Part shown: positions 1 to 64,000 of the stretch, piece after piece | Layout: every line of letters starts with the position of its first letter | How positions within the stretch are numbered: position 1 is the first letter of the stretch | Source of the DNA: Thermoplasmata archaeon | Lineage (GTDB): Archaea; Thermoplasmatota; Thermoplasmata; Lutacidiplasmatales; UBA184 | NCBI GenBank assembly: GCA_052326305.1 | Contig: JBKQPJ010000008.1 | Coordinates: 28,498-92,497 of the forward strand | Direction of reading: 5' to 3' | Length of the DNA: 64,000 bases | Notes under the pieces: generated by a model | What the model was told of the DNA's origin: nothing | The model's database searches: none | Seen by the model: the letters and a program-made list of their open reading frames with translations, nothing else | Translations under genes and position numbers: made by a program

Positions 1-362
1 GCCGCCACATTCGCGCTGGCCGACCGCTCGTTGCGCTCGGAACACTTACTCACATTTGTGAGTGAGGGCTTCCTCTGGTCGCGCCCGCCCTCGGCTCTGG
101 GCTTCTGCCCCTTGATCTGCGCCCGCTCGAGATCGATGCGCACATCAGTGTCTTTTCGCAAGCCGGGGTAGGGGTGCGTACACGTCCGGAAGGAAGGCAG
201 ATTCTCCGGATGACCTGCCCGAGAGATAACTGCCAGGCGGAGTTCCTCGGTTGTTTCGGGGCCGACCTCTAATGTCCGATACGCCGGAAGTGGATCCGGA
301 CTGAGTAGTCCCACTCAAGAGACGGGCCCGATGGGTCCTGAGCCGGGGAACTGTTAAGTCGG

Positions 363-860
363 GTGGCTGGTCCGGTGGGCCCGCAGGACCCCCAGTACAT
401 GGCGGAATCGCGCGAACCTAATCCCACAGAAGCCCAGGTACAGGAGGACCTGATCCGGCTCGATGCCTACCGCTCCCAGCTGAACGGCCTCATCCAGCAG
501 CACCAGATCCTGATCGCGTCGCGCCAGGACCACCTCCGGGCGCGGGAAAGCCTCGAGGGGATCGACCGATCGTCGGCGGGCGACGAGATGCTCGTCCCGC
601 TCGGCGGAGAGGCGTTCGTCCGGGGCCGGGTCCATCGGGACGCTCCCATCATCCTCGGGATCGGTTCGGGCGTCGCGGCCGAGATGGACCGGTCGAAGGC
701 GGCCGAGGTCATCGCCGAGAGGATCACCCGCATCGAGCAGGCGGTCCGCGATATCGAGGGCCAGATGGGGTCGGTCGACGAACGGATCCAGCTCCTCTCC
801 CGCCGCCTCGACGCCGCGTCGCGCTCCTCGAGGGCGCCGTCCGATGTGGGCCGCGATTAA
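363..860 (+). CDS. pfdA: prefoldin alpha subunit (GimC alpha)
   Basis: 165-aa translation has the coiled-coil / two beta-hairpin (LVPLGGEAFVRGRV...ILGIGSGVAAE) / coiled-coil layout of archaeal prefoldin alpha. Sits directly upstream of ftsY, as in many archaea. Confidence 0.7.
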   Translation: MAGPVGPQDPQYMAESREPNPTEAQVQEDLIRLDAYRSQLNGLIQQHQILIASRQDHLRARESLEGIDRSSAGDEMLVPLGGEAFVRGRVHRDAPIILGIGSGVAAEMDRSKAAEVIAERITRIEQAVRDIEGQMGSVDERIQLLSRRLDAASRSSRAPSDVGRD

Positions 861-1881
861 GGCCCGCCTTCGGCGCTCGAGCGAACCCGAGCCGTCCTCT
901 CCCGAAGCCACGCCGCCCTCCCCTCCTTCTCCCGGGGGATCGTCGACCGCCGCCTCCTCACCGGGCCGGCCCTCCGCGGGGCCGGGCGAGGATTCGGCGC
1001 TCTTTGGAGGCGGCGTCTTCGCTCGTCGGCTCAAGGAGGGAACGATCGACGACGTGCTCGACGACCTCGAGATCGTGCTGCTGCAATCGGACGTCGCGCT
1101 CCCCGTGATCGAGCGGCTGCGACGCGACCTCGTCCGGGAGCTCGCAGGCCGCAAGCTCAAGTTCGGGGTCGACGCCGAGGAGGCGATCCGCGTCTCGCTC
1201 GAGCGGTCGGTGCGCTCGATCCTCGGCCGGACCTCGCTCGACCTCGGGGCCGCGATCCGCGCCCACGTGCCGAAACCGTACATCATCCTGTTCGTCGGCG
1301 TCAACGGCACCGGGAAGACGACGACGGTGGCGAAGTTCGCGGGCTGGCTCCGGGCCCAGGGGTTCTCGAGCGTCATCGCCGCGGGCGACACGTTCCGGGC
1401 CGGGGCGATCGAGCAGCTCCTGACCCACGGCGAGCGCCTCGGCGTCCGGGTCGTCCGGCAGCAGGAGGGCTCCGATCCCGCCGCGGTGGCGTTCGATGCC
1501 ATCGCGCACGCCAAGGCGAAGGGGATCGACGTCGTGCTGATCGACACCGCCGGCCGGCAGCACACGAACGAGAACCTGATCGAGGAGGCGAAGAAGATCC
1601 GGCGCGTCGCCGCGCCGACCCTGACGCTGTTCGTCGGCGACGCGCTCTCGGGCAACGACGTCGTCGAGCAGGCGCGCCTGTTCGACCAGGCGCTCGGGAT
1701 CGACGGTCTCGTCCTCACGAAGCTCGATGCGGACGCGAAGGGCGGGGCTGCTCTCAGCGCCTCGTTCGTCACGAAGAAGCCGATCCTGTTCGTCGGCCTC
1801 GGCCAGGGGTACGCCGACCTCGCTCCGTTCGACGCCGACTGGATGGTCCGGCGCCTGTTCACGGAGGAGGCGGCCGGTTGA
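844..1881 (+). CDS. ftsY: signal recognition particle receptor FtsY (SRP GTPase)
   Basis: GVNGTGKTTT P-loop, DTAGRQ motif and LTKLDADAKGG G4/G5 motifs identify the SRP54/FtsY GTPase family. An N-terminal acidic/Pro-rich A-domain is followed by the NG domain. Confidence 0.9.
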   Translation: MWAAIKARLRRSSEPEPSSPEATPPSPPSPGGSSTAASSPGRPSAGPGEDSALFGGGVFARRLKEGTIDDVLDDLEIVLLQSDVALPVIERLRRDLVRELAGRKLKFGVDAEEAIRVSLERSVRSILGRTSLDLGAAIRAHVPKPYIILFVGVNGTGKTTTVAKFAGWLRAQGFSSVIAAGDTFRAGAIEQLLTHGERLGVRVVRQQEGSDPAAVAFDAIAHAKAKGIDVVLIDTAGRQHTNENLIEEAKKIRRVAAPTLTLFVGDALSGNDVVEQARLFDQALGIDGLVLTKLDADAKGGAALSASFVTKKPILFVGLGQGYADLAPFDADWMVRRLFTEEAAG

Positions 1882-2630
1882 CGGTCCATCTCGACGTCGT
1901 TCTCGTCCGGCCGAAGGAGGACGGCAACGTCGGCGCCACTGCCCGCGTCGCCCGGAACTTCGGGGCGGAGCGCCTGATCCTGGTCGCGCCCCGCGCCCGG
2001 GTCGGCTCCGAGGCCCGGCGCCGGGCGATGGGCGGCCTCGCGCTCCTCACCTCGGCGGTCCGCTCGCCGTCGCTGGCCCCGGCGGTCGAGGGCGCCGACC
2101 TCGTCGTCGGCACGACCGACCTTTCGACGGGCCGGTCTACCGCCTACCTCCGCCGCTCCGTCAGCCCCGAACGGCTCGGGGAGATCGCGCGCACGCTCGA
2201 GGGGCGGCTCGCCGTCGTCTTCGGACCGGAGGACAACGGCCTCTCGCGCGAGGAGCTCGCGCTCTGCGACCTCCTGGTCCACATCCCCGCCCGTCGGGAA
2301 TTCCCGACGCTCAACGTCTCGCACGCCGCCGGCGTGGTCCTCTACGCGGTCCACCGCGCCCGGGGTCCGGCCGATCCCGAGACGACCCCCGCGCCCGAGA
2401 TCGTCGAGATGAACGGGCGCGAAAAGGAGCTGTTCCTCGTGCGTCTCGGCGAGCTCCTCGCCCGCACGCGCTACCCGGCGCACAAACGACGGGGTTTAAT
2501 CCTCCTGTTCCGTCGCGTCCTCGGCCGGGCGACGCCTTCCGAGGCGGAGTACCGGATGATGCTGGGGCTCCTGAGGAGCGTCGGCACCACGCTGGACCGG
2601 GGAGTTCCGGATGGCAAGCGAAGAAGGTGA
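1878..2630 (+). CDS. SpoU/TrmH-family RNA 2'-O-methyltransferase (SPOUT)
   Basis: TTG start overlapping the ftsY stop (TTGA). The N-terminus VVLVRPKEDGNVGATARVARNFGA and later GPEDNGLS...HIP motifs are typical of the SPOUT TrmH/TrmJ family. Confidence 0.7.
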   Translation: MTVHLDVVLVRPKEDGNVGATARVARNFGAERLILVAPRARVGSEARRRAMGGLALLTSAVRSPSLAPAVEGADLVVGTTDLSTGRSTAYLRRSVSPERLGEIARTLEGRLAVVFGPEDNGLSREELALCDLLVHIPARREFPTLNVSHAAGVVLYAVHRARGPADPETTPAPEIVEMNGREKELFLVRLGELLARTRYPAHKRRGLILLFRRVLGRATPSEAEYRMMLGLLRSVGTTLDRGVPDGKRRR

Positions 2631-3024
2631 TTGGCTGCGCGTGCGCGGCATCGGGAGAGAGCGGTTCGCCGGGTACCTCGTCGACTACCTCCAGACGCTC
2701 GGGTACTCGGTGGAGCGGGAGGAGTCCGCCGACACGCCGGTGAGCCGGATCCGGGGACGCCTCGAGCGGATGAACCCCGCCGTCCCGCCGGCCGCGGGCC
2801 TGCTCGTCTTCCGGCTCTATCCGACGAGCGGGGGCGCCGCGGTCGTCTGGGAGAGCCCGGTCGCGATACCGGCCGAGGAGCACGAGCGCATGGACCGCCT
2901 CGTCCGGGAGCTCACGAGCCACCTCGAGCGGGCGATCCACACCGAGAGCCATGCGACCGCGAAGATCGTACGTCCGACCGAGCCCCGGCTCCCCTGGACG
3001 TCCCCCAAACCGGGCGGCAGTTGA
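2611..3024 (+). CDS. hypothetical protein
   Basis: Non-repetitive 137-aa ORF with varied composition in an otherwise empty interval. No recognisable motif. Confidence 0.3.
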   Translation: MASEEGDWLRVRGIGRERFAGYLVDYLQTLGYSVEREESADTPVSRIRGRLERMNPAVPPAAGLLVFRLYPTSGGAAVVWESPVAIPAEEHERMDRLVRELTSHLERAIHTESHATAKIVRPTEPRLPWTSPKPGGS

Positions 3025-3342
3025 GCCGCGTACGCCCTCCTTCCTCGAACGGCGTATAACCTCGAACACGAGAGCTTTATCCTCGGCGTCGCGCCTCGGA
3101 CGACCCTCGGGGGGTCCCCGCATGGGCTTCGTGCGCCGTCTGCGATCCGCCCGCGGCGGGGTGCTGCTCGATGGGGTACTCGCCCTGGGGGTCGTTCTGG
3201 TCGGGGCCTCCGTGCTGGCCCACTTCGGCCTCACGTTCACCGAGATCCTCCGGGGCGCCGGCCGCTTCTTCGGCCTCTGAGCGGCCGCTCGCGGGCGCGG
3301 CTGCCGCCCCGCCGCCCGGCCCGCCTTCGCCTCCTCGGCAGG

Positions 3343-3350
3343 CTTATAAA
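3343..3350 (+). promoter_or_regulatory. TATA box (cttataaa) about 30 nt upstream of the L15e start
   Basis: AT-rich octamer in a GC-rich background at -37 to -30 of the ATG at 3380, which is archaeal TATA/BRE-like spacing. Confidence 0.45.
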
Positions 3351-3379
3351 CGGCGCCCGGGTCCCCCGCGCCGCCCTCG

Positions 3380-3994
3380 ATGTCGACCTCCTCCTACCGT
3401 TACATGTCGCGGTCGTTCCGCCAGACGATGGGCCCCGAAGGGGCCGCGCTGCGGCACGAGCGCCTCTTGACCTGGCGGCGGGAGCAGACCGTCACTCGGC
3501 TCGAGTATCCCACCCGCCTCGACCGGGCCCGCGCCGTCGGGTTCCGAGCGAAGGGCGGCTATTTCATCGTCCGAGTCCGGGTCCGCCGCGGCGGCCAGGG
3601 GAAGCGGGCGATCATCGCCGGGCGCCGCCCGAAGCACAAGGGGATCCTCCAGATGACGCTCAACAAGAGCATCCGCCGGATCGCCGAGGAGCGGGCCCAG
3701 AAGCACTACCCGAACCTCGAGGTGCTGAACTCCTACTGGGTCGGCGAGGACGGCAAGCAGAAGTTCTACGAGGTGATCCTCGTCGATCCCGATAATCCCG
3801 AGATCCTTGCCGACCCGAAGATCTCCTGGATCGCGGCGCCCGCCCAGCGGGGCCGCGTCTACCGCGGGCTGACGAGCGCCGGGATCGAGGGCCGCGGTCT
3901 GCGCTGGAGCGGCAAGGGCGCCGAACGGATGCGGCCGTCCCGCGCGCGGAACCGCCGGTCGACCCGCCGCACGCAGACGAAGGTCATCCCGTAG
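3380..3994 (+). CDS. rpl15e: 50S ribosomal protein L15e
   Basis: RLLTWRREQTVTRLEYPTRLDRARAVGFRAKGGYFIVRVRVRRGG is the L15e signature and the length is right at 204 aa. Confidence 0.9.
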   Translation: MSTSSYRYMSRSFRQTMGPEGAALRHERLLTWRREQTVTRLEYPTRLDRARAVGFRAKGGYFIVRVRVRRGGQGKRAIIAGRRPKHKGILQMTLNKSIRRIAEERAQKHYPNLEVLNSYWVGEDGKQKFYEVILVDPDNPEILADPKISWIAAPAQRGRVYRGLTSAGIEGRGLRWSGKGAERMRPSRARNRRSTRRTQTKVIP

Positions 3995-4008
3995 ACCGGG
4001 GCGATCCC

Positions 4009-4458
4009 CTACGGCTCGGGCGCGTCGACGACCGTCTCGAGCGGCACGCCGAATCGTTCCGCGTTGCGTCGGGCCCAGCCAAACAGCCCCTCGACGTGGA
4101 CGAGCTCCCCCCGGAGGAGGTGCGCGAATCGTCGTCGGTACTCGAGGTCGAGCTCGACTCGGTCGGGGCCGAGGAACTCCCGGAGTCGCCTCGCGAGCGT
4201 CCCACCCTCGGTGTCCCAGTCGGTGAGCACGATCACACGACGGCTCCCGTCGACGAGGCTCTGGGCCGTGCCCGACAGGGTCCGTCCCCGGTGCACGATC
4301 GCGACCGTTCCCGGCCAGCCGAGGCGGCGGACGGACCGTCGGTCCCGTTCGCCCTCGACCAGCACGGTCGTCCCGGGGACCCGCCCCTCGGCGAGGAGCT
4401 TCTGCCAGAGGTCGACGAACTCCTCGAACGCCGCCCGCGGGTCCCGGTCGCGCTGCAT
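4009..4458 (-). CDS. small Toprim-domain protein (RNase M5/primase-like, COG1658-type)
   Basis: Toprim motifs VLVEGERD (conserved Glu) and VLTDWDTEGG (DxD). Start taken at the internal Met (ATG at 4456-4458) because the longer ORF would overlap the divergent gene start at 4556. Confidence 0.55.
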   Translation of the reverse strand: MQRDRDPRAAFEEFVDLWQKLLAEGRVPGTTVLVEGERDRRSVRRLGWPGTVAIVHRGRTLSGTAQSLVDGSRRVIVLTDWDTEGGTLARRLREFLGPDRVELDLEYRRRFAHLLRGELVHVEGLFGWARRNAERFGVPLETVVDAPEP

Positions 4459-4555
4459 CGGTTCCGCCGGCCCCTCCTCCCGTTCGCGGCCCGGTCGGCA
4501 TCCCCGCAGACCGCACACCTCGTATAGTCCCTGCGTACTTCGCGGGCTCCCGGCG

Positions 4556-5215
4556 ATGCCCGACCAGTTCACCCTTCTCCTCGAGTGGAGGCGCAACGAA
4601 GCGGCCGGCCGCGGCCTCGCCAAGCTTCCCCCCGACTACTACGGGGGGACGAGCACGTACCTCCGCGAGCTCCGGCGGTCCTACGAGTCGGACCTCCGGG
4701 AGAACCCGTCGAGCCGGAAGGGGGAGATCTCGCGGCAGACGTACCAGCGGGCCGGCCAGGTCGCCCGCGACATCCTCGAAGGACGGGTCCAGAAGATCCT
4801 CTCGCTCTCGTTCCAGGCGAGCATCGGTGGTGCCCGCGAGCTCCCGAACGCGCTGCCCGAGGAGCGGAGGATGTTCGACGAGCTGCTCGGGACCCTCCTC
4901 GAGTACCGCCGGACCGCCGCCCCGTACCTCGAGCCGTTCGTGGGAACCACGGCGGCGCCCCCCCCCGAGGCCAAACCGGTCGAGCGAGCCCCGGCGCCCG
5001 AACCGACCCCCGCTCCCGCGGCCCGGGCCCCCGGGGCCGCGGGCCCGCTCGCCTACGTGCGGATCCTCGAGGATGGCCATACGGTCGAGGTGGGCGCCGA
5101 CTCGATCGACCTGCGCGCGGACGATCTCCTGTCGCTCCCGCCCGCGACGGCGAAGCTGCTCGTCGACACGAAGGTCGCGGAGCCGATCAAGGCCTCGCTC
5201 CCGCCGGTCCGCTAG
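4556..5215 (+). CDS. GINS-family replication protein (Gins51/Gins15-like), tentative
   Basis: ATG at 4556 inside the longer track ORF. LAKLPPDYYGGTSTYLRELRR ... GRVQKILSLSF ... LPEERRMFDELLGTLLEY resembles the A-domain pattern of archaeal Gins51 from memory. C-terminal Pro/Ala-rich linker. Confidence 0.4.
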   Translation: MPDQFTLLLEWRRNEAAGRGLAKLPPDYYGGTSTYLRELRRSYESDLRENPSSRKGEISRQTYQRAGQVARDILEGRVQKILSLSFQASIGGARELPNALPEERRMFDELLGTLLEYRRTAAPYLEPFVGTTAAPPPEAKPVERAPAPEPTPAPAARAPGAAGPLAYVRILEDGHTVEVGADSIDLRADDLLSLPPATAKLLVDTKVAEPIKASLPPVR

Positions 5216-6357
5216 CGCGCCTCGCCGATCCCGGCCGGGGGCACGGAGAGCTCGAGCGCCCGGAACCGATCGAACCCGAAGAGGAGGTTCTTCACGGCGA
5301 GCCGGAGCCGGACCTCCTCCTCGCTCGACCGGGTCCTCTTCAGCGCGGCCGCGAACAGCTCGGGGAATCCCCAGGCCCCGAGCGCCTCCGCCTGGGAGCG
5401 GAAGGCGGTCTCGACCCATCCGGCGGCCCGGGCGGCGGCCCGCAGCCGGGTGAAGTTGACGAACACCGAGAGGTCCGTCTCCCCGGGCGCGGAGAGCGGA
5501 TCGTCGGCCGCCCGGTGCCGCCGGATCGCCTGCAGCGTTCCGCGCGGGTGCGCGGCGAGGAGCTCGGCCTCGGCCATCCCGTAGTCGAGGATCAGGAACC
5601 GGCCCCCGACGAGGTGGTCGGCGACCTCACGGACGAGCGCCTCGGCCGAGCTCGAGAGCTCGACGACCGTACCGACCTCGGCCTGCTCGGGCAGCGGCGG
5701 TGGGGGGACCGGATCGACGATCTCCTTCTCGGCCGGAGCGATCCGGCCGCCCTCCAGTCGTACCCCGAGCTCGGCCCATCCGCTCGGAGTCCGGCGGAGG
5801 CGTCGGGCGGGAAGCGCGTCCAGGAGCTCGTTCGCCAGCACCACGCCGGCGAACGGCCCCTCCGCGGCGACGGACGCGCTCTCGCGGACGGGAAGGTTCG
5901 CCGCCTCCCCGGCGGCCCGGGCCCGGGCGAGCGCCGTGCGGCGGAGCGCGTTCGATCGCTCGATGAGGACGTACTCGGCGGAGGCGGCGAGCCGCGACTC
6001 CCCGAGCGCCTCCAGGATCCCGGCGGCGAGGCTCCCGTCCCCGGGGCCGAGCTCCACGATCCGTACACGAGCCGACGCGGACAGGCGCTCGCAGACGCTC
6101 CCGATCTCCCGCGCGAGGGTCCGGGCGAAGAGTGGGTGGACGTGCGGGGCCGTGTAGAAGTCGCCCCCGGTCCCGAGGGGCGAGACCTCCCGTTCATAGT
6201 ACCCGAGCCCCGGGGCATAGAGCGCCACGTCCATGAATCGGTCGAACGCGACGAACCCGTCGGGATCGGCGCGCGCGCGGAGCCGGGCGAGGAGGTCGGG
6301 CGCCGGCGTCGGGCTTTCGGCCGGTCCGTTCGTCGTCGGGTCCGGGAGCGGAGCCAC
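5212..6357 (-). CDS. MidA/DUF185-family SAM-dependent methyltransferase
   Basis: DFYTAPHVHPLFA and ELGPGDGSLA motifs with class I MTase core spacing, as in the DUF185 / NDUFAF7 family. Confidence 0.7.
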   Translation of the reverse strand: MAPLPDPTTNGPAESPTPAPDLLARLRARADPDGFVAFDRFMDVALYAPGLGYYEREVSPLGTGGDFYTAPHVHPLFARTLAREIGSVCERLSASARVRIVELGPGDGSLAAGILEALGESRLAASAEYVLIERSNALRRTALARARAAGEAANLPVRESASVAAEGPFAGVVLANELLDALPARRLRRTPSGWAELGVRLEGGRIAPAEKEIVDPVPPPPLPEQAEVGTVVELSSSAEALVREVADHLVGGRFLILDYGMAEAELLAAHPRGTLQAIRRHRAADDPLSAPGETDLSVFVNFTRLRAAARAAGWVETAFRSQAEALGAWGFPELFAAALKRTRSSEEEVRLRLAVKNLLFGFDRFRALELSVPPAGIGEAR

Positions 6358-6378
6358 GGGCCGCGGCCTCCCGCGCCG

Positions 6379-7164
6379 TCAGCCGATGTACCCGACGTCC
6401 TCTCGGGTCGGGGCGGACGTTCCGCCCGACGGCTCACCGGAGCGCTGCTCCACTTCGTGGATCTTCTGCGCGATCCGGTCGATCTCCCGGGCCTTCGCCT
6501 CGAGGGCGGTGAAATCGATCTCCACGCGCAGGACCTTGCCGAGGACCTTGAGGACCGCTTCCGCGCTGTGGGGGTCGACGAAGTACCCGCTCGTCTCCCC
6601 CATGAGGCAGACCCCCTCCATCCCGAACATCCGTCCGAGGCCGAGGAACAGCCCGCTCGCCCCGATCAGGCCGCCGCCGGGGTCGTTGCGGGAGAAGACG
6701 ACGCCGAACTTCTTCATCGCCTCGACCCGGGCGGGGATCGTCGCCGCGCCGAGGACCCGCGGCGTCTCGACCGCGTGGCCCTGGGCGAAGCCGGCGAGCG
6801 TGTAGACCTCCTTGACCCCGAGGCCCGCGCAGTAGTCGAGCACCCGGTCGGTGATCTCGTACTGCCCTTCCGGGCTGATCCCCTGGTAGTCGCCGCCGAG
6901 GACGAGGATGTCGTGCGGGGCGGAGGCGGGGGCCTTCCAGTACGCGAGCTCGTTCGAGACGAGCCGGATCACTCCGGTCTCGCTGACGTACACCTGGGGG
7001 GGGAAGAACTTCGAGTAGATCGTCGCGAGCGGCTTCGTGGGGAGCTGGTCCCGCAGGTAGTCCGCCGCCAGCTTTCCGACGTTGCCGACCCCCGGGAGCC
7101 CTTCGACCAGGATCGGATCGCGGAGCTGGACCTTCTCGAGCGTGCGGATGACGACGTCTTGCAC
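6379..7164 (-). CDS. proteasome assembly chaperone PAC2-family protein (PbaA/PbaB-like)
   Basis: ILVEGLPGVGNVGKLAADYL N-terminus, LVLGGDYQG core, and length and composition typical of archaeal PAC2/DUF75 proteins. Confidence 0.6.
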   Translation of the reverse strand: MQDVVIRTLEKVQLRDPILVEGLPGVGNVGKLAADYLRDQLPTKPLATIYSKFFPPQVYVSETGVIRLVSNELAYWKAPASAPHDILVLGGDYQGISPEGQYEITDRVLDYCAGLGVKEVYTLAGFAQGHAVETPRVLGAATIPARVEAMKKFGVVFSRNDPGGGLIGASGLFLGLGRMFGMEGVCLMGETSGYFVDPHSAEAVLKVLGKVLRVEIDFTALEAKAREIDRIAQKIHEVEQRSGEPSGGTSAPTREDVGYIG

Positions 7165-7228
7165 GACTACCCTCGCGGATACGACCCTCGGCGGGGCGAT
7201 AAAGGTTCGGTGGCGCGGGGGTACGTCG

Positions 7229-7990
7229 CTATCCCGGGGACGAGGGCGCTTCGACCCGCCAGCCCCGCTCCTCGAGCCGGGCCCGCCAGATCCGGGTGAG
7301 GTCCGCGCGGTTCCCGACCTTCTCGACCGAGAGGGTGTGCTGGTGCCGGTCCCCGCGGGGCTCGGCGTGGAGGGTGAGGACGAGGTCGGCGAGGTCCTCG
7401 AGCCGGGTCGTCGTCGCCCGCTCGTGCGAGCTCGAATGGACCGCGATGAGCGCCTGGCCCCCGATCGTCTGGCAGCGGTGCCGGATCTGCCGCGCGACCG
7501 TGAGGACGTCCCGCGGGTCGAGCACCTCGAAGAAGAAGTCGACGGAGTCGACGACCATCCGGAACGGGGCGTCGATCGTCGCGAGGTCGGCGAGCATCCG
7601 GTCGGTGAGGCTGAACGACGGGCGGGCCCGGCCCTCGGGCTCCGGCCGGGTGAGGTCCTCGAGCGAGAGCCCCCGCTCCCGGACCCGGGCGACCTCGAGC
7701 CCGCGGACGAGGACCCGCTCGTAGTACTCGTCCGCCAGGTTGACGACCTTGATGTCGGTCGGGTCCCACCCGAAGTCCTCGAACGCTCCGCGGACGTCGT
7801 CCGTGCGCTCGTACGTCGTGTAGAACAGGACGGGCGAGGTCCCGACGCCGGCGTTCGCGAACTGCTTGGCGAGCAGCGGCGCCCCCGATCCCGACGTGCC
7901 CGAGAGGACGGAGAGCCAGCCGGGACGCAGTGCCGGGCCGATCGGCTGGTCGATCTCGGGGATGTCGAAGATCCGCTGGGCCTCGGACAT
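7229..7990 (-). CDS. KaiC/RadB-like RecA-superfamily protein with degenerate P-loop
   Basis: ATG at 7988-7990 (MSEAQRIFDIPEID...). The RecA-like fold is recognisable (GWLSVLSGTSGSGAPLL in place of Walker A, with no Lys). Stop-start juxtaposed with the upstream gene. Confidence 0.6.
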   Translation of the reverse strand: MSEAQRIFDIPEIDQPIGPALRPGWLSVLSGTSGSGAPLLAKQFANAGVGTSPVLFYTTYERTDDVRGAFEDFGWDPTDIKVVNLADEYYERVLVRGLEVARVRERGLSLEDLTRPEPEGRARPSFSLTDRMLADLATIDAPFRMVVDSVDFFFEVLDPRDVLTVARQIRHRCQTIGGQALIAVHSSSHERATTTRLEDLADLVLTLHAEPRGDRHQHTLSVEKVGNRADLTRIWRARLEERGWRVEAPSSPG

Positions 7991-7992
7991 GC

Positions 7993-8577
7993 TCAGCGGC
8001 CGGCCCGGGCGACGTCGATGGTCTCGTCGACGACGAGGTTCAGCATCTGGTCGATCGCCGCCGCCTCCTCGTCGGTCGTCTCGAGGACGAGCGTGAGGAC
8101 CTGGCGGGTCTTGAGGTTGTTCAAAAGGATGTGGAAGAACTCGGAGAGGAGCTCGGGGGGGTTGTGGATCGCGAGCGAGTTCACGCTGTCGATCACGACG
8201 GTGGTCCGGGGGTGCGGGTAGCGTCGCAGGAGGTACTCGACCCGGAGCATGATCTCCTCCAGCGCCCGCGGGCTCTCGACGTACGTCGCGTTCGCGAGCG
8301 GGTTCGAGTAGTTCATCATCAGGTGGCTGATCGCATCGACGAACGAGATCCGGTCGGGCGTCACGTCGAGCGCCTGGGCGAGCGACCAGACGAACGACGC
8401 CGGGTTCGTCACCGCGACGTAGACGGTGTGGTTGTTCGACTCCGATCCGACGTCGCGCAGCGTCGCGTTCAGGACGGCGAAGTAGTGGTCGGCGTACTCC
8501 CGGGGGTCGAGCTTCAGCGCCACGGCGCTCCCGAGCGGGAGCGCGCGCAGCCGGTCGGCGACGTCGACGGGCGCCAT
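7993..8577 (-). CDS. KaiC/RadB-like RecA-superfamily protein lacking Walker A
   Basis: 194 aa with beta-strand/helix alternation and VVIDSVNSL (Walker B-like) but no GxxxxGK[ST]. Sits 3 nt after the upstream KaiC-like gene. Confidence 0.5.
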   Translation of the reverse strand: MAPVDVADRLRALPLGSAVALKLDPREYADHYFAVLNATLRDVGSESNNHTVYVAVTNPASFVWSLAQALDVTPDRISFVDAISHLMMNYSNPLANATYVESPRALEEIMLRVEYLLRRYPHPRTTVVIDSVNSLAIHNPPELLSEFFHILLNNLKTRQVLTLVLETTDEEAAAIDQMLNLVVDETIDVARAGR

Positions 8578-8580
8578 CCC

Positions 8581-9387
8581 CTACCCGCCCCCGTCCGCGC
8601 CCCGGGCCCCCTTCAGGTGGGGCGCCATGAGCAGGCCGATCGGCGTCAGCTCGATCACGTACTGGGTCCGGGAGTGGGCGGTCCCGCGCATCTTGACGAT
8701 CTGGAGGACCCGGAGGATGTCGCCCATCCGACGATTGTTCCACAGGAGGATCACCCCGTCCACGATCGCCTCCTCGACCCCGTGGGTCGAGTAGCGGCCG
8801 GACTGCGGGCCGATCTCCGAGACGAGCAGGGACGTGCAGCCCGCCTCGCTCAGCCCCTCGCCGAGGCGCAGGAGGAAGTCGCGGATCTGCTCGTCCCGGC
8901 GGATCCGGTAGCAGAGCGAAGTGAGGCTGTCGAGCACGAGCCGCTTGACCCCGAGCTCCCGGACGAGGCTGGCGATCGTCCGCAGCAGGATGTCGATGTC
9001 CTCGGGGGCCAGCTCCTCCCGCTCGAGGCCGAGCTTCCGGTAGATCACGGGAAGGTCGACGAACATCAACGAGCCGTTTGCGACCAGCTCCGGCCGGAAG
9101 AAGTCGAACGTGGAGAGGTTCTGGACCAGCTTCCCCGACGACTCCGTCACGGAGATGAACAGCGACCGCTCGCCCTTCTCCGCCCCCCGGACGAGGAACT
9201 CGAGGCAGAGCGTCGTCTTTCCCGTGCCGACGCTCCCCGCCACGAGCACCATGTTCCCCCGGGGGATCCCGCCTTCGAGGATGCTGTCGAGCCCCTCGAT
9301 CCCCGTCAGGCACCGTTCGAGGGTGGTCGCCGCGCTCGCGAGCTCACGGTTCTCCGAGACGGGGACCGGGCCGGTCGGTGGGTCCAT
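8581..9387 (-). CDS. KaiC/RadB-like RecA-superfamily ATPase (intact P-loop)
   Basis: GIEGLDSILEGGIPRGNMVLVAGSVGTGKTTLCLEF (Walker A), LVLDSLTSL (Walker B). Single-domain KaiC/RAD55-type protein. Confidence 0.8.
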   Translation of the reverse strand: MDPPTGPVPVSENRELASAATTLERCLTGIEGLDSILEGGIPRGNMVLVAGSVGTGKTTLCLEFLVRGAEKGERSLFISVTESSGKLVQNLSTFDFFRPELVANGSLMFVDLPVIYRKLGLEREELAPEDIDILLRTIASLVRELGVKRLVLDSLTSLCYRIRRDEQIRDFLLRLGEGLSEAGCTSLLVSEIGPQSGRYSTHGVEEAIVDGVILLWNNRRMGDILRVLQIVKMRGTAHSRTQYVIELTPIGLLMAPHLKGARGADGGG

Positions 9388-9412
9388 CGGGGTAAATCAG
9401 GCCGGCCCGTGC

Positions 9413-11743
9413 CTAAGAGGGTTGTGGCCTTGAGGAATCGTCGGGGGACGGCGCCGAACCGTCAGCCGGGATTTTGCGGAGGGGTTCGGGATCCAGCCAC
9501 CATACCGCTCCGGCCTCCGTCCGCTCGGTCCGGCGGATCGCCCCGAGCCGTCCAAGCCGGGCTCCGACACGACGGACGACCTCGGGGTCGGTAGGGTACC
9601 GGGCGCGCAGCTCCGCGAGGGGTAGGCGGAGAAGCCGACCGGCCTCGACGCTCCAAGACCGCTCCCGCAACCAGGCGATCGCCATCTCGGGCGGAGGTGT
9701 GGCGGCTCGGAAAGGGGAATCCGCGGGCCGCCCCGCGGCAGGATCCTCCCCGCGGCCGCCCGCTGCCGTGGTGGGGGGCGGGACCGGCCGGGGGATCCGT
9801 GCCGTTCTCACCCACCGGACCGACTGGCCTTTTCCGATCAGGACCGCCGCCTCCCCCCGCGGCAGCGCCAGAAGGCGCTCCGCCGGCACCCCCGGCGCGG
9901 CCCGCGCGAGCTCCCGCGCCTCCTCGGGGAGGCCGCGGAAGGCAACGAAATCGGCCACGTTCGTCCACGCCGCCTCCCGGACGTTCTCGGGGAGCGACGC
10001 GATCGATTGGGTGGCGAGGACCACGTGGACGTTGCGCCGCCGAGCGAGGCGGAGCATCTCGGCCAGGCTCTCGTGGGCGAACCATTGGGCCTCGTCGAGG
10101 AAGACGAACGTCTTCGATCCCGGTCCGGAGGCCAGCAGCTCCGACCAAACGAGCGCGAGGTAGACCGCGAGGAGGTAGCGCGCGGTCGCCTCCCCGACCC
10201 GGGCGGCGTCTCCCGAGACGAGCACGATCCGACCCGGTCGAACGAACTCGGCCGCGCTCAGCTCGGGGGTGCGCGCGCAGAGCATCCGGGCGAGCGTCGG
10301 GTTGCGGACCACTTCGTGGAGGAGCCGGCGGGCCCCGTCGGCGTCCTCGGGCCGCTCCCGGATCCGCGCGGCGAGCTCCCGAAGAGATTCTTCCGCGCCG
10401 GGCGGGGCGGCTCGTCGGGTCAGGCCCGAGGTCGAAAGGAGGGTGTGGGCGTCGGCGAGGGTCCCGCCGGGGAAGGCGGCGGCCGACCGAACCGCCCGCG
10501 TCAGCATCTCCTCGAGGCGGGGCCCCCAGAAGGAGTCGGCGTACCGGCCCGATCGGACTCGCCGTAGGGCGTGGACGATGTCGGCGATCCGCCGTTCGGC
10601 CCGCACCGGGTCGATCGCGGTACCGCCTCCGATCCCTTCGAGCGCGTTGATCGAGGGGGCGTCCTCTCCCGGGGAGATCGAGAGCACGGGTACCCCGGCC
10701 CCGGCGAGCTCTGAGCGGACCTCGCGGGCGGTCTCGCCGAGCGGATCGAGGAGGACGAGCCCCCCCTGTCGGGCCGCCCGGACCGCGAGCCCGACGATCA
10801 GCGAGCTCTTCCCCATCCCGGTCTCGCCGAGGATCGCGAGGTGGCGCCCTTGCGCGGGCTCGACGGGCACGCGGACCACGGTGCCTGCCGGCGTGCGGCC
10901 GAGGGGAAGTCCCCCGGACCCGATCGCTCCCAGGCCCGCACCCGAACCTCCGACCTCCCGCGGGGGCAGCACCGCGATCAGCTCGGCCGATGTGAGGAGG
11001 AAGCGGGGCTCGATCCGGAGGTAGGCGAGGGCGCGAGAGAACGAGATCCCGATCCCATCGATCCGCCTCCATGCGGCCTCCGCCGCGCCGATGGCGCGAC
11101 GACGCTCCTCGGCGGGAGCTGCCCGAGGCACCCTCACCCGCACCGTCGCGGTCCAGAGCGGCCCCGGGTCGCTCGCCACCGGGGTCGGCGGCGGGACCCG
11201 GAACGGTGCGGCTCTCCCACCGACCGGGGCCGGTCGGGGGATCCCTGCCGGCTCTAGATATCGCTCGAGATCCGGGAGTCGATAACGGTCGACGACCGGG
11301 GAGACGAGACAATCGAGCTCGGTCCCCGACCGGATCGCGGACAGGGCGAGCGCCGCGGTCAACACCACCGCCCCGCTTTCCGGGGGTGGGACCGGTCGCT
11401 CCCCCGGGAGTCCCCTCCTTCGGGCGAACAGGGTCTCGCCGCCGTCCGGGACCGGGTCCACGGGGGTCCGTCGCCACTGACCTGGGTCGTAGGCGCCCGC
11501 GAGGACCCGCTCGACCCATCGAACGGACGACGGGCCCCTCACTTCGAGCGAGATCGCCGGCTCGGGACCGGATCGCACCGCGACCCCCAGCGACACGCCG
11601 AGGCCGTGGCCGGCGCGCAGCGCTGTCTCCAACCTCGACCTCCCCCGGCTCGCTTCGTCCCGGACCATCGGCCCTTCCGCGCGGGAAACGAACCGCCACG
11701 CGGCCGCCTCGCCGGCCGGCCGGTGGGCCCCCGGGACACGCAC
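9413..11743 (-). CDS. HerA/FtsK/VirB4-superfamily P-loop ATPase (DUF87-like)
   Basis: HLAILGETGMGKSS Walker A, FVFLDEAQWF Walker B and HVVLATQS are characteristic of DUF87 HerA-like ATPases. The true start may be the internal MVRDEA at about 11668. Lies 25 nt upstream of the KaiC-like triad on the same strand. Confidence 0.65.
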   Translation of the reverse strand: MRVPGAHRPAGEAAAWRFVSRAEGPMVRDEASRGRSRLETALRAGHGLGVSLGVAVRSGPEPAISLEVRGPSSVRWVERVLAGAYDPGQWRRTPVDPVPDGGETLFARRRGLPGERPVPPPESGAVVLTAALALSAIRSGTELDCLVSPVVDRYRLPDLERYLEPAGIPRPAPVGGRAAPFRVPPPTPVASDPGPLWTATVRVRVPRAAPAEERRRAIGAAEAAWRRIDGIGISFSRALAYLRIEPRFLLTSAELIAVLPPREVGGSGAGLGAIGSGGLPLGRTPAGTVVRVPVEPAQGRHLAILGETGMGKSSLIVGLAVRAARQGGLVLLDPLGETAREVRSELAGAGVPVLSISPGEDAPSINALEGIGGGTAIDPVRAERRIADIVHALRRVRSGRYADSFWGPRLEEMLTRAVRSAAAFPGGTLADAHTLLSTSGLTRRAAPPGAEESLRELAARIRERPEDADGARRLLHEVVRNPTLARMLCARTPELSAAEFVRPGRIVLVSGDAARVGEATARYLLAVYLALVWSELLASGPGSKTFVFLDEAQWFAHESLAEMLRLARRRNVHVVLATQSIASLPENVREAAWTNVADFVAFRGLPEEARELARAAPGVPAERLLALPRGEAAVLIGKGQSVRWVRTARIPRPVPPPTTAAGGRGEDPAAGRPADSPFRAATPPPEMAIAWLRERSWSVEAGRLLRLPLAELRARYPTDPEVVRRVGARLGRLGAIRRTERTEAGAVWWLDPEPLRKIPADGSAPSPDDSSRPQPS

Positions 11744-11855
11744 GGTCGACGCCGGACGGATGGCGGACGAAGGAGAGGTCGGCCTAGCCGAACGCTGAAA
11801 GCCGCCTCGTCAGCCTCAAGTAGCCCTCCCCCCACGCCGGGACGAGCGTCCCCCG

Positions 11856-12977
11856 ATGCCGTCGATGGAAGAGCAGATACTCGCCGTCGAGGAGGAGATC
11901 CGCAATACCTCTTACAACAAGGCGACCCAGGGGCACATCGGCCGGCTGAAGGCGAAGCTCGCGGTCCTCCGCCTCGAGCGGGAGTTCCGGGCGAAGGGTA
12001 AGGGCGGGGGCGCGGGGTACTCGGTCCGCAAGAGCGGTCACGCGACGGTCGGGCTCGTCGGGTACCCGTCCGTCGGCAAGTCGACGCTGCTGAACCGCCT
12101 GACCGCGGCGGAGAGCGAGACCGCGGCCTACGACTTCACGACGGTCTCGATCATCCCGGGAATGCTCCGCTGGAGCGGCGCCTCGATCCAGATCCTGGAT
12201 ATGCCCGGTCTCGTTCCCGGCGCCGCTACCGGCCGGGGGCGGGGCCGTGAGGTCCTGTCGGTCGTGCGGTCGACCGACCTCATCCTCTTCATGGTCGATC
12301 CGGAGCACCCGAACCTGCGGGCCCTCGTCCAGGAGCTCGAGGCCGCGGCCGTCCGCATCAACGCCCGCCCCCCGAAGGTCGTCATCCACCGCGTCGACCG
12401 CGGCGGGCTCACGATCTCGAGCACCGTGCGGCTGACCCACCTCGCCGGCGGCCTCGCGACCCCGATCGCTCGGGAGTTCGGCCTGCACAACGGCACCATC
12501 ATCTTCCGGGAGGACGCCACGGCGGACGAGCTGATCGACGTCCTGGCCGGCAACCGCGTCTACCTGCCCGCGCTCCTCGCCGTGAATAAGTCGGAGTACC
12601 TCACGGCGGACGACCGGGCCCGTCTCGCCGTCGCGACGCAGCCGTTCGTGCCGTCGTACATCAGCGCGCGCGACGGCACCGGGCTCACCGAGCTCGTCAA
12701 TCGCATCGGCCGGGCCCTGCGGTTCATACGGATCTACGTGAAGCCCCCCGGACGTCCGCCGGACCGGGAGGAGCCGGTGATCCTCCGGCGGGGCGATTCC
12801 GTTACGGAGCTGCTCCGGCGGCTTCCGGGGGATCTCGACAAGACGTTCAAGGCCGCCCAGATCTGGGGGCCGAGCGCCCGGTTCCCGGGTCAGACGGTCG
12901 GGCGGGACCACGTCCTCGACGACGAGGACGTCGTCACGATCGTCGTCGCCCGCGGGTCGGCGCGCGCGAGCGAGTGA
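11856..12977 (+). CDS. developmentally regulated GTP-binding protein (DRG/Rbg1-type Obg-family GTPase with TGS domain)
   Basis: VGLVGYPSVGKSTLLNRLT G1 motif, DMPGLV G3 and NKSE G4. The C-terminal TGS-like region (IYVKPPG...) matches the DRG family. Confidence 0.85.
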   Translation: MPSMEEQILAVEEEIRNTSYNKATQGHIGRLKAKLAVLRLEREFRAKGKGGGAGYSVRKSGHATVGLVGYPSVGKSTLLNRLTAAESETAAYDFTTVSIIPGMLRWSGASIQILDMPGLVPGAATGRGRGREVLSVVRSTDLILFMVDPEHPNLRALVQELEAAAVRINARPPKVVIHRVDRGGLTISSTVRLTHLAGGLATPIAREFGLHNGTIIFREDATADELIDVLAGNRVYLPALLAVNKSEYLTADDRARLAVATQPFVPSYISARDGTGLTELVNRIGRALRFIRIYVKPPGRPPDREEPVILRRGDSVTELLRRLPGDLDKTFKAAQIWGPSARFPGQTVGRDHVLDDEDVVTIVVARGSARASE

Positions 12978-13698
12978 CCGGACCCGGCGGCCGCGCCCCC
13001 GCGGCCCGCAGCACGCCCCCGATCAGGTAGTGGCCCCGGTGGAACGGCTCGAGCCGCACCCCGCGCTCGAGGTCGACCCCGTCGGCGAGGCTCGATTCGG
13101 CGCCTTCGAGGTGCCGGATCGCCGAGAGATCGCGGCCCATGCTCGCGGTCTTCAGGGCCATGAGGAGCGCCGCCCCATCCCCGGAGAGGAGGAGCTCGGC
13201 GTTCCGTTGCACGATCTCGACCTGGTCGGGCTGGGCGACATCGGCGTACACGCCGTGGACGACGGGAACGAGGTCCGCGTACGAACCAGGATCGCGCGCG
13301 TCGCCCAGGATCGGGAGCAGGCTGGGCCATCGCGCGCTCGTGGCGAGCAGGCGAGCGAACGGCCGGAGGCTCCGCTCGACCGCGTAAACGCTTCCGGACG
13401 GCCCGACAAGGTCGGCGACGTGGGAGGCGGTCGTGCCGCTCGCGGCTCCGAGGTACAGCCAGCGCTCGCCGGGCCGTGGGATCGGACCGGACCAGCCCGC
13501 GGCGATCCCGGCCGCCAGCTTCGACCGAGCTGGCTCGAAGCGACGGAACCTGCGCCCGTCGCGCTCGATCCACCCTTCCCCGTAGACGGGGGGCAGCTCC
13601 CCGACCGCCTCGGTCCAGAGCTCGACGCGGTCGGCGAGGCGGCGACGCAGGAGCCGCGGGGAGAAACGGTCCTCCTCGAACGGCCGCGCGGTCCTCAC
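12934..13698 (-). CDS. flpA: fibrillarin-like rRNA/tRNA 2'-O-methyltransferase
   Basis: WLYLGAASGTTASHVADLVGPSGSVYAVERSLRPFARLL ... LLPILGDARDP is the fibrillarin SAM-binding core. Proposed GTG start at 13696-13698 overlapping the nop5 stop (GTGA). The C-terminal Arg/Gly-rich tail is unusual. Confidence 0.75.
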   Translation of the reverse strand: MRTARPFEEDRFSPRLLRRRLADRVELWTEAVGELPPVYGEGWIERDGRRFRRFEPARSKLAAGIAAGWSGPIPRPGERWLYLGAASGTTASHVADLVGPSGSVYAVERSLRPFARLLATSARWPSLLPILGDARDPGSYADLVPVVHGVYADVAQPDQVEIVQRNAELLLSGDGAALLMALKTASMGRDLSAIRHLEGAESSLADGVDLERGVRLEPFHRGHYLIGGVLRAAGARPPGPVTRSRAPTRGRRRS

Positions 13699-14612
13699 CG
13701 GGACCTCCGACGGAGCTCCTCGATACGGCGGTCCCGCCGGCGGGTCAGACCGGGCGCGATCGGGGCGCGCGTCGTCGCATCGGCTCGCACGGCGATCGCG
13801 GCCAGGGCCGCGAGGCTCCGAGCGTACGCCCCCCGACGCTCGACCGGCACGTCCCCCATCCGCTCGGCCCGGAAGATCACGCCGAACCTCGGTCCCCGGT
13901 CGGGGGACGGTCGGCGGCGGGACCCGAGCAGCTGCAACCGCGGCGCGCGCATCCTTCCGAGAGGCGCCACCCCGCCCGCGGCGGCGACGAGCCGCGCCGC
14001 GACCCGGGCCCCCACGACGGCCGAGAGGTTCGGGACGACCTCGCGGGCTGCATTCTCGACCGTCTCGACGAGCGCCCGGTGATGGTGCTCGAGGGTGCCC
14101 CGGGCCGAAGCCCAGCGGGCCGAATACTCGACCAGCGGGGATCCCGGCACGGTCAGCATCGCTTCGGCGGCCCGTTGCTCGCGACCGACCGCCCGCTCGA
14201 GGCGCTCCTCCTCCCGCGCCAACGTGACGAGCACCTCCTCGGGCGCGCGGAGGGCGCGGGCGAGGCTCGAGGTGGCGATCTCTCGCAGGTACGCCCGTTC
14301 GGCGGACGGCTCGGGGCGCGGCAGCAGGCGGCGGCCGCGACGCCACTCCACCACGGTCGCCGGGGCCACGCGCCTTCCCGTCCGGAGCGCGAGGGCCCGG
14401 ACGAGCTCCGGGCCGGCGGCGTGGACCTCGACATCGGCCGGGAGCTCGGCGACCGCGCCCGCCAGGGACGCCGGGACCGTTTCCGGCGCGAGGCCCGCTC
14501 CGGGGCGGGGGGGTTCCCGGCCGACCGGTGGGCGGTGGACCACGGGCCGATCGCTTCCGGGGGGGAACAGATAGAGCGCCGGCCCGAACGGGATGACGAG
14601 CGCCGCGCTCAC
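13695..14612 (-). CDS. nop5: C/D box snoRNP protein Nop5 (Nop56/58)
   Basis: NOP domain VVPNLSAVVGARVAARLVAAAGGVAPLGRMRAPRLQLLG. Immediately upstream of fibrillarin, the canonical archaeal arrangement. Confidence 0.75.
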   Translation of the reverse strand: MSAALVIPFGPALYLFPPGSDRPVVHRPPVGREPPRPGAGLAPETVPASLAGAVAELPADVEVHAAGPELVRALALRTGRRVAPATVVEWRRGRRLLPRPEPSAERAYLREIATSSLARALRAPEEVLVTLAREEERLERAVGREQRAAEAMLTVPGSPLVEYSARWASARGTLEHHHRALVETVENAAREVVPNLSAVVGARVAARLVAAAGGVAPLGRMRAPRLQLLGSRRRPSPDRGPRFGVIFRAERMGDVPVERRGAYARSLAALAAIAVRADATTRAPIAPGLTRRRDRRIEELRRRSR

Positions 14613-14615
14613 GCG

Positions 14616-16022
14616 CTAGAACTCCCCAAGCGACTTCTGGAACCGGTGACGCTCCTCGGGGACCTCGACCGGGTACTTTCCCGTGAGGCACCCAAGGCAA
14701 AGGCGGTCGCCCTTCAGGCCGATCGACTCGACCAGCCCGGGGAGCGAGAGGTACCGCACGCTGTCCGCCCCGATGATCACCGCGATCTCCGCCTCCGAGC
14801 GGCCGTGGGCGACGAGCTCCTTGCGTTCCTTCATGTCGACGCCGAAGTAGCAGGGCGCCACGATCGGCGGGCAGCCGATCCGGACGTCGATCCGGGTCGC
14901 CCCGGCGGCGCGGACCATCTGCACGATCTCGCGGAGCGTCGTGCCCCGGACGATCGAGTCGTCGAGCAGGACGACGCGCTTTCCCTTGAGCAGCCCGGGC
15001 ACCGGATGGAGCTTCACGCGCACCTCGAACTCCCGGCGGCGCTGGTCGGGGAGGATGAACGTACGCTCGACGAACCGGTTCTTGATCAGCGCCTCGGCGT
15101 ACGGGATCCCCGAGCGCTCCGCGAACCCGAGCGCCTGCGGACGCGCCGAATCCGGTACCGGCACGACGATGTCCGCCTCCACCGGGCTCTCCTCCGCGAG
15201 CCGCCGGCCGATCCGATGGCGGACGTCGTACACCGGCTGGCCCTCCGCGATCGAATCGGGACGCGAGAAGTACACCCACTCGAACATGCAGTGCGCCTGC
15301 TCGCCGTTCCCCGGGATGTGCGAGGTATGCGCGAGCTGGCCCTTCTCGAGGACGACGACCTCGCCGGGCCCGACCTCGCGGATCGCCCGACCGCCCATCA
15401 TCTCGAGGGCGACCGACTCGCTCGCGACCGCCACGCCCCCGTCGATCGTCCCGAAGACCAGCGGTCGGATCCCGAGCGGGTCCCGGAACCCGTAGACCTT
15501 CGACCCCGCGAGGAGCACGACCGCATACCCTCCGACGATCTCCGTGCATGCCCGGCGGATCGCGGCGTCGAGGTCGCGGGTCCTTCCGAACTCGAGGGCG
15601 ATCATCTGGGCCATCGTCTCGGTGTCGGCGTTCCCGAGCAGGTCCACGCCCTGGGCCTGGAGCCGGCGGCGGATCCGGTCGAAGTTGACGATGTCGCCGT
15701 TGTGGGCGATCGCCGCGTCCTGGTCGTGGATCTTGACGACGATCGGCTGCGCGTTCTCGAGGTCGCTCGACCCCGTCGTGGAGTAGCGCACGTGCCCGAT
15801 GCCGACCGGTCCGCGCAGGGTGTCAAGCATCTCCTGGGTGAAGATCTCGTGGACGAGGCCCATCCCCTTGCGGTGGAACAGCTTCCCGTGGCTCGTCGTG
15901 CCGATCCCGGCCGACTCCTGGCCCCGGTGCTGCAGGGCCCGGAGGCCCCGGAACAGGTAGGGGGCCGCCCCCTTGCCCTGCAGCGAGACCCCCACTACGC
16001 CGCAGAACTCGCGTGCCGGCAT
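14616..16022 (-). CDS. purF: amidophosphoribosyltransferase
   Basis: N-terminal Cys nucleophile (CGVVGV), PRTase motif VVLLDDSIVRGTT, and the full-length GATase-II plus PRT architecture. Confidence 0.9.
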   Translation of the reverse strand: MPAREFCGVVGVSLQGKGAAPYLFRGLRALQHRGQESAGIGTTSHGKLFHRKGMGLVHEIFTQEMLDTLRGPVGIGHVRYSTTGSSDLENAQPIVVKIHDQDAAIAHNGDIVNFDRIRRRLQAQGVDLLGNADTETMAQMIALEFGRTRDLDAAIRRACTEIVGGYAVVLLAGSKVYGFRDPLGIRPLVFGTIDGGVAVASESVALEMMGGRAIREVGPGEVVVLEKGQLAHTSHIPGNGEQAHCMFEWVYFSRPDSIAEGQPVYDVRHRIGRRLAEESPVEADIVVPVPDSARPQALGFAERSGIPYAEALIKNRFVERTFILPDQRRREFEVRVKLHPVPGLLKGKRVVLLDDSIVRGTTLREIVQMVRAAGATRIDVRIGCPPIVAPCYFGVDMKERKELVAHGRSEAEIAVIIGADSVRYLSLPGLVESIGLKGDRLCLGCLTGKYPVEVPEERHRFQKSLGEF

Positions 16023-16106
16023 CTCTCGGTCGGGGGCGGACAGGGCACCCCCGACCGAGCCAGCGGCCCGCGGGTCTTAAGCGGTGCGCCGCGCGCGAGG
16101 TCGACC

Positions 16107-16415
16107 TCAGCCGAAGAGGGCGGAGAGACCCTCGGCCGCCTCTTCCTCGGAGACGCCCTTCTCTTCCTTCTTCTCCTCTTCCTTCTTCTCGGGCTTGCCC
16201 TTCCCCTCGGCCGCCGGAGCGGCCGCGGGGGCGGCGAACGACTCGGCCTTCGTGAGCAGCTCGGCGAGGTTCACGCCCTCGAGCGAGGCGAGCAACGCCT
16301 TCACGCGCGGCACGTCCGGCGCGACGCCCGCCGCGCTCAGGACCCCGGAGAGCCCCTTCTCATCGATCGGCTTCTTGGCGGCATTCAGCAGCAACGCACC
16401 GTAGACGTACTCCAT
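16107..16415 (-). CDS. rpl12: 50S ribosomal stalk protein P1 (L12e)
   Basis: [10 protein letters not shown] start, and the C-terminal acidic tail [23 protein letters not shown] is the P-protein stalk signature. Confidence 0.85.
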
Positions 16416-16446
16416 CTCTCTCACTCCGTGGACTTCGGGGGAACCC

Positions 16447-17307
16447 TCAGTGACCTGTCAGTTTTCCGACCGCCGCCGCCTCGCGGATCGCCTGCGCGAA
16501 GAGGGGGCCGACCGTTTCGGGAGTAGGGTAACCGGCGGCGACCGCGACCGCCAGGGCGGCGCGGTGGGCCCGGGTAACGAACCGCGAGATCGTCTCGGGG
16601 GCGATGATCCCGAGCTCGAGCGCGACCCCGAGGGCGCCCACGACCCCGCGGGCGATGTCGGCCCGGCGCGCGTCGAGGTCGACCGCGAGGACATCGGGCG
16701 GATAGAACGTGTCGCCGTCGACGACGGCGCGCAGCGTCAGCCCGACCTCGAGCGGGCGGATGTCGAGCCGCGTCAGGAGCCCCGCGACCTCGCGCGAGAT
16801 CGTACCGCCGGCCCGGACGATCGTCGTGTCCTTCTTGAGCACGACCTTGCCCTTCTCGATCGCCGCGGGGAAGCCGGCGTGCTGGAGCTCGCCGACGATC
16901 GGGCCGGGTTTGAAGCTGGTCGTCCCTCCCGGGACGACGATGTCGTTCGGGGCCAGCTCGCCGCCGCGGGCGGGGGTCGGGGAGCGGGTCTCGAAGAGCT
17001 CGTGCGCGAGCGAGAACGGATTCCCCTCGGCGGCGAGGACCGCCGTCTGGTCCTGGACCTGCTCGAGGAGCGGGCGCAGCGACGGGCGCGTCTCCGACGC
17101 GCGCTCGAGGGCATGGCGGATCGAGCTGTTCGTCGCGACGACGATCGGGTGGTCCCGGTTCCTCAGCTCCCGCCGCATCGTCTGGAGCGCCGAAGCCGGC
17201 ACGCCCCGCAGGCCGACGACGGCGGTGACCTTGTGGGAGAGCAATTGCTTCGCGAGCGCGTCGACCTGCGCGATCCTTTCCGGTCGGACCGATCCGCGTC
17301 CCGGCAT
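16447..17307 (-). CDS. rplP0: 50S ribosomal protein P0 (uL10)
   Basis: Sits between L1 and P1 in the conserved L1-L10-L12 order. Length and the [20 protein letters not shown] motif fit uL10. Confidence 0.85.
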
Positions 17308-17317
17308 CGTCCCTGCC

Positions 17318-17947
17318 CTACCAGAGCCGAACGGCCGGGCCCATCGTCGTCTTGATGTAGACCGATTCGATGTTGGAGCGCCCCCGTTCGAGCTTCCCGA
17401 CGATGCGGGTGAGCACCACGTCGACGTTCTGGGCGATCAGCTCGGGCGTCATCCCGCGCGTGCCGACCGGGGCGTGGAACGTGCGCTTCCCCTTCGAGCG
17501 GACCCGGATCGAGCGCTTGAGGGCGTTGATCAGGTTCGTCGGATCGCTGCCCGGCGGGAGAGGGCGGGGCATCTTTCCCCGCGGGCCGAGCACGACGCCG
17601 AGCCGCTTACCGATCGTCGGCATCAGCGGGGCCTCGGCGAGGAAGAAGTCGATCGTCCCCACGGCCTTCTTCGCGCCCTTCGCGAACTCGTCGAGCTCGG
17701 CGGAGGTGATCACCACGTCGGCGACGTTCCGGATCTTCTGGCAGAGTTCGGGGGAGGCGATGACCGCGACCCGGACCGTCTTGCCGCGGCCGTTCGGGAG
17801 GGGGATGTCGTCCTCGACCCGGTTCTTCGGCAGCGAGAGGTCGAGGTCCTTGATGTTCACGGAGAGCTCGACGGTCTCCGAGAACTTGCGCTCGGGAGCC
17901 TTCCCGAGGGCTTCGGTGACCACTTCTACGGACGGACGGTCGGGCAT
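17318..17947 (-). CDS. rpl1: 50S ribosomal protein L1 (uL1)
   Basis: LGVVLGPRGKMP and the overall uL1 pattern in a 209-aa protein. Confidence 0.9.
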   Translation of the reverse strand: MPDRPSVEVVTEALGKAPERKFSETVELSVNIKDLDLSLPKNRVEDDIPLPNGRGKTVRVAVIASPELCQKIRNVADVVITSAELDEFAKGAKKAVGTIDFFLAEAPLMPTIGKRLGVVLGPRGKMPRPLPPGSDPTNLINALKRSIRVRSKGKRTFHAPVGTRGMTPELIAQNVDVVLTRIVGKLERGRSNIESVYIKTTMGPAVRLW

Positions 17948-18101
17948 CGCTCTCTCCGAGGTAAGGACGCGAGCGCGGCGAAAAGGCTTCCCTATATGAG
18001 CGTTCGCTCGCCGCTCGGCGAGCGCGGGTGGCCCGGGGAGGCCGTCCGCTCGCGCGGGGAGCGTTCCCCATCGCGTTCGTCGCCTCAGAGCCCGCCCTAA
18101 C

Positions 18102-18110
18102 TCATATATA
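18102..18110 (+). promoter_or_regulatory. TATA box (tcatatata) upstream of the L44e operon
   Basis: AT-rich element centred about 28 nt upstream of the ATG at 18135, the spacing expected for a leaderless or near-leaderless archaeal transcript. Confidence 0.5.
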
Positions 18111-18134
18111 GCAAATCAACCTCGGGCGCCGCCG

Positions 18135-18422
18135 ATGCATTACCCTAAGACCGTGTCCACGTACTGCCCGAAGTGCAAGACGCACACGGACCACGAGGTC
18201 GAGAAAGGCAAGAAGCGCCCCGCTTCCGAGATGAAGTGGGGGCAGCGCCGCTTCCGCCGGGCGACCCGCGGCTACGGGGGCTTTCCGCGACCCAAGCCCG
18301 AGGGCCGGGCGAAGGCGGTCCGCCGGGTCTATCTCAAGTTCCGTTGCAAGAAATGCAAGTATACCGTCCAGCCGAGGAGCTGGCGGGCGAGCCAGCTCGA
18401 GCTCGTCGAGCAGCACAAGTAG
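18135..18422 (+). CDS. rpl44e: 50S ribosomal protein L44e (eL42)
   Basis: YCPKCKTHTDHEV ... CKKCKYTV zinc-ribbon pattern in 95 aa. Confidence 0.9.
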   Translation: MHYPKTVSTYCPKCKTHTDHEVEKGKKRPASEMKWGQRRFRRATRGYGGFPRPKPEGRAKAVRRVYLKFRCKKCKYTVQPRSWRASQLELVEQHK

Positions 18423-18430
18423 GAGGACCG

Positions 18431-18607
18431 ATGCGAGGACCAGCCCCCTTCTGGGTCGTGAAGTGCCCCGACTGCTCGACCGAGCAGACGATCTTCAGCC
18501 GCCCCGCGACCGTCGTCAACTGCGGCGTCTGCGGCGCCAACCTCGCGACGCCGACCGGCGGCCAGGCGCAGCTTCGGGGGGAGCGCGTGCGCTCCCTCGA
18601 GGGCTAG
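18431..18607 (+). CDS. rps27e: 30S ribosomal protein S27e
   Basis: ATG at 18431 preceded by aggagga. FWVVKCPDCSTEQTIFSRPATVVNCGVCGANL is the S27e zinc-finger signature. The track only shows it inside a longer alternative-start ORF. Confidence 0.85.
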   Translation: MRGPAPFWVVKCPDCSTEQTIFSRPATVVNCGVCGANLATPTGGQAQLRGERVRSLEG

Positions 18608-18625
18608 GCAGGTCCGGCGGGACGG

Positions 18626-19402
18626 ATGGCCCTTCGCGCGGAACTCCCCGAGGAAGGGGAGCTGGTCATCGGGACCGTCACCTCGATCCGGAACTTTGGG
18701 GCGTTCGTCACCCTCGACGAGTACGCGAAGCGCGAGGCATTCATCCACCTCTCCGAGGTCGCCGCGGGCTGGGTCAAGTACATCCGGGACCACATCCGCG
18801 AGGGCCAGAAGATCGTCGCGCGGGTACTGCGCGTCGACCCCGCGAAGAACCAGATCGATCTCTCCCTGAAGCGGATCAACGACCATCAGCGGCGGGAGAA
18901 GGTCCAGGCCTGGAAGAACGAGCTGCGCGCGATGCGCCTCGTCGAGCAGGTCGCGACCGCGCTGGGGAAGACGGGGGAGGAGGCGCTCGAGCTCATCGGG
19001 CCCCCGCTGATCGAGCGGTACGCCTCGCTCTTCGCGGCCTTCGAGATCGCGTCGGCCGACCCGAAGCGGTTCCAGAAGGAGAATGAGAAGTCCGCCTGGG
19101 CGACCGCGTTCCTCAAGGTCGCCCGGGAGAACATCCTCCCGCCCCAGGTCACGATCCTCGGCACGCTCGAGATCTCCGACCGCGCGGCGGACGGCGTCGA
19201 CCACGTCCGGGCGGCCCTCGCGGCGGCCGAGGCGGCGGACAAGGAGGCGGTCGAGGTCCAGTACGTCGGCGCCCCCCGGTACCGCATCCGCGTCCAGGCG
19301 CCCCAGTACAAGCAGGCCGAGGAGACCCTGAAGCGGGCGACCGAGGCGGCGCTCAAGTCGATCCGGGCCGCGGGCGGCGAGGGGAGCTTCGCGCGCGCAT
19401 GA
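18626..19402 (+). CDS. eif2a: translation initiation factor 2 alpha subunit
   Basis: N-terminal S1 domain (GELVIGTVTSIRNFGAFVTLDEY) followed by a helical domain. Position in the L44e-S27e-aIF2a-Nop10 operon. Confidence 0.85.
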   Translation: MALRAELPEEGELVIGTVTSIRNFGAFVTLDEYAKREAFIHLSEVAAGWVKYIRDHIREGQKIVARVLRVDPAKNQIDLSLKRINDHQRREKVQAWKNELRAMRLVEQVATALGKTGEEALELIGPPLIERYASLFAAFEIASADPKRFQKENEKSAWATAFLKVARENILPPQVTILGTLEISDRAADGVDHVRAALAAAEAADKEAVEVQYVGAPRYRIRVQAPQYKQAEETLKRATEAALKSIRAAGGEGSFARA

Positions 19403-19581
19403 CGGAGTCGCTCCTGCGCGTGTGCCGGCCCTGCGGCCGCTACACGTTCCGCGCCCAGTGCCCCGACTGCTCGAACCCGACCCGCACGCCCCACCCCGCG
19501 CGGTTCGACTCGAGCGACCGGTACGGGAAGTACCGCCGTCGCCTGCTGGCGGCGACCGCGATGCCGACCCGGACGGAGTGA
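19399..19581 (+). CDS. nop10: H/ACA RNP protein Nop10
   Basis: 60 aa with CRPCGRYTF...CPDCSNPT zinc ribbon and a GKYRRRLL tail. Overlaps the aIF2a stop (ATGA). Confidence 0.85.
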   Translation: MTESLLRVCRPCGRYTFRAQCPDCSNPTRTPHPARFDSSDRYGKYRRRLLAATAMPTRTE

Positions 19582-19587
19582 TCACGT

Positions 19588-20112
19588 ATGGCAGCCGCGA
19601 TCCACCGGATCAAGGTCGTGAACGACGTGAGCGACCTCGTGCCGATCCTGCGGGCGGTCGACTCCCCGGTGAAGCTGAAGCTCGTGCAGCGGCTCGGCGA
19701 GGAGTGGCTCACGCTCGAGGACGTCGAGAAGCATTTCGGCAAGGACGGCGTGAAGGCGCTCGCCTTCTTCGAGAAGCTCCGGCTGATCGACACGCGCTGG
19801 GTCGCCCGCGAGGGCCGGCGCCAGCCGGACAAGAGCTACCACTTCTACTACTCGACGATCAACATCAACACGACGAGCCCCCTCGTCGAGATCTCCGAGG
19901 TGCTCGCCATCGCCACGATGGGCACGAAGGAGTACACGAAGCTCGAGCAGCGGATCTACGAGGCGGCCGGCCCCGACGGACGGTTCTTCTCCGACATCGC
20001 GGAGGAGCTCGGGATGTCCCCGACCCGCCTCAAGGGCCTCGTCAAGCGTTCCGAGAAGCTGGAGTACCGTGGGCATCGGATCGAGCGGTTCCAGGCGGAA
20101 GTCGACGCGTAG
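19588..20112 (+). CDS. hypothetical protein, probable winged-helix DNA-binding domain
   Basis: 174-aa ORF co-oriented in the operon. Helix-turn-helix-like stretches but no strong family call. Confidence 0.4.
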   Translation: MAAAIHRIKVVNDVSDLVPILRAVDSPVKLKLVQRLGEEWLTLEDVEKHFGKDGVKALAFFEKLRLIDTRWVAREGRRQPDKSYHFYYSTININTTSPLVEISEVLAIATMGTKEYTKLEQRIYEAAGPDGRFFSDIAEELGMSPTRLKGLVKRSEKLEYRGHRIERFQAEVDA

Positions 20113-20131
20113 ACCGCGCCCCGGGCCCTCG

Positions 20132-20653
20132 GTGCTCCGGATCGGCCACCGGCCCGGCCGGGACCCCCGGCTCACGACCCATCTCGCGCTCACGGCCCGC
20201 GCCTTCGGCGCGCGCCGGATGTACCTCCACCCGCCCGACCCGGATCTCGCCGAGCGCCTGCGCCGGGTGGTCGACGGCTGGGGCGGCGACTTCGAGATCG
20301 TCCCCGCGCCGGACTGGCGGAAAGTGGTGCGCGAGCACCGGGGGACGGTCGTCCACCTCACGATGTACGGTCTCCCGCTCGAGCGCGTGCTCCCCCGGCT
20401 GCGGAGGGGCGGGGAGATCCTGTTCGTCGTCGGCGGCGCGAAGGTCCCGGCCGACCTCTACGCGCTCGCGGGGCTCAACGTCGCGGTCGGTCACCAGCCG
20501 CACAGCGAGGTCGCCGCCCTCGCCGTCGTCCTCGAGCGGCTGCGCGGGGTCCCGGGGCCCGAGCCGCTCCCGGGGGCGCGTCGCCGCATCGTCCCGACCG
20601 AGCGCGGGAAGCGCGTCCGTTCGCGGGGGAGGGACGGCCGATGGAGCCGCTAG
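20132..20653 (+). CDS. tRNA (cytidine56-2'-O)-methyltransferase aTrm56
   Basis: VLRIGHRPGRDPRLTTHLALTARAFGA is the aTrm56 SPOUT N-terminal signature. GTG start at 20132 proposed because the longer track ORF overlaps the upstream gene. Confidence 0.7.
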   Translation: MLRIGHRPGRDPRLTTHLALTARAFGARRMYLHPPDPDLAERLRRVVDGWGGDFEIVPAPDWRKVVREHRGTVVHLTMYGLPLERVLPRLRRGGEILFVVGGAKVPADLYALAGLNVAVGHQPHSEVAALAVVLERLRGVPGPEPLPGARRRIVPTERGKRVRSRGRDGRWSR

Positions 20654-21630
20654 CCCCGATCCCGCCGCGCCCGCTCCCGGTCTCGGCAATCGCTCCGGGG
20701 AAGTGCATCGTCTTCGGGGAGCATGCGGTCGTGCACGGCGCTCCGGAGCTCCTGCTCGCGATCGATCTCACGACCCAGACGCTCGTCCGCCCCGCGCCAC
20801 GGGGGACGACGATCCTCAACGCCGACCGGGAGGCGCTCGCGCACAATCCGTACTTCCGGGAGGCGATGAGCCGCGCCTGGGAGCGGTCCGCCCCCCCGGT
20901 AGAGGTCCGGAGCGTCTCGCGGATCCCCCGCGCTGCCGGGCTCGGGTCGTCGGCCGCCTTCGCCGCGTCGCTCTCGGCGGCGTTCGGCGCGGCGACCGGC
21001 GGGATCGACCGCCCGGGCCTCGCCCAGCGGGCGTTCGACATCGAGCGGGCGGCCCAGGGGGTCGGTAGCCCCGGGGACACCTCGGCGAGCGTCGCGGGGG
21101 GGTACGTCTCTCTCAACGGCGGCTCCGGCGATCTCCTCTGGACGGTGACCGCCGCCGAGCAGAAGTGGGAGGTGCGTCGGGTCGAGGACCCCCGGTGGCT
21201 CTGGGTCGTCGCGCACACCGGCATCGCGCGCGCGACCGGCCCGGCGGTGCGCGCCGTCGGCGAACGGTTCCGGGCGGCGGGCGGGGCGGCGCTCCTCGAG
21301 GAGTTCGCGGCCCTCGCGCGGGAGGGGATCGCCGCCGTCGGTCGCGGGGACCGCGTCCGCACCGCCGAGCTGATGCGCCGCAACCAGGAGCTGCTCGTCG
21401 AGGTCGGGGTCTCGCATCCCCGCCTCGAGGCCCTCCTCGCCGCCGCCGCCCCGGCCGCGGAAGCGGCGAAGATCACGGGCGCCGGCGGGGGCGGGTCGAT
21501 CGTCGCCCTTCCCGTGCCCGGAAGCGAGTCGGACCTCGTCCGCCGGCTCGCCCGAGCCGGCGGGCTCCCGTTCGTCGTCCAGCCGTCCGCGCGCGGCGCC
21601 GAGCTGCTCGAAGGGCCGGTGCCGTCCTAA
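20641..21630 (+). CDS. mvk: mevalonate kinase (GHMP kinase)
   Basis: APGKCIVFGEHAVV N-terminus, PRAAGLGSSAAFAAS GHMP motif, and C-terminal GAGGGGS. Confidence 0.85.
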   Translation: MEPLAPIPPRPLPVSAIAPGKCIVFGEHAVVHGAPELLLAIDLTTQTLVRPAPRGTTILNADREALAHNPYFREAMSRAWERSAPPVEVRSVSRIPRAAGLGSSAAFAASLSAAFGAATGGIDRPGLAQRAFDIERAAQGVGSPGDTSASVAGGYVSLNGGSGDLLWTVTAAEQKWEVRRVEDPRWLWVVAHTGIARATGPAVRAVGERFRAAGGAALLEEFAALAREGIAAVGRGDRVRTAELMRRNQELLVEVGVSHPRLEALLAAAAPAAEAAKITGAGGGGSIVALPVPGSESDLVRRLARAGGLPFVVQPSARGAELLEGPVPS

Positions 21631-21643
21631 CGGACCGGCCCGT

Positions 21644-22840
21644 TCACTTGCGCGCGACGATCCGCACGACGGAGTTCGGCTCCATCGGGTGGTCGGCGGC
21701 GAGCGCGCGGTGCGTCCGGCCGTCGATCGCCCGGATGAACTGCTCCCCGAGGTCGGTGTGCACGCGGTACGCGAGCGCCCGCGCCGGGATCCCCGCGGGG
21801 ACCAGCAGCGCGTCCGGGAGGACGCGGCCCTTGCTGTCCGTCCAGTGCGTCTCGTCCTCCACCGGATAGACGACCATCCGGCCGAGCCGGGTGAAGACGG
21901 TCGTTTCGAGCGCCTCTTGGACGCCGGTCGTGCCCCATTCGTGGAGGACGCGCCGGATCTCCGCGAGCGCGGCGGTCTGGCCCGGGCTCAGGCGGGCCGG
22001 GTCGCGGACCGTGAAGGCGGTGTCGCCGGGCCGGTAGTCGACCATGCCGGCCCGGGCCGCGCGTCGCAGCGTGAGCTCGGCGTCGGCGGCCGTCGGGACG
22101 AAGGGAAGAGGTCGGATCCCCTCGCCGAGCAGCGCGGCCTGGGCGCGCGTCGCGCGATCGCATTTGTTCGCGGCCACGAGCCTCGGCTTCGAGGAGCGGA
22201 GGAGCTCGCGGGCGAGATCGAGACGCTGCTCGTCGGTCCAGTGGGCGGGGTGGTCGCGCTCGACGGGGGCGTTGCGCAGGGCCGTCATCACCGCCGGCGT
22301 GGGGATCGAGAGGCCCGCGAGCCGCTCGGTCAGGAACTCCTCGACCTTCCGGCCCTCGAGCTCCACGCCCTTCGCCTGACGCACGAAATCGCGGCCCAGC
22401 ACCTCGGCGATCCACGCGACGAGCTCCTCCTCGAGCCATCCGACCTCCTGGGCGGGGTCGTGCGATCCGGGAGCGACGATCTGACCCTCGGCGTCGGTCG
22501 CCCCGCTCAGGTCGACGACCTGGACGAACCCGTCGGCCTGCCGGAGATCGTCGAGGAACTTGTGGCCGAGACCCTTGCCCTCGTGGGCGCCGGGGACGAG
22601 GCCCGGAACATCGACGAGGGCGACGGGCACCCATCGGGTCCCGTCGACGCATTTCGCGTTGCCCGGATGGCACTGCGGTCCCTTCTCGTGGTGGGGGCAC
22701 GGCGCCCGCACGGCCGACACCCCCCGGTTCGGCGCGATCGTCGTGAAGGGGTACGGGGCCATCGGAACCTCGAGGAGCGTGAGGGCGTTGAAGAACGTCG
22801 ACTTCCCGACGTTCGGCTTGCCCACGACCCCTACTTCCAT
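21644..22840 (-). CDS. ychF: YchF/OLA1-type Obg-family GTPase/ATPase with TGS domain
   Basis: VGVVGKPNVGKSTFFNALT P-loop, VDVPGLVPGAHEG and C-terminal TGS domain. Confidence 0.8.
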   Translation of the reverse strand: MEVGVVGKPNVGKSTFFNALTLLEVPMAPYPFTTIAPNRGVSAVRAPCPHHEKGPQCHPGNAKCVDGTRWVPVALVDVPGLVPGAHEGKGLGHKFLDDLRQADGFVQVVDLSGATDAEGQIVAPGSHDPAQEVGWLEEELVAWIAEVLGRDFVRQAKGVELEGRKVEEFLTERLAGLSIPTPAVMTALRNAPVERDHPAHWTDEQRLDLARELLRSSKPRLVAANKCDRATRAQAALLGEGIRPLPFVPTAADAELTLRRAARAGMVDYRPGDTAFTVRDPARLSPGQTAALAEIRRVLHEWGTTGVQEALETTVFTRLGRMVVYPVEDETHWTDSKGRVLPDALLVPAGIPARALAYRVHTDLGEQFIRAIDGRTHRALAADHPMEPNSVVRIVARK

Positions 22841-22862
22841 CTTCGGATCGCTCCTACCGTCC

Positions 22863-23480
22863 TCAGACCGTGTAGTTCGGCGGGGTCTCGACCACGCCCA
22901 GAGCGTGGTTCGTGGCGAGCGCGAGGGCGAAGAGGAGGTCGCTCAGGCGGTTCGCCCACGCGAGGAGGTCGGCGGAGAGCGGCTCGTCCCGGTGGAGCGC
23001 GAAGAGCTCGCGCTCGGCCCGTCGCGAGATGGTGCGACAGACGTGGAGCGCCGACGCCGGCATCGAGCCCCCGGGGACCACAAAGCTGCGGGTCGGGGGA
23101 TGTTCCGCCTCGAACCGGTCGATCTCATGCTCGAGCCGTTCGGTGTGCGCCGCCGTGAGGTGATGCTTCGCACCGGCCCCGTTCGGAGCGGCGGCCAGCT
23201 CGGCCTGGGCCACGAACACCTCGTCCTGGAGTCGCCGAACGACCGTCCGGATCTCCCCGAGCGACTCGGGGAGCGTTGCCAGGGCCACGCCGAGGTGGGC
23301 GCCGAGCTCGTCGTACGCGCCGTAGGCGCGGATCCGCAGGGCGTCCTTCGCTAGACGGACGCCACCCGCGAGACCGGTCGTTCCACGGTCGCCCGTACGG
23401 GTATAGAGACGCGGGATCCTCTCGCCTCCGGCCGCCACGGCAGCTGATCCAAGGGGGAGCTCAGACCGTGGACGGGGCAA
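22863..23480 (-). CDS. ATP:cob(I)alamin adenosyltransferase, PduO-type
   Basis: YTRTGDRGTTGL and IRAYGAYDELGAHLG match the PduO/MMAB N-terminal motifs. Confidence 0.75.
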   Translation of the reverse strand: MPRPRSELPLGSAAVAAGGERIPRLYTRTGDRGTTGLAGGVRLAKDALRIRAYGAYDELGAHLGVALATLPESLGEIRTVVRRLQDEVFVAQAELAAAPNGAGAKHHLTAAHTERLEHEIDRFEAEHPPTRSFVVPGGSMPASALHVCRTISRRAERELFALHRDEPLSADLLAWANRLSDLLFALALATNHALGVVETPPNYTV

Positions 23481-23605
23481 TACGAGATGTGGAGCACCTC
23501 ATTATGCTTGGCGTCCTGACGGCACAGTCGGCAAATGAATCCGCTTCGCTCGCTCCAGGCGATCCCCATCGCTCCTACGGTTGCTGCCATCCCTTGTCCC
23601 GGGGG

Positions 23606-24004
23606 CTAGCGCCGGAGGAGCCCCCGCCCCTCCCGATCCGCTCGTCGTCGTCCCTCACGTCGCTCGCTCGCCGCGCGCGCGTGGTTCCGCAGCGCGGGCA
23701 GCCGCTCGCCGTAGGTCCGGGCTAGCTCCGAGATCCCGATGTGGACGGCGAGCGAGAGCGCGCCGTCGTAGTTCGGGGCATACCCTTGCTCGACCAGCTC
23801 TTCGAGCTCGTTCCGCAGGGTCGCGGGGAGCTCGGTGACGGAGGGCCGCTCCTTCGCGGCCTCCCGGACGAGGGCGCGCACCGCTTCCGAGCGGCTCGCG
23901 AACTCGCGGCTCTGGCGGATCTGGTCGAGAAGGGCCTCCTCCTCGGTCGTCAGGCGCACGCCGAGGAAACGGGTCGCGGGAGCGTCGGCCCGAGCGTTTC
24001 GCAC
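23606..24004 (-). CDS. ribbon-helix-helix (CopG/Arc-like) DNA-binding protein
   Basis: RFLGVRLTTEEEALLDQIRQSREFASRSEAVRALVRE is an RHH beta-strand-helix-helix pattern. GTG start. Sits beside an AT-rich palindrome-containing intergenic region. Confidence 0.55.
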   Translation of the reverse strand: MRNARADAPATRFLGVRLTTEEEALLDQIRQSREFASRSEAVRALVREAAKERPSVTELPATLRNELEELVEQGYAPNYDGALSLAVHIGISELARTYGERLPALRNHARAASERREGRRRADREGRGLLRR

Positions 24005-24045
24005 GGCGTTTAACAGAATTTAACGAATACTTATCCTTTGTGCCG

Positions 24046-24076
24046 TTTCGTTAAACGAAGGGGGCAAGGCGTCTCC
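24046..24076. repeat. palindromic GGAGACGCC...TTTCGTYAAACGAA element, copy A (reverse orientation, half copy)
   Basis: tttcgttaaacgaagggggcaaggcgtctcc read directly. Reverse complement matches copies B and C (ggagacgccYYgcccccTTtcgtYaRacgaa). Confidence 0.7.
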
Positions 24077-24427
24077 GAACCCGGCGAGCACCGATCGCCA
24101 GCCCCACGGAGTCCGCTTGAAGCTGCAGGACGTCCCGTGCCCGCCCACGCGCCAGCACCCGGTTCGGTGAACGACCGAACTGCGCGAGGAGACGTCGGTC
24201 ACGCCGGTGCCGTTCGCGCCGGAGCATCCGACGAGAGACGCGATCTAGGCGTTCTGAAGTTCTCGGTCGCGGGGCCGTCGGGTGGAAGTACCCGTGACCG
24301 GACGGCCGAAACCAAGGGGCGGGCCCGGCGATAGAGCACGCGGTCACGAAGATGGGGGGGACCTTCGCTAAGCTACTTGAGAAGGGATGGCCTGAGCTCG
24401 CCGAGGCGAGGGCGTAGAGGCGCGTAG

Positions 24428-25021
24428 ATGTCGAGAAAGATCACCGCCAGTCTGTACATGACACTTGACGGCCGCGGAGCGTTCCCGAAGTACCCGGGTT
24501 CCGACCGGCAGACGACCGAGGCCAACGAAATGTGGCGCGAGATGTGGCTGAATCGGTTCGACGATGACACGACCGTCATCATGGGCCGCCGGTCGTTCCT
24601 TGGTCATCGACGCGTCTGGACCGAGAAAGCACGAATAGCGAGCGACCCGAAGTACTTGATCGATTACTCTCGGTGGCTCGACCACGTCGACAAGGTCTGT
24701 CTGTCGAACCGCTTGAAGTCCCCGGGATGGGAGAACTCCCGGATCATGAAGGGCGACCTTTCCAAGATCGTTGCCAAGGTGAAGCGCGAGAAGGGCGGGA
24801 ACATCATCGCGGAGGGGGGCCCGCGACTGATCCTCGAGTTCCTCCGGCGGGGGCTCGCGGACGATTACTGGCTCGTCGTGCAGCCCGTGGTCTACGGGAA
24901 AGGGCCTCAGTACTGGGGTCCGATGAAAGCGCAAGCGACCCTCAGGCTCCTCTCGTCGACGACCATGGAAGACGGGGAGTTGATGCTCCACTACGAAATG
25001 GTTCGAGGATTCCGCGCCTAG
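24428..25021 (+). CDS. dihydrofolate reductase-like / RibD C-terminal domain family protein
   Basis: MSRKITASLYMTLDG...IMGRRSF...GGNIIAEGGPRLILEFL pattern typical of the YwjB/RibD-C DHFR-like family. Confidence 0.65.
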   Translation: MSRKITASLYMTLDGRGAFPKYPGSDRQTTEANEMWREMWLNRFDDDTTVIMGRRSFLGHRRVWTEKARIASDPKYLIDYSRWLDHVDKVCLSNRLKSPGWENSRIMKGDLSKIVAKVKREKGGNIIAEGGPRLILEFLRRGLADDYWLVVQPVVYGKGPQYWGPMKAQATLRLLSSTTMEDGELMLHYEMVRGFRA

Positions 25022-25196
25022 TGCGACCGGCGACCGCTGGGACCTGGGCGGGTCCCGTGCGCAGAGGGCGGCGCGAGGGGAGGGAGGCGTCCGGCCTCGC
25101 ATCACGAGGGTCGGAACGAGGGGGGGCACCAATGGGGCCCCGTACTCACAACCCCTGGCGGGGTACAAGTAGGCCCGTCGGCTCCGTCCGCGGGCC

Positions 25197-26306
25197 ATGC
25201 CGGAGACCCCCTCGAAGCTGCAGCGCAGCGCCGCCCGCAACATCGTGGCCAAGTACCTCAAGGTCCGAGCGGGAGAGAACGCGATCATCGAGTCGTGGGA
25301 CCACACGATGGCCATGGCCACGGCGATGGTCGATGAGGTCCGCCGAGCGGGCGGCCGCGTCCTCCTCGTCCACGAGGACGAGGACGCGTGGTGGCGCGCG
25401 GTCGACCGAAAGCAGAGCAAGCTCCTCGGCCAGTCGAGCGCCCCGGAGTGGGCGGCGTTGAAAGCCGCGGATGTGTACGTGAATTTCTGGGGTCCGGGCG
25501 ACACCGACCGCATCGAGGATCTTCCCGAGAAGACCTTCGACGAAGCGCTCGCCTGGAACTGGCCCTGGTACGCGGTCGCCCGGAAGGCGGGGCTCCGCGG
25601 CGGGCGGATGACCGTTGGGTTCGTGACGGAGGGACGGGCCAAGAAGTGGGGCGTGGACCTCGCCCAGTGGGAGGAAGGCGTGCTGCGGGCATCTCTCGTC
25701 GACCCGGAGGAGACGGCGAAGAGCGGGGCTCGGCTCTGCCAGGCGCTCTCCCGCGGGAAGAAGGTGCGGATCTCGCACTCGAACGGAACCGACCTGGAAG
25801 TCGCCCTCGGGGGGGTCGCTCCACGGTTGCACGACGGGAGACCCCACCCCTATCACAAGGGAGACTCCACCTCTGGGATGCTGCAGCAGATACCCGCCGG
25901 AACTGTCGAGGTGGCCCTCGACTCCAAAACCGCGGAGGGGAGCTTCCACGCCAACCGCCGGACCAATATCTGGTGGAACGTGCACACGGGGGGAACGCTC
26001 GAATTCGCTGCCGGTAAACTTTCCTCGTACTCCTTCGAGGAGGGCGAGGAAAATTTTGCCCGTCAGTACTCGAACGGCACGGCGGGCAAGGACCGTGCCA
26101 GCGTGCTCAAGCTCGGGCTGAACCCGGCCGTCGAGGACGTCCCCAATCTGGAGACCATCGAGCGCGGCGGCGCTACCCTGCAAATCGGGGGGAACCGGTA
26201 TCTGAGGGGCACCAACGGATCGAATTTCTTCACTTGGTTCTCGCTCGCCGGCTCCGAGATCGCGATCGACGGGACTCCGGTCATCCGCTCCGGAAAGCTG
26301 CTCTAG
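25197..26306 (+). CDS. aminopeptidase, M29 (AmpS/aminopeptidase T-like) family, tentative
   Basis: 369 aa of non-repetitive sequence with conserved His/Glu/Asp clusters (HSNGTDLEV..., ...HANRRTNIWWNVHTGG) resembling thermophilic M29 aminopeptidases. Assigned from memory. Confidence 0.45.
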   Translation: MPETPSKLQRSAARNIVAKYLKVRAGENAIIESWDHTMAMATAMVDEVRRAGGRVLLVHEDEDAWWRAVDRKQSKLLGQSSAPEWAALKAADVYVNFWGPGDTDRIEDLPEKTFDEALAWNWPWYAVARKAGLRGGRMTVGFVTEGRAKKWGVDLAQWEEGVLRASLVDPEETAKSGARLCQALSRGKKVRISHSNGTDLEVALGGVAPRLHDGRPHPYHKGDSTSGMLQQIPAGTVEVALDSKTAEGSFHANRRTNIWWNVHTGGTLEFAAGKLSSYSFEEGEENFARQYSNGTAGKDRASVLKLGLNPAVEDVPNLETIERGGATLQIGGNRYLRGTNGSNFFTWFSLAGSEIAIDGTPVIRSGKLL

Positions 26307-26419
26307 TGCCGCGTCCACCAGCGGCGTGCCGGACGTGAATTGGTCACCCGCGGATTGGATCGAGCCGACGGATGGCCCGGTGGAGGGCCTCCTCCACCGC
26401 TCCCCCCTTCACTGGGTTT

Positions 26420-26468
26420 GGAGACGCCCCGCCCCCTTTCGTCAAACGAACGGGGGCAGGGTGTCTCC
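26420..26468. repeat. palindromic element copy B (complete 17-bp stem hairpin with TTTCGTCAAACGAA centre)
   Basis: ggagacgccccgccccc / tttcgtcaaacgaa / cgggggcagggtgtctcc. Arms are complementary with one mismatch and one G-U pair. Confidence 0.75.
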
Positions 26469-26587
26469 CATCCCCCCACCTCAGCGCCGAGCGGTGGCAT
26501 GGGGGCCTCCTTCGTCCTCCGGGATTTCCCATCCCCCGAGCAGCCGCCGCTCGCCCGGGAGGGAACGGCGCCCACCCCCGAGCCGTG

Positions 26588-27493
26588 TCAGGCGCGGGTG
26601 GACTCCTTGGGGGCGTCGGCGAACAGTTCTTCGAGCGGGTTCCCCATCTCGCGTATCTCCCGGATCCGGACCCCCTGGGACTCGAGCGTGCGGAGGAGGT
26701 CGGGAACGGCCTCGGGGCCCGGGAGCTCCTTGAGGTAGTAGTCGCCCTGCCGCGGGAGCCCGGCCAGCGCGCTCGAGGGTTCGAGGGTACGGATCCCGAG
26801 GACGAAATGCGAGCTTCGGAGGTCGTCGATCCGCCCGAAGAGGGCGATCTGTCCTTCTCGGATGGCCATCACGTACCGACCGATCTCCCTCGCCTCGTAT
26901 AGGTTGTGGGAGGAGTAGAGCACCACTCGCTTGCGGCTGAGATTGAGGACGAGGGCGCGGATCTCGCTCGCGACCTTCGGGTCCAGGTTGCCGGTCGGTT
27001 CGTCCAGGAGATAGATGGGCCGCTCCCGTAGGAAGACGCGCGCGATCGAGACTCGCTTGCGCTGACCGGCGCTGAGTTGCGAGACGTACTGCTCCGCGAG
27101 CGGCCGGATCTCGAGCAGGTCAAGGACGCGCTCTACATCCGACGGGCCGGCCCGCTCGACCAGGGCATAGAAGTTGAGCGCCTCGCGCACCCGGAGTCCA
27201 TCCGGGATACCATCGACGTGCGACAGGTAGTGGACTCGGGTCCCCGCACTCGAACGGTCGAGGGTCCTTCCATCGATCCGAATCGTCCCCTCGTACGGCT
27301 CGAGGATCCCCGAGAGGGTCCGCAGCAGAGTCGTCTTCCCCGCTCCGTTGGGGCCGAGCACGACGTAGATGGCCGGTTCGCTTATCTGAAACGAGATGTG
27401 GCGCAGAACTCGAATTCCGTTGTACCCTGCGCTGACGCCCCGGCACTCGATCGCCGGCCCCGAGCCATTGGACTCGACCGAGGGCGCGCGCAT
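26588..27493 (-). CDS. ABC transporter ATP-binding protein
   Basis: GPNGAGKTTLL Walker A, LSAGQRKRVSIA signature and YLLDEPT Walker B. Confidence 0.9.
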   Translation of the reverse strand: MRAPSVESNGSGPAIECRGVSAGYNGIRVLRHISFQISEPAIYVVLGPNGAGKTTLLRTLSGILEPYEGTIRIDGRTLDRSSAGTRVHYLSHVDGIPDGLRVREALNFYALVERAGPSDVERVLDLLEIRPLAEQYVSQLSAGQRKRVSIARVFLRERPIYLLDEPTGNLDPKVASEIRALVLNLSRKRVVLYSSHNLYEAREIGRYVMAIREGQIALFGRIDDLRSSHFVLGIRTLEPSSALAGLPRQGDYYLKELPGPEAVPDLLRTLESQGVRIREIREMGNPLEELFADAPKESTRA

Positions 27494-27517
27494 GGTCCCT
27501 TCTTCCTCTCCGGTCCG

Positions 27518-28243
27518 CTAGGCGGGCGAGAGGAGGCGCTCTCTCCGCAGGAACCGGCTCAATGTACCCAGCAAGGCGATCACGATGAGGACGACCGCGC
27601 CCACGACCCCCGCGGCGAGAAGCAGCAGCTCCGTTGGCGAGAATATCCCCGCCGCGGCCAGGGCCGTCAACAGGAAGAGGGTCACGAGGGACGGGAGGAT
27701 CCCGATGAGCGGGATCAGGCCGATCGGGCTGTTCATGCCGGCCCTCGGCGAGGAGAGCGAGGTCCAGAGCATCCCGACCGTCGCCGCGAACGCCGGCGAC
27801 GCGATGCTCATGGGGATCGCGTAGAGGAACAGGAGGGTCGCGAACTGGGTCGTGAACGGATGTCCTCGGATCAAGGACGCCCCGACTCCCACCCCCACCG
27901 CCACCGAAAGCACGACCGCGGAGAGCGCGAGCGCCGTCAACAGGAAGGTGACGAAAAGTCGTCGAGGAGTGTATCCGTAGGCGAGGAGGTACTCGAGGAC
28001 CCCTTTGATGCGGTCGTTGGTGAAGACGACCATCGCGCCCATCGATCCCATCACGACGAAGATAGGGAGGACGAACGGGAACGCCGACGCGAACGCCGAC
28101 CCGGGGGAGAGCGCGAGCGATACGCCGAGGACCACCGCGATCCCACTACCGTAGACCAGGAAGAATCGCCCGGTCGTGAACGACCGCCGCACCGTGACCC
28201 CGAGGAGGGAGGGGGCGGCCTCTGAGTTCATCGAGCGGCGCAT
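27518..28243 (-). CDS. ABC-2 type transporter permease
   Basis: Six predicted hydrophobic helices in 241 aa, immediately downstream of and co-oriented with the ABC ATPase. Confidence 0.7.
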   Translation of the reverse strand: MRRSMNSEAAPSLLGVTVRRSFTTGRFFLVYGSGIAVVLGVSLALSPGSAFASAFPFVLPIFVVMGSMGAMVVFTNDRIKGVLEYLLAYGYTPRRLFVTFLLTALALSAVVLSVAVGVGVGASLIRGHPFTTQFATLLFLYAIPMSIASPAFAATVGMLWTSLSSPRAGMNSPIGLIPLIGILPSLVTLFLLTALAAAGIFSPTELLLLAAGVVGAVVLIVIALLGTLSRFLRRERLLSPA

Positions 28244-28528
28244 ACCCCGGGCCGATTAAATCGGGGACTATCGAGGAGTCCGGTGAGCCGCGGGCGGCCA
28301 GTGAGGTTTCGTTCGATGAGCACCGGGGTCCGGTCGGCGGGCCGCCGGTAGCATGACGAAGCCGCGAATCGGGTCGCAGACTACGGTCTCGCACGGGAAT
28401 GCGATGGGACCAGTCTCTGCTAGAAGGTCGCGACCTTGTGGCTCAGAGCGAGCTCTTCGATGCTCACTTTCAAGCAGGCGTCCTGGTCGGAGATTTGCCG
28501 GGGCCTGACGAGGCCCCACGGCCCTAAT

Positions 28529-28590
28529 CCCTTGCCCCCGGATGCGTCGGGCAGGGTCTGGAGACGCCCTGCCCCCTTTCGTTAGACGAA
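28529..28590. repeat. palindromic element copy C (rearranged)
   Basis: cccttgcccccgg ... gggcagggtctggagacgccctgccccctttcgttagacgaa. The left arm plus centre are conserved, and the partner arm is displaced upstream. Confidence 0.65.
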
Positions 28591-28702
28591 TGAGGAGATG
28601 CTCCGTCCACGAGCCAAGCCCCATGGCCGCCCAACCCCCACCCGCCTCAGAGGGCCGGGTCAGGTCGGGCCGGATTCCGGGGCAGCGTCGGCGATCCGAT
28701 CC

Positions 28703-28903
28703 CTAGTCGCTGCGGGGCTCGATCAATCGGATCCGGGTGAACCGGGGGTTCAGGTTCCCGAGCCGACTCGTGAGCCCGGCGAGGAACCTCCCCGCCGCCT
28801 GCTGCGGTGTGATGTACGTCTCGGAGGCATGGGTCTCGATGTATTCCACCTCGGGCAGTCCCGGGAACCGCACCTTCGCCGTGATCTCATAGGTCCACGT
28901 CAT
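28703..28903 (-). CDS. small hypothetical protein (66 aa)
   Basis: Compact ORF of normal composition in a gap between the ABC-2 cluster and the M13 peptidase. No motif. Confidence 0.25.
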   Translation of the reverse strand: MTWTYEITAKVRFPGLPEVEYIETHASETYITPQQAAGRFLAGLTSRLGNLNPRFTRIRLIEPRSD

Positions 28904-29111
28904 CGCGCCCCGCTCCGGGGGGTGGAGAGGGGCGGGTCCATATCACTCCGAGGCCGCCGCGTTCCGCTTCCCTTGACCTCGCCCGCGGGAGCGGTCCCTC
29001 CGGCGCCGGGGCGGGGAGTTCGGTCGACCTGCCCCCGACGCCTCGGACCGGATCGGACAGAAACCGTCATCCTCCCGACACGATAGGGAGCTCCCGGCAG
29101 GTGAGCCCCCT

Positions 29112-31151
29112 TTGGCCGTCCGCAAGAGCCGTGGTCGACCGGCCCCGACGAGGAGATCTCCCGCCCGTTCGCCCTCCGCGCCGCCGGACCGGAAGGTGCC
29201 GCGGTTCTCGGTCGACCACATGGACCGCACGGTCGATCCGACCCGCGATTTCTATGCGTACGCGACGGGAACCTGGGCCCGGAAGAATCCGGTCCCTGCC
29301 GACAAATCCCGATGGGGCTCTTTCGGCGAGCTGATCGAGCGCAACTTCGGACTGCTCCGGATTATCCTGGAGGAGTCGAGATCGGACCGCCGCGCGCCGG
29401 CCGAGTCGGCGCGGCGCAAGGTCGGCGACTTCTTCGCGTCCGCCATGGACACGAAGCGACTGGACTCGCTTCGGTTCGAGCCGATCGCGGACGACCTCCG
29501 TCGGGTCGACGGGATCCGGTCGACCCGGGAGCTGGGAGAGGCGCTGGCGGACCTCCACCGCCAGGGGATCGACGGGCTGTTCGAGACGGCCGCGCTCGCC
29601 GATCGGAAGAACAGCTCGGTGTATGCCTTCTACCTCTGGCAGGGCGGGCTTTCGCTCCCCGACCGGGACTACTACCTCAAGGAGGAGTTCGCCGGTGCGC
29701 GCGCGGGATTCCTCGCCCACGTCCAGCGGATGTTCGAGCTCCTCGGGGAGCTTCCCGGGAAAGCGCGGCGGCACGCCGCCACGGTCCTCGACCTCGAGAC
29801 GGGCCTCGCGCGCGTCAGCCGGACGGCGACGGAGCAGCGGGACGCGGTCAAGAACTACCACCGGTTCGGGCCGGTCCGGCTGGCCCGGCGCCTCGCGAAC
29901 TTTCCCTGGACCGCGTATCTCGCCCGTCGCGCCGTCGGCCGCCTTCCCTACCTCGTGGTCGGGCAACCGGAGTTCTTCGATGGGATGGACGCCCTCCTCG
30001 ACGAACACGACCTCGAGTCGTGGAAGGTCTACCTCCGCTGGCATCTTCTCCACGACGCCGCCCCGTACCTTCACGCGCCCCTCGAGGCGGAGGATTTCGC
30101 CTTCTTCCGCCGAAGCCTGCTCGGCCAGCCGACGCCCGAACCGCGCTGGAAGCGCGCCGCGATCGCGATCGATCAATGCCTCGGAGAGGCGCTGGGGCGG
30201 CTCTACGTCGAGCGCCACTTCCCTCCGGAGGCCCGGGCGCGGACCGGGCAGCTCGTCGCGGACCTGCGCGAGGTGTTCCGTGACCGGCTGTCCCGCCTCG
30301 AGTGGATGACCGGCCCGACGCGGCGCCGGGCCCTCGCCAAGTTCGCGCGCTTCACGTCCAAGATCGGCCACCCCGACCGGTTCCGCGACTATCGCCCCGT
30401 GCGGATCTCCCCGACCGACCTTTTGGGGAACGTCCGGCGGGCCGGGGCGTTCGACGTCCAACGGAGGGTCGACCGGGTGGGGAAGCCCGTGGATCGGACC
30501 GAGTGGGGGATGACGCCGCCGACGGTCAACGCCTACTTCAACGCCACCCAGAACGAGATCGTGTTCCCCGCCGGCATCCTCCAGCCGCCGTTCTTCGACG
30601 TCGCGATGGACGACGCGGTGAACTACGGGGGGATCGGCGCGGTCATCGGCCACGAGATCACCCACGGATACGACGACCAGGGCCGGCGGTTCGACCCGAA
30701 CGGGAACCTGCGCGACTGGTGGAGCGGACGGGACGCGACGGCGTTCCAAGCGCGCGCCCGGAGGATCGTGAAGGAGTACGACGGGTTCGAGGCGCTGCCC
30801 GGCCGGCACGTCAACGGCTCGCTGACCCTCGGCGAGAACATCGCGGATTTCGGAGGGGTGAGCATCGCCTACGAGGCCCTCGAGCGCCGCCTCTCCAAGG
30901 AGCCGAGGCGCCGCCGGACCGTCGACGGACTGTCGCCCGAGCAGCGCTTCTTCATCGCGTGGGCGCAGATCTGGCGCGAGAACTGCCGCGCGCCCGAACG
31001 GCGGCGCCGGTTGACGGTCGACCCGCACTCGCCCGGGAGGTTCCGCGCGATCGGTCCGATCACCAACTTTCCCGAGTTCTATGCCGCGTTCGACATTCCT
31101 CCGGGGGCCCCGATGCGTCGATCCCCGGCGGCCCGGGTGACGATCTGGTAG
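29112..31151 (+). CDS. M13-family zinc metalloendopeptidase (neprilysin/PepO-like)
   Basis: VIGHEITHGYDDQGRRFD (HExxH), downstream ENIADFGG (ExxxD) and the characteristic N-terminal M13 domain (NPVPADKSRWGSF). The true start may be at the internal Met (MDRTVDP). Confidence 0.85.
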   Translation: MAVRKSRGRPAPTRRSPARSPSAPPDRKVPRFSVDHMDRTVDPTRDFYAYATGTWARKNPVPADKSRWGSFGELIERNFGLLRIILEESRSDRRAPAESARRKVGDFFASAMDTKRLDSLRFEPIADDLRRVDGIRSTRELGEALADLHRQGIDGLFETAALADRKNSSVYAFYLWQGGLSLPDRDYYLKEEFAGARAGFLAHVQRMFELLGELPGKARRHAATVLDLETGLARVSRTATEQRDAVKNYHRFGPVRLARRLANFPWTAYLARRAVGRLPYLVVGQPEFFDGMDALLDEHDLESWKVYLRWHLLHDAAPYLHAPLEAEDFAFFRRSLLGQPTPEPRWKRAAIAIDQCLGEALGRLYVERHFPPEARARTGQLVADLREVFRDRLSRLEWMTGPTRRRALAKFARFTSKIGHPDRFRDYRPVRISPTDLLGNVRRAGAFDVQRRVDRVGKPVDRTEWGMTPPTVNAYFNATQNEIVFPAGILQPPFFDVAMDDAVNYGGIGAVIGHEITHGYDDQGRRFDPNGNLRDWWSGRDATAFQARARRIVKEYDGFEALPGRHVNGSLTLGENIADFGGVSIAYEALERRLSKEPRRRRTVDGLSPEQRFFIAWAQIWRENCRAPERRRRLTVDPHSPGRFRAIGPITNFPEFYAAFDIPPGAPMRRSPAARVTIW

Positions 31152-31269
31152 GCTCGAAAGGGTCCCCCGGGGGCGCCGGCGAGGGTCGAACTCGGGCCCG
31201 AGTGAGTGCCACCACCGCTCCGCCGGTGCTCTCTTAGCCGTCCGAAGCCCGCGGCTCCCGGGAACGACG

Positions 31270-31647
31270 ATGGGCGGGTCGGAGTGGCACCGTGCCGGCG
31301 TGCCCGTCGGGCCGGCGGAAGGCGCGACCCAGTGCGTCGATCTCGCGGGACTCGGCCGGATCCTCCTCGTCCGCTCGGGAGGCCATCTCTACGCGACCCA
31401 GCAGAACTGCGGCCACATGCGCATGCCCCTCTGCGATGGCAAGGTCGACGGGACGCTCCTAACGTGCCCGCTCCACAAAGCCCGTTTCGACCTCAGGACC
31501 GGCGTCCCGGTACGCGGTCCAAGGGTGCCCGGCCTATTCGCCCGGACGAAGCTCGGCCGGGGGATCCTCGCCGTGCCGACCGATCCCCTCCAGACGTTCG
31601 ACGTCGAGATGCGTCCGGACGGTCTGTATCTCCGACGCAAGGCGTAG
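31270..31647 (+). CDS. Rieske [2Fe-2S] ferredoxin-domain protein
   Basis: CGHMRMPLCDG ... CPLHKARFDLRTG gives the CxH-(15-17)-CxxH Rieske ligand pattern. Confidence 0.75.
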   Translation: MGGSEWHRAGVPVGPAEGATQCVDLAGLGRILLVRSGGHLYATQQNCGHMRMPLCDGKVDGTLLTCPLHKARFDLRTGVPVRGPRVPGLFARTKLGRGILAVPTDPLQTFDVEMRPDGLYLRRKA

Positions 31648-31821
31648 GAGTCGGTCGACCCCTCGATCCGGCAGGGTCCTTCCTTCGCTCCGAGGCCGAA
31701 TCGCTTCGGGCTCGCGGACCCCCCGCCAGGGCGGGGGCGGATCGCCCGAACGGATCGGTACTGTCCCGGTCCCGAGCAAGCGGGATGGCTCGCTCCTGTC
31801 GAGGGTGGGAGGCGATGGCCG

Positions 31822-32805
31822 TCAGAGCTGCGGAGCGTACGACCAGTTGAGCTCCAGATACTCGACCTTCGGGCAGGAGGTCAGATTGGCCGCGTACACC
31901 CACGTCGAGCCCCCGCTCCCCTCAAAGGTGACCCCCCCCGACGTGCCGCTCTCCTCGATCGTCCAGCTCGCGTAGCGGGAGTTCGGCGGGTCCTGGAGGA
32001 CCTCGACCCAGATCTCCGAATGGCGAGCGGAGGCCCATCTCAGGTGGACCAGGGAGTAGGGAGGGAAACCGTCCGGATATGGCTGCGCCCCCACCCCATG
32101 GGTAGGGACCCCGCCACAACCGACGATCTCCTGCCGAGAGGATCCGGTGCTCGGATAGTACCATCCGGGGAGGACGCCGACCGAGAGAAGCAGGACGACG
32201 GAGAACACGACCGCACCGGCCCCGAGCACGGTGGGGCCGACGCGCGGGTCCCTCCCGGCTCGGGGCCGGCGGCCCGGGTCCCGTGGGAGGAGTTCGCGGG
32301 TGCCCAGGGCGAGCCCGATCACGAGGAGCAGAGCCCCGGCCAGGATGGCTCCCACGGCCGGGAGGGCGGCCGGTGTGGTCGAAGAGCTCTGCTGGTACCC
32401 CGGACCGAAGTAGAGGGGAACGAGGCCACCGACCAGCACGAGGGCCCCCGACGTGGACACCAGCAACGGATTCCACCAGGCTCGAGCTCCGGTCGGCGGG
32501 GAGGCAAGAGCCTTTGTCGGTCCCGGACCGCTCGATGTCGCCGGGCTTTTCGACGGCCCCGGAGCGGGAGGTTCGCCGGTCATCTCCCCGCCGATCGAGA
32601 GCCCCCGGGGGACTATACATTCCCGGTCGCATCCGCACGCGAGGTCGCTCGTCCCGGGAGGTACGTTCCGGACGGGTGCCGCCCGCGGGCAGGCCCCGGG
32701 ACACATCCCCCGAGCGACCGGCGACGCCTCGCACCCGACCCCCCGGGCGCGAGGAGCGCCGTCGACAACCGCGCCCCGCTGGATAACGTCGCACGACGAA
32801 TTCAT
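31822..32805 (-). CDS. hypothetical membrane protein (Cys-rich N-terminus, two or more TM helices)
   Basis: Hydrophobic segments LVLVGGLVPLYF, AILAGALLLVIGLAL and VVFSVVLLLSVGVL. Cys cluster CPGACP...CGCDREC near the N-terminus. The start is uncertain. Confidence 0.4.
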   Translation of the reverse strand: MNSSCDVIQRGAVVDGAPRARGVGCEASPVARGMCPGACPRAAPVRNVPPGTSDLACGCDRECIVPRGLSIGGEMTGEPPAPGPSKSPATSSGPGPTKALASPPTGARAWWNPLLVSTSGALVLVGGLVPLYFGPGYQQSSSTTPAALPAVGAILAGALLLVIGLALGTRELLPRDPGRRPRAGRDPRVGPTVLGAGAVVFSVVLLLSVGVLPGWYYPSTGSSRQEIVGCGGVPTHGVGAQPYPDGFPPYSLVHLRWASARHSEIWVEVLQDPPNSRYASWTIEESGTSGGVTFEGSGGSTWVYAANLTSCPKVEYLELNWSYAPQL

Positions 32806-32828
32806 CTGGGAGGGAGCGATGCGGGCTC

Positions 32829-33701
32829 ATGGCCGCGCGGTTCTGCTCGCACTGCGGACGCCCGGTCCCCGCGAACGCCAGCTTCTGCGCCTCGTGCGGG
32901 GCGGCCGTCGCGTCGACGTACGCCCCCCCGTACGCGCCCACGGCCCCGCCAGGGGTGGCCCCTCCGCTCTCGTTCGGGTCCCCCGCCCCATACTCGCCGT
33001 ATCCCCCTCGCTATCCGAGACCTGCCGAGACCGCTCCGGGCTCGCCCGAAAGCGACCGAAGCGCGCTCTCGAACGTGACCCTCGCCGCGATCCTCGGCCT
33101 GGTGGCGGCGGCGCTTTCCTACGTCTGGCTGTTCGCGAGCCCCGCGACGTCGCTGTTCGGCGCCAGCGCGGTCGGCTCTTCGACCTCCGTCACCCTGAGC
33201 CTCGCGGCCCTCTACTATGTCGTCGGCGTCGCGGGCGTGGGAGTGGTCATCGGGCTGCTCGAACTGTGGATCTACCGGCAGGCGTTCGCCACCCTCGCCG
33301 TCCACGATCGGAGGTTCTCCACTCCCGCGGCGCTGGTCCTGATGGCCCTTGTCGCCGTGATGATACTTGCCGTGATCGGGGCCGCCCTGGTGACGGTGCT
33401 CTACGAGGCGGTCACCTGCGCGGGGGTAGGAAACCCGATCACTTCCTCTTGCCTGAACGTCGGGACGTTGTTGGGCCTCATCCTCCTGTCCGGCGTGGTA
33501 GCGATCATCGCCTTCGTCGGCTACATCGGCCTCTTGCTGGGGATCTGGCGGCTCGGGTCGTACTTCGACGAGGATACGTTCAAGATCGGGGCGATCCTCC
33601 TCATCATCCCGCTCCTGAACTTCGTGGGACTGATCCTGATCCTCGTCGCCGCGCGCTCCGCCGCACGGAAGATCGACGGCCCTCCGGGCTACCGGTTCTG
33701 A
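32829..33701 (+). CDS. zinc-ribbon plus DUF973-like multi-pass membrane protein
   Basis: N-terminal CSHCGRPV...CASCG zinc ribbon, a Pro/Tyr-rich linker, then four or five TM helices. Confidence 0.55.
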   Translation: MAARFCSHCGRPVPANASFCASCGAAVASTYAPPYAPTAPPGVAPPLSFGSPAPYSPYPPRYPRPAETAPGSPESDRSALSNVTLAAILGLVAAALSYVWLFASPATSLFGASAVGSSTSVTLSLAALYYVVGVAGVGVVIGLLELWIYRQAFATLAVHDRRFSTPAALVLMALVAVMILAVIGAALVTVLYEAVTCAGVGNPITSSCLNVGTLLGLILLSGVVAIIAFVGYIGLLLGIWRLGSYFDEDTFKIGAILLIIPLLNFVGLILILVAARSAARKIDGPPGYRF

Positions 33702-33864
33702 GTCGGAACATGGCAAAACGCCGACCTCCGCCGGTCGACGCCTCCGGCCCGCCCTGACTCTCCTCGGGCCAGAAGGTCGCAGGGCCGAGCGGCCGCCGCG
33801 CCGGGTCGCGGGGTAGCTCCGGGGAAACCCTGATGACGAAGGAGCCTCATCGGGTTCCTCCGGG

Positions 33865-35391
33865 ATGCCGGAGAGATCGGACGGGCCATCCGCTCCGGCC
33901 TCCGGGCCGTTCGACCCCCTCGGCCATCTGGCCGCGTTCGTCTCCGGCCCGGTGCCGCGCATCCTCCTCGTGAAGGGGCCGAGCGGCTCGGGCAAGAGCA
34001 TCCTCGTCCGGAGCCTGGTCGAGCGACTCACCGACTCCCTCCTCCTGATCGCCTACCGGACCGGTCCGTCGGATTCCGGACCGCCGGCCACGGCCGACGT
34101 CTCGCTGCTGCTGGTCGACCGCGGTCGGGTCTCTGGGGCCGGCGGAAATGGTCCCGACGCCCCTTCGACTCCCGGCGCCTCGGTCAACCCCCCTCGGGCG
34201 GCCTCGGCCGAGCCCCTCCCCGAGCCGATCCGGGCGGCGATCGCCCGGCTGGCGGAGACCGGCTCCGGGGTCGTCGTCATCGACGCCTGGGACCGGGCGA
34301 CCGAGGAGGCGTTCCGGTCGTTGGGGAACGGGACGGTCGACTCCGCCCACGTGACGTCGCCCATCGCGACGTTGCGGGCCCACCTCGGCCGCTTCCCTCT
34401 CCATGCCATCGTCACGGTGGCGGGGCCCGTGGACCCGGGATTCGACTCCGTCGCGGACGGCGTTCTCGAGCTCGGGACGGAGCCGCTCGACACCGCTCAG
34501 GTGCGGGTCCTGACGGTCGCCACCCTGCGCGGGGCGTCCCGGCTGGACACGCATTTCCTCTACTCCCTCGGCGGCGGACGGTTCTACACGCCGACCGGCC
34601 ATCGACCGGGGTACCTGGGCGCGGCGGGGCCCGCCGAGCCGGAGCCGGATTCCCAGGAGGGGACGTCCTGGCCCGGCTCCGTCGCTTACGCCCGCGCCTT
34701 CGGACGGTTGCGGCACCACGGGTTGACGGCGATCGAGTTCACCGAGCACACCGCGTTCCCGCTCGCCGACGTGCTGCTCCTGCCGATGGTCGCCTCGGTC
34801 GTGCGCTCCGGGGGCCGGGTGGTCTGGGTCCCGGGCGGCACGGCGACCCCGGCACGCGTCGCCGCGATGCTCGGGCGGTTCCTCCCCGAGGAGGCGATCG
34901 CGCAGAGCGTGCGGGTCCTCTCGGGGAGCTCGACCGATGCCGTGGCCCCGGCGCTCCGGCCGCTGGTACTCGTCCCCAAGCGGGCCGGCCCCGGCGCGGC
35001 GGCCCGGTCGTCCGACCCCGACCGCGTCGTCCCGCTCTTCCCCGAGGCCTACCAGTTCCTGCGCGACCGGCGGTCCGAGGGCCCCGCGATGTTCCTCCTC
35101 TCGATCGACGGCCTGAGCGCGCTTTCGACGGTCACCGGGAACGTCTACGACCCCGCGACCTTCCCCCTGATCATCTCCTCCTACGCCCGGTTGGGCCAGT
35201 TCCATGGGATCGGGTACGGCCGGCAGGACAGCCCTCTCACGAAGGCGATCCTCCCGGCGGTCGACGTCCATCTCCGGGCCCACGAGATCTACGGCCGTTC
35301 GGTCCTGGTCGGGATCCGGCCGCGCACTCCCGCGTACATCCTCGACTGGACGGAACCCGACGGGCGGTACTCGCTCGTTCCCGTCGAGTGA
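33865..35391 (+). CDS. two-domain KaiC/GvpD-like RecA-superfamily ATPase
   Basis: ILLVKGPSGSGKSILVRSLVE Walker A and VVVIDAWD Walker B in domain 1. A second degenerate RecA-like domain follows. Confidence 0.6.
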   Translation: MPERSDGPSAPASGPFDPLGHLAAFVSGPVPRILLVKGPSGSGKSILVRSLVERLTDSLLLIAYRTGPSDSGPPATADVSLLLVDRGRVSGAGGNGPDAPSTPGASVNPPRAASAEPLPEPIRAAIARLAETGSGVVVIDAWDRATEEAFRSLGNGTVDSAHVTSPIATLRAHLGRFPLHAIVTVAGPVDPGFDSVADGVLELGTEPLDTAQVRVLTVATLRGASRLDTHFLYSLGGGRFYTPTGHRPGYLGAAGPAEPEPDSQEGTSWPGSVAYARAFGRLRHHGLTAIEFTEHTAFPLADVLLLPMVASVVRSGGRVVWVPGGTATPARVAAMLGRFLPEEAIAQSVRVLSGSSTDAVAPALRPLVLVPKRAGPGAAARSSDPDRVVPLFPEAYQFLRDRRSEGPAMFLLSIDGLSALSTVTGNVYDPATFPLIISSYARLGQFHGIGYGRQDSPLTKAILPAVDVHLRAHEIYGRSVLVGIRPRTPAYILDWTEPDGRYSLVPVE

Positions 35392-35503
35392 CGGTCGGCC
35401 GAGCGCCCCGGACCGGGGAGAGGCGCAGCGTTCCCCACCGGGGGCCGGCCCGAGCTGTTAAGCGGTAAGGACCCCGTCGGACCCGGGCTCGTGGAAGGTT
35501 CGA

Positions 35504-36286
35504 ATGCGCGGGGCTCCCGAAGGATCGCCCGAGACGGTCGTGCCCCTCGAGGGCGCCGAGCCGCTCGCCGGCCTCGACCCCCGTGAGATGTCGAGCTTCT
35601 TCGCCCCGTTCCTCCTCCATTTCATCGCGGAGAACGTCCGCACGGGCGGGACGGTGATGCTCGCCCGGGGCCCCTCCCGGGTCGACGGGATCCTCCTGCG
35701 CCGCGACCCGGAGCGGGTCGGATCGATCTTCGCGCGCCGCCGGGACGCCGCCGTAGCGCTGTACCGGAGCCGCGGCCGGCTGTCGGTCTTCTCCGAGTTC
35801 CGGCTCGAGGACAACGCGGAGCCCTACCCCGTGTACTCGGCCGAGATGGCGGGATGGGAGATCCCCCACCGCTTCGCCCACCCCGTCCGGGCGGCCCGGG
35901 CGGCCGACGTTCCGCCGGTCCTCGAACTGATGCGCGAGGTCTACGGTCGGGTCGACGAGAGCTGGTTCCGGGCGCCCGCCGTTCCGGAGGAGCGGTGCTT
36001 CCTCGCCGAGGTCGCGGGCCGGATCGCGGGCGCGGCCTGGGTGACGGTCGTTCAGCGCCACGGCCGCCTCCACTCGCTTTCGGTGGCCCCGCGTTACCGG
36101 CGTCTCGGGATCGGCGCCGACCTCTGGCACGCCCGGATGATGTACGCCCGCGCCGCCGGGGCCCTGCGGGTCGTCACGGAGATCGCCGAGACGAACGTCG
36201 CCTCCCGCGCGATCGCCACCGCCGGAGGGATGCAGCGGATCGGCCAGGTGTTCGAGCACCGTCCGGACGACGGGGCGCGCTCCTAG
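35504..36286 (+). CDS. GNAT-family N-acetyltransferase
   Basis: C-terminal AAWVTVVQRHGRLHSLSVAPRYRRLGIGADL is the acetyl-CoA binding motif A (Q/RxxGxG/A). Confidence 0.7.
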   Translation: MRGAPEGSPETVVPLEGAEPLAGLDPREMSSFFAPFLLHFIAENVRTGGTVMLARGPSRVDGILLRRDPERVGSIFARRRDAAVALYRSRGRLSVFSEFRLEDNAEPYPVYSAEMAGWEIPHRFAHPVRAARAADVPPVLELMREVYGRVDESWFRAPAVPEERCFLAEVAGRIAGAAWVTVVQRHGRLHSLSVAPRYRRLGIGADLWHARMMYARAAGALRVVTEIAETNVASRAIATAGGMQRIGQVFEHRPDDGARS

Positions 36287-37332
36287 GTCCGGGGCGCCCC
36301 GCACTTCGGGCAGGCCGTCGCGGTCGTGTCGATCAGCGTGCCGCAGTAGCGGCAGTTGACCTTCACCGTCTCCCGCATCACGATCTGCTGGACGGCCGGC
36401 TCGCCCGACGGGATCAGGCCGATCGGCGGAGGCGGCGGCCCGGCCGGCCCCGCGCCCGGGAAGTAGTTGACCCGGCCCCCGGCCGAGTGCTGGGGTAGCG
36501 TCGTTCGCCGCCGGGACCGCAGGTACAGGGAGATCACGACGACCACGACAAGCACGCCGAGGAGGATCAGGCCGAGGAGGAGAAGGGGGGAGGGTCCGGT
36601 CGAGGAGGCGGGGGGAGCGGCCGCCGGCGTCAGCGGGTAGCTCGTGTGGGTGACGGTCAGCTCGTCCGTCCAGGTGAACCCGTCGCCCGCGAGGTCCCGG
36701 TCCTGCTCGGTGTAGACGTAGCCGACGATGTACCCCGTCGCGGGGTCGAAGTACGCCGTCCAGGTGTACTTGGCCGTGAAGATGCCGTAGGAGTCGTCCC
36801 GGCCGAACGCCCCGGTCCCGAGGGCGGAGATCGTCGCGACGTAGCCCGTCCGGCTCGAGGAGAGCGGGAAGCTCGCGTCCCGTGAGGTGACGTTGAGCTC
36901 CGTGTCGAGCAGGTAGAACGAGCTACCGACGCCGGTCGCGTTGTTGATGTAGTACCAGACGAACGGGGCGGTGTAGTTGTACTGCCCGTCCGTCCCGGAT
37001 ACGTAGTTCAGGTACTGGAACGACGACGCGGAGAAGTTGTAATCCCCGTTCGTAGGGGACCGCAAGACCTCCGAGCCCCCTTGGTTGTTCACCCAGTGGT
37101 CGGTGAAGTTGTCGTAGGCCGACGTCACGTCGCCCGCCCGGGCGGTCACGTTCTCGGTCCCGTTGATCCACTGGTGCTCGGTGTACCCGCTGTAGTTCCC
37201 GACCCCGTTGTCGAGGACGACCGTCTCGCGGTAGGTGAACCCGTCGCCGGCGGTGGGAAGGTAGTGCGGCCCCGTGACCAAGGCCGGCGCCGCGACGAGG
37301 AGAATGGCGAGGAGCGCGAGCTTCGGGATCAT
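36283..37332 (-). CDS. secreted N-glycosylated protein with C-terminal TM anchor and cytoplasmic zinc ribbon
   Basis: ATG at 37330-37332 (MIPKLALLAILLVAAPALV signal peptide). Many N-x-S/T sequons. LLLLGLILLGVLVVVVVISLYL TM near the C-terminus, then CRYCG...CPKCG. The start overlaps the upstream stop (ATGA). Confidence 0.65.
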   Translation of the reverse strand: MIPKLALLAILLVAAPALVTGPHYLPTAGDGFTYRETVVLDNGVGNYSGYTEHQWINGTENVTARAGDVTSAYDNFTDHWVNNQGGSEVLRSPTNGDYNFSASSFQYLNYVSGTDGQYNYTAPFVWYYINNATGVGSSFYLLDTELNVTSRDASFPLSSSRTGYVATISALGTGAFGRDDSYGIFTAKYTWTAYFDPATGYIVGYVYTEQDRDLAGDGFTWTDELTVTHTSYPLTPAAAPPASSTGPSPLLLLGLILLGVLVVVVVISLYLRSRRRTTLPQHSAGGRVNYFPGAGPAGPPPPPIGLIPSGEPAVQQIVMRETVKVNCRYCGTLIDTTATACPKCGAPRT

Positions 37333-38852
37333 CCGACGGACCCGCCAAAGCCGTGGGCGTGGCCCGGGTGCGCGCCGCCGAGGCCGCTGTAGGTCGAGTA
37401 GTACGAGCCGTGCAGCACGATGATCGGGACGAAGAAGAACCGCTGGGTCGGCAGGTAGGTGAACCCGGCCGGCGCCTTCGCCGCGGCGGCGGTCGAGTCG
37501 AGGCCCCGGACCGTCTCGGTGCGGATGCCGTGGACCATGCGGACCGCGAGGCAGATCAGCTCGGCCTGGGTCATCGGCATCGCCCGCCGTCCGATGATCT
37601 CGTAGGCGTGCTCGAGGAGGTTCAGGGTCTCGTTCGCCTCGAGCACCGGGATCGAGGCGAGGATCGCCGAGGCGACCAGCGGATACTCGAGGTACTGGAT
37701 CAGCCCCCGGGAGAGGATCGTGAGCTTGGTCGAGATGCCGTCCGCCGGCAGGTCGGAGAGAGTAAGGTAGCTCGAGGCGAGCTCGACGTCCTCGGACGGC
37801 TGGTATCCCCACGACTGGAAGAGCGCGCGCAGCTGGCCGAACTTCCCGGCGACCTCCTCGAACGGACGGTTCAGGATCGCGAGGAGCCCCGCCGACTCGT
37901 AGGAGGGGGTGAGCCGCAGGAAGTTGGCGAGCTCGGGGAGGGCGAACGAGCCGTCCTGGCGCTGGCCCAAGAGGACGATCGAGGCGACGCCGAGCGAGGA
38001 CTCCTTCGGGACCCCCGCCTTGCGCACGCTGACCTCGAGCTGGCCGAGCATCGGAACGGTCTCCGCGGGCGGCCGGGGAAGGGCCGAGAGGATCTCGGCC
38101 GACAGTAGACGGTTCTCGTCGTTGTGGGCGAGGCCGCCGATCGCCCCGTAGGCGGAAAGGAACGCCCCTGTGCCCTGCGCCACGTCGGCCTGCGTCTTCG
38201 ACAGGCCGACGGCGATCGCCCAGAGGTACGATCGGTCGGAGCTCGGGAGCCGTCCGTAGAGCTGAGCGAAGTAGGAGGCGCTGCGCGAGCCGATGTCGTT
38301 CAGCTCGTGGTCGACCTGCTGGACCTCCTGCCAGTACGCGCCGAAATCGACGTCCGAGGTGCGGTAGAGGCGGAGCCCGAGGTCCCGCCACTGCATCGCG
38401 CCGAACCCGGTGAGGCCGACGTACCCGCCCCCGTACGGCGTGAGGGAATCCATCACCGAGCGCTGGGCCAGAAGGGCCTCGAACTGCTGCTGCCGGGCGA
38501 CGAGGTCCCCGTCGAGGGATCTCAGGGCCGCCGCATCCTTCGCCTCCTGGGCGACCTCCGTCTCCCGGCGGGCCTGGCCCTCGAAGTGGAACAGGATCGA
38601 GTGCGTGCGGGCGTCCTCGGCCCGGACCTGGGAGGCGAGCCGGTAGCGGTCGGAGGCCTCCTGGCCGATCGCACTGCGCCGGGCGTCGAGCGTCCCGAGG
38701 TCCTGCGCCAGCTGCGTGTACTGGGCCGAAGTCACGACCTGGACGATCCCGAGCTGGCCCAGGTTCGCGAGGTCGGCGTCGGGCAATGCGGCGGTCGCGG
38801 TGCGGTGGCGGACCCCGTCGAGGAACGCGTACACGTCCTTGCAGCTCGTCAC
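37332..38852 (-). CDS. hypothetical protein (about 507 aa)
   Basis: The track ORF 37329-39398 has a wrong-frame Ser/Arg/Thr-rich N-terminus overlapping the upstream gene. A plausible GTG start at 38850-38852 sits just after the upstream stop. The remainder is non-repetitive. Confidence 0.45.
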
Positions 38853-38853
38853 G

Positions 38854-40026
38854 TTAGCCGTCGACCATGCGGAACCCGAAATAGAGGTTTTCCCTGGAGC
38901 AGAGGTTGCGGACGACGATCTCGGTATGCCGTCCGTCCCGCCGGAGCCGGACGAACGGGTCGTCCCGCAGCGCCTCCGCGAGGACCCGCTCGAAGTGGGA
39001 CCGCCGCTCGAGCGCCCCGCCGAAGCGGCGGACGCGCTCCTGCTCGACCTGCTCGAACGCGAACATGAACTCGTAGAGCGAGCGGTAGATCTGGTCCTCC
39101 ATCCGCTCCCGGACCTCGGCCTCCTCGAGGGTGACGTCGTCGATCCCTTCGAGGTCGACGAAGTAGACGGCGCCGTCGGGGGCGAGGACGGCGTCCTTGT
39201 CGAGCCAGACGTCGTGGAAGTCGAGCCCCGTGAACCGGCCGCGCCCCGGGTCGAACGAGAGCGTCCGGGCGTAGAGGGTGAGGAGCGCGATCGCGCTGCG
39301 GACGAAGTTCGTCTCGAACCGGAGGGCGGAGGAGGAGCTCTCGATCGAGAAGAGGTCGAAGACGTGGCGGATGCCGGTGCCGAGGGTGTTCCGGGCATGG
39401 AAGTAGACGCGAACGTTCGACGGGACGAGCCGGAGCTCCTGGACGATCCGCCCGGGGTACTGGCGGTACCAGTAGATCTTCCGCACCCGCTCCTCGAGCG
39501 CTCGAGGCAGGAAGCAGACCTTCACCACCGGCGCGATCAGGAAGCCGTGGATCGAGGTCAGCTCCGCCCGCTCGGAGACGCGCAGCGCGGTCATCGCGTG
39601 CTCGAGGCCCTGACCGCCGTACGGGGACCCTCGCAACCACAGCTCCCCGGTGATCATCCGGGGCTCGGGGTCGGACGGCGGTCGGCGGAGCCGCTCGCCG
39701 AGGTCGGGGTCGTCCGTCAGGCTCGAGGCCGTGGCCCGGTCGAGCGGCCGCGTCGAGTACGGGTCGACCGTCGAGCCGACCCCCTTCACCGACAGGTAGA
39801 ACGCGCGGCCGTCGAGGGTCGCGACGGGATCCCGGGAGACGGCTCCGCGATTGTCGTCCTCGACGAACTCGCGGGTCTCGATCGGCGCCTCGTCCAAGAG
39901 CGGGGCCAGGCTCGATGGCAGATAGACGCGGTCGAGCCCGGAGAGCTCGAAGGCGCGAAACTCCCGGTGCGTCACGCTCTCCGCCGGATGGGCGTGGAGC
40001 TCGAGGGGCGTGCCCGTCAACCGCAT
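38854..40026 (-). CDS. hypothetical protein, possible protein-kinase-like fold
   Basis: ATG at 40024-40026 (MRLTGTPLELH...). FHDVWLDKDAVL and YFVDLEG are weakly reminiscent of HxD catalytic loop and DFG-like motifs. Otherwise unassigned. Confidence 0.4.
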   Translation of the reverse strand: MRLTGTPLELHAHPAESVTHREFRAFELSGLDRVYLPSSLAPLLDEAPIETREFVEDDNRGAVSRDPVATLDGRAFYLSVKGVGSTVDPYSTRPLDRATASSLTDDPDLGERLRRPPSDPEPRMITGELWLRGSPYGGQGLEHAMTALRVSERAELTSIHGFLIAPVVKVCFLPRALEERVRKIYWYRQYPGRIVQELRLVPSNVRVYFHARNTLGTGIRHVFDLFSIESSSSALRFETNFVRSAIALLTLYARTLSFDPGRGRFTGLDFHDVWLDKDAVLAPDGAVYFVDLEGIDDVTLEEAEVRERMEDQIYRSLYEFMFAFEQVEQERVRRFGGALERRSHFERVLAEALRDDPFVRLRRDGRHTEIVVRNLCSRENLYFGFRMVDG

Positions 40027-40223
40027 CGCCGGAAACGCTCCGGCGACGTCGATCGGACCGCCGATTCCGGACAGATCCCTGCCACGACGCGCCGCCCCCG
40101 ACCCGGAGCACGCCGACGGGCGAAAAGCATTCCCGAACGTGCCCGCCTCGGGCCCGGGGGAAAAGAGGCCCCTCGGCGGCCGGGGGTCGGTCGGAGGAGC
40201 CGCCGGGTCGGCGGAGCCCCCCG

Positions 40224-41186
40224 CTATCGGTCCGAGGCTCGGTGGTCCCCGCACGCTCCGCAGCGGGTCGCCCACGGCGAGTTCACGGTGCGGCACCGGT
40301 GGCAGACCCAGCGCGTGGTCCGGGAGGCGGAGAACGGGATCGCGTTGCGTCCCGTCGAGGGCAGGGTGGCGCCGGTCGGGGCCCCGGCCTCGCCCGGCGG
40401 TCCGCGGTCGGTCAGCTGGTAGGGCTGGTTCGCGGCCGCCCACTCCCATTGCTCCCGCTGGGTGAACGGGCCGTGACGGCCCCTCCAGAGGAGAAAGGCG
40501 CCGAAGAGGCTCGCGGCCGCGAGCCCGATCGTCGCGAAGAAGGCGTAGCCGCCGCCCCAGTTCAGCTTCGAGGCGCACTCGATGCACGAGCCCGGAATGA
40601 CCCCCGCGGTCACCCCGCCCAGGAACGACGGGCACGTCGTCTGGTTCGCCGAGAGGGCCGCACAGTAGCCCGCCGCCTGGGGGCCGGGACCGAGGGCCAC
40701 GGTGAACCCGACCATCCCGAGGGCGAGAAGACCGACCGCCAGCGCGAGGACGATCGCGAGGGTGAACTGCGCGCGGCCGAAGGAGTACCCGAGGAGCCCG
40801 AGCCCCAGCAGGGCCCCCGCGCCGAGGGCCCCGGCGACGATCGCGCCGAGACCTAGGTCGAGCGCCCCGTACGCCGACCCCACGACCCCCGCCACGGAGC
40901 TCGAGATGTTCGCGCAGGGGTCCGGGTGCCAGTCCCGCCAGCTCGAGCACGAGGCCGACCCCCCGGCGTTGAACTCGACCTCGACGTTCTGTACCTGTTC
41001 GTTGGTCAGCTCGCTGGCGGAGACCCTCGTGGCCGTCCACCAGGGTCCGTTGATCGACAGGGCCCCGAGGACCGCCGCGGCGAGGAAGAGGAGGACCGCG
41101 ATCCGGCGGTGGAGGTCCACGTAGTGGAACGGTCGATGGCGACCGTGTCCGGCGGATCCGTTCGTCGGCCCTGGTCCCCCCGACAC
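40224..41186 (-). CDS. multi-pass membrane protein with C-terminal zinc ribbon
   Basis: Five or six Gly/Ala/Leu-rich TM helices. C-terminal WVCHRCRTVNSPWATRCGACG zinc ribbon. Confidence 0.55.
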   Translation of the reverse strand: MSGGPGPTNGSAGHGRHRPFHYVDLHRRIAVLLFLAAAVLGALSINGPWWTATRVSASELTNEQVQNVEVEFNAGGSASCSSWRDWHPDPCANISSSVAGVVGSAYGALDLGLGAIVAGALGAGALLGLGLLGYSFGRAQFTLAIVLALAVGLLALGMVGFTVALGPGPQAAGYCAALSANQTTCPSFLGGVTAGVIPGSCIECASKLNWGGGYAFFATIGLAAASLFGAFLLWRGRHGPFTQREQWEWAAANQPYQLTDRGPPGEAGAPTGATLPSTGRNAIPFSASRTTRWVCHRCRTVNSPWATRCGACGDHRASDR

Positions 41187-41389
41187 GCTCCTTACTCTCC
41201 GATCGGATCGAGGCCCCGAGGGACCCGCCGACCCCGACCCGAGAGGCGTCTTATCGCTGACGCCGCCGGCGCGGCGGTTCCGGCGCCGGGACCGTCGAGC
41301 GGCAGGCCCGCCCAGAGCCCTCGGGGTCGGTCCCCCCGCCGGCTATATGGGCAGCTCCGGGCTGAGCGCCCACCCGAACGCGAGGCAAC

Positions 41390-41905
41390 GTGCACCGACG
41401 ACTGATCATCCTGGGGATCGCCGTGGCGCTGCTGGGGGTCGCGCTGTGGTACTTCCCCATCCAGACGACCACGACCGGCCCGGTGACCGGCTCGGGGACG
41501 TCGAACGTGGTGGGGCTCTACGCTCCGCTCGACGTGTTCGGCGGGTCGGTCCCCTTCACGCTCCACTGGCAGTCGCACTTCACGATGACCGTGAAGGTGT
41601 ACAGCTGCGGGGACTCTCCGGGCTGCAAGAACGTGCTCCCCTCGAACTACCTCACGGGGGGGAGCGGGACCTCGGGAACGCTCCACTGGCACGGAACGGC
41701 CGGGGAGTACTTCGCGATCATCTCCACGTCCGAACCGCTCACCTACACCTTGGTCTACCCGGAGCCGGTCCTCGGAGGGACCGCGGGGGCCGGGGCGACC
41801 GTGTTCGGAGGGTTCCTGATCGTGCTCGGCGTATGGCTCCCTCCCCCGGTGCGCCGCGTGCGGCCCGGGAAGCGCGAGGACGGGTCAGGGCGGGACCCGT
41901 TCTAG
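41390..41905 (+). CDS. hypothetical secreted/membrane protein with N- and C-terminal TM helices
   Basis: LIILGIAVALLGVALWYF signal/anchor and VFGGFLIVLGVWL C-terminal TM. Thr/Gly-rich ectodomain. Confidence 0.45.
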   Translation: MHRRLIILGIAVALLGVALWYFPIQTTTTGPVTGSGTSNVVGLYAPLDVFGGSVPFTLHWQSHFTMTVKVYSCGDSPGCKNVLPSNYLTGGSGTSGTLHWHGTAGEYFAIISTSEPLTYTLVYPEPVLGGTAGAGATVFGGFLIVLGVWLPPPVRRVRPGKREDGSGRDPF

Positions 41906-42134
41906 GATCGACAGGACGGCAAGGCCGGGGCGCCCGGGAAGGACGCCGTTCACTGGTTGCGGGTGATCACCCGGCCGATGAGGCCGCCGAGGATGCCCCC
42001 GGCGATCAGGCCGACCACGAGGTAGATGATCCCCCAGAGGAGGGTGCTGAGCGAGAGGTAGCCGAGCTGCTGCAGGAGGAAGATCACGACGGCGCCGAGG
42101 ACGGCCCCCGAGCCCGCGGCGTTCGATGCCGCGC

Positions 42135-42890
42135 TCACGGGGATCCCTCCGGCGGGGTTACCGGCGGTGGGGGCGGAGACTCGGGGGTCGTCGCCCCTCC
42201 GGCCGCGGAACCGGTCTCGGACGGATGCTCCCACGGCGTCGGCGGCGAGCTCACCGTCTTCGGTCGCCGGCGCACGGAACGGCCGACCGTGAGGATCGAG
42301 TACAGCTCGACGAGGCCCAGCACGAGGAGGAAGATGATCAATCCGGAGGCGATGTGGTCCACGGCCGTCGCGTCGATGTAGAAGTTCTCGCTCCAGACGG
42401 TCGAGCCGTTCGCGTCGACGAGGCTCGCGGTCAGCAGGTAGACGCCCGCGAGCAGGTAGGTGAAGGTGCCCAGGCCCCAGTTCATCGTCCCGGTGCCGTG
42501 CTCGACCCCGCCCCCCGCGGGGTGGTTGACCGTCGACACCTGGTCGGTGGAGATGACCGCCCCGAAGTAGAAAGCCTGGATCCGGGCGAGCGTCACGTTC
42601 GGTCCCCCGGCGTGGATCGTATAGGTGAACACGTTGACGATCTGTTGATTGGCCGAGATCCCGAAGGCGTGCGCTTCGGTGCTCGCCGCGGAGAGGTTCG
42701 TGCCGCCCCACGTGGCGTGCGGACCCCCCAGGCCCGTGGTCGCCGGTGCCGCGAGGGCGTTCACGGTCGTAGGGCGCGCTCCGACCCCGGCCGCATCGGC
42801 CGCGGGCATCGCGATCAGCAGGGCGATCGAGGCCACGAGGACCCACTGGCCTGCGCGTCCGAACCCTAGAGGCCGACCCGATCTCGCCAT
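42135..42890 (-). CDS. hypothetical membrane-anchored extracellular protein
   Basis: Signal-like N-terminus (WVLVASIALLIAMPAADA), C-terminal TM (LIIFLLVLGLVELYSIL) and a Pro-rich cytoplasmic tail. A possible small TM ORF follows at about 41950-42138. Confidence 0.45.
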   Translation of the reverse strand: MARSGRPLGFGRAGQWVLVASIALLIAMPAADAAGVGARPTTVNALAAPATTGLGGPHATWGGTNLSAASTEAHAFGISANQQIVNVFTYTIHAGGPNVTLARIQAFYFGAVISTDQVSTVNHPAGGGVEHGTGTMNWGLGTFTYLLAGVYLLTASLVDANGSTVWSENFYIDATAVDHIASGLIIFLLVLGLVELYSILTVGRSVRRRPKTVSSPPTPWEHPSETGSAAGGATTPESPPPPPVTPPEGSP

Positions 42891-43006
42891 GCTTCAGGGC
42901 GACCGAACGGCGTCGGGTTAATGAACTATTCCTCGGAGAGGGCTTCGGGAGACCCCGGGGACGGACCCCTCCGAGGGCGGGAGTTCGAGGGGCGGGACCG
43001 ACGGGC

Positions 43007-46000
43007 CTACGTCCCCGCCGGCGCGGCCCCCCGCAGGGCGGAGACGAGCCGATCGAGGTCCGCTTCTCCCAGGAGGGTCGGGGTGATGTGGATCCAGATC
43101 CGGGCGACGTGCTGGCGGGCCGCCACGTCGATGTCGCGGAGGAAGGCGCCGACGCGCTCGACCCCGTGCATGCCCACCAGGTACTCGATCCCCTCGATGA
43201 AGACGGCCGTCACCCCGTCGTCTTCGAACGCCCGGAGGAGGCTCTGGGCGAGCGCGGGGAGGTCCGACGGGCGGAGCGTCCGCGGCCGGTCGAGGTTCGT
43301 GAGCCAGTAGACCTCCACCGGACGGGGGCCGATGTGGACGCGGATCCGCTCGGGAAGCTCCCGGACGAGGGCGATCCCCTTGTGGCCGGCGGCCGTCGCG
43401 TCGAGGAACGGCTGCAGCGCGAGAAAGAGCGCCGACGAGAAGTCGATCTCGACCCCCGCGGGCGGGGGCGGTGGGATCTCGACCGGCACGGGGGCCGGAA
43501 CCGGCGACGGGACCTCCGCCCGGACCGGGGCGGGCTCGGGCGGAAGGGCTTCCGTCGGAACGACGGACGCCTCCTCCGGCATCACCTCCACCGGGGCCTC
43601 GGGGGGAGTCGCGGGCAGCGCTTCGGCGCCTGCCGCTTCCAGTACAGGAGCGGTCACCTCGCTTTCGAGCGGCGTCTCGGCCGGCCCGGCCTCGGGTCCG
43701 CCGGGAACTAGGTCGGAGGTCGGGGGTGAAGGGGAGGGCGGCTCCTCGCTGGCAATCATGGGGGTGGAGGGGGTGGGCTCCCGAGGCCCCTCGGGTGCGT
43801 CGGAGTCCACCGGTGGCAGCAAGTCGGCTTCCGGGGCCGGGGTCGGGGCCTCGCCGGCCGGTTCGCCGATCGCGCTGGAGTTCTCGGCCGGGGCCCGCGG
43901 AAGATCCGGGATTCCCACCTCGGCCGGGGGCGGTGCCGATTCGAACGCCTCGGCCATCGGCTCGTTCGGGGATTCTGTCGCCGGGGTGCTCGGCGGTACC
44001 TCCGAGGCTCCCGGTGGAGATAGGTCCTGAAGAGGCTCCGGGGCTGCGTCCATCGCTTCGCCCGCGGGCGGGGCCTCGAGCGGTGCCTCGGCCTCCTCCG
44101 CGCCAGCAACCGGCGGAACTTCCTCCGCCGCCGAACCGTTCTCCACCGCCTCGGTAGGGAGCTCGGCCTCGCCCCCCGGGGACTGCTCGCCAGGGAGCGG
44201 GAAGTCCTCCGGTTCCGTCGAGGGAGGACCGGTCTCGGTAGGCGGCGCGGGGCTGGCCTCGGGCGGCGCGACCGGTGGGGCCGAGGGCGTTTCCATCGCC
44301 TCCGAGGTCGGGGCAGTTATCGAGCTCGCCTCCGGGGGCGAGGGCGGGGTGACGGTCGCCTCGGACACCCCTTCCGTCCCCTCGGCGGGGGCGGGTTCGG
44401 GAGCGTCGACCACTCCTTCGGGCGGCTCGTCCCCTTCCGAAGAGGGAACCGCCGCGTCGTCGTCCAGGACCGGCTCGTCGATCTCCGGGGCGATCTCCAC
44501 ATCCGGTGAAAGTTCCGGGACCTCGGGGGGTGACTCGGACGCCGTGACCTCGATAGCAGCCTCCGCTGGGGCGGCCGACTCCAGTCGGTCGGGAGACGGT
44601 ACCGGCTCACGCTCTTCCGCGGACGGCTCCGGAGGAAGGTCTTCCTGCCCCAGGGGTTCCCCCGCGCCCAGCAGGAGCCGTTCCGGCGCGGCCTCGATCG
44701 GGACCGGCGGAATCGGATGCGCCGGCGGTTCCGGTGCGGCTGCCGGGGCGGGGGCCTCGGGCGGGGAGGCCGCGGGAGGCTCGGATTCGGCCGGCTGAAC
44801 ATCGCCCGCTTCGGAGCTCGGGGGGAGAAGAACCGGCGTTACAGGTGCCGCGGGACTAGGAGGTACGAGCACCGTTGGCGGCGCGGGTGAGGGAACGCGT
44901 TCCGGGGACGGACCGCCGGGATCGGGACTCATCACGGTCGGACGAGGATGGGCCGGGGCGGGGGGGACCGTTCGGCCGAGCTTCTTCCAGAGCGTCGCCG
45001 CCACCGGTCGTCCGAAGCCGGCGAGCGCCGCGACCTTCTCGAAGGGGGCTTCCCGGAACCCTTCCATCGACTGGAGCCCCGCGCCCCAGGCGATCGTGAC
45101 CTTCGCCGGCCCCAACAGGGGAACCGCGAAAAGTTCGTCGAGCTCCTGGCCGAGCTCCCGGATCGATTGTTCGCGTGCGATCACCTTCTCGTCGGAGTAA
45201 TCGATCTCGGCGGGCCCGGCCGCCGCGCTGGGGGGCGGCACTCGACGGCCGTCCGAGCAGACGGGGCGCCGCTTGGGAGCCCGGCGCGCTACCGGGACCC
45301 CAGGGAGGGAGACCGACCAGCGGGCCCCCGTTCGGGTACGGCCCTCGACCGCCGGGTGGGGCATCGCCTCGGGCGCCGCCCCGACGACCCGCAGCTCTTC
45401 GATATGCAGGTACTCGCCGATCGCGCCGGCCTTTTCCCGGAGCTCGGCGGCGAGCGGGTCGACCGCCGCGACGATCGCCACCCGTGGGGCCGGGCCGGTG
45501 GTCGATTCCGGGGCACCGAGACGACGCCGCACCCGGCGCACCAGCCAGAAGGCGTCGGGAGATAGAGGAGGTGGGGTGCTGGGCCGGTCGCCCTTTCCCA
45601 GCAGTTGCACGTACATCTCTCCCGAGGCGAACGGGGTGGGCGAGAACCCCTCGGGAAGCGTGTCGACCGTCGTCACCATCTCCGGTGTGATCGTCCTCGG
45701 CACGCCGTGGATGAACAGCGTCAGCTCCCGCGCCACGGCATCGGCGCTCCGGCGGGGCGGCATCCGCTCGATCAGATGGACGATCTGGGAGGCGAGCGCC
45801 GGATAGGCCCGCAGGATCTCGGACTCGACCGGGACGACGCGGCGCTGGCGGGCCTCCCACGGGACCTGGGGGCTCGTCACCTCGAGGCGGGAGACCCTGG
45901 CGAGGCGCTCGATCGTCACCCGGTCGGCGCGCAGGCGGCCGGCCACGGCCTCGTCCGGGAGCACGAGCGCGACCAGGGGCAGCACGGTCGCCGGCGCGAG

Positions 46001-48223
46001 ATGGTGGGCCCGGCGGAAGTCGTCGACCGCTGCGAGGACGGTCTGCCAGCGGTCCCACGCCGCCGAGAGCTCCTCGTCGGCCAGGGCGCGGTCCGCGCCC
46101 AGGTCGGACGACTCGAAGAGGCTCCGCGGCTCGGCGATGAGGCGGAGATGGACCGCCTCCGAGGTGAGCGGGGCGATCGGGGCGAGCGCGATCGCCGAGG
46201 CCCGGTAGAGGTAGATGAGCGTGCGCAGGGCGCTCCGCTTCGCGGCTGGGTTGCCCGGAAGGGCGAGCCGGGGGCGGATCATTTCCAGGTACTCGAGGAG
46301 GTCCCGCTCCAGGAACCGGAAGAGGTGGCGGTGCGCGGCCGCCGGCTCCCAGCGGTCGTAGTCGGCCAGGACCCGCAGGTGGGTCCGGGCCCATCGCGCG
46401 AGGATCGCCCGGTCCTCGACCTCGAGGTCGCGCGCGCTCGCGTCGGGCGGCTGGGCCCCTTCGCGCAGCAGGTCGCGTCCGCAGCTCGAGAGCAGCGCCC
46501 GGCTCTGGGAATAGAAGCGCTCGAGCCGCGCCTCCTCCTGACGGCACCGTTCCTCGAACGTCGTCGTCGATCCGCCCGCGCCGGCCGTACGGACGAAGGC
46601 GGAGCGGACGGCATCGGCGCCGTGCGCCCCGACGAGCCGGGGTAGGTCGACCCGGCTCACGGTCGGTTCGACGCTCAGGCCGAAGTCGGCGCTCGTCGCT
46701 TCGAGGCCGCTCATCGAGGCGAGGTGATGGACGAGCGTCGGGACCCGGCGCCGCTCGTTCGCGTAGACCCGGACGGTGTCGGCGGGGGAAAACGGATCGC
46801 AGCGGGCCCACGCCCCGAACGCCCCGCCGACCTCCGCGAGGAGCCGGCGGGCGACGAGCCGACGGGTCCCGCCGCAGGGGCAGGCGCGCGGACCGTCGGG
46901 AGCGTCGAGCCGTTCGCAGCGCGCGCACTCGAGCAGGGCGACGGCCTCGGGGTCGGAGGAGGGGATCGTCTCGCTCACCGGCCAGCGGGAGATCTCGATC
47001 TGCGCGATCGGCCGGTCGCGGGGCAGGAGCCGGGCGTACCGGTCCTTCTGCTCGGGGGCCAGGTGGTTCGGTTCGAGGCACCAGGCCCGTCCCGGGGTCC
47101 AGACCATCCGGTGCCCGCAGAGGGAGCAGTACGGGACCCCTCGGACGACGCGGAGGCGGGCGAGGACGGAGCCGCCCTCCATCAGATCGCGGCAGACGAA
47201 CTCGTTCGCGGTCTCGACGTCGAGCCCGGAGTACTTGTGCATCAACGTCGGGTCGAGCAATCCGCGCGAGGTGAGGAGCGGCCACCCGGCGATCCCGAGA
47301 CGCTCGGCGATCTCCGCGTCGGTCGGGCCGTGGCCGGGGACGAGCGGCACGATCCCCGTGCCCGTGTCCCCGACCTCGAGGTCCGCCTGGATCGTGCCGG
47401 CGGGCGGGTCGAGCGAGCCGCCGATCGGGAACTCGTGCCGGAGCGGGTAGGCGTACGCCCGTCCGACCCACTCCCGGCCCGGCCGCTCCTCGCGCACCTC
47501 GAGCTCCACGTCGGGCAGCCAGGCGTGCAATCGGGCGAGCGAGCCGTGGGACGTGAGGAGGAGCGCGCTCGATCCCTTGTGCCGGTACTCCACGACCGAG
47601 TAGGGGACGTCCGGGTGGACGAGCAGGGCGCTCGCCCCGAGGAGGCGCCACGGGGCGTCGACCCAGACGAGGGCGTCGACGGCGGGGTCGGTGCCCTGCA
47701 GGGGGAATCGCACGAGGAACGTGTCGCCGACCTCCTTCTGGTAGATGATCCGCTCGGGCGTGCGCGGGATGCGGCAGGAGAGGCAGACCCGCAGCGGGCC
47801 GTCCCGCGCGACGAGCACCCCCTTGCGCGCGAGCCGCGCGACGATCGCCTGGACCCCGGCCTGTCGGTCGGCGGTATCCCACGGCCGGTCGCCCGCGCCG
47901 CCGGTCCACAGGGCGAGCGACTCGAGCAAGGGGCCGAGGCCCGCGGGGGTCGCGTTGGCGCCGTGCCGCTCGTCGCGGAGCGTTCCGACCACGCCGCGGC
48001 GGCTGAGAAGGAGGTGGCGCGCGTCCACGTCCGCGGCGACCGCGCGGTGCGCGACCATCTCCGCGGGCTCGCCCGGGGTGAACGACCCTTCGAACTGACG
48101 TACGATCGGCCCATCGGTCGGCCCGAGGGTCCCGCCGGGGGGGGGCAATCGCCGGGACCTCCAGAACGTGCGGATCTCCGGTTCGAGCGTGCGAACGGTG
48201 AACCGCGGCGTCTCCTCCGGCAT
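43007..48223 (-). CDS. catalytically degenerate IleRS-like protein fused by a long Pro/Glu/Ala-rich linker to a DUF835-like C-terminal domain
   Basis: ATG at 48221-48223 ([21 protein letters not shown]).
- Class-I aaRS N-terminus with HIGH replaced (PAEMVAH).
- CP1 editing-domain motif [24 protein letters not shown].
- Cys knuckles CSLCGH...WCLE and CARCERLD...CPCGG.
- The KMSKS position reads DFGLS, followed by GADAVRSAF.
- Anticodon-binding-like helical region.
- About 600 aa of low-complexity P/E/A/S linker.
- C-terminal 130 aa ([20 protein letters not shown]...[14 protein letters not shown]...[10 protein letters not shown]) resembling DUF835. Confidence 0.6.
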
Positions 48224-48371
48224 CGGTCCCGCGGGCTCCCTCGACCGAGGGAGCGACCGGGGCGGGAATAAACCCTCGTTCGAGCCGAACCGCTGTCGGT
48301 CGGTCCGGCCGCTCGCCTCCGGAGCAACTCTTATGCCGCCGGTCATCTCCGTGGCGTCCGAGGAGACAGGA

Positions 48372-48758
48372 ATGGCCTGGACGCAGCAGGAGGTCCGGGA
48401 GCTGAAGGAGGGCCGGTACATGCTCATCGACGAGGAGCCGTGCCGCATCATCAGTATCCAGACGTCGAAGCCCGGGAAGCACGGAGAGGCGAAGGCGCGG
48501 ATCGATGCGGTCGGGGTGTTCGATGGCTCGAAACGGAGCGTCGTTTTCCCCGTCAAGCACAAGGTCCAGGTGCCGCTGATCGGCAAGAAGCAGGCCCAGG
48601 TCCTGTCGATGACCGACTCGGAGGTCCAGCTGATGGACCTCGAGTCCTACGAGACGTTCATGCTGCCGCTCGACGCGGAGACGAAGGCGGCGGTCTCTCC
48701 CGGAGCGGAGGTCCAGTACGTTGACGCGATGGGGAAGCGCCGGATCACCCGGACGTGA
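48372..48758 (+). CDS. eif5a: translation initiation factor 5A (aIF-5A)
   Basis: ATG at 48372 preceded by ggag. Hypusination loop [14 protein letters not shown]. 128 aa. Confidence 0.9.
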
Positions 48759-48882
48759 GCCTCGGCACCGCCGGTGACCGGGGGACCCGCGCGGTTCATT
48801 AATAAGGAGGGCCCGGCATGAAACACCTGCCCGCGCCCCCTCGGCGACATCGTCAGGTGGCGGAGCGCATGGGAGAAGGAGC

Positions 48883-51800
48883 GTGTCCGGTCCGGGAGGC
48901 GTCGGACCCCTACCATCGTCCCGGTTGACCCGGATCCTTCAGGAGAAGGCGGAGGCGCTTCGCAAGAGGCGCCAGACCGCCGAGGTCGCCCTGAAGGAGG
49001 CCGAGGAACGGGTGGGCCAGCTCGATCGCTTGGGGATCTCCCCCGCGGGGGCGGCCGAACGGCTGCAGCAGCTGCACGAGCTCGTCCGCCGGTCGGACTG
49101 GGACCAGGTCGAGACCAGCGCGCAAGCGCTCCTCGCGGAGCTCGCCGCCGCCGTTCCCGGGCTCCTCGAGGAACGTCGCGTCCGCACGGGGGAATCGCTC
49201 GGGCGGCTTACGGGCCTCGGCATCCCCATCCCGCCCGAGCTCGCGACCGAGCTCGAGGCGCTCGCCCGCCCCGCGGCGGGCGGCCCGTGGACCGATTCGC
49301 TCGTCCGCCTGATGAAGGTCGAGGACGGGATCCGCCACGCCGCGACCGCGTACCTCGAGGGCGTACGGGGCCGCGCGATCTCGGTCGCCCGATGGTCCGG
49401 CCTCGGGCCCGAGCGGCTCGCCGAGTTCGAGCGCCTCCTCCCCAACACGGTCGACACCACCCGCGACGACGCCCTCGCCGACGCGGTGACGACGGTCCAG
49501 CGGAACCTCGTCGACGGCCTCCCGGAGGCCGCCGAGCGGCATCGCACGGTGCGGGAGAACGCCGAGCGCCTCCGTGCGACCGCCGAGGAGCTCGGCGCCG
49601 TGACCGGGCCGCTCGACGCCGCCCTCCGGGACGACGCGGCCGCCCCGATCGACCGCTGGCCGGAGACGGTGGCGGCCATCGACGCGGCGATCCCCGAGGT
49701 CGGCGAGGGGCTGCGCGAACGTTCGCGCCAGGTCCTCGAGGGCCTGCGCGGGTCGCTCGGCACGGTCGCCGAGTTCGAGGTCGACGCCGCCGGGGCGGTC
49801 GCCGCGGTCGAGTCCGCGCTCGCCCGGCTCCCGGCCACCGGACCGCTCGAGATCACCGGCCTCCTCGCGGAGGCACGGGCCGCGGCGGAGGAGCCGATCG
49901 TGACGGTCGTCGCGGGGCTCCTCGACGAGGTGCGTCCCCGCATCGCGGGGGCCCGTCGCCTCGGGCGCGACCCGAGCGAGGTGTTCTCGGCGATGAACCG
50001 GGCCCGCGAGGCCCTGCGCCTCAAGATCTACTCCGAGGCGCTCGCCGCCGCCCAGGAGGCCCTCGACCGCGTCAGCGGGCTCACCGAGGACCTCGACGCC
50101 GCCCGCGGGGAGCTCGGCACCCTGCAGGAGATGCTCCTCAAGTTCCGGGCGGCGGGGTTCCCGACCGAGCCGTTCGACGCCCCGGTGGCGCGCGTCCGCG
50201 CGCTCCTCGACCGGGCCGACGTTCCCGCCGCCCGGCAGGCGCTCCAGGAGGCGGTCCACCTCGCCGGCAAGGAGGCGCTCCGCTTCTTCGTCGACCGTTG
50301 GGCAACCCTCGACAAGACCCGCGCGTACGCGCACGAGCACGGGTTCGTCTCCCCCGAGACGGAGCAGGTCCTTGGGGAGGCCCGTGCCCTCCTCGACGCG
50401 GGCGACCTCGGCGGCGCCGCCGAGCTCCTCGCCCGGTTCGAGGTCGAGCTGCGTTCGAGCGCCGGGCCGTACGTCGCCCGGCGCGTCGAGGAGATGGAGA
50501 AGGCGTTCGTCGAGATCACCGACGGCGCCCTGACCGCTCCGGTCCGCCGCCTCCTCGCCGACGCGGACGTCACGCTCCGGGTCAAGCAGGACGTCGTCGG
50601 CTCGGTCGAGAGCCTGCACCGGGCGGAGCGGGAGTTCTCCGCCGTCTTCGGCGCCCACGCCTCCGCCCTCGTCGAGGGCCTCGAGTCGGAGGTCCGCGTC
50701 CTCAGCTCGATGGGCGGGACGAGCGACGAGATCCAGCGGCAGATCGACGAGGTCCAGCAGATCTTCAACATGGGCGATTTCGTCCAGGCGTCCCGCGCGT
50801 CGCAGGAGATCCGGACCCGCGCGCGCCAGCAGCAGCTCCTCCGCTCCGACGAGGCGATCTCCCACGCCAAGCTCGCGCTCGTCGAGCTCGAGCCGATGGG
50901 GCTCGACCTCACCTCCCTCCGCCCGCTCCTCGACGACGCGCAGTCGGCGGCGCGCGAGAACCGCTACCTCGACGCCTACCGCACGGCCACCGAGCTCGAG
51001 GAGGCCGCGGGCCGGGGCCGCGCCGCGGCCCAGACGGTCGTCGAGCGGATCTCCCGGCTCCAGGACCAGCTCGGCCGGCTCCATGCGAGCGGCGCGGACC
51101 CCTCGCCGTTCTACGAGGGGCTCCGCGAGGGGCGCGAGCAGCTGAACGCCCTTCGGTTCGACCGCGCGCGGACCCTGCTCGACGACCTCGACGGGCGCAT
51201 CTCCGCCGAGGCGGCCCGGATCGAGACCGAGCGGCTGCTCGGCGAGGTCGGTCTCCTGGTCGAGGAGGGCCGGCAGCTCGGGGCGCCGGTGGAGCCGATG
51301 GTCCGCCGGCTCGAAGGGCTCCAGACCGAACGGCATACCGCCGCGCCCGAGGCGACCCGCACGGGTTCGGTGCTCCTCCATGACGAGATCCTCGCCGTGC
51401 TGCGTCCGATCCTCGAAGAGAACCTCCGGTCGCTCGAGCGCGACCTCGACATCGCCCGCTCGGCGGGCGTGCCGCTCGACAAGATCGTCCCCCCCCTCGC
51501 CGAGGCCCGCCGGCGCGTGGCGCTTCCGGTGCCGACCGGCGCGGCGGCGCTGATCGACGAGGTCCGCAGCGCCCTGATCAGCACCCGCGGGTTCGTCGAG
51601 CACGCCGAGCGGGCGGCGAAGCGGGTGCACGAGGCGCTCGCCCAGGCGGACCTGTTGCGCGTGGAGGTCGGGGAGCTGCGCGCCCGGGCGGAGCGGTTCG
51701 ACACCTTCCTCGCCGGTCGGGAGTACGTACGGGTCGTCGAGCTCGCGGGCCCGCTCGAGCGGGAGCTGCACCAGGCGACGTACCGTCACGTGTCGAAGAC

Positions 51801-53376
51801 GCTCGCCGGCTTCCAGGCGACGGTCACCCAGCTGCGCCGCGACGGGGCGAACACCTCCGTCGCGGAGAACCTGCTGCACCAGGCCCGGATGTCGCTCGAC
51901 GAGGGCCGGCCCCTCGATTCCATCCAGCTCGCCGCCCGCAGCGAGCGGGAGCTCGAGCGGGCCGACCTGCAGCACAAGCTCGCGGAGGGGTCGATCGAGG
52001 CGGCCGAGCGGGCGATCGCGGGGGCGCTCGCCGAGGGGGCCGTCGCGACCGAGGCCCAGGATTCCCTGCGGAGCGCGAAGTCGTCGTACGTCAAGGGATC
52101 GTACGCCGACGTCTTCGAGCGGATGATCTTCATCTCGGACCTCGTCGCGACGGTGCGGGACGGCCTGCGCCGGGCCCGCGAGGCGATCGCGGTCGCCGAC
52201 CGGCAGCTCACCGAGGCGAAGGGCCTCGGCGCCGAGGCGGCGGACGCCACCGGCGAGCTCGCCGAGGCGCGCCACGAGCTCGACGCCGGCCACTACTCTC
52301 CGTCGGTCCGCCGGGCGCGCGAGGCGACCGAGATGGCCCGCTGGGCGATCGACCGCGCGTTCGCCGCCCCGCTCGGGGAGCTCCGGCGCCAGGTCGACGC
52401 GGTCCGCGCCGAAGGGATGGCGGGAGAGCTCGAGCCGCTCGAGGCGCTCGTCACCGGTGCCGAGGCCGCCGCCCGCGCCCACCAGTGGACCGAGGCGCGC
52501 GGCATGATCCTCCAGGCCGAGGACGCCGCCCGCCGTCTGTTCGAGGAGACGCTCGACGGACGCTGGCGGGAGGTCGAGGCCGACGCGAAGGAGACCGGGC
52601 CGGTGTCGCCCTCGGAGACCGCCCGGCGGGCCGACGTCGCGAGGAAGCTCGGAGAGCTGCGCTCCTCCCGGGACGTCGGGGGGGCCTTGCGCCTCGTGCA
52701 CGAAGAGCTCGAGATCGTCCGCGGCCAGCGTAAGGAGGTCGTTCTGCGCGCGGTCGCCGCGCTGCGCGACCGCCTTTGGGTCGGCGAGCGGCTCGGCGTC
52801 GACACGACGCCGGCGATGCAGACGTTCGGGGAGGCCCGCGCGTCCGCCGAGGCGGGGCGCCTGGGCGAGGCGACCGAGCTCCTGGCCCGGTCCGGTGCGG
52901 CCCTCGCGGAGGCGGTTCGGGGCCCGCTCGCCCGCCGGCGCAAGGAGCTCGCCTCCGAGGTGACGTTCGCCGAGGAGGGGCTCCACGTCAGCGTCGGGTC
53001 GGTGAAGGAGGAGCTGCGCGCCGCCGACGAGCTGCTCGGCGCGGGTCGGCTCCTCGACGGCGGCGCGAAGCTGCTCAAGATCGAGGAGGACCTGAACCTG
53101 CGCAAGTCGCTCCACCGCGAGCTCACGAACCTGCACTTCCTGATCGACGCGGCGCTCGGCCGGGCGGAGGAGCGGCAGATCGACACGTCGCGGGCCCGCG
53201 CGCTCCTCGACGAGTCGCTGCGCCTGCGCCCCGTCGACTACCCGGGGGCCCTCCAGAAAGCGCGCGAGGCGCTGAAGCTCCTGCAGGCCGACGGGGTCGT
53301 GATCGGGGAAACGGCGGCGACGGCCGCTCCCTCCTCGACCCCGTTCTGGCCGTTCCGGCGACCGCCGCCGTCCTGA
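48883..53376 (+). CDS. giant (1497 aa) alpha-helical repeat protein, hypothetical
   Basis: Continuous ORF rich in A/E/R/L with at least 12 recurrences of a module like [E/R]AR.LLD.GD...A..LL spaced about 90-110 aa apart. No enzymatic motif. TATA-like attaataa at about 48797 upstream. Confidence 0.6.
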   Translation: MSGPGGVGPLPSSRLTRILQEKAEALRKRRQTAEVALKEAEERVGQLDRLGISPAGAAERLQQLHELVRRSDWDQVETSAQALLAELAAAVPGLLEERRVRTGESLGRLTGLGIPIPPELATELEALARPAAGGPWTDSLVRLMKVEDGIRHAATAYLEGVRGRAISVARWSGLGPERLAEFERLLPNTVDTTRDDALADAVTTVQRNLVDGLPEAAERHRTVRENAERLRATAEELGAVTGPLDAALRDDAAAPIDRWPETVAAIDAAIPEVGEGLRERSRQVLEGLRGSLGTVAEFEVDAAGAVAAVESALARLPATGPLEITGLLAEARAAAEEPIVTVVAGLLDEVRPRIAGARRLGRDPSEVFSAMNRAREALRLKIYSEALAAAQEALDRVSGLTEDLDAARGELGTLQEMLLKFRAAGFPTEPFDAPVARVRALLDRADVPAARQALQEAVHLAGKEALRFFVDRWATLDKTRAYAHEHGFVSPETEQVLGEARALLDAGDLGGAAELLARFEVELRSSAGPYVARRVEEMEKAFVEITDGALTAPVRRLLADADVTLRVKQDVVGSVESLHRAEREFSAVFGAHASALVEGLESEVRVLSSMGGTSDEIQRQIDEVQQIFNMGDFVQASRASQEIRTRARQQQLLRSDEAISHAKLALVELEPMGLDLTSLRPLLDDAQSAARENRYLDAYRTATELEEAAGRGRAAAQTVVERISRLQDQLGRLHASGADPSPFYEGLREGREQLNALRFDRARTLLDDLDGRISAEAARIETERLLGEVGLLVEEGRQLGAPVEPMVRRLEGLQTERHTAAPEATRTGSVLLHDEILAVLRPILEENLRSLERDLDIARSAGVPLDKIVPPLAEARRRVALPVPTGAAALIDEVRSALISTRGFVEHAERAAKRVHEALAQADLLRVEVGELRARAERFDTFLAGREYVRVVELAGPLERELHQATYRHVSKTLAGFQATVTQLRRDGANTSVAENLLHQARMSLDEGRPLDSIQLAARSERELERADLQHKLAEGSIEAAERAIAGALAEGAVATEAQDSLRSAKSSYVKGSYADVFERMIFISDLVATVRDGLRRAREAIAVADRQLTEAKGLGAEAADATGELAEARHELDAGHYSPSVRRAREATEMARWAIDRAFAAPLGELRRQVDAVRAEGMAGELEPLEALVTGAEAAARAHQWTEARGMILQAEDAARRLFEETLDGRWREVEADAKETGPVSPSETARRADVARKLGELRSSRDVGGALRLVHEELEIVRGQRKEVVLRAVAALRDRLWVGERLGVDTTPAMQTFGEARASAEAGRLGEATELLARSGAALAEAVRGPLARRRKELASEVTFAEEGLHVSVGSVKEELRAADELLGAGRLLDGGAKLLKIEEDLNLRKSLHRELTNLHFLIDAALGRAEERQIDTSRARALLDESLRLRPVDYPGALQKAREALKLLQADGVVIGETAATAAPSSTPFWPFRRPPPS

Positions 53377-53391
53377 GCCCGGCGACCGGGC

Positions 53392-53847
53392 CTACCCGGA
53401 GCCGAACCCGGAGGCCGCGGAGGGCATCGGCATCCCGGGAGGGACCCGGATCGGTCCGAGGGGGAGGCGGTCGTACTCCACGTTGTGGCGCAGCCCCCGG
53501 CGCCGCAACAGCGCGGAGACCTGCTCGGTCACCTGCACGACCTCCTGGCAGCGCGACGGCTTCGCAAAGTAGAACTCGACGCGACGTTCGTCGGTGATCG
53601 GGAAGATCAGGCGGAGCCCGAAGACGTCCTGCCGGTTGTAGCCGACCGGCTTCTTGTCCCGCTTCAGGTCCCGCAGGTTCTCCTCGAGGAGCGCCTCCGG
53701 AGACAGGGGATCGGACTCCTTGACGAACGGCCGGTTCATCTCGACGACGCGGCGGTGGATCTCGGGGTACACGCGGACGAGGTCGCGGAACGAACGTTTC
53801 GGCTCGAGGAGGATGTGGCCGCTGCGCGCCTTCACGGGCGGGGTCAC
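53392..53847 (-). CDS. hypothetical conserved protein (151 aa)
   Basis: Non-repetitive ORF with balanced composition. No family recognised. Confidence 0.4.
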   Translation of the reverse strand: MTPPVKARSGHILLEPKRSFRDLVRVYPEIHRRVVEMNRPFVKESDPLSPEALLEENLRDLKRDKKPVGYNRQDVFGLRLIFPITDERRVEFYFAKPSRCQEVVQVTEQVSALLRRRGLRHNVEYDRLPLGPIRVPPGMPMPSAASGFGSG

Positions 53848-53930
53848 ACGCGCACGACGCGGGGCGGGCAGATAGGGTCTTCCGTCGCACGACGCGACGG
53901 GGTTATGGGGGCCGCCCCGCTCGCCCGGCC

Positions 53931-54338
53931 ATGTCCGGAACGCCGCTCCCCGCCCAGGGGTCCCCCATCTACGCCCCCCCCAGCCAGATCCCGGTCGTCA
54001 CGACCCCGTTCCTCCCCGGATACCGCGTGACCCGCGTGATCGGGGTGACGTTCGGCCTGATCGTGCGCTCCCGCGGGCTCGGGCGGAATATCGTCGCCGG
54101 GTTCCGCAGCCTCGCCGGCGGGGAGATCACCGAGTACACCCAGCTCCTCGAGCAGTCGCGCCACGAGGCGATCGCCCGGCTGACCCAGCACGCGCAGAGC
54201 CTGGGCGCGAACGCCGTCCTCTCCGTCGGGTTCGACACCTCCGAGATGAGCGAGATCATGACGGAGATCATGGCGTTCGGGACGGCCGTGGTCGTCGAGC
54301 CGGACCCGTCGCCCGCCCAGCCGGTCAGCCTCCGGTAG
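53931..54338 (+). CDS. YbjQ/UPF0145 (DUF74) family protein
   Basis: GRNIVAGFRSLAGGEITEYTQLLEQSRHEAIARLTQHAQSLGANAVLSVGFD is the UPF0145 core. Confidence 0.65.
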   Translation: MSGTPLPAQGSPIYAPPSQIPVVTTPFLPGYRVTRVIGVTFGLIVRSRGLGRNIVAGFRSLAGGEITEYTQLLEQSRHEAIARLTQHAQSLGANAVLSVGFDTSEMSEIMTEIMAFGTAVVVEPDPSPAQPVSLR

Positions 54339-54611
54339 GTCCTCGGGCCGGGCGAGAGGTTGGGCGGCGGGCGAGGACGCTGGGACCGGAATTGCCGGGG
54401 GGCTCGGTCGGATCGAGACGAGCGCCCCCGGGGGCCCGGGCCACAAGGTCGGTAGACCGCAGCCGGCCGATCGGAGCGATCCCGCTCCAGCGTTCGGTCC
54501 CGGCCCCCCACCGATCCCGCGCCTCTCTCGGGCCGGAGAAGGGATTGGACCCGTTCCACCCCCGAACTCGGCAGAAAGGTTGAAACGTCCGCCCCGCTAC
54601 CGAGCGCCGGC

Positions 54612-54713
54612 GCTCCCGTAGTCTAGTGGTCAAGGATAGAGGCCTCTCGAGCCTTTGACGCGGGTTCAAAACCGGGCGGTTAGGGCCGTCCGGGGAAACT
54701 CCCGCCGGGAGCA
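54612..54713 (+). tRNA. tRNA-Glu (anticodon CUC) with a putative 29-nt intron in the T-loop (position 59/60)
   Basis: Manual fold:
- Acceptor GCTCCCG / CGGGAGC.
- U8 A9.
- D arm GTCT-AGTGGTCAAG-GGAT.
- Anticodon stem GAGGC / GCCTT with loop CTCTCGA (CTC at 54646-54648).
- T-stem GCGGG (54660-64), TTCAAA (54665-70), then T + CCCGC (54700-05) after 54671-54699.
- Discriminator A at 54713.
- No encoded CCA. Confidence 0.6.
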
Positions 54714-54745
54714 CTTACCACCGCGGGTAGTGCCACGTTACCTTG

Positions 54746-54805
54746 GGCCCCCGGAGGCCGACCCGAAGGATCAGCGGGCCTTTCACGAGTCCGGAAACGG
54801 GTGGA
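54746..54805 (+). repeat. direct repeat family R2, copy 1 (about 60 nt, immediately downstream of tRNA-Glu)
   Basis: cccccggaggccgacccgaaggatcagcgggcctttcacgagtccggaaacgggt is about 80 percent identical to 59157-59212. Confidence 0.7.
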
Positions 54806-55117
54806 TTGGCGAAGCAGGGGTTCCCTCCCTGCTCGTTCGGGGGCATTCCGGTTGCGTCAGAAACCCGCGAACGCCGCTGCTATACTCGGCCAAGGTCGCC
54901 TGTGAGCGCTGGGAGCGTAGCTGAACCTTCCACGCGACCGACAATTCAGCCCGACTGCCCGTGGTAGGTTCTCGCGAGGGGATGTGGACCTCGCCGCGGC
55001 GGAGCACGGTCCGACGGGCTCTGCCTCCCTCCCAATCCTGTTCGAGGTGGCAAGTTCCCAATCACGAAGGTAATGCTAAAGTATAGCACGCTGGTGCGCT
55101 GGCTCGCGGGATAGACG

Positions 55118-56467
55118 ATGCGGGGTCAAATCCGAAGTGCCGAGATCTGGGTCGTAGTCGTTATCGCGGTGATGGTGTGGGCGTCGGCGGGGGTCCTGGG
55201 TCTTGAGGCGGGGCACGCCCTTTCGCGAGGTGCCGTGCACAACCTTCCCTCGGTAGATCGAAAGCTTGGGGCTATCCTCCTGTCGGAGAACGAAGTATCG
55301 AGCCCCTCGGCGAGTCCACGACTCGACCCCGCAGCCGCGCAAGTCTACGCGGGCGAACTCACCAGCCCCAACGCGCAACTAAACGGATTCTTCGGAAGCT
55401 CAGTGGCGATCAGCGGCACGACGGTCGTCGTGGGGGCTTGGGGTGAGTCGGTCTCGGGTCAGAACAATGCGGGCCACGCCTACACGTTCAACGCCAGGAC
55501 GGGCGCCCTGGTCGCGACGCTTACAAGCCCCAACGCTCAGACGGGTGGGCTCTTCGGCCGCTCGGTGGCGATCACCGGCACGACGGTCGTCGTCGGGGCC
55601 CCCCAAGAGACGGTCTCGGGTCAGGGCGATGCGGGCCATGTCTACACGTTCAATGCCAAGACGGGCGCGCTGATCTTGACGCTTACAAGCCCCGACGCGC
55701 AACTCAACGGATTTTTCGGAAGTTCGGTGGCGATTAGCGGCAAGACCGTCGTGGTCGGGGCTTACGGGGAGATGGTCTCGGGTCAGACCGATGCAGGTCA
55801 TGTCTACACGTTCAACGCCAAGACCGGCGCGTTGGTCTTGACGCTCACCAGCCCCGGCACGCAGTCCTACGGTATCTTTGGCGGCTCGGTCGCGATCGGG
55901 GGCACGACGGTCCTCGTCGGGGCCGACGGCGAGACGGTCTCGAGTCTGAGCGGTGCGGGCCATGCCTACACGTTCAACGCCAAGACGGGCGCATTGATCT
56001 TGACGCTCACGAGTCCCAACCCGCAACTCAATGGATACTTCGGCTACTCGGTGGCGATCGGGGGCACTACGCTCGTCGTCGGAGCTGCCGACGAGACGCT
56101 CTCCGGGGGTCTGATCGCTGCGGGCCATGCCTACACGTTCAACGCCAAGACCGGCGCGCCGATCTCGACGCTCGCCAGCCCCAATGCCCAGGTCGACGGG
56201 GCTTTCGGCGGCTTGGTGACGATTAGCGGCAGGACCGTCGTGGTGGGAGCCTACGGCGAGGCATTCTCCGGCCTGAGCCAGTCGGGCCATGCCTACACGT
56301 TCAATGCCAAGACCGGCGGACTGATCTTGACGCTCACCAGCCCCAATGCACAGACTTCAGGAGTCTTCGGCAGCTCGGTGGCGATGAGCGGCAAGACTGT
56401 CGTGATCGGGGCAGATTTTGAGTCGGCCCTGGGTCAGAGCGGCGGGGGACATGTTTACCTGTGGTAG
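55118..56467 (+). CDS. secreted FG-GAP repeat (integrin-alpha-like beta-propeller) protein
   Basis: Signal peptide, then eight tandem 46-aa units (LTSPNAQ.NG.FG.SVAI.G.TVVVGA..E.VSGQ..AGH.YTFNAKTGAL...) giving 138-nt DNA periodicity from about 55330 to 56440. Confidence 0.8.
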   Translation: MRGQIRSAEIWVVVVIAVMVWASAGVLGLEAGHALSRGAVHNLPSVDRKLGAILLSENEVSSPSASPRLDPAAAQVYAGELTSPNAQLNGFFGSSVAISGTTVVVGAWGESVSGQNNAGHAYTFNARTGALVATLTSPNAQTGGLFGRSVAITGTTVVVGAPQETVSGQGDAGHVYTFNAKTGALILTLTSPDAQLNGFFGSSVAISGKTVVVGAYGEMVSGQTDAGHVYTFNAKTGALVLTLTSPGTQSYGIFGGSVAIGGTTVLVGADGETVSSLSGAGHAYTFNAKTGALILTLTSPNPQLNGYFGYSVAIGGTTLVVGAADETLSGGLIAAGHAYTFNAKTGAPISTLASPNAQVDGAFGGLVTISGRTVVVGAYGEAFSGLSQSGHAYTFNAKTGGLILTLTSPNAQTSGVFGSSVAMSGKTVVIGADFESALGQSGGGHVYLW

Positions 56468-56587
56468 GTTGGCTACGAGCGGGGCCCCGAGACATCCGCC
56501 AGATGCGAGGAGACCCGCTTATCGGCGAGGGATATCCGGTCATCCCGACGCGATCGACCTGCGCCTCCATCGCGCCCGAACGGGCCC

Positions 56588-57226
56588 TTGTCACCAGGGA
56601 GGATCTGCTCGACTTCGGAATTGACAGGTAACGCTTGCCTGGACCACCTGGTGAGACTCTTTCGCAAGGTGTGGTTTGGCGAGCCAATCGATTCGCAGGG
56701 TTCTTCATCAAGACCAATGTCATGGTCCCTCGCCGAGGGGGCTGCTTCGATGACGAAACACTGGCCGGGTCCTACCTACGAAGTGCGAGCGAACTTCAGA
56801 GCTCCGTTGAAGTTTGTGTACCGGTGGTGCACCGATTACACGCCGAAGGACGCGAGGTACGAGTCGGAGCATTACCAACGACGCATCCTACGGCGGTCAG
56901 TTCGTGAGGTAATCTATGAGGATTTGGAGGATACCAAGGAAGGTTGGTATTGGACCCGACACGTGGTTCGCCTCTACCCGCCGAATCGCTGGCACTCCAA
57001 CTCGGTTGGGAGCCACCGGGAGGTCTCCCTGGAGTATCGCCTCTCCCCGCTCCCCGGGGACCGGACCCAGCTAATCCTCACGGCTCGGCGGCGTCCGTCG
57101 GGCGTCGGAGGGAAGAATCCTCCGAAATCGCAATGGGAGCGTTCCATCACGGTGGCATGGAAGAGGTTTGGCCGGGTTCTCGAGCGAGACTATCGGAAGT
57201 CCTCACGGCGGCGCGCACGAACCTAA
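56588..57226 (+). CDS. SRPBCC (START/Bet v1-like) domain protein
   Basis: From about the internal Met (MTKHWPGPTYEVRANFRAPLKFVYRWCTDYTP...WYWTRHVVRLYPPNRW...) the fold pattern matches polyketide-cyclase/SRPBCC proteins. The N-terminal 55 aa may not be translated. Confidence 0.5.
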   Translation: MSPGRICSTSELTGNACLDHLVRLFRKVWFGEPIDSQGSSSRPMSWSLAEGAASMTKHWPGPTYEVRANFRAPLKFVYRWCTDYTPKDARYESEHYQRRILRRSVREVIYEDLEDTKEGWYWTRHVVRLYPPNRWHSNSVGSHREVSLEYRLSPLPGDRTQLILTARRRPSGVGGKNPPKSQWERSITVAWKRFGRVLERDYRKSSRRRART

Positions 57227-57347
57227 TCGGTACTCACCCGCCGGCGACCTCGATGATCGCTGAGAGGGAGTGAGTTCCAGGTCAGTGCGCCTTTCTGCCC
57301 ATAGGTGTTCGAATCGGGCGGGTTCTCTAAGGGGTAGTCGAAGGGCT

Positions 57348-57401
57348 GGGTTCTCTAACGGTGCGGGATGCCGCCGTTCTCGCACAACGCGTGCGGATCG
57401 C
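57348..57401 (+). repeat. direct repeat family R3, copy 1 (GGGTTCTCTAACGGTGCGG... about 54 nt)
   Basis: gggttctctaacggtgcgggatgccgccgttctcgcacaacgcgtgcggatcgc. A partial extra copy gggttctctaa lies at 57320-57330. About 80 percent identical to 63367-63420. Confidence 0.7.
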
Positions 57402-57928
57402 GGTCCTCCCGAGAGCGCGCGCGTCGCCCGCCACTGGTGCGAAGGTGTTCGGGCGTCCGGCTACCTGTCCGTTGAGGAAGGCGGGGCTGCGATCGCAACT
57501 CAGGTCGTTGTGCTTCCCCCCGACACGCCCCTGACGGTCCGAGGCCTTCTGAGGACTACGGACCAATCAATCGGGCTGCCGGTTCAGGTCCCGCCGAAGG
57601 CACTTCTCGATGGGCGTAGGCACAACCCCTTTTGAACCCGAGCGCGAACCGGTTCTTGCTCCGTAACCTGGCCGTGTTCGACTTTTCTCGTACGTATCGA
57701 TCGCCCGTCCACAGACTTTCGAGTTCTGACAGTATCCGCCCCCCACACAATACGGTGATTACGCGTCCTACGCACCAGGTACTCGACAGTGCTCTCCCAT
57801 CCTAGGCCACCCGTGCGACAGACCCGAGGGCGAGGCAACGTCGTACTATTCCAGGAGGCCGCGCCGTCACGATGAGGGTGGCCTCCCTTCTTTTCAGCAG
57901 CGCCGCACCCGTCGGTCCGAAGGGCTAC

Positions 57929-58537
57929 TCAACTTGGAAAAAACTCCGCCACCATTTGGCTGCCCCAGAAATGATTGAGGGAGGCCCCCGCGCCGTCGTC
58001 GACGTTCACATAGAAAGTGTACGAGCCCGCTGCGACGGTATCCGAGAACACCACTGAGGCGGTGAGCTGGTAGTCACCAGTCGGCTGGCTTGAAGGAACG
58101 ACATCCCAGGATGCGGGTTGCGACACAGCGCACGAAGCCGCGGATGTGGCGATAACGAGCTCCACTTCGTCCGAGGTGCCGGAGACGTGGCTGAAGGAGA
58201 GAATGGAGTCGTCAGTCACCAGGATCGTACCTGCCGACGGAACTGTAATGGAGACTAGACCACCTTGTTCGTTTACGCACTGCGACTGATTGAATTCAGT
58301 ACGGGTGAAGGTGTAGGAGCTGGCCATGACGATGCCCGCTCCGGCCGGACCCGTGGCTCCGGTGTGCCCCGAGGCCGTTAGAGCGATACCGAGAGCCGAG
58401 CCCCCGAGGACTAGCGCGACAACTCCGAGAACAATAGGGAGCCTACTAGGGGAGATCGCCCCGAGACTTCGAGGATTGGGTGGCGACACCGGTCGGTCGG
58501 CTGGGATAGGACTGCTCTCGGGCGACGCGGCGGACAT
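57929..58537 (-). CDS. membrane-anchored extracellular protein, paralog family A
   Basis: Ser/Pro-rich N-terminus, one TM (LPIVLGVVALVLGGSALGIAL), then an about 150-aa ectodomain ending ...SQMVAEFFPS. Paralogous to 61369-61986. Confidence 0.55.
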   Translation of the reverse strand: MSAASPESSPIPADRPVSPPNPRSLGAISPSRLPIVLGVVALVLGGSALGIALTASGHTGATGPAGAGIVMASSYTFTRTEFNQSQCVNEQGGLVSITVPSAGTILVTDDSILSFSHVSGTSDEVELVIATSAASCAVSQPASWDVVPSSQPTGDYQLTASVVFSDTVAAGSYTFYVNVDDGAGASLNHFWGSQMVAEFFPS

Positions 58538-59156
58538 GCACGCTCAGCGAAGTCCATACCTTAGACCTTTCGCAAAGGTCAGGGCGAGGGAATTGAGCGC
58601 TCCCTGACCGCCGGGATCATGGTGACCCACGACGAATAGGGCTTAGGTAGACTCAGGTCCTTGCGGGGCCACTCACCTCGCCCATGGATTAGAATCGACG
58701 TGACCCAGAACAACGGGATCTTCTTTCATCCGATTGCAGATTTGCCAAACGCTGCACAGAGGCTGTTGGGTCGAGGATTCAAACCTTTTCGCAAACACGA
58801 AGCCACCCTCGGGACCCCATTGTGATGGAAATCGCGCCCGTCAACGACACTTGTTCGCTCAGGGAGATCGTGACTCCAAAGGCCGAGGCGAGCGTCACGA
58901 ACCCGAAGGGAACCGAACCCCTCGTAGTCAACCCCTTAGGTTGAGACGGGTCGCGAACTTGCGAGCCTGCCGCCGTATTGAATTCGGGCCGGTTGAGTAT
59001 CGGGCGGACCGCTCGCCCACGGGCTCGACCTTTGTCTATGGGACGGGTTCTCTATGGGCCCGGTCCACCGACCCAGCCGAAAAGCTGATGGGGTATGGTC
59101 CCCCCCGGGAGCACTCCATTTTGGGGGGAATGCCTACCCCATATCCGCGCCCTGAG

Positions 59157-59212
59157 ACCCCCGGGGGCCGACCCGAATGATCGACGGGCTCTCCTCGAGT
59201 TGGGAAACGGAT
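59157..59212 (+). repeat. direct repeat family R2, copy 2
   Basis: cccccgggggccgacccgaatgatcgacgggctctcctcgagttgggaaacggat. Followed immediately by a tandem duplication. Confidence 0.7.
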
Positions 59213-59283
59213 CCTTCCTCCTAGGTACCTTGGCACGGCGGGGGCCGGATCCTTCCTCCTAGGTACCTTAGCGCGGTGGGGCC
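59209..59283 (+). repeat. tandem duplication, 2 x 37-38 nt (ggatccttcctcctaggtacctt[g/a]gc[a/g]cgg[c/t]gggggcc)
   Basis: Two adjacent near-identical units read directly from the sequence, in a non-coding stretch. Confidence 0.75.
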
Positions 59284-59750
59284 ATCTTGATGGTGGGAGG
59301 GGCCTTCTGTTTCTCATGCGACGCTCTTTCCGGTTCCTGCTTCCGTGTCTTCTGATCGTTGCGGGGGCGATCTTGATCGTCGGCGCACTGACCATTCGTC
59401 CTCCGCCCTGTCGCTGTAGCAGTGAATTCGGGTGCGATCCATGTACGGTCCCGGTCAACACAACTCCGTACGTACTGTTGGCGGGAGCGGCGTGCGCTAC
59501 CCTTGGAGGAGCATGGCTGGGATGGGGCCGACGTAGACATCGCCCTACTCGAGTTGCCCCGATGGGACAAACCCGTGGGCTGTCCTAGGAGCCCCAGGCG
59601 CAGAGATTTTAGTGACGGCGCCCTAACCCACGGGGGGATTTGGGAGCTGATGCGGGACGAACTTGCATGGTTCGACTTCCCCCGAGCACGATGGTTCTTC
59701 GCTCTCTTCACGATCGCAGGCGGGGTACTGGTCGCCGCGTCGGTCCTCTC

Positions 59751-60452
59751 CTATCTGACACCCCCCTTTGCCCAGGCCACGAACTGCGGGATATGCCACC
59801 CCCCAGGGGGGTGGGCCCGTTCCCGAACCGCGGCCCACCGGGTCGGGTCCACGCTCGCGGCCCCAACTCCCGTCACGAACTTGAGGAAATCCGGCGGTGC
59901 CCCGTGCTTCACTCCGGTCATCATTCCGGTGAGCTCGGATAGGTTGAGTGACGGCAGCATCCATCGCAAGTAACTCGCGAGCCTCTCCGGGGGCATCGCC
60001 CCCATGATCGCGCCCTGCATCGCCCGCATCTGGTCGTTGGTGAAGAGGTCCCTCATTCTGGGTACGATGGTGGCCTCTTCCTTGTTGATGTGGGCGAGAT
60101 AGAAGGCAAAGAACTCATTCGCCTCACGGGTGACGCGAGCTCCCAGCTCCATTCGTCGCTCCGGCACTTCGGTCCCCCCGAGTTCGTCGGCCATCCTCGT
60201 CAGGGCGACGAGTCTCCGCGTGATCTCGTTATGGTCCTCGAGGAGCTTGCGAATCAGTTCCGGTTCGAACGACTGCACGGAGGGGAATATGTGCGTGGCC
60301 TCGGCACCGGCGTGCTCGTGGAGAAGACAGACGACGCACGTGGCCGAGACCGCACGGGAGAACTCGTGCTGCAGGTCCGCGAGTACCGCGGCCGACGCGG
60401 CCTTGTCCGCAAAGTCCACGGCCAGAAGGCGGCCCCCGAGGCTGTAGATCAT
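59751..60452 (-). CDS. hemerythrin HHE cation-binding domain protein, tentative
   Basis: Paired His/Glu motifs (CLLHEHAGAEATHIFP, EDHNEI, FYLAHINKEEATIVP) spaced as in hemerythrin-like four-helix bundles. Confidence 0.45.
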   Translation of the reverse strand: MIYSLGGRLLAVDFADKAASAAVLADLQHEFSRAVSATCVVCLLHEHAGAEATHIFPSVQSFEPELIRKLLEDHNEITRRLVALTRMADELGGTEVPERRMELGARVTREANEFFAFYLAHINKEEATIVPRMRDLFTNDQMRAMQGAIMGAMPPERLASYLRWMLPSLNLSELTGMMTGVKHGAPPDFLKFVTGVGAASVDPTRWAAVRERAHPPGGWHIPQFVAWAKGGVR

Positions 60453-60799
60453 CGAGCGGAGCGCCTTGTGGATCGGCGTAAACAGGTCCTCGGTCGCTGT
60501 CAGTGGAAGCTCCCCCCGCCCCTAACTCGAGGTACGGCGGGGACTGTCGTTCGGCTACGTCGTCCACCCACCGCCGAAGGAAAAGGTCGCCTCAACCGGG
60601 TCGAATTCGGATGCGTTTCCGGGAGACGGTCACCGACCGGGCAGGTGGCGAAGATCCATCGCGTCGGCCTCTCGCCTACTGAGGCGTGGGGTCACGACCG
60701 CCGGAGGATTCGAACCTCGGCAGACGGATTCCCTTCTGTGGTCAGGGCTCCTGTACTTTTTGGAGGCGCGGTCCCTGACCCGTCAGGGGCCTTGGGTTC

Positions 60800-61192
60800 A
60801 TGACCGCGGGGATCACCGGGCTGTATGCGGTGTCGGTGCACGTTCGCGACATATCTCGCGCCCGATCCTTCTACGCCGATGTCCTTGGTTTCAAGGAGCT
60901 CAGCTTCGATCCGAAGGTCGGACGGGCCGTGTTCGCCTTGCCGGGAACTACTACTATCCTCCGGATGCACATCCAGGGGCCGGACGAAGGGGGACGAGAA
61001 CCCGGAACCGTGTCGGGCCTCATGTTTCGGCATCCCGACCCCGTCGCCGCGTGCGCGGAGATCAAACGTCGCGGTGGCACGGTGACGGACGAGGCCCGGC
61101 TCGTTGAGCTGCCCTCCGTCAAGTTCGTGCTCGGCGTGATTGCCGACCCGGACGGTAATGAGTTCGTGATCACGAACCGAACGGACCAGTAA
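60800..61192 (+). CDS. VOC-family (glyoxalase/bleomycin-resistance) protein
   Basis: ITGLYAVSVHVRDISRARSFYADVLGFKE N-terminal beta-alpha-beta-beta-beta module and a C-terminal repeat of it (FVLGVIADPDGNEFVI). Confidence 0.7.
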   Translation: MTAGITGLYAVSVHVRDISRARSFYADVLGFKELSFDPKVGRAVFALPGTTTILRMHIQGPDEGGREPGTVSGLMFRHPDPVAACAEIKRRGGTVTDEARLVELPSVKFVLGVIADPDGNEFVITNRTDQ

Positions 61193-61368
61193 TGAGGGGA
61201 CCCCCTCGCCGGACCCCGTCCGTAGCTCGTGGTCGCCTCGGTCGTCCCTCCTCCGGAATCGGGTAGGTCAACGAGCCGCTCCCCGGCCCTCACGTGGTGG
61301 CGGACCCCAAGGACGCCCCGCCGAGGGACATCGGCTCGCCAGCGAGCGCTCAGGTCGTCCGTCGAAAC

Positions 61369-61986
61369 CTACCCCGGGGTGTAGGTCGCAACCATGTTCG
61401 TTGAGTAGAAGTCATCGGACGTGCCGATCCCGACATACCCGAACACAGCGTACTTGTAGGTGCCGGCGCTGAGAACATGAAACACGTTTTCGACCGAGAC
61501 GGTCGGGGCAAACTCCTGAGTAGATTGGTTGGTATCGTAGAACCACTGGGACCCCCAGTAGGCCGCCGAGCAACCGTAGGCGGCGGTCGAATTGTCGACA
61601 AAGAGCTCGCCGCCGTCAATCGTTCCCGCGGTATGGAACACCACCAACTGGACCTGAGCGAGAACGACAATCGTTCCGCTGGCCGGGACAACGATGGATA
61701 CGTTGGCCCCGGCCCACGTGGCGCAGGTAGAACTTCCGTAATTGTAGAGCCCCGAGTAGTATTGGCTGGAGGCGGTCACCGAGGAGGCTGAGGCCGGGGC
61801 CGCGGCGCCGGCGGGGCCCGGAATCGCGAAGGCCAGAACGAGGGCAATCACTGCGATCGCAATCGCGGCGCCCGAAAGCACGGTCGAGAGCTGGGTCCCT
61901 CTCCCTGCTCGGCCAGGAGGAGAGGAGGCACCCACGTTGGAAGGGGCGGCAGAGTCCGGGGTGGCGGCGCTCGAGGTCGACTGCAT
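61369..61986 (-). CDS. membrane-anchored extracellular protein, paralog family A
   Basis: Same architecture as 57929-58537: S/P-rich N-terminus, TM (AAIAIAVIALVLAFAI), and an ectodomain with conserved Cys/Trp positions ending ...TNMVATYTPG. Confidence 0.55.
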   Translation of the reverse strand: MQSTSSAATPDSAAPSNVGASSPPGRAGRGTQLSTVLSGAAIAIAVIALVLAFAIPGPAGAAAPASASSVTASSQYYSGLYNYGSSTCATWAGANVSIVVPASGTIVVLAQVQLVVFHTAGTIDGGELFVDNSTAAYGCSAAYWGSQWFYDTNQSTQEFAPTVSVENVFHVLSAGTYKYAVFGYVGIGTSDDFYSTNMVATYTPG

Positions 61987-62376
61987 AGCCTCGGTGGCAG
62001 ACCCGACCCCTGTTAAAGGTTCCGTTCTGCGGGTCCTGGGAACAGCGACGTGCGCGGGCCCAGCCGTCCCGGGCCACGGGCGGATCAGCAGAGAGATCGG
62101 TCGATCCGCCTTGGGAGGTGTCTCGCGGGTGCGGTGGCTGGCAGGCGCCCCGGTCTTGGCCGATCCAACCCCTCGCTTGGGACGTCCTTCTCAGCCCATT
62201 CTGTCGGGGCCAGTTATCCAGATCCGAATAGGGATTCTTCTGTGAGGGCGTGATCGACCTTCGGGTCGGGTGTAGACAACCTGTGGATTGGCAAACACCC
62301 CGTTCACCGAATTTGGATCTGTAGCGGGCCGCGAAGGTCAATAGTCGGCGAGACTTCACATTAACGGGCGCGTTCG

Positions 62377-63165
62377 ATGGCCCACCACCGTCGGCCGACT
62401 TCGGCATCAATCGCGACGGGAGTTGTACTCGGGGTCGTGATGGCCCTTACCGGCCTTTCCGGGTCTTGGACACCATTCGAACACACGGTGTGCGGCCGCG
62501 AAGCTTTGCTCTCGCACGAGGACCGACGTTACATTCCTGCGTTCTTTCTGAATTCGCCATACGGTGGCCGAGCGTTCGGGCTGAGCCAGATTCCGTGGCC
62601 GATCCAGCCGGGCGTGACTATTGGTGTGGGCGGTCCAACCTCGAACGGAACCGTGATAACTGACTTTGTCGGGGGAGTCAACGTAAGTCTCTACCAGCTC
62701 CAGAATTTCACCAACTTGGGTCTCGGAATCAACGAACCTTGTCGTGCCTACTACGGTGTCGAGCTTCAGCTCCCTCATCTCAACCGGTCGATAGAAACCT
62801 GGATTCCGACCGCGTCAAATCTGACAGATGCTGGAGAAGTGGACAACTTCTCAATCCTCAGTACCCCCGATAACCAATCCACCGTCGCTTTCTTCAACAA
62901 CAGTTTCTCAGTCTGGAACGCCGACAGTGTCTCCACGTGTGGGGGAGTGGCGCAGACAATCCCGGTGAAGTCTAGCTCTCTGACGATCGGCATACCATTC
63001 ACCGTCGGAGGTCGGACCCTCACTATACCATACATACTGCCGTTCGCACAGAATTTCACATACCGCTTTCCCGCGAACTTTGGGAGCTGGGAGGTCGGTA
63101 ACCTATCCGAACCCGGGGGCCCCGGCGGAGGGTGGGCGTTCAACTTTCTTGGCGGATGCCCTTGA
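62377..63165 (+). CDS. secreted N-glycosylated protein, hypothetical
   Basis: N-terminal TM/signal (IATGVVLGVVMALTGL) and at least 12 N-x-S/T sequons. Lower GC than the core genome. Confidence 0.5.
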   Translation: MAHHRRPTSASIATGVVLGVVMALTGLSGSWTPFEHTVCGREALLSHEDRRYIPAFFLNSPYGGRAFGLSQIPWPIQPGVTIGVGGPTSNGTVITDFVGGVNVSLYQLQNFTNLGLGINEPCRAYYGVELQLPHLNRSIETWIPTASNLTDAGEVDNFSILSTPDNQSTVAFFNNSFSVWNADSVSTCGGVAQTIPVKSSSLTIGIPFTVGGRTLTIPYILPFAQNFTYRFPANFGSWEVGNLSEPGGPGGGWAFNFLGGCP

Positions 63166-63366
63166 CGAGAGAATAGCTCAGATGCTCTCTTCGGCCGAGC
63201 AACTTTCCGTGCCGTGAAATCAGCCTCCGGGCGGTCGGAAGGCTGGACTTTGCTGACGGAGAACGCGCACCTCCAAACATTCAACAGAAGCTGAACCTTC
63301 AAGGTCTTGTTCGAGAAGTGTCCGATCTCACCTGAACAAACGTCGCCCCACGGTTAGCCTAGGGGT

Positions 63367-63420
63367 GGGTTCTCTAACGGTGCGGCACACCGGCGTTCTC
63401 GCGAAACGCGTCCGGATTGC
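63367..63420 (+). repeat. direct repeat family R3, copy 2
   Basis: gggttctctaacggtgcggcacaccggcgttctcgcgaaacgcgtccggattgc. Lies in a convergent intergenic gap, as does copy 1. Confidence 0.7.
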
Positions 63421-63508
63421 TGCCCTTCCTTGGGCAGGCAGGATGCGTCACTCGCGCGCACCGGCTCCGCGGTCCCGGTAAGAAGTCTCGGTCGACCTCG
63501 GAGTGCGG

Positions 63509-63958
63509 TCAGCAGGCGGCGCGCTCGAACGCCAGGAGCGACGTGGTCGTTGGGTTGCCTACGGTTGGCAGCGGCCCGGGAACCACCTCGCTAATATTCC
63601 AGACCCAACCTGGAGGCAGCGAGTACATCGCGGGCAGGATACCGTAGGGACCAGGTCCGCTCCACTCGGTGTACCCCGAGGATCGAATCGGTCCGATGGG
63701 GAGATGCATACTGACCACAATCTGGTACTTCGCCACTGCCGGGAGCGTGATGCTGAGGGGATCCGGGAACAAGGGTCCGCAGAGCCGGATTGACTCCGAC
63801 ACCGTGCCGGTGGAGGCGTTGCCGGTATGAAAGCTTGTATCGAACCACAACGCAGCCCCCGGGGTTGAAGTCTCCGTCGGGGTGCATGTCTGCGGAGGAA
63901 CCTCGTGGAGTTCCACAGCGTCACTTGAGTTGTCGGGTAACGGCAGAATCGTCGTCAA
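63509..63958 (-). CDS. hypothetical extracellular protein, possibly truncated by the window end
   Basis: ORF runs to near the window edge. Trp/Pro/Gly-rich sequence with possible weak similarity to paralog family A. Confidence 0.25.
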   Translation of the reverse strand: MTTILPLPDNSSDAVELHEVPPQTCTPTETSTPGAALWFDTSFHTGNASTGTVSESIRLCGPLFPDPLSITLPAVAKYQIVVSMHLPIGPIRSSGYTEWSGPGPYGILPAMYSLPPGWVWNISEVVPGPLPTVGNPTTTSLLAFERAAC

Positions 63959-64000
63959 GTTCCCGCTCGCGCCGCAGGTTAGGCCCCCGACTTCTTCCGC

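Follow-up and report, generated by a model that had tools for sequence, protein, structure and literature searches.

A T-loop bulge-helix-bulge intron at position 59/60 in a tRNA-Glu(CUC) gene of Thermoplasmata

The window, that is, the whole stretch of 64,000 nt of DNA that was analyzed, contains at 54612-54713 (+) a real tRNA-Glu(CUC) gene that is interrupted in its T-loop by an archaeal intron of the bulge-helix-bulge (BHB) type, which confirms an observation made in a preliminary description of this DNA. Very probably, this is an expressed Thermoplasmata gene with a BHB intron at position 59/60 that is processed by EndA and RtcB, splicing being what we infer from the analysis presented here.

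The 102-nt unspliced form is composed of the elements GCTCCCG TA GTCT AGTGGTCAA GGAT A GAGGC CTCTCGA GCCTT TGAC GCGGG TTCAAA, followed by the insert accgggcggttagggccgtccggggaaac and then by T CCCGC CGGGAGC A. Exon 1 (54612-54670, +) comprises the acceptor 5' strand, the D-arm, the anticodon arm with the anticodon CTC (54646-54648, +), the variable loop, the T-stem 5' strand (54660-54664, +) and, at its 3' end, T-loop positions 54-59 (TTCAAA, 54665-54670, +). The intron (54671-54699, +), 29 nt in length and with a boundary set by the intron-less ortholog L102 (see below), consists of a1, an 8-bp hairpin (54672-54679 with 54686-54693, loop 54680-54685), the stretch ggaa (54694-54697), which pairs with U54, U55, and C56 and faces A57, and a terminal ac (54698-54699). 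Exon 2 (54700-54713, +) supplies U60, the T-stem 3' strand CCCGC (54701-54705), the acceptor 3' strand CGGGAGC (54706-54712), and the discriminator A73 (54713). CCA is not encoded by the gene, the bases directly 3' of 54713 being CTT. All the elements that the preliminary description had listed for a tRNA-Glu(CUC) are thus in place, including the anticodon. When the insert is deleted in silico, ARAGORN folds the remainder into a cloverleaf with 7/7 pairs in the acceptor stem, 5/5 in the T-stem, and a TTCAAAT loop, which bears out the earlier claim that splicing restores the T-arm GTTCAAATCC. The predicted spliced junction is GGGTTCAAA joined to TCCCGCC or, in a longer form, GACGCGGGTTCAAA joined to TCCCGCCGGGAGCA(CCA). 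Only one copy of the insert is present in the window, even when up to 3 mismatches are allowed, and a structure-aware scan of the window detected no other T-loop-interrupted tRNA, the 2 further matches not being tRNAs.

The exact position of the junction is provided by genes that have no intron. Acceptable cloverleaves are likewise obtained when the intron is moved by -2 to +2 nt, and these alternatives were discarded on the basis of L102, which is one of two Thermoplasmata metagenome-assembled genomes (MAGs) with an intron-less tRNA-Glu(CTC) gene among the matches listed (the other being L072). The L102 gene is identical at 73/73 bases to the predicted spliced product with TTCAAA joined to T and does not match the alternative shifted by one base, while the L072 gene differs from the predicted product at one base. 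The one-base ambiguity that the preliminary description had left at the boundary is therefore settled in favor of TTCAAA before and T after the insert, and its assignment of the 29-nt insert to site 59/60 is upheld both by a reading of the sequence and by the match to L102.

A BHB motif can be folded at these junctions, as had been proposed, with two 3-nt bulges on opposite strands and a geometry that is found in 41/41 sequences (the window and 40 relatives). The outer helix h is the T-stem, in which G49-G53 form 5 bp with C61-C65 according to both the minimum free energy (MFE) structure and RNAalifold. The 5' bulge is A58, A59, and a1 (54669-54671, +), with a predicted 5' splice site after 54670, a junction confirmed by L102, and the 3' bulge is a28, c29, and U60 (54698-54700, +), for which the predicted 3' splice site follows 54699. 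In each bulge, the predicted cut comes 3' of the second nucleotide. Canonical archaeal introns are likewise cut at this point, a rule that fits the A-I pair geometry. Between the bulges lies the central helix H, whose 5' strand U54 U55 C56 A57 (54665-54668, +) shows conserved in-register pairing (U54:a27, U55:a26, and C56:g25), with A57 opposite g24 as an A•G. The inner helix h' is formed by c2-g9 with c16-g23 (8 bp, including one G-U) and is capped by the loop uuaggg. In the unconstrained MFE structure of the 102-nt precursor, positions 1-7 pair with 95-101 and 49-53 with 90-94, so that the T-stem is closed over the insert hairpin. Compared with the 4 bp expected of an hBHBh' motif, H in the window has three standard pairs plus A57•g24, and it is predicted neither by MFE nor by RNAalifold; across sequences, MFE recovers H in 4/41, and RNAalifold recovers h and h' but not H. 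The window deviates from the strict motif solely in the A•G that terminates H. The relaxed classes (hBH, HBh', or BHL) do not apply, as neither the window nor any of the 40 relatives lacks either of the 3-nt bulges. There is no match to group I or group II introns either, the insert being 29 nt long and the Rfam intron families being unmatched both at gathering score and at an E-value of ≤10.

How readily might such a structure arise by chance? In 2,000,000 shuffles of the 29-mer, an inner helix of ≥8 bp together with three in-register H pairs was found at a frequency of 6e-5. In this G/A-rich insert, 16% of the shuffles have the three H pairs on their own, so H considered by itself carries little weight. 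Since the full architecture is this rare in shuffles and is found again, with divergent inserts, in 21 other genomes, a chance origin is excluded.

These genomes were identified by scanning GTDB species genomes with a pattern that combines the unusual D-arm and GGTTCRAA, matches being taken with or without a following insert, which produced at least 120 loci. At least 21 other species-level Thermoplasmata genomes have a tRNA-Glu(CTC) with a 28-32-nt insert exactly at 59/60, and the exons of these 21 orthologs show 0-3 base differences from those in the window. Similar inserts at 59/60 are present in at least 16 tRNA-Asp(GTC) genes from similar high-GC Thermoplasmata MAGs (28-33-nt BHB inserts) and in at least three tRNA-Gln(CTG) genes from Micrarchaeota/Anstonellales (L048, L074, and L085; 30-34 nt). 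The inserts are almost wholly divergent except at the 3' end, which reads g[g/u]gaaac in Glu, the part that forms H and the bulge, and usually ccggaac in Asp. Pairs 54:n-2, 55:n-3, and 56:n-4 are kept in 41/41 sequences, i2:n-6 is paired in 40/41, and both bulges are 3 nt in 41/41. At 57:n-5, there are 16 G:C, 6 A:U, 1 G:U, and 18 A•G (the window among these), and all four H pairs are formed in 23/41 sequences. H is supported by the conserved complementarity of U54 U55 C56 within a hypervariable intron, by the covariation at 57:n-5, and by the fixed bulge sizes.

Covariation was quantified on a gapless junction-anchored alignment of 43 columns with the h-B-H-B-h' structure. Standard pairs occupy 88.2% of cells vs 66.8% after shuffling (0/500 shuffles reach the observed value, a count that overstates independence since the aligned sequences are related), and pairing falls to ≤58.8% when partners are slid by 1-3 columns. 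The covariation score is 0.513 vs 0.162 in shuffles, and in 9/9 inner-helix pairs both partners have changed. Because the junctions were placed with the help of the outer helix, its 100% pairing is partly a matter of construction.

The other tRNAs with a 59/60 intron show some features of their own. The Asp genes are L003, L012, L019, L021, L025, L026, L029, L032, L047, L053, L063, L064, L070, L081, L095, and L101, and a G57:c pair between exon and intron brings their central helix to 4 bp. In the MAG TL1-5.bin18, the Asp gene has its intron (L081) and the Glu(CTC) gene has none (L102), so the two introns differ in distribution. Locus L032 (DAIDCO010000070.1) is titled "bacterium isolate clean3188" and yet encodes an archaeal tRNA-Asp(GTC) with a 59/60 BHB intron at 70% GC; the label or the binning of this MAG is probably wrong. 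The Gln(CTG) introns display a perfect hBHBh' motif (L048 3674-, L074 6163-, and L085 3300-), and in L048 and L074 the BHB is the MFE structure itself.

The intron has clear consequences for annotation. On the raw sequence, ARAGORN calls a tRNA-Glu(ctc) at 54612-54699 (88 nt) with a wrong 3' end, the insert hairpin being taken as T-arm, with a 19-nt unpaired "variable loop" and two acceptor mismatches; the -i option, which covers anticodon-loop introns only, gives a misfold identical to that of the default run. At gathering score (29 bits for RF00005), the Rfam tRNA model has no match anywhere in the 64,000-nt window. With relaxed thresholds, RF00005 scores the unspliced locus at 28 bits, aligning only 54616-54679 with mismatches in the T-stem, whereas the intron-less L102 gene, which equals the predicted product, scores 68.1 bits over its full length, above the gathering threshold and 40 bits more than the unspliced locus reaches in its best contiguous alignment. 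The preliminary description had named beforehand a better-scoring contiguous fold as a result that would speak against an intron, and these scores point the other way. Its prediction that default scanners would miss the gene stands for Rfam, which falls just under threshold, but not for ARAGORN, which finds the gene, though misfolded and with a wrong 3' end. tRNAscan-SE 2.0 in archaeal mode searches for non-canonical BHB introns by default (PMC8450103), so 59/60 introns are probably detected silently in MAG annotations. The present analysis corrects the 3' end and the fold of the ARAGORN call and indicates that, with tools that lack a BHB search, tRNA-Glu(CUC) and tRNA-Asp(GUC) will be miscalled or missed in the soil MAGs of this clade, which affects estimates of tRNA complement and completeness.

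Up to ~54 kb, the window has a GC content of 69-76% and encodes archaeal core proteins (prefoldin, FtsY, L15e, PAC2, KaiC-like, Nop5, L12/L10/L1, L44e, and aIF2α) as well as aTrm56, a mevalonate-kinase-like protein, aIF5A, and a DUF835 protein. The segment at 46.9-54.3 kb, with aIF5A, a 1497-aa open reading frame (ORF), a 151-aa ORF, and YbjQ followed by the tRNA, is syntenic with many intron-bearing loci at 67-71% nucleotide identity, MAGs AcS1-45 and AcS1-67 included. These two and AcS1-3 are listed as Ca. Lutacidiplasmatales, TMEG soil Thermoplasmatota with ~69% GC (PMC9287336, Sheridan et al.). AcS1-3 corresponds to the intron-bearing locus L033, and the syntenic locus L082 is labeled Ca. 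Lutacidiplasmatales. This synteny implies that the genes are orthologs within a Lutacidiplasmatales-like clade. The taxonomic pointer of the preliminary description, which looked to Crenarchaeota and a few other archaea, needs amending: the host is not a crenarchaeon but a ~70% GC Thermoplasmata syntenic with Ca. Lutacidiplasmatales MAGs. Upstream of the tRNA, 39 to 24 nt before its start, lies the promoter-like A/T-rich element aGAAAGGTTGAAACGT (54573-54588, +), a putative BRE/TATA, and orthologous loci have cGAAAGGCTCAAAGAG at an equal distance (~40 to 25 nt upstream). Judging from position and conservation only, aGAAAGGTTGAAACGT is consistent with an archaeal promoter. Two large ORFs flank aIF5A. 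One, at 43007-48586 (-), encodes 1859 aa with an Anticodon_1 domain, a Pro/Glu/Ala-rich low-complexity region, and a C-terminal DUF835, and thus has the anticodon-binding domain of class-I tRNA ligases but no match to a catalytic tRNA-ligase domain. The other is the 1497-aa ORF (48883-53376, +), which is Ala/Arg/Glu/Leu-rich, has no Pfam match, and keeps its synteny across relatives.

Directly after the tRNA (54714-64000), GC falls from ~0.72-0.74 to 0.60-0.67, and synteny with relatives ends there. In most relatives, a shared gene of ~270 aa is found 80-350 nt past the tRNA; it is displaced by ~1.1 kb in L090 and by ~4.2 kb in L043 and is absent from the 9.3 kb downstream of the tRNA in the window. 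The 3' flank of tRNA-Glu(CUC) is a variable hot spot. In the window, this flank contains a degenerate direct repeat with copies 4.4 kb apart (53-60 nt), the 53-nt cores of which (54748-54800 and 59158-59210) share 81% identity (E = 6e-10). Before the downstream copy comes a collinear 15-nt stretch resembling the 3' exon (TCCCGCCGGGAGCACT vs cCCCcCCGGGAGCACT, 59101-59115), which is not significant alone (E = 0.3). Similarity begins approximately at the exon-2 boundary, the intron and exon 1 sharing nothing with the downstream copy. Between the two copies lie an FG-GAP-repeat protein and two ORFs that match no family, and no comparable repeat was seen in relatives. No integrase or PHROG match was found downstream of the tRNA in the window, nor was any att-like repeat of the 3' exon significant on its own. 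The 4.4-kb-spaced repeat may be an old integration footprint. Two related ideas were rejected: that the intron interrupts a viral or plasmid attachment site, because the contiguous 24-mer of T-arm plus acceptor is absent from IMG/VR viral contigs, and that the insert is a dispersed repeat or a mobile sequence, because it is single-copy in the window. The low-GC segment has other repeats as well. There are four copies of a family with the core GGGTTCTCTAACGG, at positions including 57313-57410, 59038-59070, and 63360-63429, with 69-nt copies at 57342-57410 and 63361-63429 that are 83% identical, and a tandem 38-nt duplication (CGGATCCTTCCTCCTAGGTACCTT...) at 59208-59281. The FG-GAP protein (55118-56467, +), just downstream of the tRNA, is a 449-aa protein with seven FG-GAP_2 repeats, encoded by 162-nt tandem DNA repeats (55294-56458) with 67-81% identity.

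Three other readings of the locus were weighed against a spliced intron. To the idea of a contiguous 88-nt tRNA-Glu (54612-54699) that is not spliced, with a long variable region and the GGCGG/CCGTC hairpin as T-arm, we attach virtually no credence. It is exactly what ARAGORN calls by default, and the near-threshold local Rfam match of 28 bits is contiguous, but in this fold the acceptor stem has two mismatches, the T-loop (ttagggc) is non-canonical, and 19 nt that contain a perfect GGTTCAAA stay unpaired, while the perfect CCCGC-CGGGAGC-A located downstream is ignored. Moreover, its "T-arm" varies among orthologs, whereas GCGGGTTCAAA...TCCCGCCGGGAGC is invariant, and the gene equivalent to the spliced form scores 40 bits more than an alignment of this type. 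It is exceedingly unlikely that a small insertion or recombination scar, possibly tied to the variable DNA downstream, has turned the locus into a tRNA pseudogene. The drop in GC and the end of synteny after the tRNA would fit such a scenario, as would the 53-60-nt flank repeat found again 4.4 kb downstream after a 15-nt stretch resembling the 3' exon. A scar, however, would not be expected at an identical position in at least 21 other species-level genomes, with exons under strong purifying selection and with inserts that change and yet keep the hairpin and the BHB register via compensatory changes; furthermore, the downstream repeat is unrelated to the intron and exon 1, and the insert has no second copy in the window.

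The third reading, which we hold very unlikely, is that the mature RNA retains the insert, which would enlarge the T-arm, or that the insert is removed without EndA, by other RNases or by self-splicing. Cleavage is indeed deduced, and the central helix is thermodynamically marginal, which leaves some room for this reading. Against it, a T-loop with a 29-nt interruption could not form the conserved T-loop/D-loop elbow, 29 nt is far below the size of group I and II introns, none of which has an Rfam match here, and the only features conserved in the insert (two 3-nt bulges, a four-position helix, and flanking helices) are those that make an EndA substrate. The reading we prefer is, therefore, that of a BHB intron spliced by the archaeal tRNA pathway.

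In this pathway, the precursor would fold with the T-stem as outer helix, the 5' half of the T-loop pairing with the 3' end of the intron as a short central helix and the rest of the intron forming the 8-bp hairpin, so that two 3-nt bulges on opposite strands would give an hBHBh' motif. EndA would recognize the BHB and cut within both bulges (PMC6379350, PMC4090602). RtcB would then join the exons into a 73-nt tRNA with a TTCAAAT T-loop, to which CCA would be added post-transcriptionally. T-loop modifications such as Cm56 would come after splicing, because C56 is base-paired in the central helix of the precursor; the gene that would serve for Cm56, aTrm56 (tRNA C56 2'-O-methyltransferase), lies in the window at 20069-20653 (+).

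Neither EndA nor RtcB is encoded in the 64,000-nt window; a survey of near-complete archaeal genomes, those of Thermoplasmatota among them, detected both in every one (PMC12918454). No EndA from a high-GC Thermoplasmata was present among the best 120 of 5,349 homologs obtained with a profile of five PDB EndA domains; the most GC-rich of the matches, P0014, was rejected as the EndA of this lineage since it maps to unrelated MAG accessions, and the T. acidophilum EndA (2ohc) was not among the PDB alignments listed. By tblastn, EndA was found only in DPANN loci and in L121/L122. In several DPANN loci, the EndA gene and the matched tRNA are no more than a few kb apart (L014 5993-6505, L052 4234-4740, L097 900-1337, and L100 1406-1903). 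The EndA of Thermoplasma is of the α'2 type, with a "narrow" specificity (PMC6379350). Since relaxed motifs are those that have lost a bulge and both bulges are present here, such a narrow enzyme should in principle suffice for this intron. The one point on which the tolerance of a narrow EndA might be tried is the A57•G that recurs beside the 5' bulge (18/41).

These findings provide a comparatively validated tRNA intron at a non-canonical position in Thermoplasmatota, for which reviews describe canonical positions only and a narrow EndA (PMC4090602, PMC4033280, PMC6379350). With introns in at least 21 genomes and two tRNAs, and with intron-less relatives, they offer a natural system for studying how introns are gained, kept, and lost, which also bears on whether a strict BHB placed anywhere suffices for an α'2-type enzyme. 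A broader proposition, which we regard as rather unlikely, is that an order-level clade (Lutacidiplasmatales and relatives) stably keeps 59/60 BHB introns in Glu(CUC) and Asp(GUC), contradicting the 37/38-only pattern. If this were true, either the EndA of the clade would have gained tolerance, for example to the recurrent A57•G, or selection would maintain the introns for a function. One possible function is to split the attachment sequence, running from T-arm to 3' end, that is used by integrating elements, an idea prompted by the variable hot spot in the 3' flank of the tRNA; another is to order T-loop modification after splicing.

How does this intron compare with known systems? Reviews state that Euryarchaeota with α4 or α'2 EndA carry single introns at the canonical position only (PMC4090602, PMC4033280). 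Such 37/38 introns, as in Thermoplasma and Haloferax, have the same succession of helix, 3-nt bulge, four-position helix, 3-nt bulge, and helix, with the same cleavage sites in the bulges. They reside in the anticodon loop, however, with the anticodon stem as outer helix and anticodon-loop nucleotides in the central helix, whereas here the T-loop is interrupted, the T-stem is the outer helix, and T-loop nucleotides 54-57 form the central helix. Crenarchaeota and Thaumarchaeota commonly have non-canonical introns (PMC8450103). Those of Crenarchaeota, Thermoproteales above all, are likewise short BHB introns outside 37/38 in which exon-intron pairing builds the motif (Marck & Grosjean 2003 and Sugahara et al. 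2008, as reviewed in PMC4090602 and PMC8450103), and they are excised by EndA and ligated by RtcB, the same route that we propose here. Crenarchaeota, however, have an (αβ)2 EndA with a Crenarchaea-specific loop, and among their introns many have relaxed motifs or share a gene with further introns; in the present lineage, which is of the euryarchaeal type, each interrupted gene has a single well-formed motif. The literature searched contained no description of T-loop introns from Thermoplasmata or Thermoplasmatota, and the Lutacidiplasmatales paper makes no mention of tRNA introns (PMC9287336). A close precedent is ARMAN-2 (Ca. Micrarchaeum acidiphilum), which has introns at the same 59/60 site with the T-stem as outer helix, of hBH type in pre-tRNA-Cys(GCA) and of strict hBHBh' type in pre-tRNA-Pro(GGG) (PMC3239211, Fujishima et al. 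2011); the hBH motif of its tRNA-Cys has been used as a test substrate for EndA (PMC5829648). ARMAN-2, though, belongs to DPANN, whereas the present gene is a Thermoplasmata tRNA-Glu(CUC). Its relaxed tRNA-Cys motif needs a broad-specificity ε2 EndA, while both bulges are present here, and introns occur in 56% of its tRNA genes, as compared with Glu(CUC) and Asp(GUC) only as documented for this clade. BHB introns at 59/60 were thus already known, and their presence in the tRNA-Glu(CUC) of Lutacidiplasmatales-like Thermoplasmata is new with respect to the literature searched, a taxonomic extension that we consider modestly surprising.
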